Shown here: one piece after another, positions 1 through 64,000 of the stretch | How the letters are laid out: each line of letters begins with the position of its first letter | How positions within the stretch are numbered: the stretch's first letter is position 1 | Source: Escherichia coli | GTDB lineage: Bacteria > Pseudomonadota > Gammaproteobacteria > Enterobacterales > Enterobacteriaceae | NCBI RefSeq assembly: GCF_003790525.1 | Contig: NZ_CP033635.1 | Reading direction: 5' to 3' (one strand) | DNA length: 64,000 nt | The notes under the pieces: model-generated | Databases searched by the model: none | What the model saw: only the letters and a program-made list of their open reading frames with translations | What the model was told of the DNA's origin: nothing | Translations under genes and position numbers: made by a program

Positions 1-1447
1 CAGCCGCGAAGGCGTGGAATACGCGTGGTTCAACAACGTGGAAACCAAGCCGGGCCAGGGCTTCCCGACTGACTGGGAAAACCAGGAAAAATACAAAGGC
101 GGCTGGATCCGTAAAATCAACGGCAAACTGCAGCCGCGCATGGGTAACCGCGCCATGCTGCTGGGTAAAATCTTCGCTAACCCGCATCTGCCGGGGATCG
201 ACGATTATTACGAGCCGTTCGATTTTGACTATCAGAACCTGCATACCGCGCCGGAAGGCAGCAAGTCGCAGCCGATTGCCCGTCCGCGTTCGCTGATTAC
301 CGGCGAACGGATGGCGAAAATCGAAAAAGGGCCGAACTGGGAAGATGACCTGGGCGGTGAGTTCGACAAGCTGGCGAAAGACAAGAACTTCGACAACATC
401 CAGAAGGCGATGTATAGCCAGTTCGAAAACACCTTCATGATGTATTTGCCGCGCCTGTGCGAACACTGCCTGAACCCGGCATGTGTGGCGACCTGCCCGA
501 GCGGTGCGATTTACAAGCGTGAAGAAGATGGCATCGTCCTGATCGACCAGGATAAATGCCGTGGCTGGCGTATGTGCATCACCGGATGCCCGTACAAAAA
601 AATCTATTTCAACTGGAAGAGCGGTAAGTCTGAGAAGTGCATCTTCTGCTATCCGCGTATTGAAGCGGGTCAGCCGACCGTGTGCTCAGAAACCTGTGTC
701 GGTCGTATCCGTTATCTCGGCGTGCTGTTGTACGATGCCGACGCTATTGAACGTGCAGCCAGCACTGAGAACGAGAAAGATCTTTACCAGCGTCAGCTGG
801 ACGTGTTCCTCGATCCGAACGATCCGAAAGTCATCGAGCAGGCGATTAAAGACGGTATTCCGCTGAGCGTTATTGAAGCCGCACAGCAGTCGCCGGTTTA
901 TAAAATGGCGATGGAATGGAAACTGGCGCTGCCGCTGCATCCGGAATATCGCACACTGCCGATGGTCTGGTACGTGCCGCCTCTGTCTCCGATTCAGTCT
1001 GCAGCAGACGCGGGTGAGCTGGGTAGCAACGGCATTCTGCCAGACGTCGAAAGCCTGCGTATTCCGGTGCAGTATCTGGCGAATCTGCTGACCGCCGGTG
1101 ATACCAAACCGGTACTGCGCGCGCTGAAACGTATGCTGGCGATGCGTCATTATAAACGTGCTGAAACCGTTGACGGGAAAGTGGATACCCGTGCGCTGGA
1201 AGAGGTCGGTCTGACCGAAGCCCAGGCACAGGAGATGTACCGTTATCTGGCGATTGCTAACTACGAAGATCGCTTTGTGGTGCCGAGTAGTCATCGTGAA
1301 CTGGCGCGGGAAGCCTTCCCGGAGAAAAATGGCTGCGGCTTTACCTTTGGTGATGGCTGCCACGGTTCAGATACCAAATTCAATCTGTTCAACAGCCGCC
1401 GTATCGATGCCATCGACGTAACCAGCAAAACGGAGCCGCACCCATGA
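1..1447 (+). CDS. narH: respiratory nitrate reductase beta subunit, 5'-partial (gene begins upstream of window)
   Basis: ORF 14..1447 translation carries iron-sulfur Cys clusters (CEHCLNPACVATCPSG, CRGWRMCITGCPYKK, CIFCYPR, CSETCVGRIRY) and is followed by narJ and narI; open frame reaches window edge. Confidence 0.9.
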   Translation, partial: SREGVEYAWFNNVETKPGQGFPTDWENQEKYKGGWIRKINGKLQPRMGNRAMLLGKIFANPHLPGIDDYYEPFDFDYQNLHTAPEGSKSQPIARPRSLITGERMAKIEKGPNWEDDLGGEFDKLAKDKNFDNIQKAMYSQFENTFMMYLPRLCEHCLNPACVATCPSGAIYKREEDGIVLIDQDKCRGWRMCITGCPYKKIYFNWKSGKSEKCIFCYPRIEAGQPTVCSETCVGRIRYLGVLLYDADAIERAASTENEKDLYQRQLDVFLDPNDPKVIEQAIKDGIPLSVIEAAQQSPVYKMAMEWKLALPLHPEYRTLPMVWYVPPLSPIQSAADAGELGSNGILPDVESLRIPVQYLANLLTAGDTKPVLRALKRMLAMRHYKRAETVDGKVDTRALEEVGLTEAQAQEMYRYLAIANYEDRFVVPSSHRELAREAFPEKNGCGFTFGDGCHGSDTKFNLFNSRRIDAIDVTSKTEPHP

Positions 1448-2154
1448 TCGAACTCGTGATTGTATCGCGTCTCCTTGAATATCCGGATGCTGCCTTATGG
1501 CAGCATCAACAAGAGATGTTTGAGGCGATTGCTGCGTCGAAAAATCTGTCGAAAGAAGATGCCCATGCGCTGGGCATTTTCCTGCGCGATTTAACGGCGA
1601 TGGATCCGCTCGATGCTCAGGCCCAGTACAGCGAACTGTTCGACCGTGGTCGTGCCACGTCACTGTTGCTGTTTGAACATGTGCACGGTGAATCCCGCGA
1701 CCGCGGTCAGGCGATGGTAGACCTGCTGGCGCAGTATGAGCAGCACGGTTTGCAGTTAAACAGCCGCGAATTGCCCGACCATCTGCCGCTGTATCTGGAG
1801 TACCTGGCGCAGCTGCCGCAAAGCGAAGCCGTGGAGGGTTTGAAAGATATTGCGCCGATTCTGGCATTGCTGAGTGCGCGTCTGCAACAGCGTGAAAGCC
1901 GTTATGCCGTGCTGTTTGATCTGCTGCTGAAACTGGCGAATACCGCTATCGACAGCGACAAAGTGGCGGAAAAAATTGCCGACGAAGCGCGCGACGATAC
2001 GCCGCAGGCGCTGGATGCCGTCTGGGAAGAAGAGCAGGTTAAATTCTTTGCTGACAAAGGCTGCGGTGATTCAGCAATCACTGCTCATCAGCGTCGCTTT
2101 GCCGGTGCCGTCGCGCCGCAATATCTGAATATCACCACCGGAGGACAGCACTAA
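1444..2154 (+). CDS. narJ: nitrate reductase assembly chaperone
   Basis: 236 aa ORF with 4-bp overlap after narH and immediately before narI; recognised NarJ sequence and synteny. Confidence 0.9.
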
Positions 2155-2831
2155 TGCAATTCCTGAATATGTTCTTCTTTGATATCTACCCGTACATAGC
2201 CGGGGCGGTCTTCCTGATTGGTAGCTGGCTGCGTTATGACTACGGGCAGTACACCTGGCGCGCGGCGTCCAGCCAGATGCTGGATCGCAAAGGGATGAAC
2301 CTGGCGTCGAACCTGTTCCATATCGGTATTCTGGGGATTTTTGTCGGTCACTTCTTCGGTATGCTGACGCCGCACTGGATGTATGAAGCCTGGCTGCCGA
2401 TTGAAGTGAAACAGAAAATGGCGATGTTTGCTGGTGGTGCCAGCGGTGTGCTGTGTCTGATTGGCGGCGTGCTGTTGCTGAAGCGTCGTCTGTTCAGCCC
2501 ACGCGTGCGTGCAACCACTACCGGAGCGGATATCCTGATCCTGTCGCTGCTCGTTATCCAGTGCGCGCTGGGCTTGCTGACCATTCCGTTCTCAGCCCAG
2601 CATATGGACGGTAGCGAGATGATGAAACTGGTTGGCTGGGCGCAGTCGGTAGTGACCTTCCACGGTGGTGCTTCTCAACATCTTGATGGTGTGGCATTTA
2701 TCTTCCGTCTGCACCTGGTGTTGGGGATGACGTTATTCCTGCTGTTCCCGTTCTCGCGTCTGGTGCACATCTGGAGCGTACCGGTGGAGTATCTGACACG
2801 TAAGTATCAGCTGGTGCGCGCCCGTCACTAA
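2154..2831 (+). CDS. narI: respiratory nitrate reductase gamma (cytochrome b) subunit
   Basis: 225 aa multi-TM ORF with His residues, last gene of the nar operon. Confidence 0.9.
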
Positions 2832-2852
2832 GCGAATTTTAGTTCACATAGA

Positions 2853-2877
2853 CCCTGCTTCGGCGGGGTTTTTTTAT
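2853..2877 (+). terminator. rho-independent terminator after narI
   Basis: hairpin ccctgc-ttcg-gcgggg followed by a run of nine T. Confidence 0.7.
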
Positions 2878-3009
2878 GGGCACGGTGCGGGGTGAGTTGT
2901 CGGATGCGCTTCGCTTATCCGAACTTCAGGGGAGGATATTTTAGGTCCGGTAAACGCGGTGCCATCGGGCAGAATTAGCTCGGAGTAACAGGTTTTGAGT
3001 ATTTCAGGA

Positions 3010-3190
3010 AGTAATGGTGGTGGGGGAAGGATTACTAGCGCTGCGCGCTTCACCCTTCGGATCGTTGCCTGCGGCAACGCTTTCTCGCTGGCGCTCGAGT
3101 CGCACCTTGGTCGAAGCTTCTCATCCCTCCCCGCATGGGCAGAATATTTAATTGCGGATTCGTTTGAGAGTTCACGGACTTTTGAAAAGT
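3010..3190 (-). repeat. tyrT operon distal repeat region (rtT/tpr-like) with partial tRNA 3'-end copy
   Basis: partial copy of the tRNA-Tyr 3' end (atggtggtgggggaagg) at about 3013-3031, downstream of the two full tRNA-Tyr copies; rtT/tpr identity is from memory of K-12 organisation. Confidence 0.4.
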
Positions 3191-3192
3191 GA

Positions 3193-3277
<85 letters not shown>

Positions 3278-3311
3278 AGGGGTAATTCAAATTTTGAGGT
3301 AATGCTTGAGA

Positions 3312-3396
<85 letters not shown>

Positions 3397-3439
3397 ACGG
3401 GGTAATGCTTTTTACTGGCCTGCTCCCTTATCGGGAAGC

Positions 3440-3480
3440 GGGGCGCATCATATCAAATGACGCGCCGCTGTAAAGTGTTA
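3440..3480 (-). promoter_or_regulatory. tyrT promoter (-35 TTTACA, -10 TATGAT, GC-rich discriminator)
   Basis: minus-strand sequence tttacagcggcgcgtcatttgatatgatgcgccccgc: hexamers 16 nt apart, followed by GCGCCCCGC discriminator typical of stringently controlled stable-RNA promoters. Confidence 0.75.
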
Positions 3481-3555
3481 CGTTGAGAAAAATGAACTGG
3501 TTGCGTAATTTTCATCCGTAACGGATTAAAGGTAACCAGTTATTTTTGCTGGCGA

Positions 3556-4398
3556 TTAAAGAATAATCGTCCGATTACCGTAAACAAAGACGCGCTGCGC
3601 CAGTACTTTGTAGAGTGCGCGACTTAAGACGTTTTTCTCGACGTCACGACCTGCGCGCATCATATCTTCAGCTGTGTAGGTATGATCGACATGAATAACG
3701 TCCTGCATGATGATTGGACCTTCGTCCAGATTGTCATTCACATAGTGAGCGGTTGCGCCAATAATCTTCACGCCACGTTCATAGGCCTGGTGATAAGGAC
3801 GTGCGCCGATAAACGCTGGCAGGAATGAATGGTGAATATTGATGATCTTATTCGGGAAGCGTGCCACAAATTCTGGCGTTAATACCCGCATATACTTCGC
3901 CAGCACCACGTAGTCAGGCTGATAAGCATCAATGGCATCCGCCATCTTTTGATCGTGCTCGTTGCGACTTAATCCTTCATGACTTACCAGCTCAAACGGA
4001 ATATCAAAACGCTCAACCAGAGAACGTAAAGTATCGTGGTTACCAATAACTGCCGCGATTTCGACATCCAGGCCGCCGTAATTGGCTTTCATCAACAAAT
4101 CGCCAAGGCAATGCGCCTCTTTAGTGACCAGAATCACTATCCGGCGACGACCGGCAGGATTCAGCTCACGTACGGAGCCTTCTGGCAATGCGCTATCGAG
4201 ATCCGCCAGCAGGGTGGAATCATTAAAAATCCCCTCCAGTTCCGTGCGCATAAAAAAGCGCCCGGTACGGTGATCAACAAATTCATTGTTCTGTACGATA
4301 TTTAACTCGTGCTTGTAGCAAATATTGGTGATACGTGCGATCAGACCTTTTTGGTCCGGACAAATAGTACGCAGAACTTTACGTTGGAGTGAATGCAT
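3556..4398 (-). CDS. purU: formyltetrahydrofolate deformylase
   Basis: 280 aa ORF with N-terminal ACT-like domain and C-terminal formyltransferase fold; position next to the tyrT operon. Confidence 0.9.
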   Translation of the reverse strand: MHSLQRKVLRTICPDQKGLIARITNICYKHELNIVQNNEFVDHRTGRFFMRTELEGIFNDSTLLADLDSALPEGSVRELNPAGRRRIVILVTKEAHCLGDLLMKANYGGLDVEIAAVIGNHDTLRSLVERFDIPFELVSHEGLSRNEHDQKMADAIDAYQPDYVVLAKYMRVLTPEFVARFPNKIINIHHSFLPAFIGARPYHQAYERGVKIIGATAHYVNDNLDEGPIIMQDVIHVDHTYTAEDMMRAGRDVEKNVLSRALYKVLAQRVFVYGNRTIIL

Positions 4399-4447
4399 TG
4401 CTGGAAAAACCTTGTTGAGAGTGTTTGCTAAACCGTACCGTCAACCA

Positions 4448-4906
4448 TTATTGGCCGCAGCACTTTTTAAATTTTTTACCTGAACCACAAGGGCAGGGAT
4501 CGTTGCGGCCAAACTGCGGACGTGTACCGTCAATATAGTACCATTGACCGTTTTCTTTCAAAAATCGCGAACGTTCAATGATTGCACCTGTTTTGCCACC
4601 TTCGGTAAATCGAGCAACAAAACTGACAAATCCGATATTGTCGCCGTCCTGCCAACAATGTTCAAATACGGTCAATCCCAACCATTCAGTATGCGCAAAT
4701 CCGGCCATCAATTCGGCACGTAACGCCGCTGCTCCACAAGATGGATGCCAGGTCTTTATTAAATAATCTGCGTCTTGCATCACAAAAGCGCAGTAACGCG
4801 AACGCATGAGATGTTCTGGATCAGGTGCAACCTTTTCACCAGACACATAAGGGTGGCAACATAGGCTATACTCGACAGCACTACCACAGGGACAAAGCTG
4901 AGACAC
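4448..4906 (-). CDS. ychJ: UPF0225 protein with SEC-C metal-binding motifs
   Basis: ORF with CPCGSG motifs at both ends; start placed at in-frame GTG giving 152 aa (MSQLCPCG...). Confidence 0.8.
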
Positions 4907-5018
4907 AAATAATCTCCCTGGAAACAATAACGGCGTATTAACCGCCTGAGTAGCACTATGTTAACCGAGCAGTAGCGATGTGGCTACGATTGCATTCCAG
5001 GGGAATCTTGCGGGAATA

Positions 5019-5924
5019 ATGAGAAAGATAAAAATAGGGCTGGCGCTGGGATCTGGCGCGGCGAGAGGTTGGTCGCATATTGGCGTTATTAATGCGCTAA
5101 AAAAAGTGGGTATTGAAATTGATATCGTTGCAGGATGCTCAATTGGTTCGCTGGTGGGCGCGGCCTATGCATGCGATCGATTATCTGCGCTGGAAGATTG
5201 GGTAACCTCTTTCAGTTATTGGGATGTTTTACGCCTGATGGATCTCTCCTGGCAGCGCGGTGGGTTACTGCGCGGCGAGCGTGTCTTCAATCAATATCGC
5301 GAAATAATGCCGGAAACAGAGATCGAAAATTGTTCCCGTCGCTTCGCGGCTGTTGCCACCAATTTAAGTACTGGGCGCGAATTATGGTTTACTGAAGGCG
5401 ATCTCCATCTTGCTATTCGTGCATCATGCAGTATTCCAGGACTAATGGCACCCGTTGCGCATAACGGCTACTGGCTGGTTGATGGCGCTGTAGTTAACCC
5501 AATTCCTATTTCGCTCACGCGTGCATTGGGTGCTGATATTGTGATAGCGGTCGACCTGCAGCACGATGCTCATTTGATGCAACAAGATCTGCTCTCCTTT
5601 AATGTCAGTGAAGAAAATAGCGAGAATGGTGATTCTCTGCCGTGGCATGCGCGTCTGAAAGAAAGGTTGGGCAGCATAACGACACGTCGGGCGGTGACAG
5701 CGCCAACGGCAACAGAGATTATGACCACTTCTATCCAGGTGCTGGAGAACCGCCTTAAAAGGAACCGCATGGCAGGTGATCCGCCCGATATTCTGATTCA
5801 ACCTGTTTGCCCGCAAATATCTACGCTTGATTTCCATCGCGCGCACGCTGCCATTGCGGCTGGGCAGCTGGCAGTGGAAAAGAAAATGGACGAACTTTTG
5901 CCGTTGGTACGCACCAACATTTGA
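5019..5924 (+). CDS. rssA: patatin-like phospholipase
   Basis: GxGxxRG and GCSIGS patatin motifs; start chosen at MRKIKIG (301 aa), longer ORF begins at 4980. Confidence 0.85.
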   Translation: MRKIKIGLALGSGAARGWSHIGVINALKKVGIEIDIVAGCSIGSLVGAAYACDRLSALEDWVTSFSYWDVLRLMDLSWQRGGLLRGERVFNQYREIMPETEIENCSRRFAAVATNLSTGRELWFTEGDLHLAIRASCSIPGLMAPVAHNGYWLVDGAVVNPIPISLTRALGADIVIAVDLQHDAHLMQQDLLSFNVSEENSENGDSLPWHARLKERLGSITTRRAVTAPTATEIMTTSIQVLENRLKRNRMAGDPPDILIQPVCPQISTLDFHRAHAAIAAGQLAVEKKMDELLPLVRTNI

Positions 5925-6015
5925 CCAGAATTTTTATCTACACTTAAGTTAATTCTGACAGGCGCAGGTGGCAATAGCATGCCACTATTGAGTAAAGCCA
6001 GTCAGGGGAGAGAAC

Positions 6016-7029
6016 ATGACGCAGCCATTGGTCGGAAAACAGATTCTCATTGTTGAAGATGAGCAGGTATTTCGCTCGCTTCTGGATTCGTGGTTTTCCT
6101 CATTGGGAGCGACAACGGTACTGGCGGCTGATGGGGTGGATGCCCTTGAGTTGCTGGGAGGTTTCACTCCAGACCTGATGATATGTGATATCGCGATGCC
6201 CAGAATGAACGGGCTTAAACTGCTGGAACATATACGCAACAGAGGTGACCAGACACCGGTTCTGGTGATATCTGCCACTGAAAATATGGCAGATATTGCC
6301 AAAGCGTTACGTCTGGGCGTTGAAGATGTTTTGCTGAAACCAGTTAAAGATCTGAATCGCTTGCGCGAGATGGTTTTTGCCTGTCTCTATCCCAGCATGT
6401 TTAATTCCCGCGTTGAGGAAGAGGAAAGGCTTTTTCGCGACTGGGATGCAATGGTTGATAACCCTGCCGCAGCGGCGAAATTATTACAGGAATTGCAACC
6501 GCCGGTTCAGCAGGTGATTTCCCATTGCCGGGTTAATTATCGTCAATTGGTTGCCGCGGACAAACCCGGCCTGGTGCTTGATATTGCCGCACTTTCGGAA
6601 AACGATCTGGCATTTTATTGCCTTGATGTCACCCGAGCTGGACATAATGGCGTACTTGCTGCCTTGTTATTACGCGCATTGTTTAACGGATTATTACAGG
6701 AACAGCTTGCACACCAAAATCAACGGTTGCCAGAGTTGGGCGCGTTATTGAAGCAGGTAAACCATTTACTCCGTCAGGCCAATCTGCCGGGGCAGTTTCC
6801 GCTATTAGTTGGCTATTATCATCGCGAACTGAAAAATCTCATTCTGGTTTCTGCGGGTCTGAATGCGACGTTAAATACCGGCGAACACCAGGTACAAATC
6901 AGTAATGGTGTTCCGTTAGGCACTTTAGGTAACGCTTATTTGAATCAATTGAGCCAGCGATGCGATGCCTGGCAATGCCAAATATGGGGAACCGGTGGTC
7001 GGCTGCGCTTGATGTTGTCTGCAGAATGA
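6016..7029 (+). CDS. rssB: RpoS-degradation adaptor response regulator
   Basis: 337 aa, N-terminal receiver domain (ILIVEDE, CDIAMP) and C-terminal PP2C-like domain; follows rssA. Confidence 0.9.
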   Translation: MTQPLVGKQILIVEDEQVFRSLLDSWFSSLGATTVLAADGVDALELLGGFTPDLMICDIAMPRMNGLKLLEHIRNRGDQTPVLVISATENMADIAKALRLGVEDVLLKPVKDLNRLREMVFACLYPSMFNSRVEEEERLFRDWDAMVDNPAAAAKLLQELQPPVQQVISHCRVNYRQLVAADKPGLVLDIAALSENDLAFYCLDVTRAGHNGVLAALLLRALFNGLLQEQLAHQNQRLPELGALLKQVNHLLRQANLPGQFPLLVGYYHRELKNLILVSAGLNATLNTGEHQVQISNGVPLGTLGNAYLNQLSQRCDAWQCQIWGTGGRLRLMLSAE

Positions 7030-7230
7030 GCAAACGATAACGCGGGCTAAATTTGCATTACCTGCTAATGTCGGCTGGTGGTACTATCGTCGCCATTCGT
7101 ATAAGTAATTGTCTTAATTATGCTAACTCGCCTCCTTTTCAGAACTTAGCCCCTTCGGGGTACTGATATACTGGGATGCGATACAGAAATATGAACACGT
7201 TCAAAACACGAACAGTCCAGGAGAATTTAA

Positions 7231-8139
7231 ATGGCTGCCATTAATACGAAAGTCAAAAAAGCCGTTATCCCCGTTGCGGGATTAGGAACCAGGATGTTGC
7301 CGGCGACGAAAGCCATCCCGAAAGAGATGCTGCCACTTGTCGATAAGCCATTAATTCAATACGTCGTGAATGAATGTATTGCGGCTGGCATTACTGAAAT
7401 TGTGCTGGTTACTCACTCATCTAAAAACTCTATTGAAAACCACTTTGATACCAGTTTTGAACTGGAAGCAATGCTGGAAAAACGTGTAAAACGTCAACTG
7501 CTTGATGAAGTGCAGTCTATTTGTCCGCCGCACGTGACTATTATGCAAGTTCGTCAGGGGCTGGCGAAAGGCCTGGGACACGCGGTATTGTGTGCTCACC
7601 CGGTAGTGGGTGATGAACCTGTGGCTGTTATTTTGCCTGACGTTATTCTGGATGAATATGAATCCGATTTGTCACAGGATAACCTGGCAGAGATGATCCG
7701 CCGCTTTGATGAAACGGGTCATAGCCAGATCATGGTTGAACCGGTTGCTGATGTGACCGCATATGGCGTTGTGGATTGCAAAGGCGTTGAATTAGCGCCG
7801 GGTGAAAGCGTACCGATGGTTGGCGTGGTTGAAAAACCAAAAGCGGATGTTGCGCCGTCTAATCTCGCTATTGTGGGTCGTTACGTTCTTAGCGCGGATA
7901 TTTGGCCGTTGCTGGCAAAAACCCCTCCGGGTGCTGGTGATGAAATTCAGCTCACCGACGCAATTGATATGCTGATCGAAAAAGAAACGGTGGAAGCCTA
8001 TCATATGAAAGGGAAGAGCCATGACTGCGGTAATAAATTAGGTTACATGCAGGCCTTCGTTGAATACGGTATTCGTCATAACACCCTTGGCTCGGAATTT
8101 AAAGCCTGGCTTGAAGAAGAGATGGGCATTAAGAAGTAA
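7231..8139 (+). CDS. galU: UTP-glucose-1-phosphate uridylyltransferase
   Basis: 302 aa, nucleotidyltransferase motif [24 protein letters not shown]; RBS ggaga upstream. Confidence 0.92.
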
Positions 8140-8162
8140 CATCCGTATCGGTGTTATCCACG

Positions 8163-8195
8163 AAACGGCGTTGAGCAATCGACGCCGTTTTTTTA
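8163..8195 (+). terminator. rho-independent terminator after galU
   Basis: hairpin aaacggcgt / acgccgttt followed by T run. Confidence 0.65.
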
Positions 8196-8230
8196 TAGCT
8201 TATTCTTATTAAATTGTCTTAAACCGGACA

Positions 8231-8264
8231 ATAAAAAATCCCGCCGATGGCGGGATTTTTAAGC
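8231..8264 (-). terminator. bidirectional hairpin terminator downstream of hns
   Basis: palindrome aatcccgcc-gatg-gcgggatt flanked by A and T runs on both sides. Confidence 0.65.
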
Positions 8265-8283
8265 AAGTGCAATCTACAAAAGA

Positions 8284-8697
8284 TTATTGCTTGATCAGGA
8301 AATCGTCGAGGGATTTACCTTGCTCATCCATTGCTTTTTTGATTACAGCTGGAGTACGGCCCTGGCCAGTCCAGGTTTTAGTTTCGCCGTTTTCGTCAAC
8401 GTAGCTATATTTTGCCGGACGCTGAGCACGTTTAGCTTTGGTGCCAGATTTAACGGCAGCAAGGCTATTCAGCAGTTCGTTCGGGTCAATACCGTCAGCG
8501 ATCAGCATTTCGCGATATTGCTGCAGTTTACGAGTGCGCTCTTCAACTTCAGCAGCAGCCGCGCTTTCTTCTTCGCGACGTTCGTTAACAACAACTTCTA
8601 ATTTTTCCAGCATTTCTTCCAGCGTTTCAAGTGTACATTCTCTTGCCTGCGCACGAAGAGTACGGATGTTGTTCAGAATTTTAAGTGCTTCGCTCAT
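8284..8697 (-). CDS. hns: nucleoid-associated protein H-NS
   Basis: 137 aa, [20 protein letters not shown]... with C-terminal [12 protein letters not shown]-binding motif. Confidence 0.95.
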
Positions 8698-9300
8698 TGT
8701 AGTAATCTCAAACTTATATTGGGGTGGTTTGTTGAGGTAATAATAGAGCCTTAAATTCAGTTGTGCAATAGCCAGGAATGTAAGGAATTCAAAATTGTTC
8801 TTTATTTTGTGCCGCCAATAAATATCTTTTCATAAAATTAGCCAGAAAAGACGCGGCATATAGCCCTATTTGCACCGATGATTTCGCAGCACGTGAGGTT
8901 AAAACTTCCTGATTCATGTCACATTTTATGGGGAGATTATCGTAGGCTGACGACCTTTCAGTCTTCTGTATTAGTCGTGTTTACGAGAATTCCCTATTAA
9001 GCGAATGATGAAAAGTAGAACAGTCGCAATAAGAGCAGGGACTTAGTATTGCACTATCTCCAGGAGGTCAACAGAGGGCTATTACTTGCGCAACAGGTTA
9101 AAGATTGTGAATAGTTACCAGCAGTCATTTACCCGCTTATAACAAGCGAGGCAGTTGTAATGATAGCTCAGAAGGATTATGCAAGGCTTCGTAAGGGAGA
9201 ACGCATATACCACTTCTGTGCATACTGTTGAGCTGAAAAACTGACGAATTATGATAAACTCCAGCCAACTTTAATTCATATCATTGAGGGCCTGTGGCTG

Positions 9301-9918
9301 ATGGCACAGCTATATTTCTACTATTCCGCAATGAATGCGGGTAAGTCTACAGCATTGTTGCAATCTTCATACAATTACCAGGAGCGCGGCATGCGCACTG
9401 TCGTATATACGGCAGAAATTGATGATCGCTTTGGTGCCGGGAAAGTCAGCTCGCGTATAGGTTTGTCATCGCCTGCAAAATTATTTAACCAAAATTCATC
9501 ATTATTTGATGAGATTCGTGCGGAACATGAACAGCAGGCAATTCATTGCGTACTGGTTGATGAATGCCAGTTTTTAACCAGACAACAAGTATATGAATTA
9601 TCGGAGGTTGTCGATCAACTCGATATACCCGTACTTTGTTATGGTTTACGTACCGATTTTCGAGGTGAGTTATTTATTGGCAGCCAATACTTACTGGCAT
9701 GGTCCGACAAACTGGTTGAATTAAAAACCATCTGTTTTTGTGGCCGCAAAGCAAGCATGGTGCTGCGTCTTGATCAAGCAGGCAGACCTTATAACGAAGG
9801 TGAGCAGGTGGTTATTGGTGGTAATGAACGCTACGTTTCTGTATGCCGTAAACACTATAAAGAAGCGTTAGAAGTCGGCTCATTAACGGCTATTCAGGAA
9901 AGGCATCGCCACGATTAA
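9301..9918 (+). CDS. tdk: thymidine kinase
   Basis: 205 aa, P-loop MNAGKST and zinc-binding Cys pairs (CFCG, CRKHY). Confidence 0.92.
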
Positions 9919-10169
9919 TAAGAATTTCTTTACTGACAGGGTGAGCAGGGCGCTTTTATCCTGTCAGTTCATTTTACGCACTTCATCCGGTGTATATACC
10001 CTTCTCGACAGTTCTTTAACGCCACTATACCCCTCACAGATCGCTTTTACAGTGACGTTGACTTGTGACCTGTAAAGTACAATATCGCTGTGTGTAGGCG
10101 TTATACATCGCCGTAAATATGATGAAGGCAAATGCTGTCGGTTTATGGGAAAGTTGCTTTGGGTAAAAC

Positions 10170-10197
10170 AAAAAAACGGCCCCAGAAGGGACCGTTT
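10170..10197 (-). terminator. rho-independent terminator after adhE
   Basis: minus-strand hairpin aacggtccc / ggggccgtt followed by seven T. Confidence 0.65.
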
Positions 10198-10220
10198 ATG
10201 TTGCCAGACAGCGCTACTGA

Positions 10221-12896
10221 TTAAGCGGATTTCTTCGCTTTTTTCTCAGCTTTAGCCGGAGCGGCTTCTTTTTTCGCTGCAGTTTCACCTTCTACATAAT
10301 CACGACCGTAGTAGGTATCCAGCAGAATCTGTTTCAGCTCGGAGATCAGTGGGTAACGCGGGTTAGCGCCGGTGCACTGGTCATCGAATGCATCTTCAGA
10401 CAGTTTATCCACATTCGCCAGGAAGTCTGCTTCCTGAACGCCAGCTTCACGGATAGATTTCGGAATACCCAGTTCAGCTTTCAGCGTTTCCAGCCATGCC
10501 AGCAGTTTCTCGATCTTAGCAGCAGTACGGTCGCCCGGTGCGCTCAGACCCAGGTGGTCAGCAATTTCAGCATAACGACGGCGAGCCTGCGGACGGTCAT
10601 ACTGGCTGAATGCAGTCTGCTTGGTCGGGTTGTCGTTCGCGTTGTAGCGAATAACGTTACAAATCAGCAGGGCGTTTGCCAGACCGTGCGGAATATGGAA
10701 CTGGGAACCCAGTTTGTGCGCCATTGAGTGACATACACCCAGGAAGGCGTTCGCAAACGCGATACCCGCGATAGTTGCTGCACTGTGAACACGTTCACGC
10801 GCTACCGGATTTTTAGAACCTTCGTGGTAGGACGCTGGCAGATATTCTTTCAGCAGTTTCAGTGCCTGCAGTGCCTGACCATCAGAGAACTCAGATGCCA
10901 GTACAGAAACATAAGCTTCCATGGCGTGAGTTACTGCGTCCAGACCACCGAAAGCACACAGAGACTTCGGCATGTCCATAACCAGGTTGGCATCGACAAT
11001 CGCCATATCCGGGGTCAGCGCATAGTCTGCCAGCGGATATTTCTGACCAGTAGCGTCGTCAGTTACAACCGCAAACGGAGTGACTTCAGAACCTGTACCA
11101 GAAGTGGTGGTGACAGCGATCATTTTCGCTTTCACGCCCATTTTCGGGAACTTGTAGATACGTTTACGGATATCCATAAAGCGCAGCGCCAGCTCTTCGA
11201 AGTGAGTTTCCGGATGTTCGTACATAACCCACATGATCTTCGCGGCGTCCATCGGGGAACCACCACCTAGCGCGATAATCACGTCTGGTTTGAAGGAGTT
11301 TGCCAGTTCTGCACCTTTACGAACGATGCTCAGGGTCGGGTCAGCTTCTACTTCGAAGAAGACTTCAGTTTCAACGCCTGCTGCTTTCAGTACGGAAGTG
11401 ATCTGATCAGCATAACCATTGTTGAACAGGAAGCGGTCAGTCACGATGAGCGCACGTTTGTGGCCATCAGTAATCACTTCATCCAGCGCGATTGGCAGGG
11501 AGCCACGGCGGAAGTAGATAGATTTCGGAAGTTTGTGCCACAACATGTTTTCAGCTCGCTTAGCAACGGTTTTCTTGTTGATCAGGTGTTTCGGACCAAC
11601 GTTTTCAGAGATGGAGTTACCACCCCAGGAACCACAACCCAGAGTCAGGGAAGGTGCGAGTTTGAAGTTATACAGGTCACCGATACCACCCTGAGAAGCC
11701 GGGGTGTTAATCAGGATACGAGCCGTTTTCATTTTCTGACCGAAGTAAGAAACGCGAGCCGGTTGGTTATCCTGGTCAGTGTACAGGCAAGAGGTATGAC
11801 CGATACCGCCCATAGCAACCAGTTTCTCTGCTTTTTCTACCGCATCTTCGAAATCTTTAGCACGGTACATTGCCAGAGTCGGGGACAGTTTTTCATGTGC
11901 GAACGGTTCGCTTTCATCAACAACGGTCACTTCACCGATCAGAATCTTGGTGTTTTCTGGTACAGAGAAGCCTGCCAGTTCAGCAATTTTATAGGCTGGC
12001 TGACCAACGATAGCCGCGTTCAGCGCACCGTTTTTCAGGATAACATCCTGAACAGCTTTCAGCTCTTTACCCTGCAACAGATAGCCGCCGTGGGTTGCGA
12101 AACGTTCACGTACTGCGTCATAAACAGAGTCAACAACAACAACAGACTGTTCAGAAGCACAGATTACGCCGTTGTCGAAGGTTTTGGACATCAGCACAGA
12201 TGCAACTGCACGTTTGATATCAGCAGTTTCATCGATAACAACAGGCGTGTTACCCGCGCCTACACCGATAGCTGGTTTACCGGAGCTGTATGCGGCTTTA
12301 ACCATGCCCGGACCACCAGTCGCGAGGATCAGGTTGATGTCTGGGTGGTGCATCAGTGCGTTAGACAGTTCAACCGAAGGTTGATCGATCCAGCCGATCA
12401 GATCTTTCGGAGCACCGGCAGCGATAGCAGCCTGCAGAACGATATCAGCTGCTTTGTTGGTTGCATCTTTTGCACGCGGGTGCGGGGAGAAGATAATAGC
12501 GTTACGGGTCTTCAGGCTGATCAGCGATTTGAAGATAGCAGTTGAAGTCGGGTTAGTGGTCGGAACGATACCGCAAATAATACCGATTGGTTCAGCGATA
12601 GTGATGGTACCAAAAGTGTCGTCTTCAGACAGAACACCACAGGTTTTTTCATCTTTATAGGCGTTGTAGATATATTCAGAAGCAAAGTGGTTTTTGATCA
12701 CTTTATCTTCGACGATACCCATGCCGGATTCGGCAACGGCCATTTTCGCGAGTGGGATTCGAGCATCTGCAGCAGCCAGAGCGGCGGCGCGGAAGATTTT
12801 GTCTACTTGCTCTTGAGTGAAACTGGCATATTCACGCTGGGCTTTTTTTACACGCTCTACGAGTGCGTTAAGTTCAGCGACATTAGTAACAGCCAT
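10221..12896 (-). CDS. adhE: bifunctional aldehyde/alcohol dehydrogenase
   Basis: 891 aa, N-terminal aldehyde dehydrogenase and C-terminal iron-alcohol dehydrogenase domains. Confidence 0.95.
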
Positions 12897-13372
12897 AATG
12901 CTCTCCTGATAATGTTAAACTTTTTTAGTAAATCATCTGCTCGAATACGAGAGTATAGTCAGTGCGGTGATGATTTGCTTAACCGATGGAAATCAAAAGC
13001 TTACTCGCGCTCACACTCACTGTGATTTACTAAAAGAGTTTAAACATTAGAGTTATTATCTCTAATGCGTCACTTCCAGGTGGCGTAAGCAAGATTACTC
13101 ACTTCTGGGTACTGATTACGTGATCTAAATCAAAATTTTGCAAAGCTGACACCTTTCAGCATGGCTTTTCGCCATTATAGCTAACAGTTAATAAATTGTA
13201 GTATGATTTGTTGACTACATTAGCATGTTTTGCACAAATAGATAACAATAACGAATGATAGCAATTTTAAGTAGTTAGGAGGTGAAAAATGCTGTCAAAA
13301 GGCGTATTGTCAGCGCGTCTTTTCAACCTTATTTATGGCTAACATTATCCGGCTTTTGCTTCGGAGCTAACC

Positions 13373-14020
13373 GTGATTCAGACCCTTTTTGATTTTCCCG
13401 TTTACTTCAAATTTTTCATCGGGTTATTTGCGCTGGTCAACCCGGTAGGGATTATTCCCGTCTTTATCAGCATGACCAGTTATCAGACAGCGGCAGCGCG
13501 AAATAAAACTAACCTTACAGCCAACCTGTCTGTGGCCATTATCTTGTGGATCTCGCTTTTTCTCGGCGACACGATTCTACAACTTTTTGGTATATCAATT
13601 GATTCATTCCGTATCGCCGGTGGCATCCTGGTGGTGACAATAGCGATGTCGATGATCAGCGGCAAGCTTGGCGAGGATAAACAGAACAAGCAAGAAAAAT
13701 CAGAAACCGCGGTACGTGAAAGCATTGGTGTGGTGCCGTTGGCGTTGCCGTTGATGGCGGGGCCAGGGGCGATCAGTTCTACCATCGTCTGGGGTACGCG
13801 TTATCACAGCATTAGCTATCTGTTTGGTTTCTTTGTGGCTATTGCTTTGTTCGCTTTATGTTGCTGGGGATTGTTCCGCATGGCACCGTGGCTGGTACGG
13901 GTTTTACGCCAGACCGGCATCAACGTGATTACGCGTATTATGGGGCTATTGCTGATGGCATTGGGGATTGAATTTATCGTTACTGGTATTAAGGGGATTT
14001 TCCCCGGCTTGCTTAATTAA
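13373..14020 (+). CDS. ychE: MarC-family inner membrane protein
   Basis: 215 aa multi-TM ORF between adhE and oppA. Confidence 0.85.
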   Translation: MIQTLFDFPVYFKFFIGLFALVNPVGIIPVFISMTSYQTAAARNKTNLTANLSVAIILWISLFLGDTILQLFGISIDSFRIAGGILVVTIAMSMISGKLGEDKQNKQEKSETAVRESIGVVPLALPLMAGPGAISSTIVWGTRYHSISYLFGFFVAIALFALCCWGLFRMAPWLVRVLRQTGINVITRIMGLLLMALGIEFIVTGIKGIFPGLLN

Positions 14021-14757
14021 TTCCTTTCAAATGAAACGGAGCTGCCATGCTCCGTTTACTTCGTCATTATTTTTACTTTGTTCCGGTGCAGTTATCAAAA
14101 GCAAAAGGAATGGGTAAAAATATTCTTCTTAAATTACAGTTTGTTATAAGGATTTCCTTAACTGCTTCTCGTCACCATCATGTTATTTTCGCCACATCAT
14201 AATCCTGGGCTTGCTGAAGAATAATTGAAATGATATTAGTAATTCCACTGCCTTTGGTAGAGGAAAGTGCTAAATAATAATCAATTGTTAAATTATTGTG
14301 CATTTCACTACTGGAACTGTAATCAGAAAAGATAGACATGCTTAACCCATCTCTATTTGATTGAATTGAAAGATGTTTGTTAAGACATGGATGCAAGCTA
14401 TAGATTCTGATACGGTCAATAAAAGAGAATTGCTTAACAATTTTGCAAAATGTATTGGCGAGTAAGAACCGCATTTGGTACTTTCCGGGCAACCGCCAGG
14501 CGATTCTTTATTGGTAATGAGAATAATTAACAATTAAAGAGCGTCGTGAAAGAATAATGTGTCTCGACAGGGGAGACACAGTACGAATCGACATAAGGTG
14601 ATCGTCTGAATCACCAGAATAAATAAAGTCGGTGATAGCAATCCGTAACGATAAAGTAACCTGACAGCAGAAAGTCTCCGAGCCTGTGCAGGGTCCCAAT
14701 CCGGGATTACACATGCTGGTTAATACCAGTAATTATAATGAGGGAGTCCAAAAAACA

Positions 14758-16389
14758 ATGACCAACATCACCAAGAGAAGTTTAGTAGCAGCTGGCGTTT
14801 TGGCTGCGCTTATGGCAGGGAATGTCGCGCTGGCAGCTGATGTACCCGCAGGTGTCACACTGGCGGAAAAACAAACGCTGGTACGTAACAATGGTTCAGA
14901 AGTTCAGTCATTAGATCCGCACAAAATTGAAGGTGTTCCGGAGTCTAATATCAGCCGAGACCTGTTTGAAGGCTTACTGGTTAGCGATCTTGACGGCCAT
15001 CCGGCACCTGGCGTCGCTGAATCCTGGGATAATAAAGACGCGAAAGTCTGGACCTTCCATTTGCGTAAAGATGCGAAATGGTCTGATGGCACGCCAGTCA
15101 CAGCACAAGACTTTGTGTATAGCTGGCAACGTTCTGTTGATCCAAACACTGCTTCTCCGTATGCCAGTTATCTGCAATATGGGCATATCGCCGGTATTGA
15201 TGAAATTCTTGAAGGGAAAAAACCGATTACCGATCTCGGCGTGAAAGCTATTGATGATCACACATTAGAAGTCACCTTAAGTGAACCTGTTCCGTACTTC
15301 TATAAATTACTTGTTCACCCATCAACTTCACCGGTGCCAAAAGCCGCTATCGAGAAATTCGGCGAAAAATGGACCCAGCCTGGTAATATCGTCACCAACG
15401 GTGCCTATACCTTAAAAGATTGGGTCGTAAACGAACGAATCGTTCTTGAACGCAGCCCGACCTACTGGAACAACGCGAAAACCGTTATTAACCAAGTAAC
15501 CTATTTGCCTATTGCTTCTGAAGTTACCGATGTCAACCGCTACCGTAGTGGTGAAATCGACATGACTTATAACAACATGCCGATCGAATTGTTCCAGAAG
15601 CTGAAAAAAGAGATCCCGGACGAAGTTCACGTTGATCCATACCTGTGCACTTACTATTACGAAATTAACAACCAGAAACCGCCATTTAATGACGTGCGTG
15701 TGCGTACCGCACTGAAATTGGGTATGGACCGCGATATCATTGTTAATAAAGTGAAAGCGCAGGGCGACATGCCCGCCTATGGTTACACTCCACCATATAC
15801 TGATGGCGCAAAATTGACTCAGCCGGAATGGTTTGGCTGGAGTCAGGAAAAACGTAACGAAGAAGCGAAAAAACTGCTGGCTGAAGCGGGTTATACCGCA
15901 GACAAACCGTTGACCATCAACCTGTTGTATAACACCTCCGATCTGCATAAAAAGCTGGCGATTGCTGCCTCTTCATTGTGGAAGAAAAACATTGGTGTAA
16001 ACGTCAAACTGGTTAACCAGGAGTGGAAAACGTTCCTCGACACCCGTCACCAGGGCACTTTTGATGTGGCCCGTGCAGGCTGGTGTGCAGACTACAACGA
16101 ACCAACTTCCTTCCTGAACACCATGCTGTCGAACAGCTCGATGAATACCGCGCATTATAAGAGCCCGGCCTTTGACAGCATTATGGCGGAAACGCTGAAA
16201 GCGACTGACGAGGCGCAGCGCACAGCTCTGTACACTAAAGCAGAACAACAGCTGGATAAGGATTCGGCCATTGTTCCTGTTTATTACTACGTGAATGCGC
16301 GTCTGGTGAAACCGTGGGTTGGTGGCTATACCGGCAAAGATCCGCTGGATAATACCTACACCCGGAATATGTACATTGTGAAGCACTAA
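14758..16389 (+). CDS. oppA: oligopeptide ABC transporter periplasmic binding protein
   Basis: start chosen at MTNITKRSLVAAGVLAALMAGNVALA signal peptide; substrate-binding family 5 fold; first gene of opp operon. Confidence 0.92.
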   Translation: MTNITKRSLVAAGVLAALMAGNVALAADVPAGVTLAEKQTLVRNNGSEVQSLDPHKIEGVPESNISRDLFEGLLVSDLDGHPAPGVAESWDNKDAKVWTFHLRKDAKWSDGTPVTAQDFVYSWQRSVDPNTASPYASYLQYGHIAGIDEILEGKKPITDLGVKAIDDHTLEVTLSEPVPYFYKLLVHPSTSPVPKAAIEKFGEKWTQPGNIVTNGAYTLKDWVVNERIVLERSPTYWNNAKTVINQVTYLPIASEVTDVNRYRSGEIDMTYNNMPIELFQKLKKEIPDEVHVDPYLCTYYYEINNQKPPFNDVRVRTALKLGMDRDIIVNKVKAQGDMPAYGYTPPYTDGAKLTQPEWFGWSQEKRNEEAKKLLAEAGYTADKPLTINLLYNTSDLHKKLAIAASSLWKKNIGVNVKLVNQEWKTFLDTRHQGTFDVARAGWCADYNEPTSFLNTMLSNSSMNTAHYKSPAFDSIMAETLKATDEAQRTALYTKAEQQLDKDSAIVPVYYYVNARLVKPWVGGYTGKDPLDNTYTRNMYIVKH

Positions 16390-16474
16390 TGGCAATACGT
16401 GGGGCAGGAGTGTCCTGCTCCACGGTGTCTGATTTTTATCGCATTACAGAAGGCACAGGCCAGAAGGTAGGGCA

Positions 16475-17395
16475 ATGTTAAAATTTATTCTACGTCGCTG
16501 TCTGGAAGCGATTCCGACGCTATTTATTCTTATTACTATTTCGTTCTTTATGATGCGCCTCGCACCGGGCAGTCCTTTTACCGGCGAACGTACTTTACCA
16601 CCGGAAGTGATGGCCAATATCGAAGCGAAATATCATCTTAATGATCCGATCATGACACAGTATTTCAGCTACCTGAAACAACTGGCGCATGGCGATTTCG
16701 GTCCATCGTTTAAATATAAAGATTATTCGGTCAACGACCTGGTTGCATCCAGTTTTCCCGTTTCTGCCAAACTGGGAGCCGCAGCATTTTTCCTTGCGGT
16801 AATACTGGGTGTTAGTGCTGGCGTTATTGCCGCATTAAAACAAAACACCAAATGGGACTATACCGTGATGGGGCTGGCAATGACCGGGGTTGTTATCCCC
16901 AGTTTTGTGGTTGCGCCATTATTAGTCATGATATTTGCGATCATTTTGCATTGGCTGCCGGGCGGTGGCTGGAATGGTGGTGCGCTTAAATTCATGATAC
17001 TGCCAATGGTGGCGTTGTCACTCGCCTATATCGCCAGTATTGCGCGTATTACCCGTGGCTCTATGATTGAAGTATTACACTCCAACTTTATTCGTACTGC
17101 CCGGGCGAAAGGGTTACCTATGCGGCGGATCATTTTACGCCACGCATTAAAACCTGCTCTGTTACCCGTGCTCTCCTATATGGGCCCTGCATTTGTCGGC
17201 ATTATTACCGGTTCTATGGTCATCGAAACCATTTATGGTTTGCCGGGGATTGGGCAATTGTTCGTTAATGGTGCATTGAACCGTGACTATTCCTTAGTGT
17301 TAAGCCTGACCATCCTGGTTGGTGCTTTAACCATTTTGTTTAATGCCATTGTCGATGTGCTATATGCGGTTATCGACCCGAAAATCCGTTACTGA
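16475..17395 (+). CDS. oppB: oligopeptide ABC transporter permease
   Basis: 306 aa multi-TM permease. Confidence 0.92.
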   Translation: MLKFILRRCLEAIPTLFILITISFFMMRLAPGSPFTGERTLPPEVMANIEAKYHLNDPIMTQYFSYLKQLAHGDFGPSFKYKDYSVNDLVASSFPVSAKLGAAAFFLAVILGVSAGVIAALKQNTKWDYTVMGLAMTGVVIPSFVVAPLLVMIFAIILHWLPGGGWNGGALKFMILPMVALSLAYIASIARITRGSMIEVLHSNFIRTARAKGLPMRRIILRHALKPALLPVLSYMGPAFVGIITGSMVIETIYGLPGIGQLFVNGALNRDYSLVLSLTILVGALTILFNAIVDVLYAVIDPKIRY

Positions 17396-17409
17396 TACTG
17401 GAGCTCGCG

Positions 17410-18318
17410 ATGATGTTAAGTAAGAAAAACAGCGAGACGCTGGAAAATTTCAGTGAAAAGCTGGAGGTCGAAGGGCGCAGCTTGTGGCAGGACGCACGTC
17501 GACGTTTTATGCATAACCGTGCGGCGGTTGCCAGTCTGATAGTGCTGGTGCTGATCGCGTTATTTGTCATCCTGGCACCGATGCTTTCGCAGTTTGCCTA
17601 TGACGATACTGACTGGGCGATGATGTCCAGCGCCCCGGATATGGAGTCCGGTCACTACTTTGGTACTGACTCATCTGGTCGCGACCTGCTTGTGCGCGTT
17701 GCGATTGGCGGGCGTATCTCACTCATGGTCGGTGTTGCTGCGGCACTGGTGGCAGTGGTCGTGGGGACACTTTATGGTTCGCTTTCCGGTTATCTGGGCG
17801 GTAAAGTGGATTCGGTAATGATGCGTCTGCTGGAAATCCTCAACTCCTTCCCATTCATGTTCTTCGTCATTTTGCTGGTGACCTTTTTCGGTCAAAACAT
17901 CCTGCTGATTTTCGTGGCGATTGGCATGGTTTCCTGGCTGGATATGGCTCGTATTGTGCGTGGGCAAACCCTGAGTCTGAAGCGCAAAGAGTTTATTGAG
18001 GCGGCACAAGTTGGCGGTGTATCGACGCCGGGCATTGTTATTCGCCACATTGTGCCGAACGTACTCGGTGTGGTGGTGGTCTACGCATCGCTATTGGTGC
18101 CCAGCATGATCCTCTTTGAATCTTTCCTTAGCTTCCTGGGGTTGGGGACGCAAGAGCCGTTAAGCAGCTGGGGCGCATTGCTGAGTGATGGCGCGAACTC
18201 GATGGAAGTCTCTCCATGGTTACTGTTGTTCCCAGCGGGATTCCTCGTGGTGACGCTATTTTGTTTCAACTTTATCGGCGATGGCTTGCGTGATGCCCTC
18301 GACCCGAAAGATCGTTAA
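17410..18318 (+). CDS. oppC: oligopeptide ABC transporter permease
   Basis: 302 aa multi-TM permease. Confidence 0.92.
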   Translation: MMLSKKNSETLENFSEKLEVEGRSLWQDARRRFMHNRAAVASLIVLVLIALFVILAPMLSQFAYDDTDWAMMSSAPDMESGHYFGTDSSGRDLLVRVAIGGRISLMVGVAAALVAVVVGTLYGSLSGYLGGKVDSVMMRLLEILNSFPFMFFVILLVTFFGQNILLIFVAIGMVSWLDMARIVRGQTLSLKRKEFIEAAQVGGVSTPGIVIRHIVPNVLGVVVVYASLLVPSMILFESFLSFLGLGTQEPLSSWGALLSDGANSMEVSPWLLLFPAGFLVVTLFCFNFIGDGLRDALDPKDR

Positions 18319-18329
18319 GGAGTGCAGCC

Positions 18330-19343
18330 ATGAGCGTAATTGAAACTGCAACTGTGCCGCTCGCACAACAACAGGCTGACGCACTGCTGAACGTGAAAGA
18401 TTTGCGTGTCACCTTTAATACCCCGGACGGCGACGTCACGGCGGTCAATGATCTGAATTTTTCCCTACGTGCCGGAGAAACGCTGGGCATTGTAGGTGAG
18501 TCTGGTTCGGGTAAATCGCAAACTGCATTTGCGTTGATGGGCCTGTTGGCTGCCAACGGACGTATTGGCGGATCGGCAACCTTCAATGGGCGTGAAATCC
18601 TCAATTTGCCAGAGCGTGAACTCAATAAACTGCGCGCTGAACAAATCTCAATGATTTTTCAGGACCCAATGACTTCGTTGAATCCCTATATGCGCGTCGG
18701 TGAGCAGTTGATGGAAGTGCTGATGCTGCATAAGAACATGAGCAAAGCTGAGGCGTTTGAAGAGTCGGTGCGGATGCTCGATGCGGTAAAAATGCCGGAA
18801 GCGCGTAAACGCATGAAAATGTACCCGCACGAATTTTCTGGCGGCATGCGTCAGCGAGTTATGATTGCGATGGCATTGCTATGTCGACCTAAGCTGCTGA
18901 TTGCGGATGAACCCACTACTGCGCTGGACGTCACCGTACAGGCGCAGATCATGACGCTATTGAATGAACTGAAGCGGGAATTTAATACCGCCATCATTAT
19001 GATTACCCACGATCTTGGCGTGGTGGCGGGGATCTGCGACAAAGTGCTGGTAATGTACGCCGGGCGCACGATGGAATATGGCAACGCGCGCGATGTCTTT
19101 TATCAACCCGTTCATCCTTATTCTATCGGTTTGCTCAACGCGGTGCCGCGTCTCGATGCGGAAGGTGAAACAATGTTGACCATCCCTGGTAATCCGCCAA
19201 ACCTGCTGCGATTACCGAAAGGTTGCCCGTTCCAGCCACGTTGTCCGCATGCGATGGAAATTTGTAGTAGCGCACCGCCGCTGGAAGAGTTTACGCCTGG
19301 CCGTCTGCGTGCTTGCTTTAAACCGGTGGAGGAACTGTTATGA
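18330..19343 (+). CDS. oppD: oligopeptide ABC transporter ATP-binding protein
   Basis: Walker A GESGSGKS, signature FSGGMRQR, Walker B LLIADEPTTALD. Confidence 0.92.
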   Translation: MSVIETATVPLAQQQADALLNVKDLRVTFNTPDGDVTAVNDLNFSLRAGETLGIVGESGSGKSQTAFALMGLLAANGRIGGSATFNGREILNLPERELNKLRAEQISMIFQDPMTSLNPYMRVGEQLMEVLMLHKNMSKAEAFEESVRMLDAVKMPEARKRMKMYPHEFSGGMRQRVMIAMALLCRPKLLIADEPTTALDVTVQAQIMTLLNELKREFNTAIIMITHDLGVVAGICDKVLVMYAGRTMEYGNARDVFYQPVHPYSIGLLNAVPRLDAEGETMLTIPGNPPNLLRLPKGCPFQPRCPHAMEICSSAPPLEEFTPGRLRACFKPVEELL

Positions 19344-20344
19344 ATGCTGTAACCGAAGGAAGAAAAGTCCTCCTCGAAATCGCCGATCTGAAAGTGCACT
19401 TTGAAATCAAAGATGGCAAACAGTGGTTCTGGCAACCGCCGAAAACGCTCAAAGCCGTCGATGGTGTAACTCTTCGCCTGTATGAAGGGGAAACATTAGG
19501 TGTGGTAGGGGAATCGGGATGCGGTAAGTCCACCTTTGCTCGCGCCATCATCGGTTTGGTCAAGGCGACCGACGGTCATGTTGCCTGGTTAGGTAAAGAG
19601 TTGCTGGGCATGAAGCCCGATGAATGGCGTGCCGTTCGCAGTGATATTCAGATGATTTTCCAGGATCCGTTGGCATCGCTGAACCCGCGTATGACCATCG
19701 GCGAGATCATCGCTGAACCACTGCGTACTTATCATCCGAAAATGTCACGCCAGGAAGTTCGCGAGCGCGTGAAGGCGATGATGCTGAAAGTCGGGTTATT
19801 GCCTAACCTGATTAACCGCTATCCGCATGAGTTCTCTGGTGGGCAGTGCCAGCGTATCGGGATTGCACGTGCACTTATTCTTGAACCGAAGCTGATTATC
19901 TGTGATGAGCCGGTGTCGGCGCTGGATGTGTCAATTCAGGCGCAGGTGGTCAACCTGCTCCAGCAGTTACAACGTGAGATGGGATTGTCATTAATTTTTA
20001 TCGCTCACGACCTGGCCGTGGTAAAACACATTTCCGATCGTGTGTTGGTGATGTATCTCGGCCATGCGGTAGAACTGGGGACCTATGATGAGGTCTACCA
20101 CAATCCACTACATCCTTACACCAGGGCATTGATGTCGGCAGTCCCCATACCTGATCCGGATCTGGAGAAGAACAAAACCATCCAGTTACTGGAAGGGGAA
20201 TTACCGTCGCCGATCAACCCGCCTTCCGGTTGTGTTTTCCGTACCCGTTGCCCGATTGCCGGTCCGGAGTGCGCCAAAACACGTCCTGTGCTGGAGGGCA
20301 GTTTCAGACACGCCGTTTCTTGCCTGAAAGTCGATCCACTTTAA
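19340..20344 (+). CDS. oppF: oligopeptide ABC transporter ATP-binding protein
   Basis: Walker A GESGCGKST, signature FSGGQCQR, 4-bp overlap with oppD. Confidence 0.92.
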   Translation: MNAVTEGRKVLLEIADLKVHFEIKDGKQWFWQPPKTLKAVDGVTLRLYEGETLGVVGESGCGKSTFARAIIGLVKATDGHVAWLGKELLGMKPDEWRAVRSDIQMIFQDPLASLNPRMTIGEIIAEPLRTYHPKMSRQEVRERVKAMMLKVGLLPNLINRYPHEFSGGQCQRIGIARALILEPKLIICDEPVSALDVSIQAQVVNLLQQLQREMGLSLIFIAHDLAVVKHISDRVLVMYLGHAVELGTYDEVYHNPLHPYTRALMSAVPIPDPDLEKNKTIQLLEGELPSPINPPSGCVFRTRCPIAGPECAKTRPVLEGSFRHAVSCLKVDPL

Positions 20345-20353
20345 ACACAATAA

Positions 20354-20378
20354 GGGCTGACAGTTGTCAGCCCTTTTT
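20354..20378 (+). terminator. rho-independent terminator after oppF
   Basis: hairpin gggctgaca-gt-tgtcagccc followed by TTTTT. Confidence 0.7.
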
Positions 20379-20396
20379 CACGCCGAAAGCGATTAT

Positions 20397-22221
<1,825 letters not shown>

Positions 22222-22591
22222 AGATTAGAAATCCTTTTGAAAGCGCATTGTTATGAGTTTACGCATATGGATTCATCTGGCAAATAAAAACGCGGGAAAA
22301 GCACTGGTCAGCGTCGGGGGGGGGGGTATAATGACCATTCTGTTATTGCATAGAGTAGTTAACATGAAGCGGAGTAGAACGGAAGTGGGGCGCTGGCGCA
22401 TGCAGCGTCAGGCTAGCCGACGTAAATCGCGTTGGCTTGAGGGGCAGTCGCGCCGAAATATGCGTATCCACAGCATCAGGAAGTGCATTCTAAACAAACA
22501 GCGTAACTCGTTATTGTTTGCGATCTACAATATCTAAATGTACTGGGCACCATTGCGGTGCCCAATAAGTTTACTCTTCCGTCTTTAAAGT

Positions 22592-23845
22592 CTATTTTTG
22601 CGCTGATTCTTTATTGTCAGCTTTCGTTTCTTGTTCATCGTTATCGCTGAAAATACCATGACCGGAGTTCAACAACATTGAAACGAGCATATCATTATTA
22701 ATCTCTTCACCATTTAAAACTCGTGCCAGAATTTCGCTGCCAAACAGTTGCGGCGAGAGAATGATATCCGGATGTACCATCTTAATCTTATTCAGGTTTT
22801 TGCTATCACTGACGGCGAGAACTGTTTTGACATCACTGCTCATATCTTTTGCCGAGAGTACAACAAACGCGTTATCTGCATCGTTATCACTCAGCGCCAG
22901 AATGGCCCGGCATCGATCGATTCCTGCTTTCTTTAATACTGAACTGTCATTACTGTCACCGGGGATAACATCAGCGTTATCACCTAAGCGTTGCTCAAGT
23001 TGCTTGATATCATCTTCAGGCAAGTTGCTGATAACCGTTACATTTTGTCCGCGTTGATTCAGTTGCAGAATCGTATTGATGGCGAGAATCGAATGTCCGC
23101 AAACAATAAAATGATCTTTACGATGCATTGTATGATTGTTTCCTTTTACAAGTTTGTTGAATCCCCCGCGGATAAGCGGGCCAAAAATTGAAGTCATGGA
23201 GGTGGCAAAAACGGTAATGCCGGAAATAATGACCGAAATAGTGAACAATCGTGCTGATTCAGAAACAGGGACAATATCGCCGTAGCCGACGGTTGACATG
23301 GTTTCTATCGAAAAATAGAACGCGGTCATCAAACTTTCTATTCGCGGATTAAAACCTTCGCTTAAATAAAGCGCACCGTAGGTGGAGTAAAACAGTAACG
23401 TCGTGAAACTAATAAATGCGAAAATTGTCCCGGCTGCGGCGCTACTGTGGGAGAAGTCTTTGCGCAGTATCAGCAAAAACACCAGCGTAAAAATGCAAAA
23501 TCCAATACTAAATTTCAGCCAGGGATAAAAATGCAGGGTGTAAATTAGCGCTATCAACAACAAAATGATACTGATTGCCCATGCGAGCTTTGCCCGGAAC
23601 AGTAAGCCAATGGAGTTCAGGACAAGAAAGACGCCGAGCATAAATAGAGGGGCGTTTGCCAGCAAGGAGAGATCCAACTCTGAAAATGCTTTGATATGGA
23701 AAATATCTAGCAAATTGACCGACATACCATAGATTGTTTTAAAAATAAGCAATCCATTTAAAAAGACGGCCAGCGCGAGAATGTCGTGCCGTAGGGTCAC
23801 CCATAAATTAGTTGCTGTTTGTTTGAATGTAGCCCAGTGACTCAC
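22592..23845 (-). CDS. kch: voltage-gated potassium channel Kch
   Basis: TM helices, selectivity filter TVGYGD, C-terminal RCK/TrkA-like domain; start placed at GTG giving MSHWATF (417 aa). Confidence 0.88.
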   Translation of the reverse strand: MSHWATFKQTATNLWVTLRHDILALAVFLNGLLIFKTIYGMSVNLLDIFHIKAFSELDLSLLANAPLFMLGVFLVLNSIGLLFRAKLAWAISIILLLIALIYTLHFYPWLKFSIGFCIFTLVFLLILRKDFSHSSAAAGTIFAFISFTTLLFYSTYGALYLSEGFNPRIESLMTAFYFSIETMSTVGYGDIVPVSESARLFTISVIISGITVFATSMTSIFGPLIRGGFNKLVKGNNHTMHRKDHFIVCGHSILAINTILQLNQRGQNVTVISNLPEDDIKQLEQRLGDNADVIPGDSNDSSVLKKAGIDRCRAILALSDNDADNAFVVLSAKDMSSDVKTVLAVSDSKNLNKIKMVHPDIILSPQLFGSEILARVLNGEEINNDMLVSMLLNSGHGIFSDNDEQETKADNKESAQK

Positions 23846-24348
23846 TGATACCTCTGTAACCACAATTTTGTTTAATTATCTCAACGTGCACATTTTCTGA
23901 ACATACATGCAGCGCGTGAATGTGTTAAACAATAGTAGATGACTTTATCCGCAGTAATCAAAGGTTTTGAGTGAGCAACTCTGCGTCAGGAAAGGGCATT
24001 TTCCTGAATATGTTCACATCATATAAAGAAATACAGATAAAGTTATTATCTGCTTGTGGTGGTGAATGCACTGACCGACCTATAAGGAAAGGCCAAACAA
24101 GAACACGGTTGCAAAAACCGTGCCCTTAAATATTGAATTTCTATTCAGAACACTTTCTTAAAATGTCATTCAGACCATTTCGAAGAATTTCGCATAAAAA
24201 CGTTCTGTTACGTTGAACCCTTACGCCATCTGCCTTTCAGCCCCTAAGCCATCACACTTCGAGTACAAGTGTTACATTGCGGGTATCTTTGAGCAACGAG
24301 TTTTGTGTACACTTTTGCGTACTCGCAAGCCAGATGTGTACACATTCA

Positions 24349-25407
<1,059 letters not shown>

Positions 25408-25408
25408 A

Positions 25409-25828
25409 TCAGGGAATATTCAGGTAGCAAACGCAAGCTCAGGAACCACATGGAGCTTTATGAAATCAACTGGTAACGCTGTAGCGCCTGGAGCATGGGT
25501 TCCGAATTCAGATGGCCGCCTGAAAGATGGAGTGTCCAGAATTGGAGACCCGCTCAGTAAGATGGAAATGCTAAAAGGTTGTTCCTGGACGCGAAAAGAT
25601 ACCGGACAATGGGGGATTGGGTTTATCGCGCAGGATGTTAAGAAAATCTTCCCCCAGGCAGTAACTGAGGGAGGTGATCGTCAACTTCCTGATGGAACTA
25701 TGGTGGAAGGAGTACTCTCTCCAGATACTTACGGCGTTGCGGCAGCGTTGCATCATGAAGCGATTCTGGCACTAATGAACGAACTCAGTGAATTACGAGA
25801 AGAAGTGAATGCGCTGAAAAGTGAGTAA
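25409..25828 (+). pseudogene. phage tail fibre/tailspike C-terminal fragment (intramolecular chaperone-like domain)
   Basis: translation ...NSDGRLKDGVSRIGDPLSKMEMLKGCSWTRKD...ELSELREEVNALKSE resembles the self-cleaving chaperone C-terminus of tail fibres; no N-terminal part, starts at the IS boundary. Confidence 0.45.
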
Positions 25829-25916
25829 GGGAATCATTCTTATAATCTGGAAGCCGCAACCACGCCGGATTGTACTTAATCAGTGTGACGGTTCAAGGCG
25901 TTTAATCTGAAAACAG

Positions 25917-26144
25917 CTACATATCAGTCTCTTCAAACATTTCCTGAACAGTACGGCTTATCTGTTCATTCTCATGCTTGTTGGCGTCAGTGTTGATCGC
26001 CGGCAATGTCATCATCGGTTTAACCCGGACATCAGCGCCGGGGAAAATCCGGTGAACCCTCTTGGTCAACTCGCCCAGAATGATATCTTTTGCACCGGGC
26101 AGTCCATCAAAATTCCTTTTGCCATAAACGAGTTCCACGAACAT
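25917..26144 (-). CDS. DinI-family (damage-inducible protein I / MsgA-like) protein
   Basis: 75 aa, MFVELVYGKRNFDGLPGAKDIILGELTKRVHRIFPGADVRVKP... matches DinI family pattern. Confidence 0.65.
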   Translation of the reverse strand: MFVELVYGKRNFDGLPGAKDIILGELTKRVHRIFPGADVRVKPMMTLPAINTDANKHENEQISRTVQEMFEETDM

Positions 26145-26219
26145 TGCTCATTGCCTCTTTACTGGGTGTATATACAGTATTTATACTGTGTTTTTATCCG
26201 GTATTCAAGAGAGGGCGTA

Positions 26220-26573
26220 ATGATGCCACGACGCAGCGATATTGAAATAGCCTGGTATTCTTCGATACAGCAAGAGCCGAATGGCCGGAAGACCGTCACT
26301 ACACAGCGATTTGTTCAGGGGTTGAGCAAAGTTAACTGGGAATTCTCACTCAAAGATGCTAATGCCTGGATCGAATCCAGCGTGAGCACTTTTAAATATT
26401 TATCAATGGTAGAGGGGGAAGAACGCACTTTCATGCTCTATAGCCTTGATTTATGCGATGCACATTTCCACAACCTAGTCAGGACAACCTCTTTTCTAAT
26501 AAAATGTAGATGCCTAATTTTAGGCGTCTACATAATTAATGATGATTTATTACAATTATTTTCTAGATACTAA
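26220..26573 (+). CDS. hypothetical protein
   Basis: ATG at 26220 with gagaggg RBS upstream; earlier part of the listed ORF is antisense to the DinI-like gene; 3' end runs into AT-rich DNA. Confidence 0.3.
   Translation: MMPRRSDIEIAWYSSIQQEPNGRKTVTTQRFVQGLSKVNWEFSLKDANAWIESSVSTFKYLSMVEGEERTFMLYSLDLCDAHFHNLVRTTSFLIKCRCLILGVYIINDDLLQLFSRY
26504..26533 (-). terminator. hairpin terminator downstream of the sulfatase-like gene
   Basis: 12-bp inverted repeat atgtagatgcct-aatttt-aggcgtctacat, T-rich flank on minus strand. Confidence 0.5.
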
Positions 26574-28363
26574 TCGTGAAATAATGACATTGAATAAATC
26601 CACGACGGGGTCATGTTAATTAACTTATCATAATTAAAGTTATCACTGTTTTCACAGACATGCTTTGCGTTGTGATTAAATGATACCAATCCAGATTGAA
26701 TGAAATGTTTATCAACTAATGAAGATACACAGAAAAAAGGTTTTCCATTGGCGTCGGTTATGAATTTTTTAATGGCGTCTTTATCATTTGATTTAATAAG
26801 TACAGGAACATCACCAAAATCGAGTGGGGTTGTGCTCATTTTAAAGACGAAATCTTCATCTTTTTCTTCTCCGATTTTGTTGAAAATATTACTTGGTAGC
26901 ACCCCATTTTCGACGAAATATTTATTTAGTGGTGGTTTATGGTCACCGTAAAAGACGATTACAGCATTTGGATCTATTTTTTCTACTTGCTGTGAAAATT
27001 GAACGAATCTTTTGACTGCCTCATTAATCTCATAGGTATAAACACCTTCACCATAATCATTAATGTGTTGATAAGGACCATGAGTTGACATAGTGATCAA
27101 ATGTACAAAAATATCTTTGTTTCCTGCATTTTGGATGGCTTTTAATGCTGCATTGTAAAGCAGGTAGTCATCAGGTTGCCACTGCCATGGTTTTTTAATA
27201 CTGCTATACTCTGGTGGTAAATCTCCCATATTAATAATGCTATCAAATCTATCAAATCCAAATTTAGGGTAAATTTTATTCCTATACCAAAAGTCTGCTT
27301 GGTAATTATGTGCTGCGAAAGTAATATAGCCTTTGTTTTTCAGGGCATTAGGTAATGCGTCAACTTTTGGTTTGAATGCATCTGAATATTCTTGATAGAT
27401 GATTCCTGATATTTTATCTGAATTACTTGGTAGTCCTGTCAGCATTTCAAATTCGGCATTTGCGGTACCTCCACCGTAAACTGGTGAGATGGCCCGTAAT
27501 TCACTGTAACCTTCATCAATAACAGGTTTGAAATTTTCTCGGAAGTTTTTTTTATCATACCAACATGATTCACATAAAACATAAATAATGGTTTTATTTT
27601 TTATATGAGTGGATACTAAAGATCTTTTTTCATCTAAATATCTTAATTGTTCTGCATCAGTTGCATGTGGTACAGATTTTCTGACACTTGTTTGTATTAT
27701 ATGCATTGGCAAGCCATTAACGCCAATATTTTGAGACCAATTCCAGTAAATATATTTTATATTTAAGTTGTTCGCGCTGGAGTTTATGATTTCAGAAATC
27801 CTATTGTTAGGGCTAAAAATGGTTCCAATATAGGGGTAGAATGAAAAGGGGATCGTAATGATAATTAAAAGAAATAACGATATATAATTTTTTCTTGTTG
27901 TGACCGTTTTTTTGCTAAGTAGGATTGAGATTATTGCGCCAATTAGAATAGCGACAGAGTAAGTAATGGATGATAAGTTGAGGTATTTTCCTGCGACACT
28001 CAAATTGAATCCAGAAACAATGTCATTAAATGATAAAGGCTCACCGGTTAACGCCATTTTAGTACTGTTCACAAACATCAATGTTATAATTGCGATGCCT
28101 GATAAATAAGAACATAGAAAAATTGGAATGTTTATTATTCTAAATAACAAATAAATAAACAAAATGGGGGATGAACGCCAGATGAAATTCAATATTGCAC
28201 CAATTAACTCTTTAGGCGGTTCAATATTTCCTATGATAACTATTGACTGATTTAGAAAACAAAATAAGTACAATAAAAACATAACGTTGACAATGTCGAA
28301 AACATATGATTTCAACTTTAAGTTTTTATATCTTGTAACGACTTTGCTCAAACCGATACTCAT
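26570..28363 (-). CDS. sulfatase/LTA-synthase-like membrane protein (alkaline phosphatase superfamily; possible phosphoglycerol or phosphoethanolamine transferase)
   Basis: 597 aa; N-terminal multi-TM region, C-terminal domain with metal-site-like motifs HLITMSTHGPYQ and VIVFYGDHKPP; visibly AT-rich compared with flanks. Confidence 0.7.
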   Translation of the reverse strand: MSIGLSKVVTRYKNLKLKSYVFDIVNVMFLLYLFCFLNQSIVIIGNIEPPKELIGAILNFIWRSSPILFIYLLFRIINIPIFLCSYLSGIAIITLMFVNSTKMALTGEPLSFNDIVSGFNLSVAGKYLNLSSITYSVAILIGAIISILLSKKTVTTRKNYISLFLLIIITIPFSFYPYIGTIFSPNNRISEIINSSANNLNIKYIYWNWSQNIGVNGLPMHIIQTSVRKSVPHATDAEQLRYLDEKRSLVSTHIKNKTIIYVLCESCWYDKKNFRENFKPVIDEGYSELRAISPVYGGGTANAEFEMLTGLPSNSDKISGIIYQEYSDAFKPKVDALPNALKNKGYITFAAHNYQADFWYRNKIYPKFGFDRFDSIINMGDLPPEYSSIKKPWQWQPDDYLLYNAALKAIQNAGNKDIFVHLITMSTHGPYQHINDYGEGVYTYEINEAVKRFVQFSQQVEKIDPNAVIVFYGDHKPPLNKYFVENGVLPSNIFNKIGEEKDEDFVFKMSTTPLDFGDVPVLIKSNDKDAIKKFITDANGKPFFCVSSLVDKHFIQSGLVSFNHNAKHVCENSDNFNYDKLINMTPSWIYSMSLFHD

Positions 28364-28471
28364 ATTAATGCTCTATCTCTAGAATAATGAACTTTTATGC
28401 AGAATATCACAAAATGACATTTTGGTTAAATAAATCATGGTAGTCTCTCTTACTAATCATGAGTTTAAAAT

Positions 28472-28729
28472 CTAATTAGTAGAGTATCTAATCTGTCTTT
28501 GGTATGTGTAAAAATCCAGGTTTATCCCACCATCCGGGGCGTATCCCCAGAAAACTGGATCAAGATGGAGTTTCTCGTCACGTTCGCTCAGAAGCAGAAC
28601 TTTGGTGCCTGGCGCAACGTTGAAACGTCCGATCGGTTCAGGGTCATATGGAATGTCTTGCTCGACTTCATCTGCGAGAAGGGCGAGATAGTCTTCACGC
28701 GTCATTGACTGTGAAAAGCGTCCGCACAT
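28472..28729 (-). pseudogene. SOS-response-associated peptidase (SRAP/YedK-like), truncated
   Basis: begins MCGRF (Cys2 nucleophile hallmark) but is only 85 aa, far shorter than an intact family member; C-terminus diverges next to the AT-rich insert. Confidence 0.55.
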
Positions 28730-28881
28730 AGAAACCTCCAGCCAGATGTCAGACTGAAAGTATAAGTCGTAGCGAAAAAAAAGGGGCGCTTAGATTAATG
28801 TGTACTTAAATGCGCCCTTTATTATTGATTATGTTGACTGTCTTTCGTTATTGCTTTGAATTTAAATAATATTTAATTTAT

Positions 28882-29178
28882 TCAAAACACTTTCTTAAAT
28901 GGTTTCACTGAAACGTGTTCATAGACTCCTGCCGCTACGTACGGGTCAGCATCGGCCCAGGCCTGAGCTGCTTCCAGCGACTCAAATTCAGCAATAACGG
29001 TTGAGCCAGTAAATCCCGCAGCCCCTGGATCGTTACTGTCTACTGCTGGCATTGGACCGGCGGTCAACAAACGACCTTCATCATGCAGTAACTGTAAACG
29101 TGCTAAATGTGCCGGACGAACGGAAAGGCGTTTTTCGAGGCTATCAGCTTTGTCTTGAGCGTAAATAACATACAACAC
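28882..29178 (-). CDS. yciI: YciI-like protein
   Basis: start placed at in-frame GTG giving 98 aa ([10 protein letters not shown]...); located beside tonB. Confidence 0.8.
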
Positions 29179-29401
29179 AGGCACAACTCCTTGTTCGGGA
29201 AAGTTGTAAAGTACGTTATTTGAAAGGGCGAAGATCTGCAACGGAAAGATGATGTCTTTGTTAAGACCATGCATAAAGTAAGGTCAATTACGCCAAAAAT
29301 GACATTTTCACTGATCCTGATCGTCTTGCCTTATTGAATATGATTGCTATTTGCATTTAAAATCGGGGCCTGGTTTTTCTACTGAAATGATTATGACTTC
29401 A

Positions 29402-30118
29402 ATGACCCTTGATTTACCTCGCCGCTTCCCCTGGCCGACGTTACTTTCGGTCTGCATTCATGGTGCTGTTGTGGCGGGTTTGATCTATACCTCGGTACAT
29501 CAGGTTATTGAACTACCTGCGCCCGCGCAGCCGATTTCTGTCACGATGGTTGCGCCAGCGGATCTCGAACCGCCACAAGCCGTTCAACCACCACCGGAGC
29601 CGGTGGTAGAGCCAGAACCGGAACCTGAGCCGATCCCTGAACCGCCAAAAGAAGCTCCGGTGGTCATTGAAAAGCCGAAGCCGAAACCTAAGCCAAAACC
29701 GAAGCCGGTGAAAAAGGTGGAGCAGCCAAAACGCGATGTCAAACCCGTAGAGTCGCGTCCGGCATCACCGTTTGAAAATACGGCACCCGCGCGCCCGACA
29801 TCAAGTACGGCAACGGCTGCAACCAGCAAGCCGGTTACCAGTGTGGCTTCAGGACCACGCGCATTAAGCCGTAATCAGCCGCAGTATCCGGCACGAGCAC
29901 AGGCATTGCGCATTGAAGGGCAGGTTAAAGTTAAATTTGATGTCACGCCAGATGGTCGCGTGGATAACGTACAAATCCTCTCAGCCAAGCCTGCGAACAT
30001 GTTTGAGCGTGAAGTGAAAAATGCGATGCGCAGATGGCGTTATGAGCCGGGTAAGCCAGGCAGTGGGATTGTGGTGAATATCCTGTTTAAAATTAACGGC
30101 ACTACCGAAATTCAGTAA
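29402..30118 (+). CDS. tonB: energy transducer TonB
   Basis: start at [17 protein letters not shown]; Pro-rich EP/KP repeats; C-terminal domain ...[19 protein letters not shown]... Confidence 0.92.
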
Positions 30119-30157
30119 GCATAAAGTCAAAAGCCTCCGACCGGAGGCTTTTGACTA

Positions 30158-30556
30158 TTACTCAACAGGTAAGGCGCGAGGTTTTCCTTCAGGATCAACC
30201 GCGACATACTTAAATAATGCTTCTGTCGCTTTATAGCGTTGCCCGATGGGTTCAGACGCGACTTTTTTCACCCACACTTCAATATTAATGCTGACCGATG
30301 TCGTCCCTTTCTGGACACAGCGTGCATAGCAGCACACCACATCGCCGACCGCAACCGGTCGTAAGAAAGTCATTCCTTCAACCCGCACGGTCACTACACG
30401 ACCGTGGGCAATTTCTTTCGCCAGAATAGCGCCGCCAATATCCATTTGTGACATTAACCAACCACCAAAGATGTCACCATTGGCATTGGTATCGGCGGGC
30501 ATGGCTAAAGTACGTAAAACAAGATCGCCCTGAGGGACGTTATGTGTTGTAGACAT
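30158..30556 (-). CDS. yciA: acyl-CoA thioester hydrolase (hotdog fold)
   Basis: 132 aa, position after tonB. Confidence 0.88.
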   Translation of the reverse strand: MSTTHNVPQGDLVLRTLAMPADTNANGDIFGGWLMSQMDIGGAILAKEIAHGRVVTVRVEGMTFLRPVAVGDVVCCYARCVQKGTTSVSINIEVWVKKVASEPIGQRYKATEALFKYVAVDPEGKPRALPVE

Positions 30557-30660
30557 GGTAAAACCGACTTAAAAGGAAAATCACAGGCGCGATGCTACTA
30601 TGATTTTCCTGAGGAGAACAGAGGAGATACAGCGCCAGCCCCGAAGGACTGGCAGTCTGG

Positions 30661-31200
30661 TTAGGATTTATCTTCCTGCGGCATGTGGCGGTAGATATAG
30701 ATACCGCTTAACAATGTGAAGATTAAGGTAAGGGCGGTCAGGCCAAAGACTTTAAAGTTGACCCAAATATTTTGCGGCAGCCAGAATGCGATGTAGATGT
30801 TTGCCAGGCCGCAAAGGATAAAGAAAACAGCCCAGGCCAGATTCAGCTTCGACCATACCGATTGCGGCAGGGTGAGTTCTTTACCCAGCATCCGCTGAAT
30901 TAGCGGCTTTTTCATCACCCATTGACTGACTAACAGGGCACCCGCAAACAGGGCATAAATGACAGTAACCTTCCATTTAATAAACTCATCATTGTGGAAG
31001 AACAGCGTTAAGCCACCGAAGACGACCACCAGAACAAAAGTGATCAGGGCCATCTTCTCAACCTTACGAAAGCGAACCCAGCTATAGATAAGCACAATCG
31101 CCGTGGCGACGATGAGCGCCGCAGTAGCCGCATAGATGTCATAAATCTTGTAGAACGCGAAAAAGACAACCAGCGGTAAAAAATCAAGAAACTGCTTCAT
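30661..31200 (-). CDS. yciB: inner membrane protein YciB (intracellular septation protein A family)
   Basis: 179 aa multi-TM. Confidence 0.88.
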
Positions 31201-31229
31201 TTTACGATTCCGTAATCAAATGCTTAAGG

Positions 31230-31973
31230 TTATTGGCGAATCAACATATACAGGCGGAACAGATAGATGAGCAATACGGCTGAAATCAGGTTGCTCAAGG
31301 TGTTCGCCAGTACGGCACCAATTTCCGGGGTTAATGCGGCAAAAGAAGAGGCAAAAAGCAGCAACAGTGTTTTTGCCAGCAACCAGCTCAGTACTGCGGG
31401 TGCCACCAGACGCATATTCGCCCATGTCAGCCGCATACTGCTACGCATCGAGGCAAAAATGCCCATTTTGTCCTGTACCAACATCACCGGTGCCAGAGCC
31501 AGTAAAATGGCCATGATAATTCCCGGAACGACCACCAGCATGATGCCAATCTGTACTAAAAGGGTAGTCAGAAAAATCAGAATAAATAACTTTGGCAATA
31601 TCGGCGCACTGGCACCAATAGCTCGAAGCGCACTGACTCTCTGACCCGCAGACACCAGCTGGATAATTAATATTACGCCTCCGGCTAGAATGGCGTTACC
31701 GATTAATCCTGAAAAAGTGGACGCCGCTGAAGCCTGCAGCAAAATTTGTTGCTGTTCAGGTGACATATTCTGAACCAGGTCGAACAACCCACTACTGCCG
31801 CTAACGGGCACGCCGTCATTGAGCTGAGCAAGCTGTGCATCACTGGGTGAGAAAACATGCCCTAACACCACTGTGATAAACGCACATAGCAACGATACCA
31901 ACAGAATGGTCATAAATTGATTACGGAAGAAATTTCCGGTGTCACGGTATACGGACTGCGCCGTGATAGACAT
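31230..31973 (-). CDS. yciC: inner membrane protein YciC
   Basis: 247 aa multi-TM. Confidence 0.88.
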
Positions 31974-32327
31974 GCACTCTCCTTGAGTTTTATGCAGGTG
32001 TTAATTAGCGGGCAATTGTACCCTGGTTAAGCCTCGGGTGGCAGCATCAGGTCTTGTATGGAAAAGCATATCTTTGTAAAGCGGAGGTAATTGCGGGTCT
32101 AAGCTATGGGCAAACCGCAGCAAGTGGCGAGCGAGTTAATGTTTGCGTAGTGAAATATATAGGAATTGATTTAAATCACATTAACCAGGATTCACAGTGC
32201 AACTTCTAAATTAATCCAGATCAATAAAGGGTGAATTATCATATATAATGTGATCTGTGTAGGATCATTTGTTACTCCAATGTGGGTATATTCGTCACGT
32301 TTTTATAACCATAACGACGGAGCGGAT

Positions 32328-32966
32328 ATGAAAAAGTTAACAGTGGCGGCTTTGGCAGTAACAACTCTTCTCTCTGGCAGTGCCTATGCGCATGAAGCAG
32401 GCGAATTTTTTATGCGTGCAGGGTCTGCAACCGTACGTCCAACAGAAGGTGCTGGTGGTACGTTAGGAAGTCTGGGTGGATTCAGCGTGACCAATAACAC
32501 GCAACTGGGCCTGACGTTTACTTATATGGCGACCGACAACATTGGTGTGGAATTACTGGCTGCGACGCCGTTCCGCCATAAAATCGGCACCCGGGCGACC
32601 GGCGATATTGCAACCGTTCATCATCTGCCGCCAACACTGATGGCGCAGTGGTATTTTGGTGATGCCAGCAGCAAATTCCGTCCTTACGTTGGGGCAGGTA
32701 TTAACTACACCACCTTCTTTGATAATGGATTTAACGATCATGGCAAAGAGGCGGGGCTTTCCGATCTCAGTCTGAAAGATTCCTGGGGAGCTGCCGGGCA
32801 GGTGGGGGTTGATTATCTGATTAACCGTGACTGGTTGGTTAACATGTCAGTGTGGTACATGGATATCGACACCACCGCCAGCTATAAATTTAATGGAACC
32901 CCCGTGAAAGACGCGGTACGACTGGATCCGTGGGTGTTTATGTTCTCTGCCGGATACCGCTTCTAA
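32328..32966 (+). CDS. ompW: outer membrane protein W
   Basis: start at MKKLTVAALAVTTLLSGSAYA signal peptide; beta-barrel ending ...SAGYRF (212 aa). Confidence 0.92.
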   Translation: MKKLTVAALAVTTLLSGSAYAHEAGEFFMRAGSATVRPTEGAGGTLGSLGGFSVTNNTQLGLTFTYMATDNIGVELLAATPFRHKIGTRATGDIATVHHLPPTLMAQWYFGDASSKFRPYVGAGINYTTFFDNGFNDHGKEAGLSDLSLKDSWGAAGQVGVDYLINRDWLVNMSVWYMDIDTTASYKFNGTPVKDAVRLDPWVFMFSAGYRF

Positions 32967-33002
32967 TTTTCTCTGCAAAACCTCTGCAAAACTCTTCTGC
33001 AA

Positions 33003-33029
33003 AACTGGTTATCAAATAACCAGTTTTTT
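33003..33029 (+). terminator. ompW terminator hairpin overlapping the prophage integrase stop codon (probable attL core region)
   Basis: perfect palindrome aactggttat-caa-ataaccagtt followed by TTTTTT; int stop codon lies at 33012-33014 inside the hairpin. Confidence 0.55.
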
Positions 33030-34142
33030 CCACTCTTTACCGCGTGCGTCGTTGTAAATATCGGTCATTTTTTGATTCGAATGGCCCAGCAAAATTTTGG
33101 TATCAATTCCCTGTTCTCTGAACAATCGTTCTGATAAAGATCTTTGCTCATGGAAAGAGGGTGGCGTGCCATTAGCACGCCAGTTGTAATCCACAGAATC
33201 CCGGGCTTTTTTAAATGCGACTGTTAATGTTGCTGGTTTAACCATCCCGCCGCGCTTACCCATCCCCTTAGCGTGATGATGGTGCAATAACCACGGACTA
33301 AGGATGTAATCACGACAGGATGACACCACGTCACCCAGGGTAAGATTTAATTTGTCGCAACGCAGAGCCAGAGGAATGGCTATCCGGGCTCCTGTTTTTT
33401 GCTGTTCGACATGAAGGTAACCATCCCGGATATCCGAAAACTGCATTTTGCAAATATCCGAAAGACGCTGGCCCGTCATCAGTGCCAGCAGCATGCCGCG
33501 CTGTAAAAAGTAACCATCCTTTTCCGCTGCGTTATAAATCATCATCCACTCATCAAAAGTCAGTCGCTGTCTTGATATCCGCACTTGCGGTTTTTTTGCC
33601 GATTCAGCCGGGTTAAAGCCTGGCGGAACATCACCAGTTTGTTGAGCCTCCCGGAAAACATCGATCAATACCTTCCTGAAAATTTGTCCCATTCTGTTAT
33701 GTCCCTTTGCCTTGTATTCTTCCAGCACCGATACCACATCTTTTACGGTTATGGCATCTAGCGGCCTGGCTCCAAAACGTTCATCAAACACCCTGAGAGG
33801 AGCCGCTTTTTGCTTCAGCGTGCTGAGTTTGATCTCTCCGTTCTCATATCTTTCCTGTTGAATTTTTCTGTAATTATTCAGAAAAATGGAAACGGTTGAT
33901 GCGCCGCCGGTATCACTAATAATTTTCTCCTGCAGACTGAGCATTTGCTCCATTTGTTGTCTGGCAAGACGGCTGTTCGCTTCTGCTGAAATGGTTTCCG
34001 CCAGTTTCTGGTCAATACTGCCGAGTCCATGATTTTTACCTGTGATGGGATTCCTGTAACGCCAGTAAACTTTGTTATTTCTTTTGTCAAAATACGGAGA
34101 TAAACCCGGAACATCGGTTTTATATTTTCTCGGGCGCGCCAT
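33012..34142 (-). CDS. int: prophage tyrosine integrase
   Basis: 376 aa, lambda-Int-like catalytic C-terminus (...HEQRSLSERLFREQGIDTKILLGHSNQKMTDIYNDARG) with catalytic Tyr in DIYND. Confidence 0.9.
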   Translation of the reverse strand: MARPRKYKTDVPGLSPYFDKRNNKVYWRYRNPITGKNHGLGSIDQKLAETISAEANSRLARQQMEQMLSLQEKIISDTGGASTVSIFLNNYRKIQQERYENGEIKLSTLKQKAAPLRVFDERFGARPLDAITVKDVVSVLEEYKAKGHNRMGQIFRKVLIDVFREAQQTGDVPPGFNPAESAKKPQVRISRQRLTFDEWMMIYNAAEKDGYFLQRGMLLALMTGQRLSDICKMQFSDIRDGYLHVEQQKTGARIAIPLALRCDKLNLTLGDVVSSCRDYILSPWLLHHHHAKGMGKRGGMVKPATLTVAFKKARDSVDYNWRANGTPPSFHEQRSLSERLFREQGIDTKILLGHSNQKMTDIYNDARGKEWKKLVI

Positions 34143-34368
34143 CTTCCAGTATCCTCTTCAAAGCAGGGTGATCTGTGGCGATCACCTCCGGCTTGTTTAC
34201 CATTCCGACAAAGCGAGCGCGTGGATCCACTCGCCAGTGCCTTCCTACTTTTTTGGGGAGAGGAAATATCATTCCGGCTTTAGCGTATTTACTTAACGTA
34301 CCCGGAGTAGGGACTGGTTCACTGAATTCCTCTTTTGCCCACTCAGTGAGCAGAATAAGTCTTGCCAT
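34120..34368 (-). CDS. xis: excisionase
   Basis: 82 aa ORF overlapping int start; winged-helix motif GMIFPLPKKVGRHWRVDPRARF similar to lambdoid Xis. Confidence 0.65.
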   Translation of the reverse strand: MARLILLTEWAKEEFSEPVPTPGTLSKYAKAGMIFPLPKKVGRHWRVDPRARFVGMVNKPEVIATDHPALKRILEDGAPEKI

Positions 34369-34432
34369 GAGCGTCGTTCGCTAATCATGGTCGCCGCCAC
34401 TATAGCCGGTGGGCGACGACCGGGGTTGAACA

Positions 34433-36886
34433 TTAAAAATCAGCCTGATTCGGGATCAGTTTTTGTATAGTGGCTGTTACGTATTTTGCCTGGTGAAGAG
34501 CGTCATCCAGAGCATTATGGCGCACGCCTTCGAATGGAATTACGCTTCTGGCATTGAAGTCTGTGATTTTCCCCATCTCAACGATTGTGCGTACATCACG
34601 ATCGTTGCTGTAATGCCACGGACAGGGGATGTCCAGACGTTCGTATGAGGTGCGCAAAATTGCGTTATCGAACGTTGCGCCATTACCCCACACCTGAACG
34701 AATTTTTCATCAGAGTGTTCATTGACGAATTCCCGAAAACGCAAAAGGGCATCTTTCATTTTTACCTGGTCAGTTAAAATGGCAGCTCTGGCTTCGCTGG
34801 ACTGCTTCAGCCACCATTCGATGGTGCCACCATCAGGAACAGCCCCTGTATTCATTGCGTCAGTCAGGCTGATAACGATATAAAATACCGGCCCGATTTC
34901 CCCTGTTTCCGGGTCGAAGAAAACCGCACCAATAACTACTATGGGTGCATTGGTGTTGGCTCCCATTGTTTCAAGGTCGACTGACAGGTGATTCCATACT
35001 CTGCTGGTGGATGTGATTTCACGATGACCGTTCATCTTAATTAAGGAATTTTCTGTTTCGCCAGTTTTATTATCGCTGGCGTGGCCCTGAGCGCCGCCAG
35101 TGTTCTCCTTGTGCGGATGCTCAGTGCCTTCCGTTTCCTCCGGATTTTTTTCCTGAGATTCAGCCTGATTTTCTCCATTGAATGTTTCCTGGTATGTTGC
35201 GTCACCCATTACTGAGCCACAATCAGGGCAGTTGCCGCCGCTGGTCTGACCGCAGGCGGTGCAGACTTTTTCCGGTTCCTGTTGCGCTACTGGCTCAGGT
35301 TGTTTCGTTTCTGGCTCGTTTTGTAACGCATTTTGGCTGTTTTGTTCCGCTTTCTGGTCGTTCTGTTCCGTTTCTTGCTGGTTCTGGTTCACTGAATCGC
35401 GAGTCTGGACTCCCTTAACCCATTTCAGATCATTCGGGTCGCTAATCCCTTCAACGAACTCACCACGCGAGGCCGCCAGTAATTTGTCTGCATCGACAGG
35501 ATTTTTGGGCGGAATGTTTTTCCTAGCTTCATGGAGTTCTGCCCGCAGTTTCTGATATTTCGCATCAACAGAATTCACCTGCGGCTGAGCATCCAGCGGC
35601 TGCGTGTCCGGATGATGTTCAGTTGTATCCGGTTCCACTGTTTCAGTCGTTGGCTGTTCATCTGCCATTGCGCCAGACGGTTGCGGTTTTTCTTCATCAT
35701 CCTGTTTTCCTTCTTCTGTTACACGCTGCGGCATTGGGGCAGAGGAACGACCGCAGGCAATATCCACGATTTCCGGATCAGGGTTGGCATGATCGGTTTC
35801 GGTCAGCACTTTATTCAGGTATTCGGTGACGCGCTGGGGCATAGCCTCTATACCAACCGGTGCTTCTTTCACGGAGGCAACCACGATGGCGCGGGAATAA
35901 TCCATCCCGCCTGGCATGTTCAGAAAAGCCTTAAGGAAGACGGAGAAACAGGGATCATTTTCTGCGATAATTTCGTTAACACGTCTGGTATGTGAAGGAT
36001 GCATGTTGTAAATATCCACATCCATCGAACGAGCCAGTTTTCCTGTAGCAACATCGAATGCCATTGACGCATTATCATGCACAAAACCTTCGCCGCGATC
36101 GGTAAGGATACCGCCGCCAGCGTTAGCGCCGGATGGTGTGCGACTGATGCGAGAAACACGATTTCCTTTCATCCACTCTTTTGTAAGCAGACCACGATCA
36201 GTGTAGTCAGCGTCCAGGTATGCTTCGATGAAGGAGGTCATCAGTCCCAGGTCTGAATTTACGGGGGCGGGAAAAACTTTGTCAGTGTCCCGCACCAGTT
36301 TGTACAAATCCCGAATCTCCAGCGGTTCGAGTTGCGCTGCTTTATTTGAGATGGCCAGCGCGGTAACGGCGGGAAGTTTTTCTTCCTGTGCGTTATGTAA
36401 TGAGCGCAGTTCATCCCGCGAAACGTGCGTTACTGGTTTTTCGCCGCCGTGTTGCGCCAGCCAGCGAACAGGCAGAATCTGACCTGAAACCGGCAGAAGC
36501 ATATTCTCCTCAATCTCAGTCATGTCTTCGCCATTAACATTGGTGTTGTCAGTGCTGGCTGGTTTGTCCTGCGCGGATGGCGGGGGCGCGATAAATATCA
36601 TTGTGATGCCATCTTCGCCGCCTTTTTCATACCGGTTACAGAATTCGGTATCAAACACGCCTTCCGGTGGAAGGTCATCAACAACGGGCAAATGGACGCG
36701 AACAGGTTTTTTAAAGTCGTCTTCATCATAATCGTTATCATCCATTGCGGTAATACAGCGGGAGATGGCAACAGATAATTTTTTTGCTGTAGTCCAGTAA
36801 AAACCACCTTTAATCCCAAGGCGTTTTCTGACTTTGTCATTTTTAGCTTCGCAATATAGCGCAAAAGTTTCTTTATCAGTGCTCAT
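34433..36886 (-). CDS. phage exonuclease family protein with C-terminal DEDDh (DnaQ-like) 3'-5' exonuclease domain
   Basis: 817 aa; C-terminus [23 protein letters not shown]...[13 protein letters not shown]...HNALDDA; central zinc-ribbon [16 protein letters not shown]. Confidence 0.75.
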
Positions 36887-37005
36887 TGATAAACCTCATT
36901 GCTGTTTTAAGGTTGTGCGAATCCCTGCCATTGCTGGCATATGAGAATCGACCCTTATGTATTTATTAAGCTGAATGTCGTATTGGGTCAGTTATTTATT
37001 ACAGC

Positions 37006-37227
37006 TCACCATGCCTCCGCCTTTACAGGTAAACCATCACGACCGAGGAAGACTTTAATCATGCGGTCAGTAATGCATGTTTTTGTAGTGAAATCACGGA
37101 TATAAAGTTTTTGCTTTTCGATATTGTTTGCCGATGCAACATATGTCCGGCCTTCGTAAATAACGTAATCGCCGGGAGTGACGCACTGGCGTGGTATTTC
37201 ATCGGTTCCGAAGTGATGAGCAATCAT
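37006..37227 (-). CDS. hypothetical phage protein
   Basis: 73 aa ORF with strong RBS aaggag 7 nt upstream of ATG. Confidence 0.55.
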
Positions 37228-37272
37228 AATAATCTCCTTAATAATTTGTGATATGAAGGAAATTCCAGAAAA

Positions 37273-37818
37273 CTATTTAATACTCAGCAACTGCTCGACG
37301 GTCATATTTTTAATTGCGCCCCGGTTTATGAGAGTCCATCCCTGCTTTTCCAGATAAAAACGGAAAGTATCCAGAGTACAGACCAGTGCGCCATCAGGAA
37401 CGGTTTCGGTGAATTTGATGTAGCCGTGTTCGTCGAAGCGGATAACCAGGGTGTGGTCATCACCCGGGATTATTTTGTCAGCGGGTGTGGTGTTATTCCG
37501 GCGCAGTTCTTCCTCCATGCGGTCGAACTCGGCAATGTAGGCTTCCTTGAATGCAGCGGCTTTTTTGCCGGTGAAGCCCATCACCAGGAAAACGAAGCCG
37601 TTTTTGGTGATTTGGTAGGCATTGTAGGTATTGCCACGGTGCTCGAATTTAACCCGCGAAAAGTTGCTGGTTAAAAAGCGTTCAGAACATTCGAGGGCTT
37701 CTATTTTTTGAACAACATGGTGATGCTGCTTGCCGAAGAATTCTGCGATCGCAATAGACGTAGTGACAGCGCGACCATTTTCAATGGTTACGTCAGGGTG
37801 AGAAAGGGTAGTAGCCAT
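37273..37818 (-). CDS. Rha-family phage regulatory protein (antirepressor-like)
   Basis: start placed at MATTLSHPD (RBS gagga); N-terminal Rha motif GRAVTTSIAIAEFFGKQHHHVVQKIE; frame stays open upstream to 38115. Confidence 0.7.
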   Translation of the reverse strand: MATTLSHPDVTIENGRAVTTSIAIAEFFGKQHHHVVQKIEALECSERFLTSNFSRVKFEHRGNTYNAYQITKNGFVFLVMGFTGKKAAAFKEAYIAEFDRMEEELRRNNTTPADKIIPGDDHTLVIRFDEHGYIKFTETVPDGALVCTLDTFRFYLEKQGWTLINRGAIKNMTVEQLLSIK

Positions 37819-38298
37819 GATGGCATCCTCAAGTGTTAAGTTAATTAACTCACCACCGAGGCTTTCCACGACCATAAGGGTGGCGAGACGTACAGGGGTG
37901 GAAATACCGGTCACTCGAGAACCCGGCCAGCCTTGCAGCTGCCCTGCACGCCCCACCATTATCTGAATGTGGCTGTGCTTAACGCATAAAAAAACCGCTT
38001 CGGCGCGGTTATGCGCTCGAGTAACTTTCGGGTTTCCACGCCCGGCACCCGTTTTATGAGGTGCAGGTGCACTATAATTCCACCCGTACTGGTTTTCAAT
38101 AGCTACATTCAACATTTTCTCTTACCTTTCATCACCGAAGTGAACTTTGTTGATGCGGTGCCAGGTGCCTCCAGGTGACGTTAACCAGTTAACAATTAAC
38201 GCCGGATACAGAGAATCCACCCATAACACTGTTTTTGGTTTTAACTGTTCCGCGTGCGCTGAGCCGCATTCACCACATCACAAAATTCACTTTAAAAA

Positions 38299-38349
38299 GG
38301 GCGGCAGAGCAGTCACGGAGTAAAACTGATACCGCCACGTCACCAGAAA
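38299..38349 (-). ncRNA. dicF: DicF-like small RNA
   Basis: minus strand reads tttctggtgacgtggcggtatcagttttactccgtgactgctctgccgccc, near-identical to the remembered Qin DicF sequence (2-nt difference), followed by a T run. Confidence 0.6.
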
Positions 38350-38540
38350 ATTGATAACAGAGGGCGTTGCAGCGGGGTTGTCACTCAGGCGCATGGTCAA
38401 CCTGACAACCCGGTGTCCTCAAGGGGAAGGGAACCCCGCCATGCTTACCGCCGCGCGCTTTCGTGTTGTGTGCCTGCTTTTAACCACGTCAGGCGAGGTG
38501 GTATCCTCTGAGGGGTCTGTTACCCGAGAGGAAATTGGTT

Positions 38541-38741
38541 ATGAATACAATCAAGTTTTCTTGCCCAGAATGTGGTGGCGAAGTCTTCGACACATCCTTT
38601 AAGCCGCAGGGCTCTGACAGTTTCGCGGGAGCCATCTGCAAAAATTGTGGTCACCTTGTAACTGAAGATGAGTCCTCGCAATTCGATGAGGAAATCGTTG
38701 ACAATATCTTCGGTGTAATCACCGGAGCCTTTCTGAAGTAA
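38541..38741 (+). CDS. small zinc-ribbon protein
   Basis: 66 aa with two CxxC pairs (CPECGG ... CKNCGH) and acidic tail; RBS gagagg; an overlapping minus-strand ORF (38520..38876) is a competing call. Confidence 0.4.
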   Translation: MNTIKFSCPECGGEVFDTSFKPQGSDSFAGAICKNCGHLVTEDESSQFDEEIVDNIFGVITGAFLK

Positions 38742-39060
38742 AGGCACATACCGCTTAGTTACCGCTCTGATAATTCTTACCTGTCCGGCAATGGCGCTGA
38801 TGTCAATATAAAGCGCCATTGCTGCTTCTTTGCCGATCCCGGGATGCCTTCCATTCTGATGTTTGACTTCGCCCACTGAGAAATCCTCTGTTTCCCCTTA
38901 ACGCCGGGGTAGCGGAACAAAAACCTGCTGCATAGTTAAAGTTAAACCCTGCCGTCATGTTCATACGCCTCGGGCTGGCTACTTAACCCCTGACCACTGC
39001 CTGGTAACTCGAAGTATTGCCCTGCGTTCTGTGGGGCGGGGTGGGTTGGTATGAAAGAAA

Positions 39061-39100
39061 GGATACCCATGGGTATCCAAAAAGTAAATACCCATGGGTA
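39061..39100. promoter_or_regulatory. operator palindromes downstream of the repressor gene (OL-like)
   Basis: perfect 18-bp palindrome GGATACCCATGGGTATCC and a second TACCCATGGGTA 11 bp away. Confidence 0.6.
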
Positions 39101-39144
39101 ATTTTTTTTGATGTATCTTAACTGGTGACTGGTTGTTTGGTGAG

Positions 39145-39564
39145 TTATGATGCGTTTTGTGCTTTCTTTTTACGGATTTCTTCGTAGATCATATTGTAAT
39201 ACTGTTTTTTCTCTTCAAGAGTTTTTAATAAGTTATCCGCTTCACTTTCAGGCAGTTCGTCTAAGAGATCTAAAAAAATACGTTGTCGTGGCGTTAGAAC
39301 CCTTGTTTCATAATTGGAGGCTGTGTTCGTTGATGATGAAACGATACCATCCATCCATCCCCGGGGTAACCCAAAGGACTCTTCTATAATCTCCACCATA
39401 TCATCAGCGATCCGTTTTTTTCCTTTTTTCCCCTCTGGGTACAACATTCTTGATACATAAGAAGGCTCGCGACCGATCTTTCTGGCCACGTTAACCGCTT
39501 TACCATCGCATTTCTCATCACGAATTTTGATGAGTTGTTGTCGTCTAAATTCATATTTGTCCAT
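39145..39564 (-). CDS. prophage repressor (HTH, RacR/DicA-like position)
   Basis: start at MDKYEFRRQQL (listed ORF starts further upstream at a TTG inside the operator region); divergent from the cro-like gene. Confidence 0.7.
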   Translation of the reverse strand: MDKYEFRRQQLIKIRDEKCDGKAVNVARKIGREPSYVSRMLYPEGKKGKKRIADDMVEIIEESFGLPRGWMDGIVSSSTNTASNYETRVLTPRQRIFLDLLDELPESEADNLLKTLEEKKQYYNMIYEEIRKKKAQNAS

Positions 39565-39583
39565 AGGTAAATAATAGATGCGA

Positions 39584-39638
39584 TTACCGCAAGGTAAACA
39601 ACCCAAGGGTATTGACTTTTGTTTACCTGTGGGTATTC
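39584..39638. promoter_or_regulatory. divergent promoter/operator region between repressor and cro-like gene
   Basis: three related palindromic sites TTACCgcaaGGTAA, ACCCaaGGGT, TACCtgtgGGTA sharing half-sites with the sites at 39061-39100. Confidence 0.55.
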
Positions 39639-39665
39639 TTTTGCTGTGTTTACTAAGGAGTAGCT

Positions 39666-39947
39666 ATGGAAGAATTAAGAATATTTCTCAATTCTCTTTC
39701 GTCAGATGAACAGCGTATGTTTGCATGTGAGTGTGGTACTAGCATCGGTTATCTAAGAAAGGCATTGAGTAAAGGTCAAATGTTAGGGGCATCGTTATGT
39801 GTCCTTATTGAGCGAGCCAGTAATGGTGAAGTTACACGTCAGCAACTAAGGCCTTTTGATTGGATGAATATTTGGCCCGAGCTGGAAGATACCAAAACGT
39901 TAACACAACCACTTACTAGGAGCTTGATTCATGAAAATCAAGCATGA
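39666..39947 (+). CDS. Cro-like transcriptional regulator (YdaS family)
   Basis: 93 aa, RBS aaggag, divergent from repressor, similar to Rac YdaS. Confidence 0.7.
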   Translation: MEELRIFLNSLSSDEQRMFACECGTSIGYLRKALSKGQMLGASLCVLIERASNGEVTRQQLRPFDWMNIWPELEDTKTLTQPLTRSLIHENQA

Positions 39948-40356
39948 ACACATCCGCATGGCGATGAATGCCTGGGCGCGTCCTGATGGCGAAAAAGTTC
40001 CGGCAGCTGAAATAACCCGGGCTTATTTTGAGCTGGGTATGACGTTCCCGGAACTGTATGACGACAGCCATCCCGAAGCCCTGGCCCGTAATACCCAGAA
40101 AATTTTCCGCTGGGTGGAGAAAGACACCCCTGATGCGGTTGTAAAAATTCAGGCGTTACTACCAGCGATCGAAAAGGCAATGCCGCCTTTGCTGGTGGCC
40201 AGAATGCGTAGCCACAGCTCAGCCTATTTCAGGGAGCTGCTGGAGACACGAGAACGGCTGGTGAGAGACGCTGATGATTTTATCGCAGTGGCAATCGCCG
40301 GTTTCAATCAGATGAATCGTGGTGGCCCGGCGGGTAATGCTGTGGTGATGCACTGA
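39931..40356 (+). CDS. YdaT-like regulatory protein (CII-like position)
   Basis: 141 aa ORF overlapping the cro-like stop; arrangement as in Rac ydaS-ydaT. Confidence 0.6.
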   Translation: MKIKHEHIRMAMNAWARPDGEKVPAAEITRAYFELGMTFPELYDDSHPEALARNTQKIFRWVEKDTPDAVVKIQALLPAIEKAMPPLLVARMRSHSSAYFRELLETRERLVRDADDFIAVAIAGFNQMNRGGPAGNAVVMH

Positions 40357-40426
40357 CTGGCAATAGTTATACCGGATCGCTTTCGGTAGTACGTGATTAA
40401 GGAATTCGGTATCAGAAGAGGCAATT

Positions 40427-41437
40427 ATGGCCGCATTACCATACATGCAACTGTACATCGCTGATTACCTGGCTGACACCATGCATTTATCAGCAGAGGA
40501 GCACGGTGCGTATTTGTTGCTGATGTTCAATTACTGGCAAACAGGAAAGCCAATACCTAAAAACAGGCTGGCAAAAATTGCCCGTCTGACTAATGAGCGA
40601 TGGGCTGATGTGGAGCCATCCTTGCGGGAGTTTTTTCACGATAACGGCGATGAATGGGTGCATCTTCGGATTGAGGAAGATCTGGCATCAGTCAGGGAAA
40701 AATTAACCAAAAAATCAGCCGCCGGAAAAGCATCTGTTCAGGCCAGAAGAAGCAGAAAGGAAGCAGATGTTCAAACAAAACAAGAGAGAGATTTAACAGG
40801 TGTTCAAACAAATGTTGGTGTGGTGTTTGAACATAACGCAAACACAAAGGCAACTAATAAAGATACAGATAAAGAATTAAACCCCACACATAACGCGCGC
40901 GTGCGCGAGAGTGCTCCGACCAGTGAACCGAACGGTACGCCGTTGCAGGTGGCGGAACCTGAATTTCCGGATGGCCTGAGTGAACCCATCGGGAAATTTC
41001 CGATGGCCGATGGCTGGCATCCGTCGCTGGATTTTCGACGACGGGCTGCGTTGTGGGGAGCAGCTTTGCCGGAACCGGAATTTACACCTGCTGAACTTGC
41101 CGCCTTCCGGGATTACTGGATGGCGGAGGGGAAAGTGTTCACACAGGTTCAGTGGGAGCAGAAATTCGCCCGTCACGTAAATCACGTCAGGGCGCAGGTT
41201 AAACCAGTCAGCAAGGGGGTGAACCATGCAGCAGCACCAGGTGGCACCGCATCACGGGCAGTTCAGGAAATTCGGGCAGCACGTGAGCAGTGGGAACGTG
41301 AAAACGGATTTTTCAGCGACGGAAACAGCCTGGAAGCTGTGGGAACTCATGGGGGAGGTTTATTCGGACCGCTGGACCCGGAAGAACGGGACCGCACCTT
41401 CGAAGCTCTGGATTGCACAGATTGGTGCGATGACTGA
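40427..41437 (+). CDS. replication initiation-associated protein (YdaU/DUF1376-like N-terminus)
   Basis: 336 aa; N-terminus MAALPYMQLYIADYLADTMHLSAEEHGAYLLLMFNYWQTGKP typical of DUF1376. Confidence 0.65.
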   Translation: MAALPYMQLYIADYLADTMHLSAEEHGAYLLLMFNYWQTGKPIPKNRLAKIARLTNERWADVEPSLREFFHDNGDEWVHLRIEEDLASVREKLTKKSAAGKASVQARRSRKEADVQTKQERDLTGVQTNVGVVFEHNANTKATNKDTDKELNPTHNARVRESAPTSEPNGTPLQVAEPEFPDGLSEPIGKFPMADGWHPSLDFRRRAALWGAALPEPEFTPAELAAFRDYWMAEGKVFTQVQWEQKFARHVNHVRAQVKPVSKGVNHAAAPGGTASRAVQEIRAAREQWERENGFFSDGNSLEAVGTHGGGLFGPLDPEERDRTFEALDCTDWCDD

Positions 41438-41891
41438 GCAGCAAATCCGGCAGGTCTGCCGCCAGTGCATGGACCGCTGCCGGGCGGGTGAAACATGGCC
41501 TCCTGACCTGGCTGAGTTTGTGGCGCTGATTTCTGAAAGCGGAGCCAATCCATTCGGTCTGACGTTGGATGCCGTGATGGAGGAGTACCGTCGCTGGCGC
41601 AACGAGTCCTGGCGATACGACGGGAGCGATAAATACCCGTGGTCTCAGCCTGTGCTGTATCACATATGCCTCGAGATGCGTTCAAAGGGGATTGAGCGGC
41701 AGATGACCGAAGGGGAGTTAAAACGGCTTGCAGAACGGCAACTGACGAAATGGTCAAAGCATGTTGGTATGGGCCTCAGCGTTCCGCCAGTCCGGCGACA
41801 ACTGGCGGCCCCCAAACGCCCGTCGGGACCAACGCCAATTGAGTTGCTGAAACAGGAGTATGAACGCCGGAAAGCGGCTGGTTTTGTCTGA
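41430..41891 (+). CDS. replication protein P-like (helicase loader-like)
   Basis: ATGA start/stop overlap with upstream gene; alternative in-frame starts at 41226 and 41349 would overlap the upstream gene. Confidence 0.5.
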   Translation: MTEQQIRQVCRQCMDRCRAGETWPPDLAEFVALISESGANPFGLTLDAVMEEYRRWRNESWRYDGSDKYPWSQPVLYHICLEMRSKGIERQMTEGELKRLAERQLTKWSKHVGMGLSVPPVRRQLAAPKRPSGPTPIELLKQEYERRKAAGFV

Positions 41892-41923
41892 GTTGAGAAG
41901 TAATTTTTACCGGGAGGAAATTT

Positions 41924-42688
41924 ATGGAGACTGTTTTTGACGCACTGAAAGCGATGGGAAAAGCCACATCGGTAGAACTGGCTACGCGACTTGATATCAG
42001 TCGTGAAGAAGTGCTGAACGAGCTGTGGGAACTCAAAAGAAATGGCGTCGTTGATAAAACTGGTCACACCTGGTTTCTGGCTGGCGAAGGTGAATCCCGG
42101 GTAACCGAAGAGCGACCAGAAAAATCTGAAGCACAGGATATGCTGACCGGGGAGGTTGAACAAAAAGTTACCGCAGACATGATGATTGAGTTTATCAGTC
42201 AGGAGGGGGCTAAAACGTGTGAGGAACTGGCGGGTAAGTTCGGTGTCAGCACTCGCAAGGTTGCTTCCACACTGGCGGTAGTAACCGCAACGGGGCGGCT
42301 GGCACGCGTTAATCGGAACGGTAAATTTCGTTACTGCATGCCGGGCGGTAATTTACCAGCAGAGCCGAAAGCGGCATCGGTAGCGGAAACTGATGGTAAA
42401 GCCTTTCCTCAGCCTGCATGTGTTGCGTTACCAGTACAGGAAGCTGCAACACAGGAAGATATTAAAACAGAAACTGTGGCGGACATTGTGCAGTCGCTGC
42501 CATCGTTCACCGAAACGCGAGCGGATGACCTGATTTTACCATCGCTGCATATGGCAAACCGCGAACTGCGTCGGGCGAAAAGTCATGTCCAGAAGTGGGA
42601 GCGAGTCTGCGCCGCGCTGCGGGAGCTGAATAAATATCGCGATATTGTCGCCCAGCTTTGCCAGGAGGAAACCAGTGAGCAACATTAA
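41924..42688 (+). CDS. hypothetical phage protein with two winged-helix-like segments
   Basis: 254 aa, RBS ggagga; two similar segments ([15 protein letters not shown] and [17 protein letters not shown]). Confidence 0.6.
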
Positions 42689-43244
42689 TTACCAGGCACT
42701 GCGAATGGCGGCAGAAAATGCAACCCCTGGCGAATGGTGTTCTGATGATTACTATGGGGTAATTGCTGATGCCGGACTGAACGCAAATTACTACATAGCA
42801 TCATGCTCAGGACCAGATAATCGCGCTAATAAGCGATTCATAGCAGCAGCCAATCCGGCTACCGTGCTGGCAGTGCTTGATGAACGGGAAGCCCAAAACA
42901 AACGCATTGCTGAACTGGAAATTAATCTTGCTGCACTTGCGGCGGAGAATGCGGGGCTGAAACACGCAATGGCCGTAACTCTTGAGCATGTGTCGGTCAC
43001 GGATGCAGGGCAGGCCGGAGTTGCTGCGATGATTATTAATGATGCCCTGCACCACAGCGAAACGCCAGCTACCGACGCTTTCCTGGCGGAAGTGCGGGCG
43101 CAGGGGGTGGATATGGCTCGTAACGCGATGATTGATTTTGTTGATGGTGAAGTTGGGCCAAACAAGAACGTTCCGGGGCTGATTAGAGGCGCAGAGATAT
43201 GCGTAAGTATTGCTGAACAGCTTCGCAAAGGAGGCAACCAGTGA
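42675..43244 (+). CDS. Ea22/ead-like protein, paralog 1
   Basis: GTG start after RBS aggagga; N-terminus [13 protein letters not shown]; coiled-coil segment [11 protein letters not shown]. Confidence 0.65.
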
Positions 43245-43870
43245 GCGAAATTAATTACCAGGCACTGCGTGAGGCGGCGGAACGTGCAATTCCAGCAATG
43301 GAACGCCTGTTAATGTTGCCAGCTGATGATGATTTGTTAAGTGAACAGGAACTTAAAGATTACGGTGTGGATATTGATGCGCTCAACGCCTTCAAATTTC
43401 TGACCGGACCAGAAACCGTGCTGGCGCTGCTGGATGAACGGGAAAGAAACCAGCAATACATAAAACGCCGTGACCAGGAGAACGAGGATATTGCGCTAAC
43501 GGTAGGGAAGCTGCGCGTTGAGCTGGAAGCCGCAGAGAAGCGCATTGCAGAGCTGGAGGGTAATTTCACGGTGCTGGCAGTGGAGAATGCCTCAATGAAG
43601 CTGTTTATCAGGGGTTGTTGCTACGTGTTTGATGGTCAGCAGGATGAAATATCTGATGCGTATATCTGCGCAACAGACGGAGGGATGCCGCAAACCTCGA
43701 CTACAGATGCTTTCCTGGCTGATGTACGGGCGGTGGCGTTTAACGAGCTTCGCGCGGCGTTTGTCAGGCACGCAAAAGTTGCAGGACTGGATGATGCCGA
43801 TACCGTAACGCTTAAGGAAGTGACAGAAGCATTGTTGCATTGTGCGGAACAGATTCGCGCGCCTGAATAA
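43241..43870 (+). CDS. Ea22/ead-like protein, paralog 2
   Basis: GTGA overlap with paralog 1; N-terminus [13 protein letters not shown]; coiled-coil EKRIAELE. Confidence 0.65.
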   Translation: MSEINYQALREAAERAIPAMERLLMLPADDDLLSEQELKDYGVDIDALNAFKFLTGPETVLALLDERERNQQYIKRRDQENEDIALTVGKLRVELEAAEKRIAELEGNFTVLAVENASMKLFIRGCCYVFDGQQDEISDAYICATDGGMPQTSTTDAFLADVRAVAFNELRAAFVRHAKVAGLDDADTVTLKEVTEALLHCAEQIRAPE

Positions 43871-43965
43871 TTAAATTTAGTGTTGTAAATAAAATTTAAT
43901 CCTTAACCGGAGGGATTTCTGCACCTTCAGAACAGCAGGAGGCCACCCGAAAGGGCGGTAGTGAA

Positions 43966-44148
43966 ATGCGAAAGTTCAAAATAATTATTGAAACTGGAAT
44001 AGCTGGTGGAGATTTTGAGGATGTATTCGAAGTGGACGATGACGCAACACCTGATGAAATTCATGACGAAGCAAAAGAAATTTTCTTTAACTACTGCAAT
44101 TACTCATATCACGAAATAAAAGACGAAGAGGAAGAACAAAATGGCTGA
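43966..44148 (+). CDS. small acidic phage protein
   Basis: 60 aa highly acidic ORF. Confidence 0.4.
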   Translation: MRKFKIIIETGIAGGDFEDVFEVDDDATPDEIHDEAKEIFFNYCNYSYHEIKDEEEEQNG

Positions 44149-44317
44149 TTTTGGTTCAACTAAATACAACGTCAGTTTTGAAGAATGGCATGAACTGTTA
44201 ATGGATTATGCAGAGTTACGTGGTGGAAGTGCTGCTGATGCTGAAGCCTGGCGTGATGACTACGAAGCAGGAAAAACTCCGGTCGAAGCATATTGTGATG
44301 AGTGGGGCGATGAATGA
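44141..44317 (+). CDS. small phage protein
   Basis: 58 aa ORF (MADFGSTKYNVSFEEWHELL...) found by manual translation, below the ORF-track cutoff; overlaps neighbours at both ends (ATGA at 3' end). Confidence 0.4.
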   Translation: MADFGSTKYNVSFEEWHELLMDYAELRGGSAADAEAWRDDYEAGKTPVEAYCDEWGDE

Positions 44318-44829
44318 GCGAGATTAATTATCAGGAAGGGCATGAAATGGCAGGGCAGGCAAAACCAGTTGCATGGCGATATCGCTACGTGAAAAAAGGC
44401 GTTACGGACTTTCAGGAGAAGATGTGGGTTGGTGACTGGAAATATGTACCGACAAAAGAGGATTGCAACGACAGGCCGAGCTATGAGATTCAGGCCTTAT
44501 TCACTGCCCCGTCAGTCCCGGTGACATCAGAAGGACTGGTTAAAGCCGTGCGCTTTTATGAACAGGTAAAGCGTGAGAATCCACCAGTCGAAACAGGAGC
44601 ATGGAAAGATGCTGTTGATTGGGTGCTCAAAGAGGCCTGCTGTGCTGTCATTCTGAGTAAAGCCGACAATCCACTGGCATCCAGTAATCAGGTTGGCGAA
44701 TTAACAATGTGGGTTAAACGACTGGTCAGTCAACTGAAAAAAGCTCAGCCGGACTGCAAATTACCGGAGAAGGCGATGGATTACCTGAAACGAAATGGAC
44801 TGATAAGCGCGGAGGATATTTTACGATGA
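44314..44829 (+). CDS. Ea22/ead-like protein, paralog 3
   Basis: N-terminus MSEINYQEGHEMAG shares the conserved start of the two upstream paralogs; C-terminal part differs. Confidence 0.6.
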   Translation: MSEINYQEGHEMAGQAKPVAWRYRYVKKGVTDFQEKMWVGDWKYVPTKEDCNDRPSYEIQALFTAPSVPVTSEGLVKAVRFYEQVKRENPPVETGAWKDAVDWVLKEACCAVILSKADNPLASSNQVGELTMWVKRLVSQLKKAQPDCKLPEKAMDYLKRNGLISAEDILR

Positions 44830-45033
44830 CCTGGCCTGAAGCATTCACAACGGCAGGAATTGCAATGGCGGAGGCGCTGGTGATGTATTCTATTTGCGGT
44901 TGGGGATAAATCGTTGAAAAAAGCTCCCGACACAAACATGAGTCGGGAGCTTTGATTTATATGGCTTACGAATCCGCCAGCAAGAGAGCGGGCGGACATT
45001 TTATTCTAACACCGGAATTCTGTGGGGACAAGT

Positions 45034-45333
45034 TTATAAGAAATCGGTTTCATAACTTTGTCCGCCATGATAAACACCTGCGATAAAGACTTTATTGTCA
45101 TCAACGGCAAAAGCAATAATCGTTCTGTGGCGGAAATGAGTTACCCGCATCCCCTGGCGAATATCATCGCGTTTATTGCCCCGATGCGGAAATGCAGAAA
45201 ACCCATCAAGATAATCAAGAAGCGCATTGGCATAATTGTCAGCAATGACGCCTCCTGCTTTCTCCGTTATATATCTGTGCAGGTTTATTATCTGCTGTTC
45301 GGCCTCGGGGGTAATGATGACTTCAAATGTCAT
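45034..45333 (-). CDS. parE: type II toxin, RelE/ParE family
   Basis: 99 aa ParE-like pattern; 5 bp downstream of antitoxin gene. Confidence 0.7.
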   Translation of the reverse strand: MTFEVIITPEAEQQIINLHRYITEKAGGVIADNYANALLDYLDGFSAFPHRGNKRDDIRQGMRVTHFRHRTIIAFAVDDNKVFIAGVYHGGQSYETDFL

Positions 45334-45338
45334 GCAGA

Positions 45339-45596
45339 CTACTTCCCGGATCTAATCGCGGCGCGAACCTGTGAAATGGAGCGTCCGTTGTTTGGGTTTT
45401 CGCGGATAGAATCAAGAGAGGGGGCGACTGAATGCGTTAACCACGCTTCGATTGCTTTATCGCGCTCATTCAGTGCGCGAAGCCCTTCACGAATGACCTC
45501 GCTTTCTGAAGCATAGGCACCGGAAGCCACACGGGAGCGCACCATGTCAGCCATCTCGTTAGTTAATGTAATACTGAATTGTTGGGTTGTACGCAT
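45339..45596 (-). CDS. parD: type II antitoxin, ParD/ribbon-helix-helix family
   Basis: start at MRTTQQFSITL (RBS gtgagg); RHH motif SESEVIREGLRALNERDKAIEAWL. Confidence 0.7.
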   Translation of the reverse strand: MRTTQQFSITLTNEMADMVRSRVASGAYASESEVIREGLRALNERDKAIEAWLTHSVAPSLDSIRENPNNGRSISQVRAAIRSGK

Positions 45597-45731
45597 GGTA
45601 AACCTCACGGAGTAGGATAGAACACCATTCGATGATAGCACGCTGCCTGTTGACGACAACAGAAATCAGAGACAATATTGCCTCCAGCCAGCCTGAACAA
45701 CTGGCACCTGCTGCGCCAGCAGAGACAACGG

Positions 45732-46010
45732 ATGGCGCACGATACCAGATTACACAATTCTGATAATCTCGCCGTCTTTGCCAGCAGGCACGGGCGGCAT
45801 TCACACGCATTCAAATCTGACTGGTTCCGGCATGATCCATGTACTGAAGAACAGGCAGAGTGGCTAATTCAGAACTACCGCAGACGTGGTTACGAGTTTC
45901 AGAAAGACCTAAGTCTTGACCGCCTGTACTGGATCATCTCCGTCAGGCTCCCTTATTCCGAACGCCCACCGCGTCCATCCCGCACGTACCAGCAACGGAT
46001 CTGGAGGTAA
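45732..46010 (+). CDS. hypothetical phage protein (nin-region)
   Basis: ORF preceding DUF968 gene; start uncertain (ATG at 45732 or upstream TTG at 45678). Confidence 0.35.
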   Translation: MAHDTRLHNSDNLAVFASRHGRHSHAFKSDWFRHDPCTEEQAEWLIQNYRRRGYEFQKDLSLDRLYWIISVRLPYSERPPRPSRTYQQRIWR

Positions 46011-46011
46011 C

Positions 46012-47064
46012 GTGAGGGTATTAGTGACACCTGAAATTGCTCACCGTCTGGGGATTGTACTTTTCAGACCCGGTCCTGATGCGATGCCTTTGTTTATGCA
46101 GGGGCGTGTGCTGGTGGAGCCTGAACCGAAAAGCATGCGCGGTCTGCCGTCCGGAGTCGTTCCTGCCGTTCGCCAGCCGTTGGCGGAAGATAAATCATTA
46201 CTCCCATTTTTCAGCAATGAGCGTGTGATTCGTGCTGCCGGCGGCGCTGGTGCACTGTCTGACTGGCTGTTGCGTCATGTCAAATCCTGCCAGTGGCCTC
46301 ATGGTGACTATCATCACAGTGAAACCGTCATACATCGTTACGGTACCGGAGCGATGGTGTTGTGCTGGCACTGCGACAACCAGCTGCGTGACCAGACATC
46401 CGAATCACTTGAGCAACTTGCTCAACAAAACCAGGCAGAATGGATGATTGACGTCATACGCCATGCAATGAACGGCACGCAGGAGCGGGAATTATCGCTG
46501 GCTGAATTATGCTGGTGGGCGGTGTGCAATCAGGTGACGGATGCACTACCCGAGACAGTATTGAGTCGTTCGATGGGATTACCTGCGGAAAAAATACGCT
46601 CTGTATACCGCGAAAGCGACATCATACCAGGAGAAAAGACCGCCACCAGCATACTGAAACAGCGCACAAAAAATCTTGTGCTGCCGACCCACCAGCAACA
46701 GAACCGACCACAGGAAAATAAGGTGGTCACCCTTACCGTTGATCCCGATTCTCCGGCTCAGTATCTCCGGCGCCAGAAACCACAACGGGAAGAGATGCCC
46801 GTATACACGCGCTGGGTAAAAACGCAGAAATGCATGACGTGTGGCAATCAGGCAGATGATCCGCATCACATCATTGGTCATGGACTGGGAGGGATGGGAA
46901 CAAAGGCTGACGATTTATTTGTTATTCCGCTGTGTCGTAAATGCCACAACGAACTGCATGCCGGGGTAAAAGAATTTGAAGAAAAACACGGCAGCCAGCT
47001 GTTGTTGTTGATTTGTTTTTTAATGCACGCGAAAAATTCGGGCGTCCTGAAGTGGAATGCATAA
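46012..47064 (+). CDS. DUF968-like phage protein with C-terminal zinc-finger/HNH-like motif
   Basis: GTG start after ggagg RBS; C-terminal CMTCGNQADDPHHIIGHGLGGMG...CRKCHNELH. Confidence 0.65.
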   Translation: MRVLVTPEIAHRLGIVLFRPGPDAMPLFMQGRVLVEPEPKSMRGLPSGVVPAVRQPLAEDKSLLPFFSNERVIRAAGGAGALSDWLLRHVKSCQWPHGDYHHSETVIHRYGTGAMVLCWHCDNQLRDQTSESLEQLAQQNQAEWMIDVIRHAMNGTQERELSLAELCWWAVCNQVTDALPETVLSRSMGLPAEKIRSVYRESDIIPGEKTATSILKQRTKNLVLPTHQQQNRPQENKVVTLTVDPDSPAQYLRRQKPQREEMPVYTRWVKTQKCMTCGNQADDPHHIIGHGLGGMGTKADDLFVIPLCRKCHNELHAGVKEFEEKHGSQLLLLICFLMHAKNSGVLKWNA

Positions 47065-47430
47065 ATGACTGAACACATAGAATTTGTTTTGCCTTACCCG
47101 CCAACGGTGAATACTTACTGGCGACGTCGTGGCAGCACATATTTTGTATCAAAAGTCGGTGAACGTTATCGCCGGGATGTGGCGTTAATTGTTCGCCAAC
47201 AGCGGTTGAAATTAAACCTGTCCGGAAGGCTGGCAATAAAAATTATTGCAGAGCCACCGGATAAGCGCCGCCGCGACCTGGACAATATCCTGAAGGCACC
47301 ACTGGATGCACTGACGCATGCCGGACTATTCATAGACGACGAGCAGTTTGATGAAATTAATATTGTGCGCGGTCAGCCCGTTCCTGGTGGGCGGCTGGGG
47401 ATAAAAATCACAGAACTGGAGTGCGCATGA
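47065..47430 (+). CDS. rusA: Holliday junction resolvase RusA
   Basis: 121 aa with conserved RRDLDNILKAPLDAL motif. Confidence 0.85.
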   Translation: MTEHIEFVLPYPPTVNTYWRRRGSTYFVSKVGERYRRDVALIVRQQRLKLNLSGRLAIKIIAEPPDKRRRDLDNILKAPLDALTHAGLFIDDEQFDEINIVRGQPVPGGRLGIKITELECA

Positions 47431-48095
47431 ATAACCAGTATTTACAGTTTGTGCGTGAGCAGCTCATTATCGCCACCGCTGATTTGAGTGGGGCAACAAA
47501 AGGTCAGCTTGAAGCCTGGCAGGAGAATGCCATGTTCGATACAGGGCGTTACAGGCGTAAAAAAATCCGGTACCGCGATGAAGTGACTGGAAAAATGATA
47601 ACGCGGGATAATCCACCAATCCCGGGAAAACAATCGCTGGCGAAAGGCTCATCAATTGCCCTGGTCAGCCCGGTTGAGTTTTCGACATCATCATGGCGGC
47701 GGGCGGTTCTGTCTATTGAAGAACATCAGAAAGCCTGGTTGTTGTGGTGTTACAGCGGGAGTATTTGCTGGGAGTATCAGGTCACTATAACCCACTGGGC
47801 ATGGGAAGAGTTTAAGGCCCATTGTGGCAACAGGAAAATTGCAGAGAAAACACGGGAACGCCTGAAAAAATTAATCTGGCTGGCGGCGCAGGCAGTAAAA
47901 GCAGAAATTTTTGGTAAGGAAGGTTACGAATACCAGGATCTGGCATTACTGGCGGGAGTGACAGCCAAAAACTGGTCCAAAACATTTACTGGTCACTGGA
48001 TTGCAATGAAACACATTTTTCACCGGCTGGATAGTGAGGCTTTATTGTTTGTGACGAGAACACGTTCAAAACAAAAGGCGGCATTTTCACAGTAA
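47427..48095 (+). CDS. late-gene antiterminator Q-like protein
   Basis: ATGA overlap with rusA stop; sits before a promoter-terminator pair and the lysis genes, the lambdoid Q position. Confidence 0.6.
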   Translation: MNNQYLQFVREQLIIATADLSGATKGQLEAWQENAMFDTGRYRRKKIRYRDEVTGKMITRDNPPIPGKQSLAKGSSIALVSPVEFSTSSWRRAVLSIEEHQKAWLLWCYSGSICWEYQVTITHWAWEEFKAHCGNRKIAEKTRERLKKLIWLAAQAVKAEIFGKEGYEYQDLALLAGVTAKNWSKTFTGHWIAMKHIFHRLDSEALLFVTRTRSKQKAAFSQ

Positions 48096-48180
48096 AGTAT
48101 TGCAAAAGTAGATTAAAAGGCATATATTTCGTGTGAATTTGATATTCTGCCGATTTTGTACGTAATGGCAAATCAAGCAA

Positions 48181-48205
48181 AACCCGCCGCCGAGTGGGTT
48201 TTTTT
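48181..48205 (+). terminator. tR'-like terminator downstream of Q (late promoter region)
   Basis: hairpin aacccgc-cgccga-gtgggtt followed by seven T. Confidence 0.65.
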
Positions 48206-48345
48206 ATACCTGAAAAAGACACAGAACATTAAATGTGATGGCTATTGTGCTATGAGTTTTTCCTGCTATGAAGCTTCTTGACTACATGGAGCTCCATTTG
48301 TTATGCAATATATTGTTATGTTTTTGAGTTGTTAATGGTGTTGCT

Positions 48346-49059
48346 ATGGATGACAGTACTCTGCTCAGGTACTCTTCACTTTTTGTTGCTTATATGGGAT
48401 GTCTTGGGTGGGGAAGCGCTTACTTTTATGGCTGGGGTACATCCTTTTATTATGGTTTCCCATGGTGGGTGGTTGGGGCTGGTGTCGATGATGTGGCCAG
48501 AAGCCTTTTTTATGCCGTTACAGTCATTGTTATATTCCTGATTGGGTGGGGAGTCGGTGTTGTTTTCTTCCTGGGGATCAAACAAAAAAATAATGTGCAG
48601 GATCTGAGTTTTATCAGACTTTTTCTGGCGATATTGTTGCTTTTTGTTCCGCCTGCTCTGGAGTTTTCAGTAATTCATCGACGCGTTGCGCTAGATGCAT
48701 TGGTTTTATGCGTTATTGCTGCCTTAATAATTACGGTTTTTGTCAGGTCAGGAAGAAGACTTATTTCAGTCAAATGTTTTTCGGAAATGTCTTTTATTCG
48801 TCATCACTGGATTGAGTGTATGATGGTCGGATTCATGATCTATTTCTGGGGATTTTCACTTATTGCCGGTTGGTACAAACCCCAGTTTAAGAAGGAATAT
48901 CAGATGCTCCACTATGATAGTGTCTGGTATTATGTTCTTGCACGCTATGATGACAGGCTGGTGTTGTCGAAATCGTACAGTAATGGGAGTTCTACATTCG
49001 TTATACTTAATAGCGGGCAGATTGATGACTTCGAAGTTAATGTAGTCAGAGTGCGTTAA
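48346..49059 (+). CDS. membrane protein of unknown function (cargo between Q and tRNA genes)
   Basis: 237 aa; Trp/Gly-rich N-terminal TM helices plus hydrophilic C-terminal region; visibly AT-richer than flanking prophage genes. Confidence 0.6.
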   Translation: MDDSTLLRYSSLFVAYMGCLGWGSAYFYGWGTSFYYGFPWWVVGAGVDDVARSLFYAVTVIVIFLIGWGVGVVFFLGIKQKNNVQDLSFIRLFLAILLLFVPPALEFSVIHRRVALDALVLCVIAALIITVFVRSGRRLISVKCFSEMSFIRHHWIECMMVGFMIYFWGFSLIAGWYKPQFKKEYQMLHYDSVWYYVLARYDDRLVLSKSYSNGSSTFVILNSGQIDDFEVNVVRVR

Positions 49060-49181
49060 TATTGCCTGAGTAATTTTCTGTTGACCGCTCAAATTCTTTT
49101 ACCATGTGTAGGCCAATATGCAGGATTTAATCAGGGAAGGGTATTGCAGAGCAAAACTGGCATAAGTATTATTCCGCATAC

Positions 49182-49257
49182 GTCCCTTTAGCTCAGTGGT
49201 GAGAGCGAGCGACTCATAATCGCCAGGTCGCTGGTTCAAATCCAGCAAGGGCCACCA
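49182..49257 (+). tRNA. tRNA with CAU anticodon (Ile2/Met-type, ileZ-like)
   Basis: cloverleaf folds by eye: D stem GCTC/GAGC, anticodon loop CTCATAA, T loop TTCAAAT, CCA encoded; one mismatch at pair 2-71. Confidence 0.8.
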
Positions 49258-49258
49258 A

Positions 49259-49335
49259 CCGCCACTAGCTCATCAGGAGAGAGCATCAGCCTTCTAAGCT
49301 GACTGTGCGGGGTTCGAGTCCCCGGTGGCGGTCCA
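49259..49335 (+). tRNA. tRNA-Arg (UCU)
   Basis: cloverleaf folds by eye: D stem GCTC/GAGC, anticodon stem TCAGC/GCTGA, loop CTTCTAA, T stem CGGGG/CCCCG, CCA encoded. Confidence 0.85.
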
Positions 49336-49336
49336 G

Positions 49337-49410
49337 CGCCGACTTACCTCAGTCGGCAGAACAGTTTAGTTGTAACCATCAGGCCACCACTTCAATTCCG
49401 GTAGTCGGCA
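49337..49410 (+). tRNA. tRNA-like sequence, possibly degenerate third tRNA
   Basis: perfect 7-bp acceptor stem GCCGACT/AGTCGGC and TTCAATT T-loop-like motif, but no canonical D or anticodon arm and no CCA. Confidence 0.25.
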
Positions 49411-49750
49411 CTAAATTTCCAGGCTCGTGCTCACGGCCTGCTTCATATCCGCGCCAGGTCCGTCGCGATTAAACCACAGGGCTTTTCAGGAGGGGCCACA
49501 GAGAGCGTCACACTGACCATTCCCTGTGGCTTGTGCTGAGATCCGGTCAGTGAAATTGTGCAAAGGGAATCTTCGGGAGCTTTGGGCAGAATGTCAGTTA
49601 TTGATGTTGACATCCTCCACACCCTGAAGGTCGGGGTTTTACGGCGCACTGGATAAAATACCTGAACAAACAGCCTCTTCGTGCGGCTTTTTTATAACGA
49701 GATTCTGACTTGCTGCCGTCCGTAATGTCGGATGGCGGAGGTGAGGGACT

Positions 49751-50023
49751 ATGAGAATGGACGAACGATACAGTAACGCTGCATACGGCAGCGCAGGACT
49801 TGTTGCGTTCTTTGCCAGCCTGTCACTGCAGGATTGGGGATTTATTATCGGCGTGGCGTTCAGTATCATTCTTGGTGTTCTTACTTATCGCCTTAACAAA
49901 CGGGAGCAGGAAAAACGAACCCGCATATTGCTCGAAATTCTGGAACGAACTAATGCCGGTAATGTTCCGGCTACGGCACATGCTGTGGCTGAGATTGCGA
50001 AAAAGGCACCAAAAGAAATATGA
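49751..50023 (+). CDS. holin (two-TM, pinholin-like) with dual-start motif
   Basis: 90 aa; MRM dual start, two hydrophobic helices, charged C-terminus; RBS ggaggtgaggg. Confidence 0.7.
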   Translation: MRMDERYSNAAYGSAGLVAFFASLSLQDWGFIIGVAFSIILGVLTYRLNKREQEKRTRILLEILERTNAGNVPATAHAVAEIAKKAPKEI

Positions 50024-50179
50024 CGAATATCCCGGGAGTGAGGGGATAATATACCTTTTAACAAAATCCGGGAACATGAAACGCCCGGAACGTTTCATGA
50101 GACATGCCCCGTGGGGAGCAGGGCATAACTGTGCGGAATAGCTTTCATTGTGATATCAATAATCACGGTATTCAAAATA

Positions 50180-50557
50180 TTACGGGCCTGTGGGATCAGG
50201 TTGTTTTTTGTCTGATTCCAGAGGGAAGGGACGCTGTTTCGGTTCTCTGAACTTTAGTGATAATGAATTGAAAATCCTCATTTTTTGCTGCCATGCATAA
50301 TGTCTGTCCCATGAACAGGGGGGGCTCAATTCTTCATTCACCCATGCGTTAATATCTTGTTTCAGGTGTTGAAGCATATGGGGTGTTAATGCACTCATAA
50401 TAATATCCAGCGTTTTATGCGAGAGTTTACCGTAAGGGTCTGCAAGGATGCTGCTCGTTGCTTCGTTATTATCCACCATAAGTGGAAGTAGCGCTGATTT
50501 AACTTTTTCTGTCATTAGTTGCAAAAATCTACTGCGCAAATTTTCTTTACTGTTCAT
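50180..50557 (-). CDS. hypothetical protein encoded antisense inside the lysis cassette
   Basis: 125 aa hydrophilic ORF with gagg RBS; lies between 11-bp direct repeats at 50087 and 50607. Confidence 0.45.
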   Translation of the reverse strand: MNSKENLRSRFLQLMTEKVKSALLPLMVDNNEATSSILADPYGKLSHKTLDIIMSALTPHMLQHLKQDINAWVNEELSPPCSWDRHYAWQQKMRIFNSLSLKFREPKQRPFPLESDKKQPDPTGP

Positions 50558-50680
50558 TTCTGAAGCCTCATCTGTTGTCGTTTGGTTTTCCTGAACGGGT
50601 ATGTTTATGAGACATGCTGGTACTGGATTATATACCTGATATATCCAGGGCTATAAACCTTTAGATCCTGATAAATATAC

Positions 50681-51214
50681 ATGAACGCAAAAATCAGATA
50701 CGGCCTGTCGGCTGCCGTTCTGGCGCTGATTGGTGCTGGCGCATCTGCTCCTCAGATACTTGATCAGTTTCTGGACGAAAAAGAGGGTAACCACACAACG
50801 GCATACCGCGATGGTTCTGGCATATGGACCATCTGCCGCGGTGCCACGGTGGTGGATGGAAAACACGTTTTTCCCGGAATGAAGCTGTCGAAGGAAAAAT
50901 GCGCTCAGGTTAATGCCATTGAGCGTGATAAGGCGCTGGCATGGGTGGAGCGCAATATTAAAGTTCCACTGACCGAAGCACAGAAAGCGGGTATTGCGTC
51001 ATTCTGTCCCTATAACATTGGCCCCGGTAAGTGTTTCCCGTCGACGTTTTATAAGCGGCTTAATGCCGGTGATCGAAAAGGCGCCTGCGAGGCGATTCGC
51101 TGGTGGATAAAGGATGGTGGGCGCGATTGCCGCATACGTTCAAATAACTGCTATGGACAGGTTATTCGTCGTGACCAGGAAAGCGCATTAGCCTGTTGGG
51201 GGATAGATCAGTGA
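50681..51214 (+). CDS. SAR-type endolysin (phage lysozyme)
   Basis: 177 aa; N-terminal signal-anchor-release-like segment [15 protein letters not shown] followed by lysozyme-like catalytic region; precedes Rz/Rz1. Confidence 0.8.
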
Positions 51215-51678
51215 GCAGAGTCGCCGCGATTATTTATGCTCTGGTTATCTGCATCATCGTCTGCCTGTCGTTGGCGGTCAATCATTACCGTGATAACGCC
51301 ATAGCCTACAAAGAACAGCGTGATAAAAAAGTCAGTGAACTGAAGCAGGCGACCGCCACCATTACTGACATGCAGCAGCGTCAGCGTGATGTTGCTGCGC
51401 TCGATGCAAAGTACTCGAGAGAATTAGCCAATGCGAAAGCTGAAAATGAAACTCTGCGCGCTGATGTTGCCGCTGGCCGTAAGCGCCTGCGGGTCAATGC
51501 CAGTTGCTCCGAAGCCGTGCGTGAAGCCACCGGACCCACCAGCGTGGATAATGCAACCAGCCCCCGACTGGCAGACACCGCTGAACGGGATTATTTCACC
51601 CTCAGAGAACGGTTGATGACGATGCAGAAGCAACTGGAAGGGGCACAGGAGTATATCCGCACTCAGTGCATTAAGTAG
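51211..51678 (+). CDS. i-spanin Rz
   Basis: GTGA overlap with endolysin stop; N-terminal TM helix, coiled-coil periplasmic domain. Confidence 0.8.
51431..51616 (+). CDS. o-spanin Rz1 (lipoprotein embedded in Rz, +1 frame)
   Basis: [22 protein letters not shown] lipobox and Pro-rich [28 protein letters not shown], very similar to lambda Rz1. Confidence 0.8.
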
Positions 51679-51701
51679 CCTTTTTGTTATCAGGAGAATG
51701 T

Positions 51702-51971
51702 ATGAAGAAATTACTGGTAACCGCAAAGCTCTTTAATGGAAGAATCCCGTTCCGGATTTTACAGCGTGGTCGTGTTCTGGCTGAAGGTACATTCAGTGGT
51801 AAATGCACGGAATGTTATTCACGAATATATGAAGTGGATGCCACGGATGAAGATATAATCGTTGAGTGTAATGCCGGGATTGTATCGGCCACATTGCTTC
51901 ATGGGCGAATTGAGTTGTCGCTGGAGGATGCGGCAAATGAATTACCAACTGGCAAAACTTTATCGCGGTAA
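51702..51971 (+). CDS. hypothetical phage protein
   Basis: start MKKLLVTAK with RBS aggaga; overlaps next ORF in another frame. Confidence 0.45.
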   Translation: MKKLLVTAKLFNGRIPFRILQRGRVLAEGTFSGKCTECYSRIYEVDATDEDIIVECNAGIVSATLLHGRIELSLEDAANELPTGKTLSR

Positions 51972-52137
51972 ACATTTCGCAGGGTATGGGATTGCAGTTA
52001 ATGGTGAGTTACTGGAGGGGCAGCTTTCCGCCAGGACAGAGTCACGCGGAGGCGAGCCACCAACAGTCACTGTGACTTTCAGACTGACAGCAGAACATAT
52101 CGAGAATCAGCCCGTCATTCAACTGAACAGGGTGTGA
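51937..52137 (+). CDS. hypothetical phage protein
   Basis: start MNYQLAKLY with RBS ggagga; reading frame is open upstream to 51862. Confidence 0.4.
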   Translation: MNYQLAKLYRGKHFAGYGIAVNGELLEGQLSARTESRGGEPPTVTVTFRLTAEHIENQPVIQLNRV

Positions 52138-52144
52138 GGTATTT

Positions 52145-52231
52145 ATGCCATCACGAATCCCACGTGCCTGCCGTAAGCGTGGATGCGCAGGTACAATCAC
52201 AGACAGTTCTGGTTACTGCGATAAACATCGT
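52145..52231 (+). pseudogene. HNH endonuclease, N-terminal remnant
   Basis: MPSRIPRACRKRGCAGTITDSSGYCDKHR matches the characteristic start of phage HNH endonucleases; downstream sequence is unrelated AT-rich DNA. Confidence 0.45.
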
Positions 52232-52313
52232 GTGCGACCGTGGTTGCTCGGTATCTTTGTCTCTCTTGGTAACTTATTTGTTCGAACCGGTTTACAACTT
52301 ACAGGATATAAAC

Positions 52314-52763
52314 ATGCAAGAAGAAGCAAATAAAATTCTTGTTGATTTATTGACGAAGGCCAGCGATGGAATTGATTCCGCCATTGCATTCAGTCAGGCT
52401 CAGATTCCGGATGTTGTTCATCAGTTGCTGGTATGGAATATGGTTGATAGCCTGATTAAAACATTAATAGCCATTTCAACAATCCCTCTGGTTTTCTGGT
52501 TTATGAAGAAGCAGTGCCAAAGAGTTGAGACAGGTAAAATCGGTGATGAAGGATATTCATGGGAGAAGGGAAATCCCAAATACAGGCCGACAATGGTTTG
52601 GGATAGCAAAGGTGATATTAATCTTCTTATCGTGCCATTGGTTGGAGTTTTGACTATGTGGGGGATTTTTATTATTTGTGCAGTAACCAATATGACATGG
52701 TTAAAAATCTGGCTGGCACCTAAGTTATATCTAATCGAATACGCAGCATCACTAATTAAATAG
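52314..52763 (+). CDS. membrane protein of unknown function (AT-rich moron)
   Basis: start MQEEANKIL with agga RBS; two predicted TM helices; hairpin terminator just downstream. Confidence 0.55.
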   Translation: MQEEANKILVDLLTKASDGIDSAIAFSQAQIPDVVHQLLVWNMVDSLIKTLIAISTIPLVFWFMKKQCQRVETGKIGDEGYSWEKGNPKYRPTMVWDSKGDINLLIVPLVGVLTMWGIFIICAVTNMTWLKIWLAPKLYLIEYAASLIK

Positions 52764-53194
52764 TCCATTACAAAAGCCATTCGCTACAGAGTGGCTTTGA
52801 TAATGGCTTATACCCTGTACGGGATAACTTAATTGATATCCCTTTTAACGGATAAAGGTATTCAAGCCTGACACATCATTCGCTATATAGTCGCCGTATT
52901 CCCGTATGAACAGAAACCGTAGCCCGACGGGGAACTCCTTCTGCGCGAGTGTGCGGGAATAATCAAAAACGATGTACACCGGGTTTTTACCGCGTTAATG
53001 ATTCGCGGGTTTATCCCTCATAGTCGCCTGTCCGGTGCGATGGTGGAAGAAACCGGAAGCTGTATTACAGAAAGTGCTACTACTGTATCCTGATGCGATG
53101 TATGTAATGTGAGTCAGATAATGGCACAGGATGTGGTGATGTGGCAGTCTGGAACACAGGATATATTGTCAGAATAAGACCCGTAGGAATAAAA

Positions 53195-53521
53195 ATGAAA
53201 AGACGCCTTTCACTACTTTTTCTGTTATCTGCCCTGGCAGTGGGATGCTCGCAGCAAAAAGCTGATGAGCCCCGGCAATTAGTGACGGTGTATCCACGAT
53301 ATCCGGAATATGCTGCAGCAAATTATATCAAGGGGCTGGTTGAGGTTAAGTTCGATATTGGTGCTGACGGGACTGTGACACGGATCGTTTTTCTCCGCTC
53401 AGAGCCTCATAATTTGTTTCGTGATGAAGTGGTGAAGGCCATGGCGAAATGGAGATTTGAAAAGAATAGTCCCCGTCAGGGAGTGAAGAGACAATTTATC
53501 TTTACGCCATCACGTCCCTGA
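53195..53521 (+). CDS. lipoprotein consisting of a TonB C-terminal-like domain
   Basis: start MKRRLSLLFLLSALAVGCSQQ (lipobox LAVGC); region YPRYPEYAAANYIKGLVEVKFDIGADGTVTRIVFL...FRDEVVKAMAKWRFE aligns with host TonB C-terminus [32 protein letters not shown]...[15 protein letters not shown] in this window. Confidence 0.7.
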   Translation: MKRRLSLLFLLSALAVGCSQQKADEPRQLVTVYPRYPEYAAANYIKGLVEVKFDIGADGTVTRIVFLRSEPHNLFRDEVVKAMAKWRFEKNSPRQGVKRQFIFTPSRP

Positions 53522-53885
53522 TGCTTCCAGGTAGAGAGGGGCTGGAAGCAGGAGAAAAATGAAAGAGCCAGCGGTTATATTTTTGTCATGGCTGACGAGA
53601 AATGATGGAAGAAGGCGTTGTATGCCACACAACGCCTCACTGTTCATTTCTTCTTTTTCTCTGGTGTAACCCGATGAATAAGAGTTGCACTGGTTTCCGG
53701 TGAGATGGCGATATGCTCGGGCAAAGTATGCTGGCAGTTTTCCAACTGGTCAAAAATATCTGCTCTCGTCTGTTGCAATGCCTGCAGCATGCGGCGGCAA
53801 TGCGCCTTTGCTTTTGCTAACCATCTTTCCTTCCTCTATCAGTCGCTGCGTGAACTCATCATGGAATACCAGGTAAATGCGGATG

Positions 53886-54137
53886 TTATCGGTTTTGGCT
53901 ACGCAGCATAGTACAAAACGGACAGGTGCATCCCGGAATGGGGGAGGCGTCACATGTCCCTGTGATGGTTGTTCCGGGTAATGCACTGTGTGGGGCATAA
54001 AAATGTCCGATAATTTTACTTTCTACCGCAGTTAGTTGATTCGTTGGTCCTGGTAGCACATTGGGCGAGGGTTTAAATGCCAGGCAACTGAAGGATGATG
54101 TTGCAAGGGAGATAGCGAGAATATTTCTGATTTTCAT
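53886..54137 (-). CDS. small secreted Cys-rich protein
   Basis: start MKIRNILAISLATSSFSCLA signal peptide; C-terminal Cys cluster TGTCDASPIPGCTCPFC. Confidence 0.45.
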   Translation of the reverse strand: MKIRNILAISLATSSFSCLAFKPSPNVLPGPTNQLTAVESKIIGHFYAPHSALPGTTITGTCDASPIPGCTCPFCTMLRSQNR

Positions 54138-54287
54138 TTGATGATGCCTCTGTGTGAAATGACGGTAAACGACGCACTTGTGCCGGCACATAATAGCAAG
54201 CATCAGAATAGATCAGATTCGATTCTTGCTGTAAGTGATAATTATTCTCGTTTTTTCGGGTCCTTTCCGGCGATCCAACAGGTTACG

Positions 54288-54299
54288 GGGCGTCGACCT
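54288..54299 (+). other. cos site cohesive-end sequence (cosN), lambda-like
   Basis: ...ccggcgatccaacaggttacg GGGCGTCGACCT cgcgggttttcgctatttatg closely matches the remembered lambda cos junction; about 180 bp upstream of Nu1. Confidence 0.7.
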
Positions 54300-54476
54300 C
54301 GCGGGTTTTCGCTATTTATGAAAATTTTCCGGTTTAAGGCATTTCCGTTCTTCTTCGTCGTAACTTAATGTTTTTATTTAAAATACCCCCTGAAAAGAAA
54401 GGAAACGACAGGTGCTGAAAACGAGCTTTTGGGCCTCTGTCGTTTCCTTTCTCTGTTTTTGGCCGTGGAATGAACA

Positions 54477-55025
54477 ATGGAAGTCAACAAAAAGCAGCTG
54501 GCTGACATTTTCGGTGCGAGTATCCGTACCATTCAGAACTGGCAGGAGCAGGGAATGCCCGTTCTGCGAGGCGGTGGGAAGGGTAATGAGGTGCTTTATG
54601 ACTCTGCCGCCGTCATAAAATGGTATGCCGAAAGGGATGCTGAAATTGAGAACGAAAAGCTGCGCCGGGAGGTTGAAGAACTGCGGCAGGCCAGCGAGAC
54701 AGATCTGCAGCCCGGTACGATTGATTACGAACGCTACCGTCTCACAAAAGCACAGGCAGATGCGCAGGAACTGAAAAATGCTCGTGAAGAAGGGCTGGTT
54801 CTTGAAACGGAATTATTTACCTACATTTTTCAGCGAGTTGCGCAGAATATATCCGGGATCCTTGTTCGTGTTCCGCAGACACTGCAGCGTAAATACCCTG
54901 ATATATCACCAGCACATCTTGATGCTGTGAAAACTGAAATCGCGAAAGCATCCGATGTGGCTTCTGAATCAGGTGAGAATGTGTGGAGGTGGATTGATGA
55001 TTTCAGACGAGCTGAGGGCGGCTAA
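54477..55025 (+). CDS. nu1: terminase small subunit
   Basis: [42 protein letters not shown] matches lambda Nu1 N-terminus. Confidence 0.92.
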
Positions 55026-56925
55026 CTCTACAGGAGCGATAACGACTGGTCTCCTTGCGCTAAAAATTCCTGTACCCCTGACGACAGTTCAGTGGGCAGA
55101 TCAACATTATTACCTGCCGAAAGAGTCGTCTTACACACCAGGGCGGTGGGAAACATTGCCGTTTCAGGTTGCCATAATGAACAGTATGGGTAATGACCTG
55201 ATCCGCACTGTTAATCTGATTAAATCTGCCCGTGTTGGTTATACAAAAATGCTGTTGGGAGTGGAGGCTTATTTTATTGAGCATAAATCCCGCAACAGTC
55301 TGCTTTTTCAGCCCACGGACTCAGCTGCTGAAGATTTTATGAAATCTCATGTTGAGCCAACGATAAGGGATGTTCCTGCATTGCTGGAGCTGGCTCCATG
55401 GTTCGGAAGAAAACACCGCGATAATACGCTCACCCTGAAGCGTTTTTCCTCCGGTGTGGGGTTCTGGTGTCTGGGTGGTGCGGCAGCAAAAAACTACCGT
55501 GAAAAATCCGTGGATGTGGTCTGTTATGACGAGCTTTCCTCGTTCGAACCGGATGTTGAAAAAGAGGGCTCGCCAACCCTGCTGGGGGATAAGCGTATTG
55601 AGGGCTCTGTATGGCCAAAATCCATTCGCGGCTCGACGCCTAAAATCAAAGGCTCCTGCCAGATCGAAAAAGCCGCTAACGAGTCGGCACATTTCATGCG
55701 TTTTTATGTGCCCTGCCCGCACTGTGGGGAGGAGCAGTATCTGAAATTTGGCGATGAATCCACGCCTTTTGGCCTTAAATGGGAGAAGGAAAGCCCCGAA
55801 AGCGTTTTCTACCTTTGTGAGCATCATGGCTGTGTGATCCATCAGTCTGAGCTTGACCAGAGTAACGGGCGGTGGATCTGTGAAAACACGGGCATGTGGA
55901 CCCGTGACGGCCTGATGTTTTTCAGCGCCCGGGGTGATGAAATTCCGCCGCCGCGCTCCATCACTTTCCATATCTGGACGGCGTACAGTCCGTTCACCAC
56001 CTGGGTACAGATTGTCTATGACTGGCTGGATGCACTGAAAGATCCCAACGGCCTGAAAACCTTTGTGAACACCACGCTGGGCGAGACCTGGGAAGAGGCC
56101 GTGGGCGAAAAACTCGATCACCAGGTACTGATGGATAAGGTTGTGCGTTACACGGCGGCGGTGCCTGCCCGGGTGGTTTATCTGACGGCGGGCATTGACT
56201 CGCAGCGAAACCGTTTTGAGATGTATGTCTGGGGATGGGCTCCGGGAGAGGAAGCCTTTCTGGTGGATAAAATCATTATTATGGGGCGTCCCGATGAGGA
56301 AGAGACACTGTTACGTGTGGATGCAGCGATCAACAAAAAATACTGCCATGCAGACGGAACCGAAATGACCATTTCCCGTGTCTGCTGGGACATCGGGGGG
56401 ATCGATGGCGAAATCGTTTATCAGAGGTCAAAAAAACACGGTGTTTTCCGGGTGCTGCCGGTAAAAGGCGCATCTGTCTATGGCAAGCCGGTGATCACCA
56501 TGCCAAAAACCCGCAATCAGCGGGGCGTGTATCTGTGTGAAGTGGGCACGGACACCGCAAAAGAAATTCTCTATGCCCGTATGAAAGCCGCTCCCACGCC
56601 TGCGGATGAATCCACGTCGTATGCCATCCGTTTTCCTGATGATCCGGAGATTTTTTCGCAGACAGAGGCGCAGCAACTGGTCGCGGAAGAGCTTGTGGAG
56701 AAGTGGGAAAAAGGAAAGATGCGTCTGCTGTGGGATAACAAAAAGCGGCGTAACGAAGCGCTGGACTGCCTGGTGTATGCCTACGCGGCATTACGTGTGT
56801 CCGTGCAACGCTGGCAGCTTGATCTGGCTGTACTGGCAAAATCCCGGGAAGAAGAGACGACCCGGCCAACCCTTAAAGAACTGGCAGCGAAGCTGTCCGG
56901 AGGAGTGAATGGTTACAGTCGCTGA
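54997..56925 (+). CDS. A: terminase large subunit
   Basis: start [11 protein letters not shown] overlapping Nu1 3' end; Walker-like ATPase region and close match to lambda gpA. Confidence 0.92.
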
Positions 56926-57115
56926 ACTGCAGGCGCTGCGTCAGGCGCGCCTTGATTTATTAACCGGTAAACGGGTGGTGTCTGTCCAGAAAGATGGTCG
57001 CAGAATTGAATATACGGCGGCTTCTCTGGATGAGCTTAACCGGGCGATCAATGATGCGGAGTCGGTACTGGGGACAACCCGACGTCGCCGTCGTCCGCTG
57101 GGAGTGAGGTTATGA
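56909..57115 (+). CDS. W: head-tail joining protein W
   Basis: 68 aa, ...LTGKRVVSVQKDGRRIEYTAASL... matches lambda gpW. Confidence 0.88.
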   Translation: MVTVAELQALRQARLDLLTGKRVVSVQKDGRRIEYTAASLDELNRAINDAESVLGTTRRRRRPLGVRL

Positions 57116-58704
57116 AAAGAACGCCTGTCCTGATTGATGTGAACGGCGTTCCGCTTCGTGAGAGTCTCAGCTACAACGGGGGCGGCGCAGGATTTGGCGG
57201 GCAAATGGCGGAGTGGTTGCCACCGGCGCAGAGTGTCGATGCGGCCCTGCTGCCCGCGTTGCGTCTGGGGAATGCCCGGGCAGATGATCTGGTGCGCAAT
57301 AACGGAATAGCGGCTAATGCGGTGGCCCTGCATAAGGATCACATAGTCGGGCATATGTTTCTGATCAGCTACCGTCCGAACTGGCGCTGGCTGGGGATGC
57401 GGGAGACCGCAGCAAAAAGCTTTGTCGATGAGGTGGAGGCGGCCTGGTCGGAATACGCCGAAGGGATGTCTGGCGAGATCGACGTGGAAGGAAAACGCAC
57501 GTTCACGGAATTTATCCGGGAAGGCGTGGGCGTTCATGCGTTTAACGGCGAAATCTTTGTGCAGCCGGTCTGGGATGCGGAGACTACGCAGCTGTTTCGT
57601 ACGCGTTTTAAAGCCGTGAGTCCGAAACGGGTGGACACGCCAGGATACGGTTTGGGGAACCGCTTTCTGCGGGCCGGGGTGGAGGTCGATCGGCATGGAC
57701 GGGCCGTTGCGTACCATATCTGTGAGGATGATTTTCCGCTCTCTGGTAGTGGACGATGGGAACGGATCCCGCGTGAACTTCCCACCGGGCGTCCGGCCAT
57801 GCTGCATATTTTCGAGCCGGTTGAGGACGGGCAGACCCGTGGGGCTAATCAGTTTTACAGCGTCATGGAACGGCTGAAAATGCTCGATTCCCTGCAGGCA
57901 ACACAGCTTCAGTCAGCCATAGTGAAGGCGATGTATGCAGCGACGATTGAAAGTGAACTTGATACCGAAAAGGCCTTTGAATATATCGCCGGTGCGCCGC
58001 AGGGGCAGAAGGATAATCCGCTTATTAATATTCTGGAGAAGTTCTCCAGCTGGTATGACACGAATAACGTGACACTGGGCGGTGTCAAAATTCCGCACCT
58101 TTTCCCCGGTGATGATCTGAAACTACAGACTGCGCAGGATTCAGACAATGGATTTTCTGCGCTTGAACAGGCGCTGCTGCGGTATATCGCCGCCGGTCTT
58201 GGCGTTTCCTACGAACAGTTGTCCCGTGATTACTCGAAGGTCAGTTATTCAAGTGCCCGCGCCTCCGCCAATGAGTCGTGGCGCTATTTTATGGGGCGGC
58301 GAAAATTTATTGCGGCCCGGCTGGCCACGCAGATGTTTTCCTGCTGGCTGGAAGAGGCTCTTCTGCGGGGGATTATTCGTCCGCCACGGGCGCGTTTTGA
58401 TTTTTATCAGGCGCGTTCATCCTGGTCACGGGCAGAGTGGATTGGAGACGGAAGAATGGCCATTGACGGGCTCAAGGAGGTCCAGGAATCGGTGATGCGC
58501 ATTGAGGCCGGACTGAGCACGTATGAGAAAGAGCTGGCGCTGATGGGTGAGGATTATCAGGACATTTTCCGCCAGCAGGTCAGGGAATCTGCAGAGCGGG
58601 AAAAAGCCGGACTCTCACGTCCGGTGTGGATAGCGCAGGCGTATCAGCAGCAGATAGCGGCGAGTCGCAGGCCGGAAGAGGAGACAACACCACGTGAGAC
58701 GTAA
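57112..58704 (+). CDS. B: portal protein
   Basis: 530 aa, lambda gpB-like, position after W. Confidence 0.9.
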   Translation: MKRTPVLIDVNGVPLRESLSYNGGGAGFGGQMAEWLPPAQSVDAALLPALRLGNARADDLVRNNGIAANAVALHKDHIVGHMFLISYRPNWRWLGMRETAAKSFVDEVEAAWSEYAEGMSGEIDVEGKRTFTEFIREGVGVHAFNGEIFVQPVWDAETTQLFRTRFKAVSPKRVDTPGYGLGNRFLRAGVEVDRHGRAVAYHICEDDFPLSGSGRWERIPRELPTGRPAMLHIFEPVEDGQTRGANQFYSVMERLKMLDSLQATQLQSAIVKAMYAATIESELDTEKAFEYIAGAPQGQKDNPLINILEKFSSWYDTNNVTLGGVKIPHLFPGDDLKLQTAQDSDNGFSALEQALLRYIAAGLGVSYEQLSRDYSKVSYSSARASANESWRYFMGRRKFIAARLATQMFSCWLEEALLRGIIRPPRARFDFYQARSSWSRAEWIGDGRMAIDGLKEVQESVMRIEAGLSTYEKELALMGEDYQDIFRQQVRESAEREKAGLSRPVWIAQAYQQQIAASRRPEEETTPRET

Positions 58705-60199
58705 TCTTTCACACATTATTGCCGCAGCATTCAATGAACCGCTGCTTCTGGAGCCCGCCTATGCGCGGGTTTTCTTTTGCGCGCTCGGGCGCGAGATGGG
58801 GGCAGCAAGTCTTTCGGTACCACAACAGCAGGTACAGCTTGATGCTCCCGGAATGCTGGCTGAAACGGACGAGTACATGGCCGGAGGTAAACGACCGGCC
58901 CGTGTTTACCGGGTGGTGAACGGTATTGCTGTACTGCCGGTGACCGGCATGCTGGTGCACCGGCTGGGTGGTATGCGGCCATTTTCCGGAATGACAGGCT
59001 ATGACGGCATTGTCGCCTGTCTTCAGCAGGCAATGGCGGACACCGCTGTCCGGGGCGTACTGCTGGACATTGACAGTCCGGGCGGGCAGGCCGCAGGCGC
59101 GTTTGACTGCGCTGACATGATTTACCGCCTCCGTCAGCAGAAGCCGGTCTGGGCAGTGTGCAATGACACGGCCTGTTCTGCAGCCATGCTGCTGGCGTCG
59201 GCCTGCTCCCGACGGCTGGTTACCCAGACATCCCGTATCGGCTCCATTGGCGTGATGATGAGCCATCTCAGCTATGCCGGTCATCTGGCGCAGGCCGGTG
59301 TGGATATCACGCTGATTTATGCCGGGGCGCACAAGGTGGATGGCAATCAGTTTGAAGCCTTACCGGAAGAGGTGCGTCAGGACATGCAGCAGCGCATTGA
59401 TGCGGCACACCGGATGTTTGCCGAAAAAGTGGCGATGTATACCGGGCTGTCTGTGGATGTGGTCACGGGAACAGAGGCCGCCGTTTTTGAAGGTCAGTCC
59501 GGCATTGAGGCCGGGCTGGCGGATGAATTAGTCAATGCGTCGGATGCCATCAGTGTGATGACCACGGCGCTGTACACACATGATACAGGAGGCACTATGC
59601 CGCAATTAACTGCAACGGAAGCCGCCGCGCAGGAGAACCAGCGAGTGATGGGGATCCTGACGAGTAAGGAAGCGAAAGGACGTGAACAGCTTGCCACGAT
59701 GCTGGCGGGACAACAGGGCATGAGCGTTGAACAGGCCCGGGAGATCCTGGCCGCGGCGGCACCACAGCAGCCGGTGGCATCCGCGCAGAGTGAAGCCGAT
59801 CGCATTATGGCGTGTGAAGAGGCGAAAGGTCGTGAACAACTGGCGGCAACGCTGGCGGCGATGCCGGAGATGACGGTGGAAAAAGCCCGCCCGATCCTGG
59901 CAGCTTCACCGCAGGCGGATGCCGGACCATCACTCCGTGATCAGATCATGGCCCTGGATGAGGCAAAAGGGGCTGAGGCGCAGGCTGAACAGCTGGCTGC
60001 CTGCCCGGGAATGACCGTGGAGAACGCCCGGGCTGTGCTGGCTGCGGGATCAGGTAAGGCAGAACCGGTCTCTGCATCCACAACCGCCATGTTTGAACAT
60101 TTCATGGCGAACCATTCACCGGCAGCGGTACAGGGTGGCGTGCCACAGACGTCAGCAGACGGTGATGCGGACGTGAAAATGCTCATGGCCATGCCATGA
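58694..60199 (+). CDS. C: head maturation protease C with nested scaffold (Nu3-like) region, carrying internal tandem repeats
   Basis: GTG start; N-terminal ClpP/S49-like protease region matches lambda gpC; C-terminal part has three copies of an approx 40-aa motif (EAKGREQLA...MTVE.AR.ILAA). Confidence 0.85.
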   Translation: MRRNLSHIIAAAFNEPLLLEPAYARVFFCALGREMGAASLSVPQQQVQLDAPGMLAETDEYMAGGKRPARVYRVVNGIAVLPVTGMLVHRLGGMRPFSGMTGYDGIVACLQQAMADTAVRGVLLDIDSPGGQAAGAFDCADMIYRLRQQKPVWAVCNDTACSAAMLLASACSRRLVTQTSRIGSIGVMMSHLSYAGHLAQAGVDITLIYAGAHKVDGNQFEALPEEVRQDMQQRIDAAHRMFAEKVAMYTGLSVDVVTGTEAAVFEGQSGIEAGLADELVNASDAISVMTTALYTHDTGGTMPQLTATEAAAQENQRVMGILTSKEAKGREQLATMLAGQQGMSVEQAREILAAAAPQQPVASAQSEADRIMACEEAKGREQLAATLAAMPEMTVEKARPILAASPQADAGPSLRDQIMALDEAKGAEAQAEQLAACPGMTVENARAVLAAGSGKAEPVSASTTAMFEHFMANHSPAAVQGGVPQTSADGDADVKMLMAMP

Positions 60200-60235
60200 A
60201 GCCAGTGCTGACCATCAATAGGAGGTTTTGACAAT

Positions 60236-60583
60236 ATGGTAACGAAAACCATCACTGAACAGCGTGCGGAAGTACGTATTTTTGCCGGTAATGATCCGGC
60301 TCACACCGCCACAGGCAGCAGCGGGATTTCCTCGGCAACACCGGCACTGACGCCCCTGATGCTGGATGAAGCCACCGGGAAACTGGTGGTCTGGGACGGA
60401 CAGAAAGCCGGAGGTGCGGTTGGCATACTGGTACTGCCGCTTGAAGGCACAGAGACGGTGCTGACGTATTACAAGTCGGGGACTTTTGCGACGGAGGCAA
60501 TCCGCTGGCCTGACAGTGTGGATGAACACAAAAAGGCCAACGCCTTTGCAGGCAGTGTCCTGAGTCACGCGGCGCTGCCGTAA
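60236..60583 (+). CDS. D: head decoration protein D
   Basis: 115 aa, ...DPAHTATGSSG...TPLMLDEATGKLVVWDG... matches lambda gpD. Confidence 0.88.
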   Translation: MVTKTITEQRAEVRIFAGNDPAHTATGSSGISSATPALTPLMLDEATGKLVVWDGQKAGGAVGILVLPLEGTETVLTYYKSGTFATEAIRWPDSVDEHKKANAFAGSVLSHAALP

Positions 60584-60640
60584 CACGTTATCAGGCCACC
60601 GCGGTGGCCTGACTGATTTCTGAATGAAAGGAACTGATTT

Positions 60641-61669
60641 ATGGGATTGTTTACGACCCGCCAGTTACTCGGTTATACCGAACAAAAAGTGAAATTTCGT
60701 GCGCTGTTTCTGGAGCTGTTTTTCCGTCGTACGGTGAATTTCCATACCGAAGAGGTGATGCTGGACAAAATTACCGGAAAAACGCCGGTGGCGGCCTATG
60801 TCTCCCCGGTTGTTGAAGGAAAAGTGCTGCGTCATCGTGGTGGTGAAACCCGCGTCTTGCGTCCGGGATACGTCAAGCCGAAACACGAATTTAATTCCCG
60901 GCAGGCGGTTGAGCGCCTTCCTGGTGAAGATCCGGCTCAACTGAACGATCCGGCTTACCGCCGTCTGCGTATCATTACCGATAACCTCAAACAGGAAGAG
61001 TACGCGATTGTCCAGGTGGAAGAAATGCAGGCGGTAAATGCCGTGCTGTATGGCAAATACACCATGGAAGGAGACCAGTTCGAGAAAATTGAGGTCGATT
61101 TTGGCAGATCGCCGGCGAATAACATTACGCAGGCCAGTGGTAAAAAATGGTCTGAGCACGATCGTGACACGTTCGATCCTGCGCATGATATTGACCTCTA
61201 CTGCGACCAGGCCAGCGGCCTTGTGAATATTGCCATTATGGACGGTAGCGTCTGGCGTCTGCTGAATGGTTTTAAGCTGTTCCGCGAAAAACTGGATACC
61301 CGTCGCGGTTCAAATTCGCAACTCGAAACGGCAGTGAAAGACCTGGGGGCGGTGGTGTCTTTCAAAGGGTATTACGGTGATCTGGCCATTGTGGTGGCGA
61401 AAACGTCTTATGTGGCAGAGGACGGTACCGAAAAACGTTATCTGCCAGACGGCACGCTGGTCCTGGGGAATACTGCTGCAGATGGGATCCGTTGTTACGG
61501 TGCCATTCAGGATGCACAGGCGTTGTCTGAAGGCGTGGTGGCCTCTTCCCGTTATCCGAAACACTGGCTGACGGTGGGGGATCCCGCCCGTGAATTTACC
61601 ATGACGCAGTCCGCGCCGCTGATGGTGTTGCCGGACCCGGATGAGTTTGTGGTGGTACAGGTGAAATAA
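60641..61669 (+). CDS. E: major capsid protein E
   Basis: 342 aa, ...TPGYVKPKHE..., ...TRRGSNS.LETAVKDLG..., ...YPKHW.TVGDPAREFTM.QSAPLM matches lambda gpE. Confidence 0.92.
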   Translation: MGLFTTRQLLGYTEQKVKFRALFLELFFRRTVNFHTEEVMLDKITGKTPVAAYVSPVVEGKVLRHRGGETRVLRPGYVKPKHEFNSRQAVERLPGEDPAQLNDPAYRRLRIITDNLKQEEYAIVQVEEMQAVNAVLYGKYTMEGDQFEKIEVDFGRSPANNITQASGKKWSEHDRDTFDPAHDIDLYCDQASGLVNIAIMDGSVWRLLNGFKLFREKLDTRRGSNSQLETAVKDLGAVVSFKGYYGDLAIVVAKTSYVAEDGTEKRYLPDGTLVLGNTAADGIRCYGAIQDAQALSEGVVASSRYPKHWLTVGDPAREFTMTQSAPLMVLPDPDEFVVVQVK

Positions 61670-61720
61670 TCCGTGAGCGGGGGCGAAATGCCCCCGTGTC
61701 TTTTTTCACAGAGGCCTGAT

Positions 61721-62083
61721 ATGGCAACGAAAGAGCAAAATCTGAAACGGCTTGATGAACTGGCCCGGATTCTGGGGCGTGAGCCGGATATATCCGGGAG
61801 TGCCGCAGAGATAGCGCAGCGGGTGGCGGAATGGGAAGAGGAAGCAGAGGACAAAAACCAGGAGAGTGATGAGAACGAAAGGCATTTGATGACGTATAGC
61901 TACTCCACTGGCGGGGATGAAATGAGCACTGTTCGTGTACTCAAAACCCTGCATGTGGCGGGAAAACATCCGCATGATGACAGTGATATGGAGATTGTTG
62001 TTACAGGTATGACTGTCAGAGTTGATCCAGTGAATGTTGCGGAACTTGTCCTGGAGGGGCTTGTTACAGATGAAAGTTATTAA
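61721..62083 (+). CDS. FI: DNA packaging protein FI-like
   Basis: start MATKEQNLKRL; position between E and FII; acidic central region. Confidence 0.6.
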   Translation: MATKEQNLKRLDELARILGREPDISGSAAEIAQRVAEWEEEAEDKNQESDENERHLMTYSYSTGGDEMSTVRVLKTLHVAGKHPHDDSDMEIVVTGMTVRVDPVNVAELVLEGLVTDESY

Positions 62084-62432
62084 TATCAGGGATAACGGTT
62101 TTGATACAGCCATTGCCCGGGCTGATGAAACGATACGCGGGCATATGGGAACGTCAGCCACCATTACATCCGGTGAGCAGCCCGGCGCAGTAATACGTGG
62201 TGTTTTTGATGACCCTGAAAATATCAGCTATGCCGGACAGGGCGTGCGCGTTGAAGGCTCCAGCCCGTCCCTGTTTGTCCGGACTGATGATGTGCGGCAA
62301 CTGCGGCGTGGAGACACGCTGACCATCGGTGAGGAAAACTTCTGGATAGACCGGGTTTCGCCGGATGATGGCGGAAGCTGTCATCTCTGGCTTGGGCGTG
62401 GCGTGCCGCCTGCCGTTAACCGTCGTCGCTGA
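62070..62432 (+). CDS. FII: head-tail connector protein FII
   Basis: start MKVINIRDNGFDTAIARADETIRGHMGTSATITSGEQPGAVIRG matches lambda gpFII. Confidence 0.85.
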   Translation: MKVINIRDNGFDTAIARADETIRGHMGTSATITSGEQPGAVIRGVFDDPENISYAGQGVRVEGSSPSLFVRTDDVRQLRRGDTLTIGEENFWIDRVSPDDGGSCHLWLGRGVPPAVNRRR

Positions 62433-62443
62433 AAGGGGGATGT

Positions 62444-63019
62444 ATGGCCATACAGGGTCTTGAGCAGGCCGTTGAAAACCTCAGTCGTATCAGCAGAACG
62501 GCGGTGCCCGGTGCGTCAGCAATGGCCATTAACCGCGTGGCCACAACGGCGATTAATCAGTCTTCGTCTCAGGTCGCCCGTGAAACCCGGGTGCCGAGAA
62601 AACTGGTTAAACAGCGATCCAGACTGAAACGGGCTACGGTCAGAAATCCGAATGCAAAAATTATCGTTAACCGAGGTGATCTCCCTGCTATTAAGCTGGG
62701 GATCAGGATGCTTGGTCATCGCCCGAACAGCATACTCAAAGCCGGTCAGCATCGTTATCAGCGGGCATTCATCCAGCGATTAAATAATGGGCGCTGGCAT
62801 GTTATGCAACGTCTGCCAGAAGCCAGGTATGCGAAGGGCAATGACGATAAGGGAAGGAAAAAGCGTAATCGTCTTCCCATTCAGGTGGTGAAAATTCCGA
62901 TGGCGGTCCCACTGAAACAGGCTTTTGATGAGAACGTTAACCGTATCCGGCGAGAACGTCTGCCAAAAGAACTGAGCTATGCGCTGAAACAACAACTGAG
63001 GATTGTGATAAAGCGATGA
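62444..63019 (+). CDS. Z: tail completion protein Z
   Basis: 191 aa, MAIQGLEQAVENLSRIS...ERLPKEL.YAL...LR.VIKR matches lambda gpZ. Confidence 0.88.
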   Translation: MAIQGLEQAVENLSRISRTAVPGASAMAINRVATTAINQSSSQVARETRVPRKLVKQRSRLKRATVRNPNAKIIVNRGDLPAIKLGIRMLGHRPNSILKAGQHRYQRAFIQRLNNGRWHVMQRLPEARYAKGNDDKGRKKRNRLPIQVVKIPMAVPLKQAFDENVNRIRRERLPKELSYALKQQLRIVIKR

Positions 63020-63411
63020 AACATACTGAACTCCGTGCAGCCGTACTGGATGCACTGGAGAAGCATGACACCGGGGCGACGCTTTTTGATGGTCGCCCCG
63101 CTGTTTTTGATGAGGCGGATTTTCCGGCAATTGCCGTTTATCTCACCGGCGCTGAATACACGGGCGAAGAGCTGGACAGCGATACCTGGCAGGCAGAGCT
63201 GCATATTGAAGTTTTCCTGCCTGCTCAGGTGCCGGATTCAGAGCTGGATTCGTGGATGGAGTCCCGGATTTATCCGGTGATGAGTGATATCCCGGCACTG
63301 TCAGATTTGATCACCAGTATGGTGGCCAGCGGCTATGACTACCGGCGCGACGATGATGCGGGCCTGTGGAGTTCAGCCGATCTGACTTATGTCATTACCT
63401 ATGAAATGTGA
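63016..63411 (+). CDS. U: tail terminator protein U
   Basis: 131 aa, [37 protein letters not shown] matches lambda gpU. Confidence 0.9.
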
Positions 63412-63418
63412 GGACGCT

Positions 63419-64000
63419 ATGCCTGTACCAAATCCTGTAATGCCGGTGAAAGGTGCCGGGACCACACTGTGGGTTTATAAGGGGAACGGTGACCCTTATG
63501 CGAATCCGCTTTCAGACGTTGACTGGTCGCGTCTGGCTAAAGTTAAAGACCTGACGCCCGGCGAACTGACCGCTGAGTCCTATGACGACAGTTATCTCGA
63601 TGATGAAGATGCGGACTGGGCCGCGACCGGACAGGGGCAGAAATCCGCCGGAGATACCAGCTTCACGCTGGCGTGGATGCCCGGAGAGCAGGGGCAGCAG
63701 GCGCTGCTGGCGTGGTTTAATGAAGGTGATACCCGTGCCTATAAAATCCGCTTCCCGAACGGCACGGTCGATGTGTTCCGCGGCTGGGTCAGCAGCATCG
63801 GTAAGGCGGTGACGGCGAAAGAAGTGATCACCCGCACGGTGAAAGTCACTAACGTGGGTAAACCTTCTGTAGCGGAAGAACGCAGCAAAATTACGCCGGT
63901 CAGTGCGATTAAGGTGACGCCGACATCCGGTACGGTGGCAAAAGGGAAAACAACCACCCTGACGGTTTCTTTTGAGCCGGAAAGTGCAACCGACAAGACG
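63419..64000 (+). CDS. V: major tail protein V, 3'-partial (runs off window)
   Basis: frame from ATG 63419 reads [57 protein letters not shown]..., lambda gpV-like; no stop before window end. Confidence 0.85.

Follow-up and report, generated by a model that had tools for sequence, protein, structure and literature searches.

We examined a block of genes within a 64,000-nucleotide stretch of the Escherichia coli contig NZ_CP033635.1 (assembly GCF_003790525.1), referred to here as the window. The block sits between replication genes and the DUF968/RusA/Q genes (RefSeq annotation, in which an integrase, ompW and DUF1627 are also present). It is probably a variable accessory-gene region within the early rightward operon of a lambdoid prophage, Rac-like in type and integrated beside ompW. 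Three genes with similar starts (ORF1, ORF2 and ORF3) and two interleaved small acidic genes were found, together with the junctions, spacer and hairpin collected in Table 1. Toxin-antitoxin modules were also noted in the region, namely ParE/ParD here and hokD and Doc in relatives. Inside the block, an Rfam scan returned no RNA family, and promoter-like or terminator-like sites were no more frequent than expected.

Table 1. Features of the gene block, with positions counted from the first nucleotide of the window
Feature	Position	Strand	Description
Upstream DUF1627 gene, ydaW-like	41924..42688	+	PF07789 E = 4e-96; RefSeq annotation
Junction/leader copy 1	42663..42723	+	Shine-Dalgarno AGGAGG, 6-nt spacer, GTG start and first 16 codons of ORF1
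ORF1, Ead/Ea22-like	42675..43244	+	GTG start, 189 aa; PF13935 86.3 bits; RefSeq WP_225877566.1
ORF1 parts		+	N-domain type N1, short coiled coil, C-terminal domain C1 ending RKGGNQ
Coiled-coil island, candidate left crossover zone	42899..42961	+	L006 positions 3240-3301 align here and to 43538-43600
Candidate recombination patch	42903..43524	+	ORF1 C-half, gene junction and ORF2 N-half
Junction/leader copy 2	43229..43289	+	AGGAGGCAACCAGTGA; ORF1 stop, Shine-Dalgarno and ORF2 GTG start in one
ORF2, Ead/Ea22-like	43241..43870	+	GTG start, 209 aa; PF13935 108.5 bits
ORF2 parts		+	Lambda Ea22-type N-domain and coiled coil; different C-terminal domain C2 ending IRAPE
Coiled-coil island, candidate right crossover zone	43538..43600	+	KRIAELEGNFTVLAVENASMK; L006 and L003 matches resume here
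Spacer, conserved	43871..43965	+	95 nt; small hairpin between Shine-Dalgarno-like GGAGG and DUF7167 ATG
Small acidic gene, DUF7167	43966..44148	+	60 aa, pI 4.06; PF23768 E = 2e-14
Small acidic gene	44141..44317	+	58 aa, pI 4.05; phrog_519 E = 4.5e-23
ORF3, mosaic	44314..44829	+	ATG start, 171 aa; no Pfam family; phrog_660
ORF3 leader	44314..44355	+	MSEINYQEGHEMAG; Ead-type start fused to non-Ead body
ORF3 module B	44356..44649	+	Residues 15-112
ORF3 module C		+	Begins between residues ~39 and 113 depending on relative, runs to 171 (ends 44826)
Unannotated hydrophobic ORF	44826..44909	+	MTWPEAFTTAGIAMAEALVMYSICGWG; 27 aa; ATGA-coupled to ORF3
Strong hairpin	44920..44953	+	Followed by UUUGAUUUAU; -22.2 kcal/mol, z = -7.8; inverted repeat I2

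An earlier note made from the sequence alone had described the three genes as Ea22-like paralogs, and this description was found to hold for two of them. ORF1 and ORF2 both matched the PF13935 (Ead_Ea22) profile, whose gathering score is 27 bits, with E = 3.8e-24 over model positions 1-139 of 139 for ORF1 and E = 5.1e-31 for ORF2; RefSeq also gives both this name. ORF3 returned no match to PF13935 or any other Pfam family at E <= 1 and no NCBIfam match, and no long helix was seen in its model, which is of low confidence. The pairwise alignment and dN/dS comparison that had been proposed for the paralogs succeeded in part. ORF1 and ORF2 can be aligned over their full length at 32% identity (E = 8e-16), with VLA(V/L)LDERE and the predicted coiled-coil segment KRIAELE.N...LA.ENA in common; their dS of ~1.1 is saturated, which makes the dN/dS of this pair uninformative, so orthologous modules were used instead. 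Judged by dN/dS, the modules are under purifying selection (0.07-0.58 against orthologues, with few substitutions behind these values).

In the AlphaFold2 model of ORF2, an N-domain is followed by a continuous helix of ~70 residues (57-126, pLDDT > 90); after a linker come two C-terminal helices, which are modelled with low confidence. The Ea22 architecture, in which a separate C-terminal domain lies beyond a central coiled coil (PMC10834534), is thus seen in the ORF2 model, and for ORF1 in the alignment only. The C-terminal tripeptide '+GE' (K/R-G-E), given as an Ea22 criterion (PMC7093339), is absent from ORF1 (RKGGNQ), ORF2 (IRAPE) and ORF3 (EDILR). When the ORF2 model was compared with the PDB by Foldseek, no match had E < 0.7, and fold searches with the ORF2 C-terminal domain and ORF3 models, both of low confidence, gave no informative match. 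Sequence searches of solved structures with ORF1, ORF2 and ORF3 returned chance or designed-protein matches only, and PADLOC and NCBIfam returned nothing for the three ORFs or the small ORFs.

On sequence grounds, ORF3 is a mosaic and not an Ead member; in other loci, true Ead proteins have its residues 15-112 as their C-terminal domain. Its module map was built on 120 + 150 homologues, among them a protein (P0105) that joins an Ead N-domain to module B. Likeness between ORF3 and ORF2 is confined to the first ~22 residues (12/22 identical), in agreement with the different C-terminal part first noticed for the third gene. ORF3 was full-length in 294 of 5426 complete E. coli genomes, with dN/dS of 0.20-0.34, values with few substitutions behind them. 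In a related locus (L003), the same upstream DNA and ATGAGCGARATTAATTATCAGG lead into a full 196-aa Ead gene and not into the ORF3 body.

The two interleaved acidic ORFs proved to be real genes, with dN/dS of 0-0.08 against orthologues. The DUF7167 protein is 100% identical in amino acids to its counterparts in L003 and L004, all changes being synonymous. The 58-aa gene overlaps both neighbours, and its stop shares ATGA with the ORF3 start. The 95-nt spacer is conserved in L004, with a modest hairpin fold (z = -1.3 to -2.0). The 27-aa ORF is kept in L003-L006 behind different upstream genes, with an in-frame indel, and the strong hairpin beyond it is likely a terminator closing the gene block. 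In related prophages, slot 1 holds zero, one or two Ead genes and slot 2 shows three allele types. The region is probably organized as two slots for Ead/Ea22-type cassettes, with the two tiny acidic genes as a conserved pair between them. In slot 1, where one Ead gene is the norm, two full-length genes (ORF1 and ORF2) are present here; in slot 2, ORF3 has just the Ead start codons, fused to modules used elsewhere as Ead C-terminal domains.

The three consecutive starts with near-identical N-termini were confirmed. Over 14 residues, 12 identities were counted between ORF1 and ORF2, 9 between ORF2 and ORF3 and 7 between ORF1 and ORF3, and the 21-mer TGAGCGAAATTAATTACCAGG occurred with <=3 mismatches at exactly three sites in the window, which are the three gene starts (0 in 100 shuffles). 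The first two starts lie in a 61-nt direct repeat (42663-42723 and 43229-43289, 85% identical). The motif M-S-x-I-[ND]-Y-Q-x-L-R-x-x-A is carried by ORF1 and ORF2, and ORF3 retains only M-S-E-I-N-Y-Q of it, L9 being replaced by G and R10 by H. The MSxINYQ start could be a by-product at the DNA level, serving as a linker in translation initiation or recombination without a role in the protein, at the head of three functionally unrelated genes. Its junction is indeed conserved behind unrelated upstream genes and ahead of 88 different gene bodies, it survives as a scar after gene deletion, and the ORF3 leader is predicted to be disordered. However, I4, Y6 and L9 do not vary among 69 unique leaders, and Q7, R10 and A13 hardly do, although the codons differ synonymously (dN/dS of 0.34 over codons 3-18), and in the ORF2 model the leader builds helix 6-24 of the N-domain (block-mean pLDDT 83-94). 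The residue conservation together with this helix indicates that in true Ead members the leader is a motif of the protein as well. We therefore consider the by-product explanation unlikely for the three genes as a set; it probably holds for ORF3 only.

The junctions themselves were found to be widespread. Copy 2 is present in 463 E. coli genomes with varied genes upstream. Its 17-mer occurred 127 times in the returned IMG/VR loci, which were chosen by the exact 17-mer and so are not independent, and in ~110 cases the leader came next; 88 distinct gene bodies lay downstream. Two reading frames enter the junction from the genes upstream and end there as ..RKGGNQ* or ..EATSE(Q/R)x*; the final codons of the DUF1627 gene (..QEETSEQH*) are likewise the junction and ORF1 leader read in another frame. 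L004 keeps the junction as a 16-codon Ead 'scar'. Gene boundaries here are conserved DNA junctions, with GGAGGCAACCA-GTGAGC and the leader at the 5' side and AAAGGAGAGTGAnATG or AAAGGAGGCAACCAGTGA at the 3' side. Such junctions would give translational coupling and, we infer, may also supply short homologies for cassette exchange.

This organization bears on the '+GE' motif, the significance of which was left unexplained in its publication (PMC7093339). All 34 unique Ead genes ending in '+GE/D' in the sample have a downstream start -1 to +7 nt from their stop, 33 of the 34 have a Shine-Dalgarno core, and 29/31 unique [KR]G[ED] ends are coded by AAA-GGA-GAG. The ORF1 ending is an equivalent junction, in which AAAGGAGG doubles as the ORF2 Shine-Dalgarno. 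The motif is probably a footprint left by the Shine-Dalgarno/stop/start junction that serves the following gene and not a functional protein motif.

The earlier note had held that pseudogenised paralogs would speak against its reading. In each of the two annotated genomes that were examined, RefSeq does list ORF2 as a pseudogene ('incomplete, missing C-terminus'), yet the frame is intact and its halves end as full-length relatives do. The RefSeq call spans only the first 104 codons of ORF2, apparently because the reference protein shares only the N-module, and the flag is probably an annotation artefact. A broader version of this concern, that the array is junk of a decaying, defective prophage in which ORF2 and perhaps ORF1 and ORF3 are non-functional recombination debris, could draw on frameshifted or truncated Ead genes in related loci (L006, and the scar in L004) and on the LR-31 prophage copy, which is without replication genes. 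It appears improbable, as ORF1, ORF2 and ORF3 are all intact with Shine-Dalgarno sequences and coupled starts, the ORF2 C-half reaches the same natural stop as its 184-aa full-length relatives, a protein 98% identical to ORF2 across all 209 aa (P0121) is found in other assemblies, and module dN/dS is below 1.

Ea22 has three parts, namely an N-region, a coiled coil that is tetrameric and a C-terminal domain that is dimeric and variable, and it favours lysogeny (PMC7093339, PMC10834534, PMC8614690); it is non-essential (PMC10695390). By analogy with the lambda protein, we infer that ORF1 and ORF2 are Ea22-like coiled-coil scaffolds with swappable C-terminal domains, favouring lysogeny. Their N-domain would be helical, with the S-x-I-[ND]-Y-Q-x-L-R motif as its first helix, their coiled-coil stalk would oligomerise and their C-terminal domain would contact a host or phage partner. 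They would act as non-essential early products biasing the lysis-lysogeny decision.

Two further ideas about function were weighed against this analogy. The cassettes could be defence, anti-defence or superinfection-exclusion genes diversified in an arms race, with the acidic mini-proteins as DNA mimics. The hypervariable setting with toxin-antitoxin modules, the extreme diversity of C-terminal domains and the two strongly conserved acidic proteins of pI ~4 are consistent with this idea, but PADLOC matched none of the proteins, a literature search found no link to defence, and the sole experimental data on the Ea22 family are of a pro-lysogenic effect (PMC7093339), so that we regard it as doubtful. 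It is a similarly long shot that Ead/Ea22 proteins form a combinatorial display, in which a common N-domain and stalk would carry conflict-diversified C-terminal effectors shuffled at the junctions and the coiled-coil island. ORF1 and ORF2 might then form mixed oligomers bearing two C-terminal domains at once, given the KRIAELE..ENA segment which they share.

The origin of the ORF1/ORF2 pair was then considered. The earlier note had suggested duplication and diversification. A tandem duplication in situ, by which a single ancestral Ead gene became three copies with later C-terminal divergence, would suit three consecutive genes on the same strand, the shared leaders and 61-nt repeat, and extra DNA of about one gene unit relative to the single-gene allele, but it is largely refuted and very improbable because two proteins only 32% identical with saturated dS have halves 91-98% matched in other elements, the inserted segment matches a plasmid tandem pair without interruption, the arrangement occurs in only 3/5426 genomes, and ORF3 is not an Ead protein, its slot carrying unrelated alleles in other prophages. 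ORF1 and ORF2 are also not each other's closest relatives, as tandem duplicates would be.

The saturated dS, the close counterparts elsewhere, the rarity of the full-length pair (3/5426 complete E. coli genomes) and the plasmid match point instead to a pair built by recombination of long-diverged alleles. Each half of ORF1 and ORF2 has a counterpart of 91-98% identity in other elements. ORF1 matches chromosomal alleles at 96-98% over its 5' half and plasmid alleles at 95% over its 3' 60%, with an overlap of these two groups of matches at gene nt 229-287. Positions 42903-43524 match, at 95.7% and in a single unbroken stretch, the middle of a tandem Ead pair carried by the 92-kb plasmid NZ_CP196102, and 43065-43527 match L008 at 97.6%; from 43538-43600 onward, the match to L003 reaches window position 44362 and that to L006 reaches 44910. 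Related prophages carry a single 184-aa gene made of ORF1 residues 1-95 and ORF2 residues 124-209. A global MAFFT alignment of the pair with the single-gene locus L006 was rejected, since ORF1 fell entirely into a gap and the chimeric structure could not be seen; BLAST segments were used in its place.

The interchangeable C-terminal part proposed at first reading was borne out, as all four N/C combinations exist: N1-C1 in ORF1, N2-C2 in ORF2, N1-C2 in P0126 and N2 with a C1-like end in P0142. A further protein (P0145) is 99% identical to ORF2 residues 1-107 and carries the lambda C-terminal domain. A patch from a tandem Ead pair, as on ~90-kb plasmids with phage-type genes, may have recombined into a single N1-C2 gene, with crossovers that would have fallen in the coiled-coil island, a conserved segment. 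These events are proposed in their direction and order, and deletion from a pair could equally have given rise to the single N1-C2 allele. The explanation as a whole, a variable region of a lambdoid prophage whose Ead pair was assembled by recombination between mobile elements, an event ordinary for such phages, is given a probability of roughly 70%.

The locus offers a clean, datable case in which domains were shuffled as a chromosomal prophage recombined with plasmids bearing phage-type genes. For annotation, mosaic Ead genes may be mis-flagged as pseudogenes when the reference protein shares one module, and sharing a family's start does not make a gene a member of that family. For Ea22 biology, the variable C-terminal domains deserve attention, given '+GE' as a probable junction footprint. 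The family is a known one, and nothing here alters what is known of how Ead/Ea22 proteins act.

Among known systems, lambda Ea22 (NP_040612; exo-xis region, pro-lysogenic, tetrameric, with its C-terminal domain solved by NMR) is 52% identical overall to ORF2. The two have in common the GTGAGCGAAATTAA start, the leader MSEIN(S/Y)QALREAAE and the segment VLxLLDERERNQQYIKRRDQENEDIALTVGKLRVELE, and the ORF2 model has the three-part architecture of lambda Ea22 (PMC10834534). However, the ORF2 C-terminal domain is unlike that of lambda, being without the HRYYGVGG loop and the IRIKGE end. ORF2 is also one of two adjacent family members and lies in a rightward operon after replication genes and DUF1627, whereas lambda ea22 lies between exo and xis in the leftward operon. 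ORF1 spans the whole PF13935 model, in which Pfam includes P22 Ead, and so has a longer N-domain.

The modularity of Ea22 has already been published (PMC7093339, PMC10834534). Mosaic coiled coils with unrelated C-terminal domains have been described for the Ea22 variants of Stx phages (933W, Phi24B, P27), as found here, and the Stx-phage proteins have extra beta-strands in their N-terminal portion (PMC7093339). The Ea22 proteins of lambda and the Stx phages belong to another operon (exo-xis, pL) and have C-terminal domains other than those of ORF1 and ORF2; C1 and C2 (with ...AEQ(L/I)R) are of another type than the Stx-phage domains. In 933W, an insertion split one ea22 gene in two, ea22 and L0065 (PMC8614690), whereas here both resulting genes are complete and have an N-domain, a coiled coil and a C-terminal domain of their own.

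Conserved boundary or linker sequences are a known feature of lambdoid mosaicism (Susskind & Botstein 1978; Clark et al. 2001, as cited in PMC3029335), and phage recombinases perform relaxed homologous recombination (PMC3945230). As in that system, short conserved boundary sequences here flank unrelated gene bodies, and the crossovers appear to lie in conserved islands of 30-60 nt. Unlike boundary linkers, some of these crossovers would be intragenic, within the coiled-coil segment, so that protein domains and not whole genes are shuffled, and the junctions here also encode conserved protein termini.

The three prophage genes ORF1, ORF2 and ORF3 lie exactly where an earlier note had placed them, with the N-termini it had quoted and its two tiny acidic ORFs present between the genes. 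Over 14 N-terminal residues, ORF1 and ORF2 share 12 identities, ORF2 and ORF3 share 9, and ORF1 and ORF3 share 7; a 21-mer from the ORF2 start (up to three mismatches) matched only the three gene starts in the 64 kb and nothing in 100 shuffles. The ORF1 stop and ORF2 start overlap as GTGA. The reading of all three as Ea22-like paralogs was found to hold for ORF1 and ORF2 and to fail for ORF3. Both ORF1 and ORF2 matched Pfam PF13935 (Ead_Ea22; 86 and 108 bits, cut-off 27), in agreement with their RefSeq names, and they aligned over their full length (32% identity, E = 8e-16). ORF3, to which a different C-terminal part had already been ascribed, matched no Pfam or NCBIfam family and could be aligned with ORF2 over only ~22 residues; it falls outside the Ead/Ea22 family.

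Positions of the block and associated features (window coordinates unless a locus is named)
Feature	Position	Strand	Description
isrK-like match	38000-38064	-	below gathering score; clipped at the searched stretch's start (38000)
DicF sRNA	38299-38348	-	Rfam, 65 bits vs gathering score 48
ORF1	42675-43244	+	GTG start, 189 aa; modules N1, C1
ORF2	43241-43870	+	GTG start, 209 aa; modules N2, C2
Spacer	43871-43965	+	95 nt
Small GC hairpin	43939-43968	+	CCACCC-GAAA-GGGCGG, between GGAGG and DUF7167 ATG
First small ORF	43966-44148	+	60 aa
Second small ORF	44141-44317	+	58 aa
ORF3	44314-44829	+	ATG start, 171 aa
Hydrophobic ORF	44826-44909	+	27 aa, MTWPEAFTTAGIAMAEALVMYSICGWG
Strong hairpin	44920-44953		-22 kcal/mol, z = -7.8, then U-rich tail
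ParE/ParD	45034-45333, about 45339-45596	-	convergent pair
Two tRNA genes downstream of Q	49182-49254, 49259-49332	+	Ile, Arg in the matching genome's annotation
ORF2 pseudogene annotation	L001 9842-10153		RefSeq (PGAP), matching prophage
ORF2 pseudogene annotation	L002 12842-13153		RefSeq (PGAP), matching prophage
Ead remnant	L004 3995-4045		16 codons, MSEINYQELQQVKEKA and stop
Lambda ea22, 3' sequence	L009 548-570	-	ATC in place of ATG

The block region was 100% identical to a prophage of E. coli TUM1886 and near-identical in two more complete genomes. The prophage integration site adjoins ompW, and the gene order runs from integrase, excisionase, a large exonuclease and kil through the repressor region, YdaT, a DUF1376 replication protein, a P-like protein and DUF1627 to the studied block, followed by the ParE/ParD pair, DUF968, RusA, Q, and lysis and terminase genes. 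By this order the prophage is lambdoid and Rac-like, and the block lies in its early rightward operon. Scans inside the block found no excess of promoter-like or terminator-like sites and no Rfam family. The strong hairpin that closes it, between the plus-strand genes and ParE/ParD, is likely a terminator missed by the simple scan. It was also noted that the best match in the phage collection was PP818812.1 (Actinobacillus phage vB_Apl-pPE4; 54% of the query, 91% identity), a host label unexpected for an E. coli lambdoid-type sequence.

Both small ORFs are acidic (pI ~4.05) and nearly invariant in protein against synonymous change (dN/dS 0-0.08), and one of them is Pfam DUF7167. The small GC hairpin, which has a perfect stem in the related prophage locus L004 (CCGCCC-GGCA-GGGCGG), might draw the Shine-Dalgarno nearer the DUF7167 start, with folding z-scores of only -1.3 and -2.0. 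The 27-aa hydrophobic ORF is coupled to ORF3 through ATGA and absent from the RefSeq annotation. Its reading frame persists, with an in-frame indel, in four further prophages whose upstream genes differ, and it may encode a small membrane protein.

Homologues of ORF2 formed more than 8000 clusters at 90% identity, many with the first ~106 residues 97-100% identical and then unrelated C-terminal parts of varied length, DUF551 among them. All four combinations of N- and C-terminal modules were found, with the common 184-aa protein P0126 joining N1 to C2 and P0142 joining N2 to a module with a C1-like end, which agrees with the interchangeable C-terminal part previously proposed. In slot 1, the Ead gene position before the two acidic genes, related prophages (L003) carry a single 184-aa gene made of ORF1 residues 1-95 and ORF2 residues 124-209. 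The DNA of the related locus L006 matches 42657-42961 and then 43538-44910, and its coiled-coil segment can be aligned to both window copies. The stretch 42903-43524 spans the C-half of ORF1, the junction between the two genes and the N-half of ORF2. It matched as a single piece, at 95.7% identity, the central part of a tandem Ead pair carried by the 92-kb plasmid NZ_CP196102, and the plasmid locus L008 was 97.6% identical to 43065-43527. Among 5426 complete E. coli genomes, just 3 had ORF1 or ORF2 at full length, with parts of ORF1 in 502 and parts of ORF2 in 2347. Synonymous divergence between ORF1 and ORF2 was saturated, so that the dN/dS comparison proposed earlier is uninformative for this pair.

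The plasmid-pair match, the rarity, the saturated dS and the single-gene N1-C2 allele show the ORF1/ORF2 pair to be the product of homologous exchange between long-diverged alleles, with crossovers in the conserved KRIAELE..ENA island. Duplication in place followed by diversification, which the near-identical starts had suggested, is not borne out. The reverse course, in which a pair was reduced to the single gene by deletion, is a possible alternative; whichever order of events applies, ORF1 and ORF2 are not each other's closest relatives. A comparable insertion, splitting an ea22 gene, has been described in phage 933W (PMC8614690). Tandem Ead/Ea22 pairs with 4-nt overlaps were further noted on E. 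coli plasmids (L007, L008 and L010, 92-143 kb; other plasmid matches 89-156 kb) alongside the phage-type genes DUF968, DUF551, eaa and metallophosphoesterase. Segments of plasmids with such pairs were 94-98% identical to this chromosomal prophage, which points to gene flow between lambdoid prophages and plasmids that bear phage genes.

Pseudogenised paralogs were one outcome that, according to the earlier note, would count against it, and RefSeq (PGAP) does flag ORF2 as an 'incomplete' Ead gene 'missing C-terminus', covering the first 104 codons only. Yet the 209-codon frame is intact, its C-half uses the same natural stop as the 184-aa proteins, a 209-aa protein 98% identical to ORF2 is found in other assemblies, and the modules gave dN/dS of 0.08-0.58 against their nearest relatives. 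Because of the frame, the shared stop and the 98% identical protein, ORF2 is probably no pseudogene, and the flag is probably an artefact of a reference protein with only the N-module in common.

Homologue mapping showed ORF3 to be a mosaic of a leader (residues 1-14), module B (15-112; found behind at least 8 other N-termini) and module C (onset ~39 to 113 among relatives, through 171; found behind yet other N-termini). In the homologous proteins P0105 and P0082, module B follows a true Ead N-domain and ends ..IKGE. ORF3 is without the Ead N-domain and coiled coil, and in its model (mean pLDDT 67) the leader (1-13) is disordered and the rest includes a small sheet of three strands (20-62) and helices. 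Three alleles fill slot 2, the position after the acidic genes, in other prophages: the 171-aa type, one of 119-120 aa, and a complete Ead/Ea22 gene of 196 aa, each with common upstream DNA and the ATGAGCGARATTAATTATCAGG start. ORF3 thus has a cassette boundary in common with Ead genes and contains a module that in Ead proteins serves as C-terminal domain. Full-length ORF3 was found in 294 genomes, under purifying selection (dN/dS 0.20-0.34).

The 5' junction, (a/c)GGAGGCAACCA-GTGAGC, preceded every slot-1 Ead start examined, behind DUF1627, DUF4406, another Ead gene or hypothetical genes. An exact 17-mer scan of IMG/VR gave at least 127 occurrences, the leader following in about 110 of the matches listed, with at least 88 distinct gene bodies downstream. 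Because upstream genes in the matches listed read the junction in two frames (ending ..RKGGNQ or ..EATSE(Q/R)x before the stop), its conservation seems to be at the nucleic-acid level. The Ead remnant after DUF4406 in L004 keeps the 5' junction and 3' flank and is therefore a deletion scar of a cassette. In a set of 69 unique leaders, positions I4, Y6 and L9 never change and Q7, R10 and A13 hardly do, while synonymous differences occur (dN/dS 0.34). In the ORF2 model the leader makes up the first helix; it is a protein motif as well as a DNA junction.

At the 3' junction, the ..IRIKGE ends of Ead genes are encoded by ATTCGCATCAAAGGAGAGTGA(T/G)ATG, and 29/31 unique [KR]G[ED] ends use AAA-GGA-GAG. 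A start codon lies -1 to +7 nt from the stop in 34/34 unique '+GE/D' ends and a Shine-Dalgarno core within the last 16 nt in 33/34; other endings have them in 19/29 and 14/29. In the IMG/VR loci (L011-L130), the C-terminal '+GE' of Ea22 is encoded by AAAGGAGAGTGAnATG, the next gene's Shine-Dalgarno, stop and start. Lambda ea22 keeps the 3' sequence, but with the altered start codon and no coupled gene after. The significance of the '+GE' tripeptide has been called unknown (PMC7093339); given these codons and counts, it would most simply be a coding shadow of the Shine-Dalgarno/stop/start junction, an explanation for which no statement was found in the cited literature.

The family membership of ORF1 and ORF2, the modular structure and the recombinant origin of the pair are shown by these comparisons, and we place the probability of this identity and origin at about 85%. 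Coupling signals were observed at the gene boundaries, and the modules are under purifying selection. The block genes would share a transcript with the early rightward operon, their translation being coupled, and ORF1 and ORF2 may oligomerise through the coiled coil and offer their C-terminal domains to partners. Much more tentative is their specific function, which by analogy with Ea22 of lambda and Stx phages, a non-essential (PMC10695390) modulator of the lysis-lysogeny decision (PMC7093339), might be that of dispensable modulators. What is new is the rare allele combination with a clear reconstruction of its origin, the reclassified ORF3, the likely mis-called pseudogene and the candidate junction explanation of '+GE'.

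The Ead/Ea22 family is known, as are the modularity of its C-terminal domains and lambdoid mosaicism, and two of the genes already have RefSeq names. Lambda Ea22 is 52% identical to ORF2, with the GTGAGCGAAATTAA start, the leader and the VLxLLDERERNQQYIKRRDQENEDIALTVGKLRVELE stretch in common. The AlphaFold2 model of ORF2 (helical N-domain 6-54, a single 70-residue helix 57-126 with pLDDT > 90, a poorly modelled linker and two C-terminal helices) agrees with the published plan of an N-region, a tetramerising coiled coil and a separate C-terminal domain (PMC10834534, PMC8614690). Cassettes and domains would be exchanged at the conserved junctions and islands, in keeping with relaxed recombination by phage recombinases (PMC3945230) and with the boundary-sequence model (PMC3029335 and references therein).

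Follow-up and report, generated by a model that had tools for sequence, protein, structure and literature searches.

A predicted ParD/ParE toxin-antitoxin operon in the hok slot of an Escherichia coli lambdoid prophage

Introduction

The known systems closest to the locus analysed here are the classical ParDE toxin-antitoxin (TA) systems, which include RK2 ParDE, Caulobacter crescentus ParD1-ParE1 (3KXE), Vibrio cholerae ParD2-ParE2 (7R5A), M. tuberculosis ParDE1 (8C24) and Mesorhizobium ParDE (5CEG/6X0A). Some ParE-fold toxins, for instance E. coli O157 ParE2 of the PaaA2-ParE2 system, reportedly lack a gyrase action like that of RK2 ParE. Gyrase is reportedly poisoned by most of the characterised ParE toxins (PMC11925232).

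ParE-fold toxins are also encoded by prophages. The ParE_SO/CopA_SO pair of the Shewanella prophage CP4So is described as keeping the excised prophage maintained (PMC8706911), and PfiT/PfiA of the Pseudomonas prophage Pf4 is a TA pair that inhibits Pf4 production (PMC7264888). In E. coli O157:H7, the prophage-encoded system is PaaR2-PaaA2-ParE2.

Lambdoid prophages harbour other TA modules as well. In the cryptic prophage Qin of E. coli K-12, the gene order is relB-relE-hokD-rem-(hypothetical)-ydfU(DUF968)-ydfT(Q). The hok/sok system consists of a membrane-damaging peptide under the control of an antisense RNA and is classically an addiction module. Here, we report on a parDE pair that stands where hok is usually found.

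Results

Organisation of the locus

In the window, that is, the whole 64-kb stretch of E. coli DNA that was analysed, the minus strand carries an antitoxin gene, parD (45339..45596; 85 aa, ATG at 45596), followed after a 5-bp spacer (TCTGC) by a toxin gene, parE (45034..45333; 99 aa). The pair lies between the replication gene P (41430..41891) and Q (47427..48095), which corresponds to the nin-equivalent position. Its left neighbours are annotated as Ea22-like genes and its right neighbours as a 279-bp ORF, DUF968, RusA and Q, and its orientation opposes that of the flanking phage genes. The initial annotation had proposed, for 45034-45596, a minus-strand ParD/ParE pair made of a ribbon-helix-helix (RHH) antitoxin and a RelE/ParE-fold toxin, lying in the nin region between the Ea22-like genes and DUF968/RusA/Q. 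Both ORFs were found at these coordinates, the annotation of the P to Q interval agrees with the placement, and HMMs, a profile search of the PDB and fold searches back the nature of the two proteins.

RefSeq (PGAP) entries identical to the two proteins are named "type II toxin-antitoxin system RelE/ParE family toxin" (WP_029400502.1) and "ParD family antitoxin" (WP_029400504.1). No plausible ORF for a third component, comparable to those of paaR2-paaA2-parE2, follows parE in the ORF list of the locus. Because the adjacent partner genes are both HMM-supported and their synteny is kept in four genera, the pair is far beyond what chance would produce, and we are highly confident that it is a genuine TA module. 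It is also an ordinary one, recognised by automated pipelines and already labelled ParD/ParE in public E. coli annotations.

The antitoxin

The antitoxin matches both the Pfam family ParD_antitoxin (PF03693; E 4.8e-8, 33.8 bits for a curated cut-off of 21) and the NCBIfam model for ParD family antitoxins (TIGR02606; E 3.6e-15, 55.8 for a cut-off of 46.2). Its sequence matches in the PDB are the ParD antitoxins 3kxe_C, 7b22, 7ycv and 8c24_C. The AF2 model (pLDDT 81) displays an extended N-terminus followed by helices at residues 13-24, 31-66 and 74-82, and the ten best Foldseek matches to this model are all ParD-type antitoxins (TMt 0.75-0.88). In these superpositions, the N-terminal 41-56 residues overlie the ParD RHH domains, with an rmsd of 0.9-1.4 A in most matches and 24-38% identity to those domains in the solved structures. 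A model of the monomer would be expected to lack the RHH strand, as this one does, since the fold becomes complete only in the dimer. When the four genera are aligned, residues 1-53 hardly vary. Altogether, the modelled N-terminus of ParD is an RHH DNA-binding domain, and the helical C-terminal region would bind the toxin.

Relationship of the toxin to ParE and RelE proteins

The toxin aligns with the Pfam family ParE_toxin (PF05016) over profile positions 1-89 of 89 (E 8.3e-10, 39.6 bits for a curated cut-off of 23). The NCBIfam search returned no matching model for it, the only matches being spurious ones to SepCysS (E > 0.03). Its affiliation to ParE in the PDB was weak in a single-sequence search (6x0a at E 0.005), and a profile built from 84 family members was needed to reveal it. 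With this profile, the strong matches are exclusively of the ParE type. They are 6x0a (4.9e-12), 8c24, 7ycs, 5ceg, 3kxe, 6xrw, 5cw7 and 7r5a. The AF2 model of the toxin (pLDDT 91.2) comprises strands at residues 4-7, 62-67, 71-78 and 81-89 and helices at 9-26 and 28-46. The 23 best Foldseek matches to it are all ParE-type toxins.

These data bear on whether the toxin could be a ribosome-dependent mRNA endonuclease of the RelE type, which would make the module a functional equivalent of Qin relBE. Both PF05016 and the PGAP name span RelE as well as ParE, the overall fold is common to the two, and BLASTP gives a weak alignment with K-12 RelE (62 residues, E 0.089). Nonetheless, in the profile search eight distinct ParE-family sequences rank ahead of one weak RelE/StbE match. 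The RNase-type toxins YoeB, RelE, YafQ and HigB score TMq 0.43-0.65 on the model, as compared with 0.72-0.84 for ParE proteins. Moreover, the antitoxin is of the ParD type and gives no alignment with Qin RelB. We thus regard a RelE-like activity as highly improbable, and the toxin very likely sits in the ParE branch, not the RNase branch, of the RelE/ParE superfamily.

Membership of this branch does not by itself designate a target. The toxin shares no more than 12-23% identity with any structurally characterised ParE, so that the target of the latter is not transferable to it with confidence. It could thus combine a ParE fold with a non-gyrase target, for instance in the control of replication or phage production in the manner of PfiT/PfiA of Pf4 or of PrpT/PrpA. 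Indeed, PfiT (9w3a) and PrpT (7ycs) are among its best structural matches, their TMq of 0.82-0.84 equalling that of gyrase-poisoning ParE proteins, and the Pf4 pair provides a prophage-borne precedent for such a role. PfiT and O157 ParE2 each match the toxin at TMq about 0.8, with 17-19% identity. Against this stand the predominance of gyrase poisons among the characterised ParE toxins (PMC11925232) and the identity of the partner, a classical ParD (TIGR02606, Caulobacter CC2985 type) as in gyrase-targeting systems. Altogether, a non-gyrase target appears rather unlikely, and by analogy with the family we lean slightly towards gyrase as the target.

Transcription signals

A consensus scan predicted a sigma-70 promoter for parDE at 45632..45659 on the minus strand, with a -35 hexamer TTGTCG (45659..45654), a 16-nt spacer and an extended -10 element TGc-TATCAT (45637..45632). 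When the upstream regions of the E. coli, Yersinia, Salmonella and Enterobacter loci were aligned, the TGnTA...T positions of this promoter were invariant, and the DNA farther upstream was unrelated. The leader between promoter and parD (45597..45631, minus strand) is mostly invariant in the four genera (TGTTC.ATCC..T...TGAG) and contains a Shine-Dalgarno sequence, GAGG (45606..45603), 6 nt before the parD ATG. These features suggest that parDE has its own functional promoter.

The palindrome CTGTTG-ACGA-CAACAG (45647..45662), read from the sequence, overlaps the -35 hexamer and is a candidate ParD operator. The pattern CTGTTG-N4-CAACAG occurs once in the 64-kb window, a count to be read with the fact that the pattern was picked after being seen. 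Its core GTCGTCAA is invariant across genera, and the outer bases of the arms vary without compensation, which makes the assignment as an operator weak. Another palindrome, GAGACAATATTGCCTC (45669..45684), was rejected as an operator, since the DNA shared with phage ArgO145 and with the other genera does not extend to it.

On the 3′ side, a strong hairpin (44917..44953) is bordered by a run of T on the minus strand and, on the plus strand, by a tract rich in T. Folding of the RNA of 44900..45036 (minus strand) gave an MFE of -44.7 kcal/mol (z -5.97), a value matched by none of 200 shuffled sequences. The stem is formed by AAAGCUCCCGAC and GUCGGGAGCUUU and is followed by UUUUUU. In ArgO145 the hairpin is kept, and the three base changes in its two stem arms still allow pairing. 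It is therefore a probable bidirectional terminator, serving both parDE and the converging plus-strand operon. The terminator scan had overlooked it because its loop exceeds 8 nt. That scan had also proposed a weak site at 45667..45686, in which we do not believe; the folding of the 3′ region settled the question. A second G+C-rich hairpin, with a GUCCGCC...GGCGGAU stem, lies in the parE 3′ untranslated region (44972..44997, minus strand).

In the cassette as it occurs in E. coli, the plus strand also contains a small hydrophobic ORF of 27 aa (MTWPEAFTTAGIAMAEALVMYSICGWG; 44826..44909), the ATG of which overlaps the stop codon of the upstream gene. Since 4 of its 27 residues are changed in ArgO145, constraint on it looks weak, and it is doubtful that it is a real gene.

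Conservation and mobility of the cassette

The cassette is found in about 6% of complete E. coli genomes, as well as in phage ArgO145 and in Stx2a phages. Compared by blastn with Yersinia, Salmonella and Enterobacter loci (L011-L019), it is 66-71% identical from 45048-45051 to 45657-45692, with no match outside. The minimal conserved module common to these genera, composed of the promoter, parD and parE, thus corresponds to 45048..45667 on the minus strand. In all three the antitoxin gene precedes the toxin gene, with a 5-bp gap or a 4-bp overlap, and one Salmonella locus has an additional HTH ORF. The unit occurs there at differing places of mobile elements, and such recurrence in several genera indicates a self-contained mobile cassette. 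In our view parDE is probably a type II ParD/ParE operon sufficient unto itself, a "moron" within a lambdoid prophage integrated beside ompW.

Could the module nonetheless be an inert passenger, a TA pair either in decay or neutralised for good and now devoid of function? The host prophage does contain pseudogenes (a partial DicB, and truncated Ea22-like and HNH genes), and databases contain a handful of truncated forms of the toxin (P0027-P0031). Several observations speak against decay. Both ORFs are intact, and their dN/dS relative to ArgO145, 0.155 for parD and 0.19 for parE (about 0.15-0.19), is that of genes under purifying selection, as judged from this comparison. The near-invariant residues of the toxin family (A31, P49, G52, R55, R63 and G91) are all kept, and full-length copies prevail in the protein clusters, one of which alone has 508 member sequences. 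To this is added the conservation of promoter and leader across genera. An inert passenger is, in our opinion, very unlikely.

A cargo slot usually occupied by hok

When the locus was aligned with that of a hokD-carrying prophage (L009), homology ended at the stop codon of the left gene (44829) and restarted at 45687. The intervening 857 bp (44830..45686) are unrelated and stand in place of the hok/sok region, the swapped segments being similar in size (about 0.86-0.88 kb). No hok homologue was found anywhere in the 64-kb window, and hok or hokD occupies the slot upstream of the 279-bp ORF/DUF968/RusA/Q genes in 14 of 15 sampled related loci. The right flank, the 279-bp ORF/DUF968 block, is present in 4306 of 5426 E. 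coli genomes, at 8713 places. The 279-bp ORF is not rem: PPompW_132418, L026 and L027 have both genes, rem being the upstream one.

Among the sampled loci, the cargo consists of hokD; hokD and rem; gef, rem and paa; relBE, hokD and rem; hokD with an ImmA/IrrE pair; a hok remnant; or parDE. The slot is a variable cargo hotspot of lambdoid prophages, with conserved flanks and alternative, non-homologous cargo. The initial annotation had viewed parDE as a cassette swapped at a conserved hotspot where Qin carries relBE. The K-12 relBE genes do lie shortly before the same DUF968 and Q genes, and the homologous flanks enclosing 857 unrelated bp bear out the swap. The alternative partner has to be amended. 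As hokD is the usual resident, and as relBE of Qin was added to hokD rather than replacing it, the exchange is one of hokD for parDE.

The diversity of the cargo in the slot and its surroundings, which in phage Tritos includes an ImmA/IrrE-HTH pair, could suggest that parDE serves mainly in anti-phage defence, by aborting infections or excluding superinfecting phages when infection cuts the supply of ParD. TA modules are known as defence systems, and with its predicted promoter and terminator parDE would be transcribed independently of the phage operons and hence be on in the lysogen. Yet a search against the PADLOC-DB v2 defence models gave no match for the toxin and a chance-level one for the antitoxin (LmuB, E 0.025), and our literature search found no report of ParDE-mediated defence for the parDE family. 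The replaced module is, moreover, classically one of addiction. Defence as the main role therefore seems unlikely to us.

A more speculative reading, to which we give little credit, is that the slot is a dedicated "addiction slot" of lambdoid prophages. Mechanistically unrelated killers, hok (type I), relBE (type II) and parDE (type II), would interchange and replace one another there because the phage needs a post-segregational or induction-sensing killer at exactly this place. At induction, N-antiterminated rightward transcription would run past the bidirectional terminator and shut off the promoter of parDE. The opposed orientation of parDE would make such silencing possible, and the lytic switch would thereby govern when ParE is released.

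Discussion

By analogy with the ParDE family, we can propose the following scheme for the module. ParD dimers would bind an operator in the promoter and repress the operon, and the C-terminal helices of ParD would wrap around ParE and neutralise it. Once ParD synthesis stops, the labile antitoxin would be degraded, and free ParE would arrest growth, most probably by poisoning DNA gyrase. Cells or recombinants losing the parDE part of the prophage would thus be penalised, a selfish role that is the one expected of the replaced hok/sok. A side effect on superinfecting phages is conceivable. For chromosomal TA modules, measurable stabilisation is often absent. We therefore put forward addiction, or stabilisation of the prophage, only tentatively as the main role of parDE, at somewhat less than even confidence.

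Our literature search on ArgO145, PPompW and ParE in lambdoid or Stx phages found no experimental characterisation of the module. The EHEC phages phi346 and phi349 were reported to carry an "orphan ParD antitoxin" (PMC12502783). If this gene belongs to the parDE cassette, the adjoining toxin was simply overlooked. The value of the present analysis is modest and goes little beyond correct annotation. It does show that the near-universal hokD slot before DUF968/RusA/Q can be occupied by an unrelated type II module, and that this ParE lineage is distant from every characterised one. In addition, the hokD and parDE versions constitute a natural pair of otherwise similar prophages with which the benefit of TA modules to prophages could be tested.

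The module resembles the classical ParDE systems in its antitoxin-toxin order, in the small size of both proteins and in the RHH N-terminus and helical C-terminus of its antitoxin. The modelled toxin also has the fold of classical ParE, with two N-terminal helices and a three-stranded sheet. It differs from these systems in being carried by a lambdoid prophage and not by a plasmid, a superintegron or the core of a chromosome.

With relBE-hokD (relBEF) of Qin, parDE shares the same lambdoid slot, directly upstream of rem/279-bp ORF/DUF968(ydfU)/Q, and the nature of a type II TA system with a toxin of the RelE/ParE superfamily. However, Qin RelE is an RNase, whereas the toxin described here falls in the ParE branch. 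Likewise, relBE is co-directional with the phage genes and coexists with hokD, while parDE is reversed and hok is absent. As for hok/sok (hokD/gef), it has in common with parDE its position by the 279-bp ORF/DUF968/RusA/Q genes and its presumed addiction role, but the mechanisms are entirely different, since in parDE toxin and antitoxin are both proteins, the second neutralising the first.

Finally, parDE joins ParE_SO/CopA_SO, PfiT/PfiA and PaaR2-PaaA2-ParE2 as a prophage-encoded system with a ParE-fold toxin. CopA_SO and PaaA2 belong to other antitoxin families, whereas the antitoxin described here is a classical ParD, and PaaR2-PaaA2-ParE2 has three components where parDE has two.

A parD/parE pair in the nin-equivalent region of a lambdoid prophage

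On the minus strand, a parD antitoxin gene (45339..45596, 85 aa, ATG at 45596) is followed after 5 bp (TCTGC) by a parE toxin gene (45034..45333, 99 aa), the second of the two adjacent ORFs. The parE product covers the whole Pfam profile PF05016 (ParE_toxin; E 8.3e-10, 39.6 bits for a cut-off of 23), and the parD product matches both PF03693 (ParD_antitoxin; 33.8 bits, cut-off 21) and TIGR02606, the NCBIfam model of ParD family antitoxins (55.8 bits vs 46.2, E 3.6e-15). Together with the ORFs, these matches uphold the coordinates, strand and families proposed in the initial annotation. In PHROGs, toxin and antitoxin fall into phrog_5232 (‘toxin’, 2.2e-40) and phrog_6494 (‘antitoxin’, 3.5e-55), and RefSeq labels them ‘type II toxin-antitoxin system RelE/ParE family toxin’ (WP_029400502.1) and ‘ParD family antitoxin’ (WP_029400504.1). 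We regard parDE as a genuine toxin-antitoxin (TA) pair with high confidence. Our literature search found no experimental characterisation of it: the family is well known, this member is uncharacterised, and pipelines already label it correctly.

The pair is housed in a lambdoid prophage adjoining ompW. From the left, this prophage carries int, xis, exonuclease, kil, Rha, a cI/cro-like region, DUF1376, P (41430..41891) and DUF1627, then two Ea22-like genes, DUF7167, two small genes and, on the opposite strand, parE and parD, and finally a 279-bp ORF (45732..46010), DUF968, RusA, Q (47427..48095), tRNAs, lysis genes and terminase. This order bears out the nin-region placement made earlier, the pair sitting between P and Q. 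The same prophage harbours further growth-inhibitory functions, namely a ‘transcriptional regulator’ gene followed by one annotated ‘toxin YdaT family protein’ (39666..40356, plus strand), and a kil gene of the Rac type (37007..37228, minus strand).

Left of the cassette, a 171-aa gene (44314..44829, plus strand) opens with the SEINYQ motif of the neighbouring Ea22-like proteins; it is intact in the window, whereas in the sampled hokD-carrying prophages a frameshift or internal deletion has made it a pseudogene (2294..2610 in L009, the one aligned to the window, and 1295..1611 in L024, a further relative). Its stop is overlapped by the ATG of a 27-aa hydrophobic ORF (44826..44909, plus strand; MTWPEAFTTAGIAMAEALVMYSICGWG), which ends just short of a probable bidirectional terminator. 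This ORF accompanies the E. coli version of the cassette, including that of phage ArgO145, and may not be a real gene since 4 of its 27 residues are changed. To the right, the 279-bp ORF (plus strand; phrog_1212, function unknown) always directly precedes DUF968, and this block is present in 4306 of 5426 complete E. coli genomes, at 8713 places, with up to 9 per genome. One phage record calls the ORF ‘toxin to Rem’ without evidence; its identity with rem was ruled out, rem being a separate gene upstream of it in some prophages.

The toxin and the ParE family

As PF05016 and the PGAP name span both branches of the superfamily, assignment to ParE or RelE was put to the test. An exhaustive HMMER search retrieved 1084 cluster representatives (E <= 0.001), and an alignment of 84 full-length relatives served both for a profile search of the PDB and for an AlphaFold model. 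The well-scoring PDB matches were ParE-type toxins only: 6x0a was the best (4.9e-12), and the others were M. tuberculosis ParE1 (8c24), PrpT (7ycs), 5ceg, Caulobacter ParE1 (3kxe), P. aeruginosa 6xrw, E. coli O157 ParE2 (5cw7) and Vibrio ParE2 (7r5a), with a single weak match to RelE/StbE. The toxin model is confident (pLDDT 91.2); its best 23 Foldseek matches in the PDB are all ParE-type toxins (TMq 0.72-0.84), as compared with TMq 0.43-0.65 for YoeB, RelE, YafQ and HigB. The window toxin also has all of A31, P49, G52, R55, R63 and G91, which are near-invariant in the family. In the antitoxin model, the N-terminus is extended, with helices at 13-24, 31-66 and 74-82; residues 1 to 41-56 superpose on the ribbon-helix-helix (RHH) domains of ParD proteins (TMt 0.75-0.88), and all ten best structural matches are ParD-type. 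The toxin thus very likely belongs to the ParE branch, and the profile and fold results speak against its being a RelE-like RNase. It shares no more than 12-23% of its residues with any solved ParE, and it is a distinct lineage inside the family.

Expression signals and proposed mechanism

Upstream of parD, we predict a minus-strand promoter with a -35 TTGTCG (45659..45654), a 16-nt spacer and an extended -10 TGc-TATCAT (45637..45632); a Shine-Dalgarno GAGG lies 6 nt 5′ of the parD ATG. A 16-bp palindrome, CTGTTGACGACAACAG (45647..45662), overlaps the -35. It occurs once in the window, which is no test as the pattern was chosen after being seen, and its outer bases display no compensated conservation in the alignment of upstream regions across loci, so that its assignment as a candidate operator is still a guess. 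About 80 nt 3′ of parE, a predicted, very stable RNA hairpin followed by a U-run (44920..44953 for the hairpin) lies within a 137-nt region with a predicted fold of -44.7 kcal/mol (z -5.97). The complement of the hairpin precedes a T-rich tract, so the converging plus-strand genes are probably terminated there too. A consensus terminator scan missed this hairpin because of its loop length.

What is shown is the anatomy of the module; its mechanism we infer from the family. ParD dimers would bind the promoter via the RHH domain and repress it, and the C-terminal helices of ParD would neutralise ParE; should the supply of ParD fail, ParE would be released and halt growth, with the poisoning of gyrase as the most probable means. 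How ParE toxins act and how parDE operons regulate themselves is described in PMC11925232 and PMC10776004. For the present toxin we lean towards gyrase as the target; a different target would also suit the predicted structure, which PfiT and PrpT match equally well.

A self-contained mobile cassette

The parDE region is 100% identical in the chromosomes of E. coli TUM1886, GF60 and LR-31 and in NZ_OY754357.1, and a 901-bp query around the pair is found, at a coverage of at least 80%, in 327 of 5426 complete E. coli genomes. The cassette is also carried by Stx2a phages such as ArgO145 (92.6% identity), whose record names the genes toxin and antitoxin. That record (NC_049918.1, 6439..6645 on our L002 locus) gives the antitoxin 207 bp; its start codon was probably mis-called and the true reading would be 258 bp (85 aa), as judged from an upstream ATG, a Shine-Dalgarno and N-terminal residues kept in all relatives. 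Between the window and ArgO145, parE differs by 13 synonymous and 10 non-synonymous changes (dN/dS 0.19) and parD by 4 and 2 (dN/dS 0.155), counts that are small and consistent with purifying selection on both genes. The protein clusters consist mostly of full-length versions (508 sequences in one cluster), with few truncated variants. Selection and conservation speak against the pair being an inert passenger.

Relatives at 61-72% toxin identity were located on their source contigs. The Yersinia pair occupies a prophage early-left region, with antirepressor, ERF and integrase genes on one side and SieB/repressor on the other; in Salmonella, it is immediately downstream of Q and convergent with it; in Enterobacter ludwigii, it lies within an IS-rich island. 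In all of them a ParD gene (85-88 aa) directly precedes the toxin gene, and nucleotide similarity to the window is limited to 45048..45667, that is promoter, parD and parE. In the upstream alignment, the extended -10 (TGnTA...T) and the block GTCGTCAA are invariant, as is the greater part of the leader, whereas the DNA farther upstream is unrelated among loci. Conserved promoter and leader with unrelated flanks are the mark of a self-contained mobile cassette, and on these alignments parDE appears to move as such from one position to another in temperate phages and islands. Within prophages it is opposed to, or convergent with, the neighbouring phage genes. One Salmonella enterica locus (AADFEG010000011.1; L019 5281..5568) has a 95-aa ORF with a weak HTH_3 match, overlapping the 3′ end of the parE homologue in the same direction and absent from the window and two other Salmonella loci; this locus may represent a version of the module with three genes.

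‘Orphan’ ParD and HigA antitoxins were described in EHEC phages phi346 and phi349, with a speculated anti-defence role (PMC12502783). This ParD may belong to the present cassette, its toxin gene having been overlooked; if so, a cognate, uncalled ParE gene probably adjoins it.

Replacement of hok and comparison with Qin

K-12 Qin carries relB-relE-hokD-rem upstream of ydfU (DUF968) and ydfT (Q), and a query with the 279-bp ORF/DUF968 block gives an 80% match to this K-12 region, so the parallel first drawn with Qin holds. The proposed cassette swap at a conserved hotspot stands as a replacement, but with hokD rather than relBE as the default resident. Indeed, among 15 sampled loci that share the right-hand 279-bp ORF/DUF968 block and lack parDE, 14 have a member of the hok family (hokD, gef or ‘host killer’) immediately upstream of the block, accompanied in some by rem, paa/adfO or an ImmA/IrrE-HTH pair; in the remaining one, the hok region is reduced to a remnant. 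Alignment with a hokD-carrying prophage having both flanks in common places one breakpoint at 44829/44830, directly behind the stop codon that closes the left-hand gene, and the other at 45686/45687, with ~0.86 kb of unrelated DNA between them in each prophage. No hok homologue was found in a search of the whole window. ArgO145 has the E. coli version of the cassette in its early-left region, beside an antirepressor, sharing with the window the DNA from the 3′ end of an Ea22-like-type gene to 45679; the cassette is therefore not bound to the hok slot. Phage Tritos (L007 2183..3939) and another relative (L023 418..2152) have a two-gene insert between hokD and the 279-bp ORF, encoding a hypothetical protein and an ImmA/IrrE metallopeptidase with an HTH domain, which suggests that the slot also accepts candidate defence or regulatory cargo. 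Useful by-products of this analysis are a map of the replacement of hokD by parDE and a defined minimal mobile unit.

Since parDE replaces hok/sok and has its own predicted promoter and terminator, addiction is the simplest role: loss of this part of the prophage would be penalised. We put it forward tentatively as the main role. ParE_SO/CopA_SO has such a role for the excised CP4So prophage (PMC8706911). A role in phage defence gains no support from the PADLOC library. Compared with the known system, Qin relBE was added alongside hokD in the same direction as the phage genes, whereas parDE takes the place of hok and runs in the opposite direction.

What the first reader, a model, noticed from the sequence alone, without database searches (positions are those of the whole stretch)
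48100..49180. Membrane-protein cargo in the Q-to-tRNA slot where Stx phages carry toxin genes
Downstream of Q and its tR'-like terminator, and immediately upstream of the phage tRNA cluster, sits a 237-aa multi-TM protein with a hydrophilic C-terminal region, on DNA visibly more AT-rich than the flanking prophage genes. This is the high-expression late-operon position that lambdoid phages use for lysogenic-conversion cargo. No Shiga toxin ORFs follow the tRNAs here, so this membrane protein is the cargo candidate; function unknown (phage exclusion, abortive infection and envelope modification are all possible).
Basis: partly seen in the sequence, partly recalled or inferred. Interest (0 to 1): 0.6.

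Follow-up and report, generated by a model that had tools for sequence, protein, structure and literature searches.

The report
TfpB-family membrane gene behind phage Q
The 237-residue membrane protein is real, but it is a common and already catalogued gene of unknown function (Pfam TfpB / Salmonella STM1630 family) that many lambda-like prophages, including classical phage 434, carry as the first gene after the late-gene switch Q; it sits alongside Shiga toxin genes in some phages rather than replacing them.

Summary
Window 48346-49059 (+) encodes a 237-aa multi-pass membrane protein. It lies behind Q, a pR'-like promoter and a tR'-like hairpin, ahead of tRNA-Ile(CAU) and tRNA-Arg(UCU), on DNA about 6-7 GC points below its flanks.

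It is not unique cargo. It belongs to Pfam PF27470 'TfpB' (PGAP 'STM1630 family', phrog_1521). Relatives occur in 1196 of 5426 complete E. coli genomes, in phage 434, O157:H7 and EPEC E2348/69. In 67 of 80 IMG/VR loci a Q gene ends within 300 bp upstream. Three Q families are involved.

The gene co-occurs with stx (Q-TfpB-tRNAs-stx2AB), so it does not replace the toxin. dN/dS of 0.12-0.20 shows selection. Phage 434B lost the gene and remains viable.

Distant relatives are solitary chromosomal genes in Neisseria and Pasteurellaceae. In Moraxella the relative is tfpB, inside the pilin inversion segment.

The AlphaFold model (pLDDT 81) shows five membrane helices plus a small C-terminal beta domain, probably periplasmic. 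It has no characterised structural relative. No acidic, His, Cys or Lys residue is invariant or near-invariant.

Best reading: a portable, non-enzymatic accessory envelope protein. Its mechanism is unknown. Interest is modest.

The parts
47421..48095 (+). Late antiterminator Q (Q82-like)
   Evidence: phrog_304 'anti-termination protein Q-like', E 8.9e-106. 76% identical to the Q82-like Q of phage 434. PGAP names it 'bacteriophage antitermination protein Q'.
48100..48128 (+). pR'-like late promoter candidate (TTGCAA, 17 nt, TATATT)
   Evidence: Consensus scan, 9 of 12 matches. The block aligns with the equivalent sequence just after Q in phage 434. Function is inferred, not shown.
48179..48205 (+). 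tR'-like hairpin plus U-run. It is the left end of the conserved cassette.
   Evidence: The RNA fold gives a 9-pair stem (a 5-pair G+C-rich core plus A-U pairs) followed by U. The hairpin is conserved behind different Q types. It was not detected on the + strand by the terminator scan.
48278..48307 (+). Conserved promoter-like leader block: TTGACT (48278-48283), 18 nt, TGnTATGCA (TG at 48299-48300, hexamer at 48302-48307)
   Evidence: 'CTCTTGAC' and 'TTTGTTATG' are the most conserved non-coding columns in 53 distinct upstream sequences. The block is kept in non-prophage copies, where homology starts at the -35-like element (ETEC plasmid, iro island). The hexamer lacks the final T, so promoter activity is an inference.
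48346..49059 (+). TfpB/STM1630-family inner-membrane protein, 237 aa (the finding)
   Evidence: ORF. phrog_1521, E 2.5e-89. A 99%-identical cluster carries PF27470, named TfpB. dN/dS 0.12-0.20. AlphaFold2 pLDDT 81.3, with five long helices and a 5-strand C-terminal domain.
49182..49257 (+). Phage tRNA with CAU anticodon (ileZ-like; PGAP: tRNA-Ile)
   Evidence: ARAGORN. Rfam tRNA, 64 bits. Nearly identical to ileZ of 933W in alignment.
49259..49335 (+). Phage tRNA-Arg (UCU)
   Evidence: ARAGORN. Rfam tRNA, 56.7 bits.
49751..50023 (+). Holin, the start of the lysis cassette (context)
   Evidence: phrog_1350 holin, E 3e-29. Lysozyme at 50681-51214 and an Rz-like gene at 51196-51678 follow.

Best explanation
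The gene encodes a member of the TfpB/STM1630 family (Pfam PF27470).

Predicted protein (model and charge bias):
- An inner-membrane protein with five membrane helices and the N-terminus in the cytoplasm.
- A very conserved aromatic and glycine-rich first helix and first periplasmic loop (AY..G..GWGSAYFYGWG..YYGFPWW).
- A C-terminal beta domain of about 55 residues on the periplasmic side.

Shown:
- The gene is part of a portable cassette: a tR'-type hairpin, a leader with a conserved promoter-like block, and the ORF.
- The cassette sits as the first gene of the late operon behind three different Q families in lambdoid prophages.
- It is independent of what follows it (tRNAs, stx2AB, DUF3927, nanS-p or holin).
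- It is under purifying selection.
- It is dispensable for phage growth.
- No acidic, histidine, cysteine or lysine residue is invariant or near-invariant across the family. The conserved charged residues are two arginines.

Inferred:
- It is a non-enzymatic accessory ('moron') envelope protein that acts alone at the periplasmic face of the inner membrane.
- It is made in bulk when Q reads through tR' after induction.
- It is probably also made at a low, H-NS-limited level from its own promoter in the lysogen.
- It benefits the carrier bacterium (envelope or host-association fitness) rather than virion production or lysis.

The molecular target is unknown. My rough split of the possibilities is:
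- host or envelope fitness factor: about 0.35
- exclusion of incoming phage DNA or toxins at the inner membrane: about 0.25
- pilus or competence-related role: about 0.1
- lysis-timing role: about 0.1
- something else: about 0.2
For: Family membership:
- phrog_1521.
- PF27470 on clusters 43-99% identical, with the name TfpB shown.
- PGAP uses the name 'STM1630 family protein' for an 82%-identical remnant.
- P0069 lies next to sseJ, so it is STM1630 (PMC6785131).
- Profile and pattern searches reach Moraxella bovis tfpB, which lies between inverted pilin segments.

Position:
- Phage 434, O157:H7, EPEC and MS20654, and Yersinia.
- In 67 of 80 viral loci a Q gene ends within 300 bp upstream.
- The hairpin and leader are conserved across Q types.

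The gene is real and selected: dN/dS is 0.12-0.20 and the ORFs are intact.

Dispensable for phage growth: phage 434B replaced this region with DLP12 DNA and still plates (PMC9119081). Only 434 and 2B8 among 50,697 phage records carry the gene.

Autonomous action: relatives in Gallibacterium, Avibacterium, Neisseria and Pasteurella are single genes among unrelated housekeeping genes, with no conserved neighbour.

Own promoter:
- The conserved TTGAC-N18-TGnTATGnA block is kept in non-phage copies.
- Salmonella STM1630 has its own mapped promoter, is H-NS bound, and is induced in SPI-2 medium and in macrophages (PMC6785131 Text S1).

Host-side role: according to PMC6785131 Text S1, which cites Morgan et al. 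2004 (not read here), STM1630 signature-tagged mutants are attenuated in calves and chickens. A deletion in strain 4/74 alters intramacrophage replication.

Structure:
- AlphaFold2 gives pLDDT 81, pTM 0.73.
- Charge bias across 44 sequences puts the N-terminus and loops 2 and 4 inside.
- Only uncharacterised proteins match in AFDB.
- Invariant residues are A, Y, W, G, L and F. Near-invariant residues add S, P and two arginines (R52, R91).
Against: - No experiment addresses the E. coli or phage protein.
- The promoter-like -10 hexamer (TATGCA or TATGTA) lacks the usually essential final T, so expression in the lysogen is unproven.
- The Salmonella phenotypes are weak or inconsistent. There was no macrophage defect, and the deletion replicated better. 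A hypermotility phenotype (PMC4219756) was not reproduced (PMC4534456).
- The topology rests only on the positive-inside rule.
- Placement directly behind pR' in 84% of viral loci would also suit a function needed late in the lytic cycle.
- This prophage looks defective, so Q-driven expression may not occur here at all.
Confidence: 0.5

Rival explanations
1. Superinfection exclusion or abortive-infection protein. The inner-membrane protein blocks DNA entry of incoming phages (or uptake of colicins) at the periplasmic face, or it collapses the membrane on infection. It would resemble HK97 gp15, P22 SieA or T4 Imm in principle.
For: - It is a single-gene, multi-pass inner-membrane protein with a predicted periplasmic domain.
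- It is carried by temperate phages as dispensable cargo.
- It has a possible promoter of its own.
- It is highly mobile between phage backbones.
Against: - No PADLOC model matches, even at E <= 1.
- No similarity by sequence or fold to any known exclusion protein.
- Distant relatives are stable single genes among housekeeping genes in Pasteurellaceae and Neisseria, not in defence islands or prophages.
- Placement behind tR' means low expression in a repressed lysogen unless the leader promoter is active.
Confidence: 0.22
2. Lytic-cycle helper. A late protein prepares the envelope for lysis or release, for example by regulating holin timing, preventing progeny from re-adsorbing or injecting into dying cells, or supporting export of downstream cargo.
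For: - It is the first ORF transcribed from pR' after Q antitermination in 67 of 80 viral loci.
- It is in the same operon as holin, endolysin and spanin.
- The tR' hairpin travels with the gene.
Against: - It is not adjacent to the lysis cassette. It is separated by tRNAs, stx, DUF3927 and nanS-p, at distances of about 700 to 3600 bp.
- The PHROG category is 'unknown', not lysis.
- It is absent from nearly all sequenced lambdoid and Stx phages and was lost in viable 434B (PMC9119081).
- Homologues are maintained outside phages, including Salmonella STM1630, Moraxella tfpB and Pasteurellaceae.
Confidence: 0.1
3. Type IV pilus or competence-linked membrane factor. As Moraxella tfpB lies inside the invertible pilin segment, the family could interact with pilins or the pilus machinery at the inner membrane. 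The phage copy might modulate such appendages.
For: - M. bovis tfpB (261 aa) lies between two inverted pilin gene segments.
- The M. lacunata copy lies between piv and a type IV pilin gene.
- Chromosomal relatives cluster in Neisseriaceae, Pasteurellaceae and Moraxellaceae. By general knowledge, all of these are piliated or competent taxa.
Against: - There are no pilus genes beside the relatives in Gallibacterium, Avibacterium, Neisseria arctica or Pasteurella.
- The M. lacunata copy is truncated to 195 aa. From memory of the older Moraxella literature, that species is still piliated; I did not check this here.
- E. coli rarely expresses type IV pili.
Confidence: 0.08
4. Functionless hitch-hiker: an ORF that merely rides along with the tR' terminator and tRNA region.
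For: No phenotype is known. The prophage in this window appears defective.
Against: - dN/dS is 0.12-0.20 with saturated synonymous sites at greater distances.
- The full-length architecture is conserved from E. coli to Yersinia, Neisseria and Moraxella.
- ORFs are intact in all compared copies.
Confidence: 0.03

Closest known systems
Phage 434 gene CPT_434_68 'putative membrane protein' (OL657226)
   Same: 59% identical over the full length. It occupies the same position: Q82-like Q, terminator, then this gene. The Q proteins are 76% identical.
   Different: In 434 the gene is followed by DUF3927 (TciB-like), a small membrane protein and a nanS-p esterase, not by tRNAs. The 434 annotation uses a start codon 27 nt upstream.
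Salmonella Typhimurium STM1630 (PGAP 'STM1630 family protein')
   Same: 47% identical, 238 aa, same architecture. AT-rich, horizontally acquired DNA.
   Different: STM1630 is a solitary gene between steB and sseJ, not in a prophage. It has its own mapped promoter, is H-NS bound, and is induced in SPI-2 conditions (PMC6785131). The E. coli-type leader block is not conserved upstream of it.
Moraxella bovis / M. lacunata TfpB (namesake of Pfam PF27470)
   Same: Same family by profile and pattern search, at 26-32% identity. It shares the N-terminal AY.YGWG..YGYPWW motif, a similar length and the C-terminal YYIL beta domain.
   Different: It lies inside the invertible type IV pilin segment next to piv. 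It is not phage-borne. The M. lacunata copy is truncated. Its function is also unknown.
Shiga toxin (and LT-II) genes in the Q-to-S interval of lambdoid phages
   Same: Accessory cargo transcribed from pR' under Q control, associated with ileZ/arg tRNA genes.
   Different: stx lies downstream of the tRNAs and this gene lies upstream. The two co-occur (L039, L069, L088). This protein is an integral membrane protein, not a secreted toxin.
Lambdoid morons and exclusion proteins (lambda Bor/Lom, HK97 gp15, P22 SieA/SieB, lambda RexB)
   Same: Dispensable, compositionally deviant, membrane-associated prophage genes that act on the host envelope. This is a functional analogy only.
   Different: No sequence or fold similarity. 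The genomic position is different. Those genes are expressed from the repressed prophage, which is unproven here.

Membership tests
Pfam PF27470 TfpB / PGAP 'STM1630 family' / phrog_1521 | Significant sequence match to the family model | tested here: met
   phrog_1521, E 2.5e-89 over residues 17-237. The 99%-identical cluster P0001 and all 120 listed homologues carry precomputed PF27470, named TfpB. The tool's own Pfam-A copy lacks this model and NCBIfam has no HMM for it, so the Pfam assignment is indirect.
Pfam PF27470 TfpB / PGAP 'STM1630 family' / phrog_1521 | Shared architecture: about 230-260 aa, a conserved aromatic and Gly N-terminal motif, several membrane helices, and a C-terminal beta domain with a YY(V/I)L strand | tested here: met
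   Alignments A1, A3 and A6. AlphaFold2 model. Foldseek hits of TM 0.6-0.9 to family members from Salmonella, Neisseria, Haemophilus and Moraxella.
Pfam PF27470 TfpB / PGAP 'STM1630 family' / phrog_1521 | Homology to the name-giving proteins (Salmonella STM1630, Moraxella TfpB) | tested here: met
   P0069 (47% identical) lies beside sseJ, as STM1630 does (PMC6785131). The M. bovis locus L122 and the M. lacunata locus L126 were retrieved with the family pattern and lie in the pilin inversion region.
Lambdoid late-operon accessory gene (moron / lysogenic-conversion cargo) | Located between Q/pR' and the lysis genes, on the late-operon strand | tested here: met
   Also in 67 of 80 viral loci.
Lambdoid late-operon accessory gene (moron / lysogenic-conversion cargo) | Dispensable for lytic growth and variably present among related phages | tested here: met
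   Present in 434 and replaced in viable 434B (PMC9119081). Only 3 of 50,697 phage records carry it. Present in 1196 of 5426 E. coli genomes. The dispensability evidence is indirect, not a targeted deletion.
Lambdoid late-operon accessory gene (moron / lysogenic-conversion cargo) | Base composition deviating from the surrounding phage genes | tested here: met
   ORF GC 41.7% against 47.6-48.7% in the flanks.
Lambdoid late-operon accessory gene (moron / lysogenic-conversion cargo) | Own promoter, and expression from the repressed prophage | tested here: inconclusive
   The conserved TTGAC-N18-TGnTATGnA block is retained in non-phage copies, but the -10 hexamer is imperfect and the scan did not call it. 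Expression cannot be measured with these tools.
Lambdoid late-operon accessory gene (moron / lysogenic-conversion cargo) | A phenotype conferred on the lysogen | not testable with these tools
   Only indirect data exist for Salmonella STM1630.
Known anti-phage defence or superinfection-exclusion proteins | Match to a defence-system model or to a known exclusion protein | tested here: not met
   PADLOC gives 0 families at E <= 1. There is no PDB sequence match at E <= 10 and no BFVD fold match at E <= 0.001.
Holin / lysis-accessory proteins | Membership of a lysis family, and adjacency or co-variation with the holin-endolysin cassette | tested here: not met
   The PHROG category is unknown. The gene is separated from the holin by 0.7-3.6 kb of variable cargo. 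The family also occurs outside phages.
Shiga-toxin-converting cargo | stxA/stxB homologues in the Q-S interval | tested here: not met
   tblastn with Stx2A/B from 933W finds nothing in the window.

The most novel reading that the evidence does not exclude
TfpB/STM1630 proteins are an unrecognised class of autonomous inner-membrane effectors that act from the periplasmic face. For example, they might gate or block an inner-membrane conduit used by incoming phage DNA, colicins or pilus and competence machinery. Lambdoid phages would have captured one as a standard 'first late gene', with dual control (own promoter plus Q read-through), to alter the envelope of lysogens and of induced cells. This would give one mechanism to three orphan observations: Moraxella tfpB, Salmonella STM1630 with its in-vivo phenotypes, and gene 68 of phage 434.
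Probability: 0.2. Interest if true: 0.65.

Novelty: new member of a known kind. Interest (0 to 1): 0.33.

Why it matters
The gene is in about one in five complete E. coli genomes, including O157:H7, EPEC E2348/69 and some Stx2 prophages, and in the textbook phage 434. It sits at the most strongly Q-activated position of the late operon. Nobody knows what it does.

This work links it to Salmonella STM1630, which is induced in macrophages and has reported colonisation phenotypes, and to Moraxella tfpB. A single experiment set in phage 434 or E. coli K-12 could therefore inform three systems.

It also corrects a tempting inference. An ORF between Q and the tRNAs is not a stand-in for Shiga toxin.

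In itself the finding is an ordinary, already catalogued prophage gene of unknown function.

Tried and rejected
Searches that found nothing informative:
- Pfam-A on the protein and on all 44 aligned members: no hit. The tool's library predates PF27470.
- NCBIfam: only noise far below cut-offs.
- PADLOC: nothing.
- PDB by sequence profile: nothing at E <= 10.
- Foldseek against BFVD: nothing at E <= 0.001.
- Rfam on 47000-51000: only the two tRNAs. A sub-threshold STnc370 hit on the minus strand over the terminator was dismissed.

Structure prediction: the first AlphaFold run, with only enterobacterial sequences, was poor (pLDDT 61). Adding distant relatives fixed it.

Literature:
- Searches on TciB and DUF3927 showed that the name comes from phage P1 tci genes and says nothing about this protein.
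- No paper mentions PF27470.
- The reported hypermotility of a Salmonella STM1630 deletion was not reproduced in a follow-up, so I do not use it.

Other ideas tested:
- A short upstream leader peptide was rejected because its ATG is not conserved in phage 434.
- A longer N-terminal extension of the ORF is impossible in this window because of an in-frame TGA at 48325-48327.
- The genome-contig scan with the full divergent alignment failed for lack of a conserved stretch. A narrower alignment worked.
Full report
**1. Observation**

Its ATG is the first possible start after an in-frame TGA at 48325-48327. PGAP annotates exactly this ORF as a hypothetical protein (WP_098717023.1) in E. coli LR-31. 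That genome is 100% identical to the window over 47400-50700.

Upstream lie these features:
- RusA at 47065-47430.
- Q at 47421-48095 (phrog_304, E 9e-106). It is 76% identical to the Q82-like Q of phage 434.
- A promoter-like TTGCAA-17-TATATT at 48100-48128.
- A hairpin followed by a U-run at 48179-48205.

The hairpin is short, with a five-pair G+C-rich core. The terminator scan found it only on the opposite strand. Calling it tR'-like therefore rests on its position and on its conservation in related loci.

Downstream lie these features:
- A tRNA with anticodon CAU (PGAP: tRNA-Ile) and tRNA-Arg(UCU), at 49182-49335.
- A 415-bp stretch without a credible ORF.
- A holin at 49751-50023 (phrog_1350), a lysozyme and an Rz-like gene.

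No Stx homologue exists in the window. The ORF has 41.7% GC, against 47.6% for Q, 48.2% for the lysis genes and 48.7% for the window.

**2. The gene is real and under selection**

A search of 5.8 billion proteins returned 124 homologues, all from Enterobacterales: Escherichia, Shigella, Salmonella, Citrobacter, Klebsiella, Enterobacter, Cronobacter and Yersinia. Identities range from 43 to 99%, and most hits are full length.

Pairwise Nei-Gojobori estimates against twelve copies give dN/dS of 0.12-0.20 wherever synonymous sites are not saturated. None of the copies has an internal stop.

**3. Family**

- PHROGs places the protein in phrog_1521, of unknown function (E 2.5e-89).
- The Pfam-A copy available to me, NCBIfam and PADLOC give nothing.
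- The homologue table carries a precomputed Pfam hit, PF27470, for every relative, including a 99%-identical cluster. The contig look-ups print its name, TfpB.
- PGAP labels an 82%-identical remnant 'STM1630 family protein'.
- The Salmonella cluster P0069 (47% identical) lies beside the SseJ gene, as STM1630 does (supplementary tables of PMC6785131).

A profile search of 1.84 billion representatives found 72 relatives. The named ones come from Neisseria, Actinobacillus, Gallibacterium, Avibacterium, Pasteurella and Klebsiella electrica. All are 'hypothetical'.

A pattern scan of one genome per species added Aggregatibacter, Glaesserella, Rodentibacter, Conchiformibius and four Moraxella species.

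In M. bovis the 261-aa relative lies between two inverted pilin gene segments. In M. lacunata a copy truncated to 195 aa lies between an IS110-like recombinase gene (piv) and a type IV pilin gene. This is the classical pilin inversion region, whose internal ORF was named tfpB. That attribution of the name is from my memory of the older Moraxella literature; the gene order is shown here.

**4. Where the gene sits**

In phage 434 the order is Q82-like Q, terminator, this gene (59% identical), DUF3927 (TciB-like), a small membrane protein, nanS-p esterase, pinholin.

The same immediate Q-then-gene arrangement occurs in these genomes:
- O157:H7 and EPEC E2348/69, behind a lambda-Q-like 207-aa Q.
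- MS20654, behind a 273-aa Q and followed by four tRNAs.
- Yersinia, behind a Q933W/Q21-type Q (PF06530).

Among the best 80 of 181 IMG/VR viral contigs that encode a relative, 67 have a Q gene ending within 300 bp upstream. Six have Q further away, with insertions in between: stx genes in L088 and ORFs resembling transposase, methyltransferase or antirepressor genes in others. Seven have none of my Q references.

The homology between loci with different Q genes begins at the terminator hairpin and continues through the leader. The mobile unit is therefore hairpin, leader and ORF.

By blastn the gene or a remnant is in 1196 of 5426 complete E. coli genomes, usually in one or two copies. Of these, 459 genomes hold at least 80% of its length at the nucleotide level. 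In contrast, only phage 434 and phage 2B8 carry it among 50,697 deposited phage genomes.

Remnants occur outside prophages:
- Beside eltAB on an ETEC plasmid.
- Beside iroBC and a tRNA-Arg in an ExPEC or Nissle-type island.

**5. Relation to Shiga toxin**

In 933W the order is Q, pR', terminators, ileZ-argN-argO, stx2AB, nanS-p, S. The toxin therefore follows the tRNAs, whereas this gene precedes them.

The window's first tRNA is nearly identical to ileZ. The sequence between the ORF and the tRNA is shared with MS20654 but not with 933W.

IMG/VR loci L039 and L069 carry Q-TfpB-tRNAs-stx2AB. L088 carries Q, an stx pair 54% and 60% identical to Stx2A and Stx2B, then TfpB. The membrane gene and the toxin are independent cargo. 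The inference 'no toxin, therefore this is the cargo' does not hold.

**6. Structure**

With 24 enterobacterial sequences, AlphaFold2 gave a poor model (pLDDT 61). With 44 sequences including distant relatives it gave pLDDT 81.3 and pTM 0.73. The model contains:
- Helices at 5-36, 47-78, 89-111, 116-135 and 155-181.
- Short helices at 142-153.
- A five-strand domain at 184-235.

Hydropathy agrees. Across the 44 sequences, the N-terminus, loop 78-90 and loop 135-156 are net positive (+0.9, +1.8 and +2.3). Loop 37-52 is net negative.

By the positive-inside rule, the N-terminus is cytoplasmic. The conserved GFPWW loop and the C-terminal domain are then periplasmic. This is an inference.

Conservation is highest in the first helix and first loop. 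Invariant residues across distant members are Ala, Tyr, Trp, Gly, Leu and Phe. Near-invariant positions add Ser, Pro and two arginines (R52 and R91). No acidic, His, Cys or Lys residue is conserved, which argues against an enzyme.

Fold searches found no characterised relative:
- Foldseek against AFDB50 finds only uncharacterised proteins. These include family members in Salmonella, Neisseria, Haemophilus, Glaesserella, Mannheimia and Moraxella, and more distant look-alikes in Bacillus and Clostridia.
- BFVD gives nothing.
- A PDB sequence profile gives nothing.

**7. Clues to regulation**

In 53 distinct upstream sequences the best-conserved non-coding columns are CTCTTGAC and, 12-13 nt further on, TTTGTTATG.

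In the window this reads TTGACT (48278-48283), 18 nt, TATGCA (48302-48307), preceded by TGn. That is a good -35 element and an extended -10 with an imperfect hexamer.

In the ETEC plasmid copy, homology to the prophage copies begins right at this -35-like element. This is what one expects if the block is the gene's own promoter. The promoter scan did not call it, so this remains an inference.

For Salmonella STM1630, a separate promoter is documented. The gene is H-NS bound, expressed in SPI-2-inducing medium and in macrophages, and silenced by two SNPs in the -10 box in ST313 strains (PMC6785131 Text S1). It was also listed among genes co-regulated with SPI-2 (PMC2639726).

**8. Clues to function**

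The protein is dispensable for the phage. Phage 434B replaced about 5.5 kb, including Q, the late promoter and the lysis region, with DLP12 DNA and still forms plaques (PMC9119081). The replaced interval in the 434 record covers this gene.

Relatives in Gallibacterium, Avibacterium, Neisseria arctica and Pasteurella are single genes flanked by unrelated housekeeping genes that differ between genera. The protein therefore probably acts without a dedicated partner. One distant relative lies next to a serine invertase gene.

Literature on STM1630:
- Function unknown.
- Signature-tagged mutants attenuated in calves and chickens, as PMC6785131 reports citing Morgan et al. 2004, which I did not read.
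- No growth defect.
- A deletion in strain 4/74 replicated more in macrophages.
- A reported hypermotility was not reproduced.

Nothing links the family to lysis or to known defence systems.

**9. Most likely explanation**

Shown:
- It is a TfpB/STM1630-family membrane protein.
- It is carried as a portable cassette at the first position of the late operon, behind three Q families.
- It is selected and dispensable for the phage.
- It is independent of stx.

Inferred:
- It is a non-enzymatic accessory envelope protein acting alone at the periplasmic face of the inner membrane.
- It is produced massively on Q read-through, and probably weakly from its own H-NS-limited promoter.
- It benefits the bacterium rather than virion production.

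I put about 0.5 on this general statement. Within it, I give about 0.35 to a host or envelope fitness role and about 0.25 to exclusion of incoming DNA or toxins. Rivals are a lytic-cycle helper (0.1), a pilus or competence-linked role suggested by Moraxella (0.08) and a functionless hitch-hiker (0.03, contradicted by dN/dS).

One caveat is specific to this window. The prophage lies next to ompW. It lacks an annotated repressor and O gene, has a truncated P gene, and has a head-decoration gene running straight into a 'tail tip' ORF. It is probably defective, so Q-dependent expression may not happen in this strain.

**10. Novelty and verdict**

The sequence family is already catalogued in Pfam, PHROGs and PGAP naming, and the gene is annotated in phage 434. 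It is a new member of a known but uncharacterised kind.

What this analysis adds:
- The rule that the cassette sits directly behind Q regardless of Q type.
- The co-occurrence with stx.
- The link between phage 434 gene 68, Salmonella STM1630 and Moraxella tfpB.
- A usable structural model with a predicted topology.

Interest is modest (0.33). The gene is common, has an intriguing position and is easy to test in a classical phage. Nothing about it is anomalous, and no mechanism can be derived from the available data.

Noticed in passing
window 45034-45659 (- strand): A ParE/RelE-type toxin (99 aa) and ParD-type antitoxin pair inside the prophage nin region. They are oriented against the early operon (phrog_5232 and phrog_6494; PGAP type II TA).
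   Followed up: partly
window 53141-53521 (+): A prophage ORF with a lipoprotein-like signal (..LSALAVGCSQQ) and a TonB C-terminal domain (NCBIfam tonB_Cterm, E 1e-12). PHROGs files it under 'Rz-like spanin'. It may be a TonB-domain decoy or an envelope protein.
   Followed up: partly
window 50180-50557 (- strand): A 125-aa ORF antisense to the late operon, between the holin and the lysozyme (phrog_1853, unknown function). PGAP marks it as a truncated pseudogene. It splits the lysis cassette.
   Followed up: no
window 49336-49750: A 415-bp ORF-free spacer between tRNA-Arg and the holin. This is the position where 933W carries stx2AB. It contains a weak hairpin and T-run near 49670-49695.
   Followed up: no
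window 52314-52763 (+): Another AT-rich (about 38-39% GC) ORF with hydrophobic stretches downstream of Rz (phrog_3054, unknown function). It is a second moron candidate.
   Followed up: partly
window about 35800-64000 (L130): The prophage is integrated next to ompW, with its integrase at about 35806-36936. It looks defective: the P gene is truncated, no repressor or O gene is annotated, dicB is partial, and the head-decoration gene is followed directly by a 'tail tip protein' ORF.
   Followed up: partly
L006 (NZ_CP122817 ETEC plasmid) 1982-4709; L003 (NZ_CP134716) 1939-5896: Copies or remnants of the same membrane gene lie beside the LT toxin genes eltAB on an ETEC plasmid, and beside iroBC plus a tRNA-Arg in an ExPEC island. 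These look like footprints of lambdoid late regions next to virulence loci.
   Followed up: partly
L039 5001-7415; L069 5001-8547; L088 3540-5711 (IMG/VR): Stx prophages that also carry the membrane gene: two with Q-TfpB-ileZ-argN-argO-stx2AB, and one with Q-stxAB-TfpB. In the latter the toxin is only 54% and 60% identical to Stx2A and Stx2B, and its TfpB copy is 71% identical to the window protein.
   Followed up: partly
L122 491-1276; L126 4347-7568: Moraxella bovis tfpB (261 aa) lies between two inverted pilin gene segments on a 1.9-kb contig. The M. lacunata copy is truncated to 195 aa and is flanked by piv and a complete type IV pilin gene.
   Followed up: partly
L020 6001-7348: A distant family member (P0169) sits next to a 185-aa serine resolvase/invertase gene and an integrase fragment. 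This is a second association of the family with site-specific recombinases.
   Followed up: no

What the first reader, a model, noticed from the sequence alone, without database searches (positions are those of the whole stretch)
49337..49410. Third tRNA of the phage cluster looks degenerate
After clean CAU and Arg(UCU) tRNAs, a third element has a perfect 7-bp acceptor stem and a T-loop-like TTCAATT, but I could not fold a D arm or anticodon arm by eye and no CCA is encoded. It is either a decayed tRNA or an unusual tRNA-like structure. The acceptor 5' half also pairs with a nearby second copy of AGTCGGC, forming an alternative hairpin.
Basis: seen in the sequence. Interest (0 to 1): 0.3.

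Follow-up and report, generated by a model that had tools for sequence, protein, structure and literature searches.

The report
Dead copy of a threonine tRNA
The third element of this prophage tRNA cluster is a broken, unannotated copy of the E. coli threonine tRNA thrU (anticodon UGU): an ordinary pseudogene, though its damage is concentrated in the anticodon stem, the part of thrU that the phage P2 nuclease OLD is reported to cut.

Summary
At 49338-49413 (+), two bases after tRNA-Arg(UCU), lies a 76-nt element with a perfect 7-bp acceptor stem, a TTCAATT T-loop, CTA in place of CCA, and a competing 5' hairpin. ARAGORN does not call it. The Rfam tRNA model aligns it end to end at 19.8 bits, below the 29-bit threshold.

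It is not a decayed argO. It matches E. coli thrU, tRNA-Thr(UGU), at 61/76 positions, against 45/77 for the third tRNA-Arg of phage VT2-Sakai. It also sits where related lambdoid prophages carry an intact Thr(UGU) in an Ile(CAU)-Lys/Arg-Thr(UGU)-Gly(UCC) array.

Fifteen substitutions leave the D stem with 2/4 pairs, the anticodon stem with 2/5 and the T stem with 3/5. G10, G53 and the encoded CCA are lost; the TGT anticodon is kept. The allele occurs in 19 of 5,426 complete E. coli genomes. Milder alleles sharing some of its changes exist and score 63.6, 54.8 and 49.0 bits.

Six of the fifteen changes hit the anticodon stem and erase both CNG motifs, the reported P2-OLD cut sites in tRNA-ThrU. 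So it may be the dead end of an OLD-evading phage tRNA lineage; this is inference.

Verdict: an ordinary pseudogene of low interest.

The parts
49338..49413 (+). tRNA-Thr(UGU) pseudogene, 76 nt, corresponding to thrU-type phage tRNA-Thr. It has 15 substitutions at tRNA positions 10, 17, 20, 24, 27, 28, 30, 32, 39, 42, 43, 47, 53, 57 and 75.
   Evidence: Alignment A1; 61/76 identity to thrU; Rfam tRNA 19.8 bits over the full model; no ARAGORN call.
49338..49344 (+). Acceptor-stem 5' half, GCCGACT, identical to thrU.
49403..49410 (+). Acceptor-stem 3' half, AGTCGGC, plus discriminator A, identical to thrU.
49351..49357 (+). D-loop segment AGTCGGC (AGTAGGT in thrU). It pairs with the acceptor 5' half to form an alternative 7-bp hairpin spanning 49338-49357.
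   Evidence: Inverted repeat I8 and direct repeat D1; -12.2 kcal/mol, z = -5.4; pair probability 0.57 against 0.43 for the acceptor stem.
49371..49373 (+). Retained anticodon TGT within a retained TTGTAA loop core. The flanking stem is reduced to 2/5 pairs, and both CNG motifs (tRNA positions 28-30 and 40-42) are lost.
   Evidence: CNG motif definition from PMC12445682.
49391..49397 (+). T-loop TTCAATT (G57A relative to thrU). The adjacent G53 is changed to C, which breaks the G53-C61 pair.
49411..49413 (+). CTA in place of the encoded CCA (C75T). Homology with intact arrays ends here.
   Evidence: the BLAST alignment to the APEC O1 array ends at window 49411.
49259..49335 (+). Intact tRNA-Arg(UCU), second member of the array. 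It is separated from the pseudogene by the 2-nt spacer 49336-49337.
   Evidence: ARAGORN; Rfam 56.7 bits; cloverleaf is the minimum-energy fold.
49182..49257 (+). tRNA with anticodon CAU, first member of the array. PGAP annotates it as tRNA-Ile. It carries a U2.C71 acceptor-stem mismatch.
   Evidence: ARAGORN; Rfam 64.1 bits; PGAP annotation.

Best explanation
The element is a non-functional pseudogene of a phage-borne tRNA-Thr(UGU).

Shown:
- Lambdoid prophages of E. coli carry a tRNA array between the Q antiterminator gene and the lysis genes. Its commonest form is Ile(CAU)-Lys(UUU) or Arg(UCU)-Thr(UGU)-Gly(UCC).
- In that form the Thr and Gly genes are base-for-base identical to the host genes thrU and glyT.
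- In the window's lineage the Gly gene is absent. Similarity to the intact arrays stops exactly at the 3' end of the Thr gene, where a different lysis module begins.
- The Thr gene has 15 point substitutions. They break three of its four stems, remove G10 and G53 and the encoded CCA, and let the acceptor 5' half fold into a competing hairpin.

Inferred:
- The RNA is probably still co-transcribed with the two intact tRNAs upstream, but it cannot form a cloverleaf or decode.
- Decay probably started from one of the alleles with a weakened anticodon stem that circulate in these arrays. That kind of change is reported to let phage tRNA-Thr(UGU) escape the P2-OLD nuclease, which cuts tRNA-ThrU at CNG motifs in the anticodon stem. 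Decay then continued once the gene was useless or redundant.
For: Identity and position
- 61/76 identity to thrU, against 45/77 to the third tRNA-Arg of VT2-Sakai.
- Same array slot, spacer and anticodon as the intact tRNA-Thr(UGU) of the APEC O1 prophage and phage 606R7.
- Those intact Thr and Gly genes equal host thrU and glyT exactly.

Loss of function
- Rfam score falls from 73.8 bits for the intact gene to 19.8; no ARAGORN call.
- Stems paired: 7/7 acceptor, 2/4 D, 2/5 anticodon, 3/5 T, against 7/7, 4/4, 5/5, 4/5 in thrU.
- Cloverleaf energy is -5.6 kcal/mol against a minimum free energy of -19.2, and the alternative hairpin outcompetes the acceptor stem.
- PGAP does not annotate it.

Decay series
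- The G42U/U43C allele scores 63.6 bits, L211 (G24A + 42U + 43C, three states shared with the window) 54.8, and JLK-2012 49.0.

Rarity and context
- 19 of 5,426 complete E. coli genomes carry it, all at 99% identity or more, plus 2 IMG/VR contigs.
- The adjacent lysis module also holds an annotated pseudogene.

Anticodon-stem bias
- 6 of 15 substitutions fall in the 10 anticodon-stem positions (hypergeometric P = 0.003).
- C28U, G30U and G42U remove both CNG motifs, which PMC12445682 identifies as the P2-OLD cut sites.
Against: - No expression or processing data exist, so loss of function is inferred from structure only.
- All 15 changes lie at positions 10-57 and 75. The acceptor stem and positions 58-74 are untouched (P about 8e-4 if changes were uniform, a post hoc test). 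Plain neutral decay does not predict this; it could reflect selection on that half or gene conversion at the ends.
- The anticodon and the sequence elements I recall as ThrRS identity determinants (G1-C72, C2-G71, G35, U36; from memory) are all retained.
- Fifteen changes on one branch exceed what the upstream ORF's 11.5% four-fold-site divergence would predict. However, the element travels with the downstream module, not the upstream one, so that clock may not apply.
- The link to P2-OLD is an inference from one paper. No allele seen here was tested in it.
Confidence: 0.85

Rival explanations
1. The element is a retained tRNA-like processing signal. It no longer decodes, but its intact acceptor stem and T-loop side still form a substrate that RNase P cuts at 49337/49338. 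That cut would release tRNA-Arg(UCU) with only a 2-nt 3' trailer, so this half of the element stays under selection.
For: The acceptor stem (14 nt) and positions 58-74 carry none of the 15 substitutions (P about 8e-4, post hoc). The spacer to tRNA-Arg is only 2 nt. From general knowledge, not tested here: RNase P separates closely spaced tRNAs in E. coli polycistronic transcripts and accepts acceptor/T-arm minihelices.
Against: - The T stem has lost G53-C61 and keeps only 3 adjacent pairs.
- The acceptor 5' half is predicted to be sequestered in the alternative hairpin in 57% of the ensemble.
- The unchanged ends can equally come from recombination or gene conversion with intact copies. Exchange of the neighbouring tRNA cassette has occurred: Ch1 and the window differ at 8 sites in tRNA 2 and at none in the pseudogene.
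- Other arrays end after tRNA 2 or 3 without such an element.
Confidence: 0.07
2. The element is a still-functional, extremely divergent tRNA-Thr(UGU) that has shed its anticodon-stem CNG motifs to resist P2-OLD-type nucleases, and it replaces the cleaved host tRNA-ThrU during lytic growth.
For: The UGU anticodon, U33, A37, G1-C72 and C2-G71 are retained. Both CNG motifs are lost and the stem is shortened, the two features that PMC12445682 reports as jointly conferring resistance. Substitutions are enriched in the anticodon stem (P = 0.003).
Against: - The anticodon stem is not merely shortened: only 2 non-adjacent pairs remain.
- The D stem keeps 2/4 pairs with G10 lost, G53-C61 is lost, and CCA is not encoded.
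- 19.8 bits against 49-74 bits for every allele that still looks functional.
- The cloverleaf is 13.6 kcal/mol above the minimum-energy fold.
- The allele is rare: 19 of 5,426 genomes.
Confidence: 0.03
3. The element is a decayed copy of argO, the third tRNA-Arg of the Stx-phage ileZ-argN-argO cluster. This is the comparison the first reader proposed.
For: The first two tRNAs of the window are about 86% identical to the first two tRNAs of VT2-Sakai and other Stx2 phages.
Against: The third element is 45/77 identical to the VT2-Sakai third tRNA-Arg but 61/76 to thrU. Its anticodon is TGT, and both acceptor halves equal thrU exactly.
Confidence: 0.01

Closest known systems
E. coli thrU, tRNA-Thr(UGU), first gene of the thrU-tyrU-glyT-thrT-tufB operon
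   Same: 61/76 identical. Same length, same acceptor stem (14/14), same anticodon TGT, and same positions 58-74.
   Different: 15 substitutions break the D, anticodon and T stems and the CCA. The element lies in a prophage tRNA array, not in the host operon. It is not called or annotated as a tRNA.
Lambdoid prophage tRNA array Ile(CAU)-Lys(UUU)/Arg(UCU)-Thr(UGU)-Gly(UCC), for example the E. coli APEC O1 prophage and Escherichia phage vB_EcoM-606R7
   Same: Same position downstream of Q and upstream of the lysis genes. The first tRNA differs at 1 base and the second tRNA uses the same scaffold. The third slot, its spacer and both ends of the third gene are the same.
   Different: In the window the third gene is dead and the fourth (Gly) is absent. 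Similarity ends at the 3' end of the third gene.
Stx-phage tRNA cluster (ileZ-argN-argO of 933W; gene names from memory), checked here on VT2-Sakai
   Same: Same genomic niche between Q and the late genes. The first two tRNAs are related, at about 86% identity.
   Different: The third gene there is a tRNA-Arg unrelated to this element (45/77 identity).
P2-OLD-resistant phage tRNA-Thr(UGU): tRNA-Thr21 of lambdoid phage 21 and tRNA-Thr6 (PMC12445682)
   Same: UGU anticodon on a thrU-like body. The changes sit at the CNG cut motifs (C28U is also reported for tRNA-Thr21) and the anticodon stem is weakened.
   Different: Those tRNAs are functional and keep a 4-bp anticodon stem and intact D and T arms. 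The window element has lost all three arms and the CCA. I could not obtain the tRNA-Thr21 sequence to compare directly.

Membership tests
Canonical bacterial tRNA (Rfam RF00005) | Covariance-model score at or above the gathering score (29 bits), or a call by a tRNA predictor | tested here: not met
   19.8 bits, E = 0.14. ARAGORN gives no call at default or -ps; only at -ps80 does it give a spurious shifted Asn(GTT) call. The intact counterpart scores 73.8 bits.
Canonical bacterial tRNA (Rfam RF00005) | 7-bp acceptor stem with a discriminator base | tested here: met
   7/7 Watson-Crick pairs between 49338-49344 and 49403-49409, with A73 at 49410.
Canonical bacterial tRNA (Rfam RF00005) | D stem of 3-4 pairs including G10, and G18 G19 in the D loop | tested here: not met
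   C10.C25 and C11.A24 are mismatched, leaving 2/4 pairs. G18 and G19 are still present.
Canonical bacterial tRNA (Rfam RF00005) | 5-bp anticodon stem closing a 7-nt loop with U33 | tested here: not met
   Only G27-C43 and U29-A41 can pair (2/5). The loop core U33-UGU-A37 is retained.
Canonical bacterial tRNA (Rfam RF00005) | T stem with the G53-C61 pair and a T54-T55-C56-R57-A58 loop | tested here: not met
   G53C gives C53.C61, leaving 3/5 pairs. The loop TTCAATT is present.
Canonical bacterial tRNA (Rfam RF00005) | Encoded 3' CCA (usual for E. coli tRNA genes; from general knowledge) | tested here: not met
   CTA at 49411-49413, from C75T.
thrU-type tRNA-Thr(UGU) gene lineage (membership by descent) | Significant full-length sequence similarity to thrU | tested here: met
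   81% identity over 74 nt, E = 1.7e-15 pairwise. Every complete E. coli genome's thrU is hit at 81.1%.
thrU-type tRNA-Thr(UGU) gene lineage (membership by descent) | Same slot in the prophage tRNA array, with anticodon TGT | tested here: met
   Alignment A1; array architectures.
thrU-type tRNA-Thr(UGU) gene lineage (membership by descent) | Charged by ThrRS and decodes ACA | not testable with these tools
   The remembered identity elements G1-C72, C2-G71, G35 and U36 are present in the sequence, but the fold is lost.
Stx-phage ileZ-argN-argO cluster | The third gene is a tRNA-Arg homologous to argO | tested here: not met
   45/77 identity to the VT2-Sakai third tRNA-Arg; the anticodon is TGT.
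P2-OLD-evading phage tRNA-Thr(UGU) (PMC12445682) | UGU anticodon, altered CNG motif(s) at positions 28-30 and 40-42, and a shortened anticodon stem | tested here: met
   TGT is kept. CUG becomes UUU and CAG becomes CAU. The stem keeps 2/5 pairs.
P2-OLD-evading phage tRNA-Thr(UGU) (PMC12445682) | An otherwise functional tRNA that replaces the cleaved tRNA-ThrU | tested here: not met
   The D, anticodon and T arms and the CCA are all defective, and the score is 19.8 bits.

The most novel reading that the evidence does not exclude
The element is not inert. It would be the extreme product of an arms race with P2-OLD-type nucleases that cut the anticodon stem, and it would still act during prophage induction in one of two ways: as an uncleavable, ThrRS-chargeable tRNA-like RNA, or as a processing or decoy element whose conserved acceptor and T-loop half is under selection. 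More broadly, the recurrent anticodon-stem alleles of the Thr gene (G42U/U43C in six array contexts) and the cassette-like anticodon arms of the neighbouring gene would mark these lambdoid tRNA arrays as counter-defence islands.
Probability: 0.07. Interest if true: 0.55.

Novelty: new member of a known kind. Interest (0 to 1): 0.17.

Why it matters
On its own it matters little. It is an unannotated tRNA pseudogene in a rare prophage allele (19 of 5,426 complete E. coli genomes).

Its modest value is as one end of a natural allele series of phage-borne tRNA-Thr(UGU). A 2025 study (PMC12445682) showed that P2-OLD kills lambda-infected cells by cutting tRNA-ThrU at CNG motifs in the anticodon stem, and that phage tRNA-Thr(UGU) with altered motifs and a shorter stem rescue the cells. 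The alleles collected here, from thrU-identical through G42U/U43C and L211 to this dead copy, give concrete candidates to test in that assay. They also suggest that lambdoid tRNA arrays turn over under such pressure.

The finding is also a reminder that annotation pipelines silently drop decayed tRNAs.

Tried and rejected
1. A remnant of the fourth tRNA (Gly-UCC) at about 49414-49462. MAFFT alignment A1 suggested a 5'-deleted remnant. BLAST finds no similarity beyond 49411, and a local alignment of 49411-49500 to glyT scores no better than shuffles (1168 and 1375 of 2000 shuffles reach the observed score). Rejected: tRNA-Gly is simply absent.

2. Decayed argO. Rejected by direct alignment.

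3. Quasi-palindrome or template-switch "correction" creating the hairpin (A17C + T20C). Weakened: T20C is a common polymorphism of intact copies (32 loci), so only A17C is private to this allele. Not significant.

4. The exact 20-mer GCCGACTTACCTCAGTCGGC in 14 other IMG/VR contigs (L130 and others). It lies inside a 221-aa ORF with no flanking similarity. Coincidence.

5. Scans for near-relatives of the decayed allele, using its derived states G10C and G53C. They returned only identical copies (L134, L137) and unrelated sequence. Intermediates came from the junction-anchored scan instead.

6. A chimera of two functional tRNAs. Rejected: both halves of the broken D stem lie inside the divergent block.

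7. DGR-type adenine mutagenesis. Only 2 of 15 changes are at A.

8. The isrK-like Rfam hit at 49621-49693 (16 bits, E = 0.38). It is not convincingly alignable to the true isrK at 37988-38064.

9. Literature searches for ileZ/argN/argO and for tRNA pseudogenes in prophages returned nothing useful. The supplement of PMC12445682, which should hold the tRNA-Thr21 sequence, is not held.

Full report
**Context.** The window is E. coli chromosome. It is 100% identical over 48600-50000 to strain LR-31 (NZ_AP027520). The finding lies in the late region of a lambdoid prophage. In window coordinates, transferred from the PGAP annotation of LR-31, the order is:
- Q antiterminator, 47427-48095
- a 714-nt ORF, 48346-49059
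- the tRNA cluster
- a 273-nt ORF, 49751-50023, annotated "phage holin family protein" in some genomes
- an annotated pseudogene, 50246-50515 on the minus strand
- lysozyme, 50681-51214

**Observation.** ARAGORN finds a tRNA with anticodon CAU at 49182-49257 (it labels it Met; PGAP annotates it tRNA-Ile) and tRNA-Arg(UCU) at 49259-49335, and nothing after them. Rfam at gathering threshold agrees, at 64.1 and 56.7 bits.

The third element is real and as described:
- GCCGACT (49338-49344) pairs 7/7 with AGTCGGC (49403-49409), followed by A at 49410.
- TTCAATT lies at 49391-49397.
- CTA stands in place of CCA at 49411-49413.
- A second AGTCGGC(A) at 49351-49358 makes a 7-bp hairpin with the acceptor 5' half.

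A permissive Rfam scan aligns the tRNA model end to end (positions 1-71) over 49338-49410, but at only 19.8 bits, E = 0.14, against a gathering score of 29. ARAGORN calls it only when its threshold is lowered to 80%, and then as a register-shifted Asn(GTT) with a 3-bp anticodon stem. The finding's start coordinate is one base early.

**What it is.** Related prophages hold an intact gene in the same slot. In the E. coli APEC O1 prophage and in phage vB_EcoM-606R7 the array is Ile(CAU)-Lys(UUU)-Thr(UGU)-Gly(UCC). Alignment puts the window element base for base on the tRNA-Thr(UGU).

That intact Thr gene and the following Gly gene are 100% identical to the host genes thrU and glyT of the thrU-tyrU-glyT-thrT-tufB operon. 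The window element is 61/76 identical to thrU, but only 45/77 identical to the third tRNA-Arg of Stx2 phage VT2-Sakai. It is therefore not a decayed argO.

Across the IMG/VR contigs and reference loci holding this Thr gene, the array is modular. The commonest forms are Thr-Gly alone (39), CAU-Lys-Thr-Gly (25) and CAU-Arg-Thr-Gly (13).

**Damage.** The 15 substitutions (9 transitions, 6 transversions) are at tRNA positions 10, 17, 20, 24, 27, 28, 30, 32, 39, 42, 43, 47, 53, 57 and 75.

| Arm | thrU | window element |
|---|---|---|
| Acceptor | 7/7 | 7/7 |
| D | 4/4 | 2/4 (G10C, G24A) |
| Anticodon | 5/5 | 2/5 |
| T | 4/5 | 3/5 (G53C breaks G53-C61) |

These counts use the cloverleaf register.
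- CCA has become CUA.
- The cloverleaf evaluates at -5.6 kcal/mol against a minimum free energy of -19.2. For thrU the values are -21.5 and -22.8.
- The alternative hairpin (-12.2 kcal/mol alone, z = -5.4) holds the acceptor 5' half in 57% of the ensemble. In thrU this pairing has probability 0.
- The intact gene scores 73.8 bits, so the loss is 54 bits.

**Distribution and intermediates.**
- The decayed allele, together with the 349 bp downstream of it, occurs in 19 of 5,426 complete E. coli genomes, all at 99% identity or more. No copy falls between 90% and 99%. It also occurs in 2 IMG/VR contigs.
- It appears behind either an Arg(UCU) or a Lys(UUU) second tRNA, and with or without the 714-nt ORF upstream. 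It is therefore linked to the downstream lysis module.
- Similarity to intact arrays stops at 49411-49413. The apparent tRNA-Gly remnant in the MAFFT alignment is not supported.
- Of 125 arrays anchored on the junction between tRNA 2 and tRNA 3, 80 carry a Thr gene identical to thrU and most others differ by 1-3 bases.
- Several of the window's derived states circulate in copies that are still called tRNA-Thr: T20C (32 loci), G57A, G24A, and above all G42U/U43C.
- G42U/U43C is found in six different array contexts (L054, L041, L070, L069, L211 and phage JLK-2012).
- L211 carries G24A + 42U + 43C, three of the window's fifteen states, followed by an intact Gly.
- Rfam scores form a series: 73.8 (thrU-identical), 63.6 (G42U/U43C), 54.8 (L211), 49.0 (JLK-2012), 19.8 (window).

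**Why the anticodon stem.** Six of the fifteen substitutions fall in the ten anticodon-stem positions (P = 0.003). A 2025 paper (PMC12445682) reports the following:
- Phage tRNA-Thr(UGU), including that of lambdoid phage 21, rescue cells because they combine an altered CNG motif with a shortened anticodon stem.
- thrU itself does not protect.

The recurrent G42U/U43C allele removes the CNG motif at the second cut site and shortens the stem to 3 bp, so it has both features. The window element has C28U, G30U and G42U, which removes both CNG motifs.

My inference, not shown: the Thr gene of these arrays is, at least in some lineages, a counter-defence gene. The window allele would descend from a stem-weakened form that then lost function altogether.

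**Mechanism committed to.** The element is a dead gene (confidence 0.85). It is probably transcribed with the two upstream tRNAs, but it cannot fold, be matured to CCA normally, or decode.

**Unexplained residue.**
- No substitution falls in positions 1-9 or 58-74 (P about 8e-4, post hoc).
- The number of changes exceeds what the upstream ORF's four-fold-site divergence (11/96) would predict for one branch.
- Two explanations are open. One is recombination or gene conversion at tRNA ends, which is plausible because the neighbouring tRNA has clearly been exchanged as a cassette. The other is residual selection on an acceptor/T half that serves RNase P processing of tRNA-Arg, which sits only 2 nt upstream. 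I give the second 0.07.

**Novelty and score.** This is a tRNA pseudogene in a prophage, a new and unannotated member of a known kind. Interest is low (0.17). It rises only slightly because the allele series bears on the recently described P2-OLD / tRNA-ThrU conflict.

Noticed in passing
window 49259-49335; related loci L002, L020, L048, L019, L069, L081, L102, L063 and others: The second tRNA of this array family keeps one scaffold (acceptor, D and T arms) but swaps its anticodon arm like a cassette. Variants include Arg(UCU) with loop CUUCUAA and Lys(UUU) with loop CCUUUAA (C at position 33). There are also many 73-75-nt forms with a conserved 5-bp stem GCAAC/GUUGU and loops of only 5-6 nt (CCAGGU, UAAAU, CACAGU, CACGGU, CUUGGU, AUGAU). 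ARAGORN reports these as tRNA-??? or as odd Phe(AAA)/Ser(UGA). Window and Ch1 differ at 8 sites in this gene, including a paired stem change (G-C to A-U), and at none in the pseudogene next to it.
   Followed up: partly
window 49183 (position 2 of the tRNA with anticodon CAU at 49182-49257): The first tRNA has T instead of G at position 2, giving a U2.C71 mismatch in the acceptor stem that all aligned relatives lack. Its Rfam score is 64.1 bits against 72.5 for the APEC O1 copy.
   Followed up: partly
L054, L070, L041, L069, L211 (IMG/VR); L247 395-470 (phage JLK-2012): A recurrent tRNA-Thr(UGU) allele with G42U/U43C occurs in six different array contexts. It leaves a 3-bp anticodon stem and removes the CNG motif at the second P2-OLD cut site. 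It is a candidate natural P2-OLD-resistant allele by the criteria of PMC12445682. It is rare in complete E. coli genomes, with about 6 near-exact hits.
   Followed up: partly
L002 2241-2394 (APEC O1 prophage) versus L125 701-1060 (host operon): The prophage tRNA-Thr(UGU) and tRNA-Gly(UCC) are 100% identical to host thrU and glyT, but lie 3 nt apart without tyrU between them. E. coli genomes hold about 1,060 thrU-like copies beyond the host gene (6,484 places in 5,420 genomes).
   Followed up: partly
window 49286-49302 (anticodon arm of tRNA-Arg UCU): The window's Arg(UCU) has anticodon stem UCAGC/GCUGA, which carries a paired CNG motif (CAG/CUG) plus A37. That is the P2-OLD substrate signature of PMC12445682. 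The Lys and Arg relatives have UCAAC/GUUGA, with no CNG.
   Followed up: no
L248 406-478 (Escherichia phage SerU-LTIIb): A thrU-type scaffold carries anticodon TCT and is annotated tRNA-Arg. This is an apparent Thr-to-Arg anticodon switch (G35C), and the allele shares T20C and G24A with the window element.
   Followed up: no
window 49607-49659: A piece of about 50 nt in the spacer between the tRNAs and the holin-like ORF recurs at 87-97% identity in 786 E. coli genomes, including 279 places on plasmids. In some records it lies under IS200/IS605 tnpA, terminase or TetR annotations. The rest of 49412-49760 is confined to the 19 genomes with the pseudogene.
   Followed up: no
window 49621-49693: A weak Rfam isrK-like hit (16 bits, E = 0.38) ends in a stem-loop followed by a T run (AGCCTCTTCGTGCGGCTTTTTT), possibly a terminator ahead of the holin-like ORF. 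It is not convincingly alignable to the true isrK in the window. The simple terminator scan did not list it.
   Followed up: partly
window 3015-3396, 25210-25332, 37876-38348: Other Rfam hits at gathering threshold: two tRNA-Tyr(GTA) genes with RtT RNA (probably the host tyrT-tyrV locus), isrC (145 bits), and a C4 antisense RNA / isrK / DicF trio on the minus strand, which I take to be the prophage immunity region.
   Followed up: no
H201-H205 (E. coli mouse strains M6, M9, M11, M15, M19): A thrU-like copy 98.7% identical to the G42U/U43C allele has no annotated feature under it in RefSeq. It may be another tRNA-Thr copy that PGAP does not call.
   Followed up: no
L130 2339-2358 and 13 further IMG/VR loci: The exact 20-mer of the alternative hairpin (GCCGACTTACCTCAGTCGGC) also occurs inside a 221-aa ORF of an unrelated phage family, with no flanking similarity. 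Judged a coincidence.
   Followed up: yes
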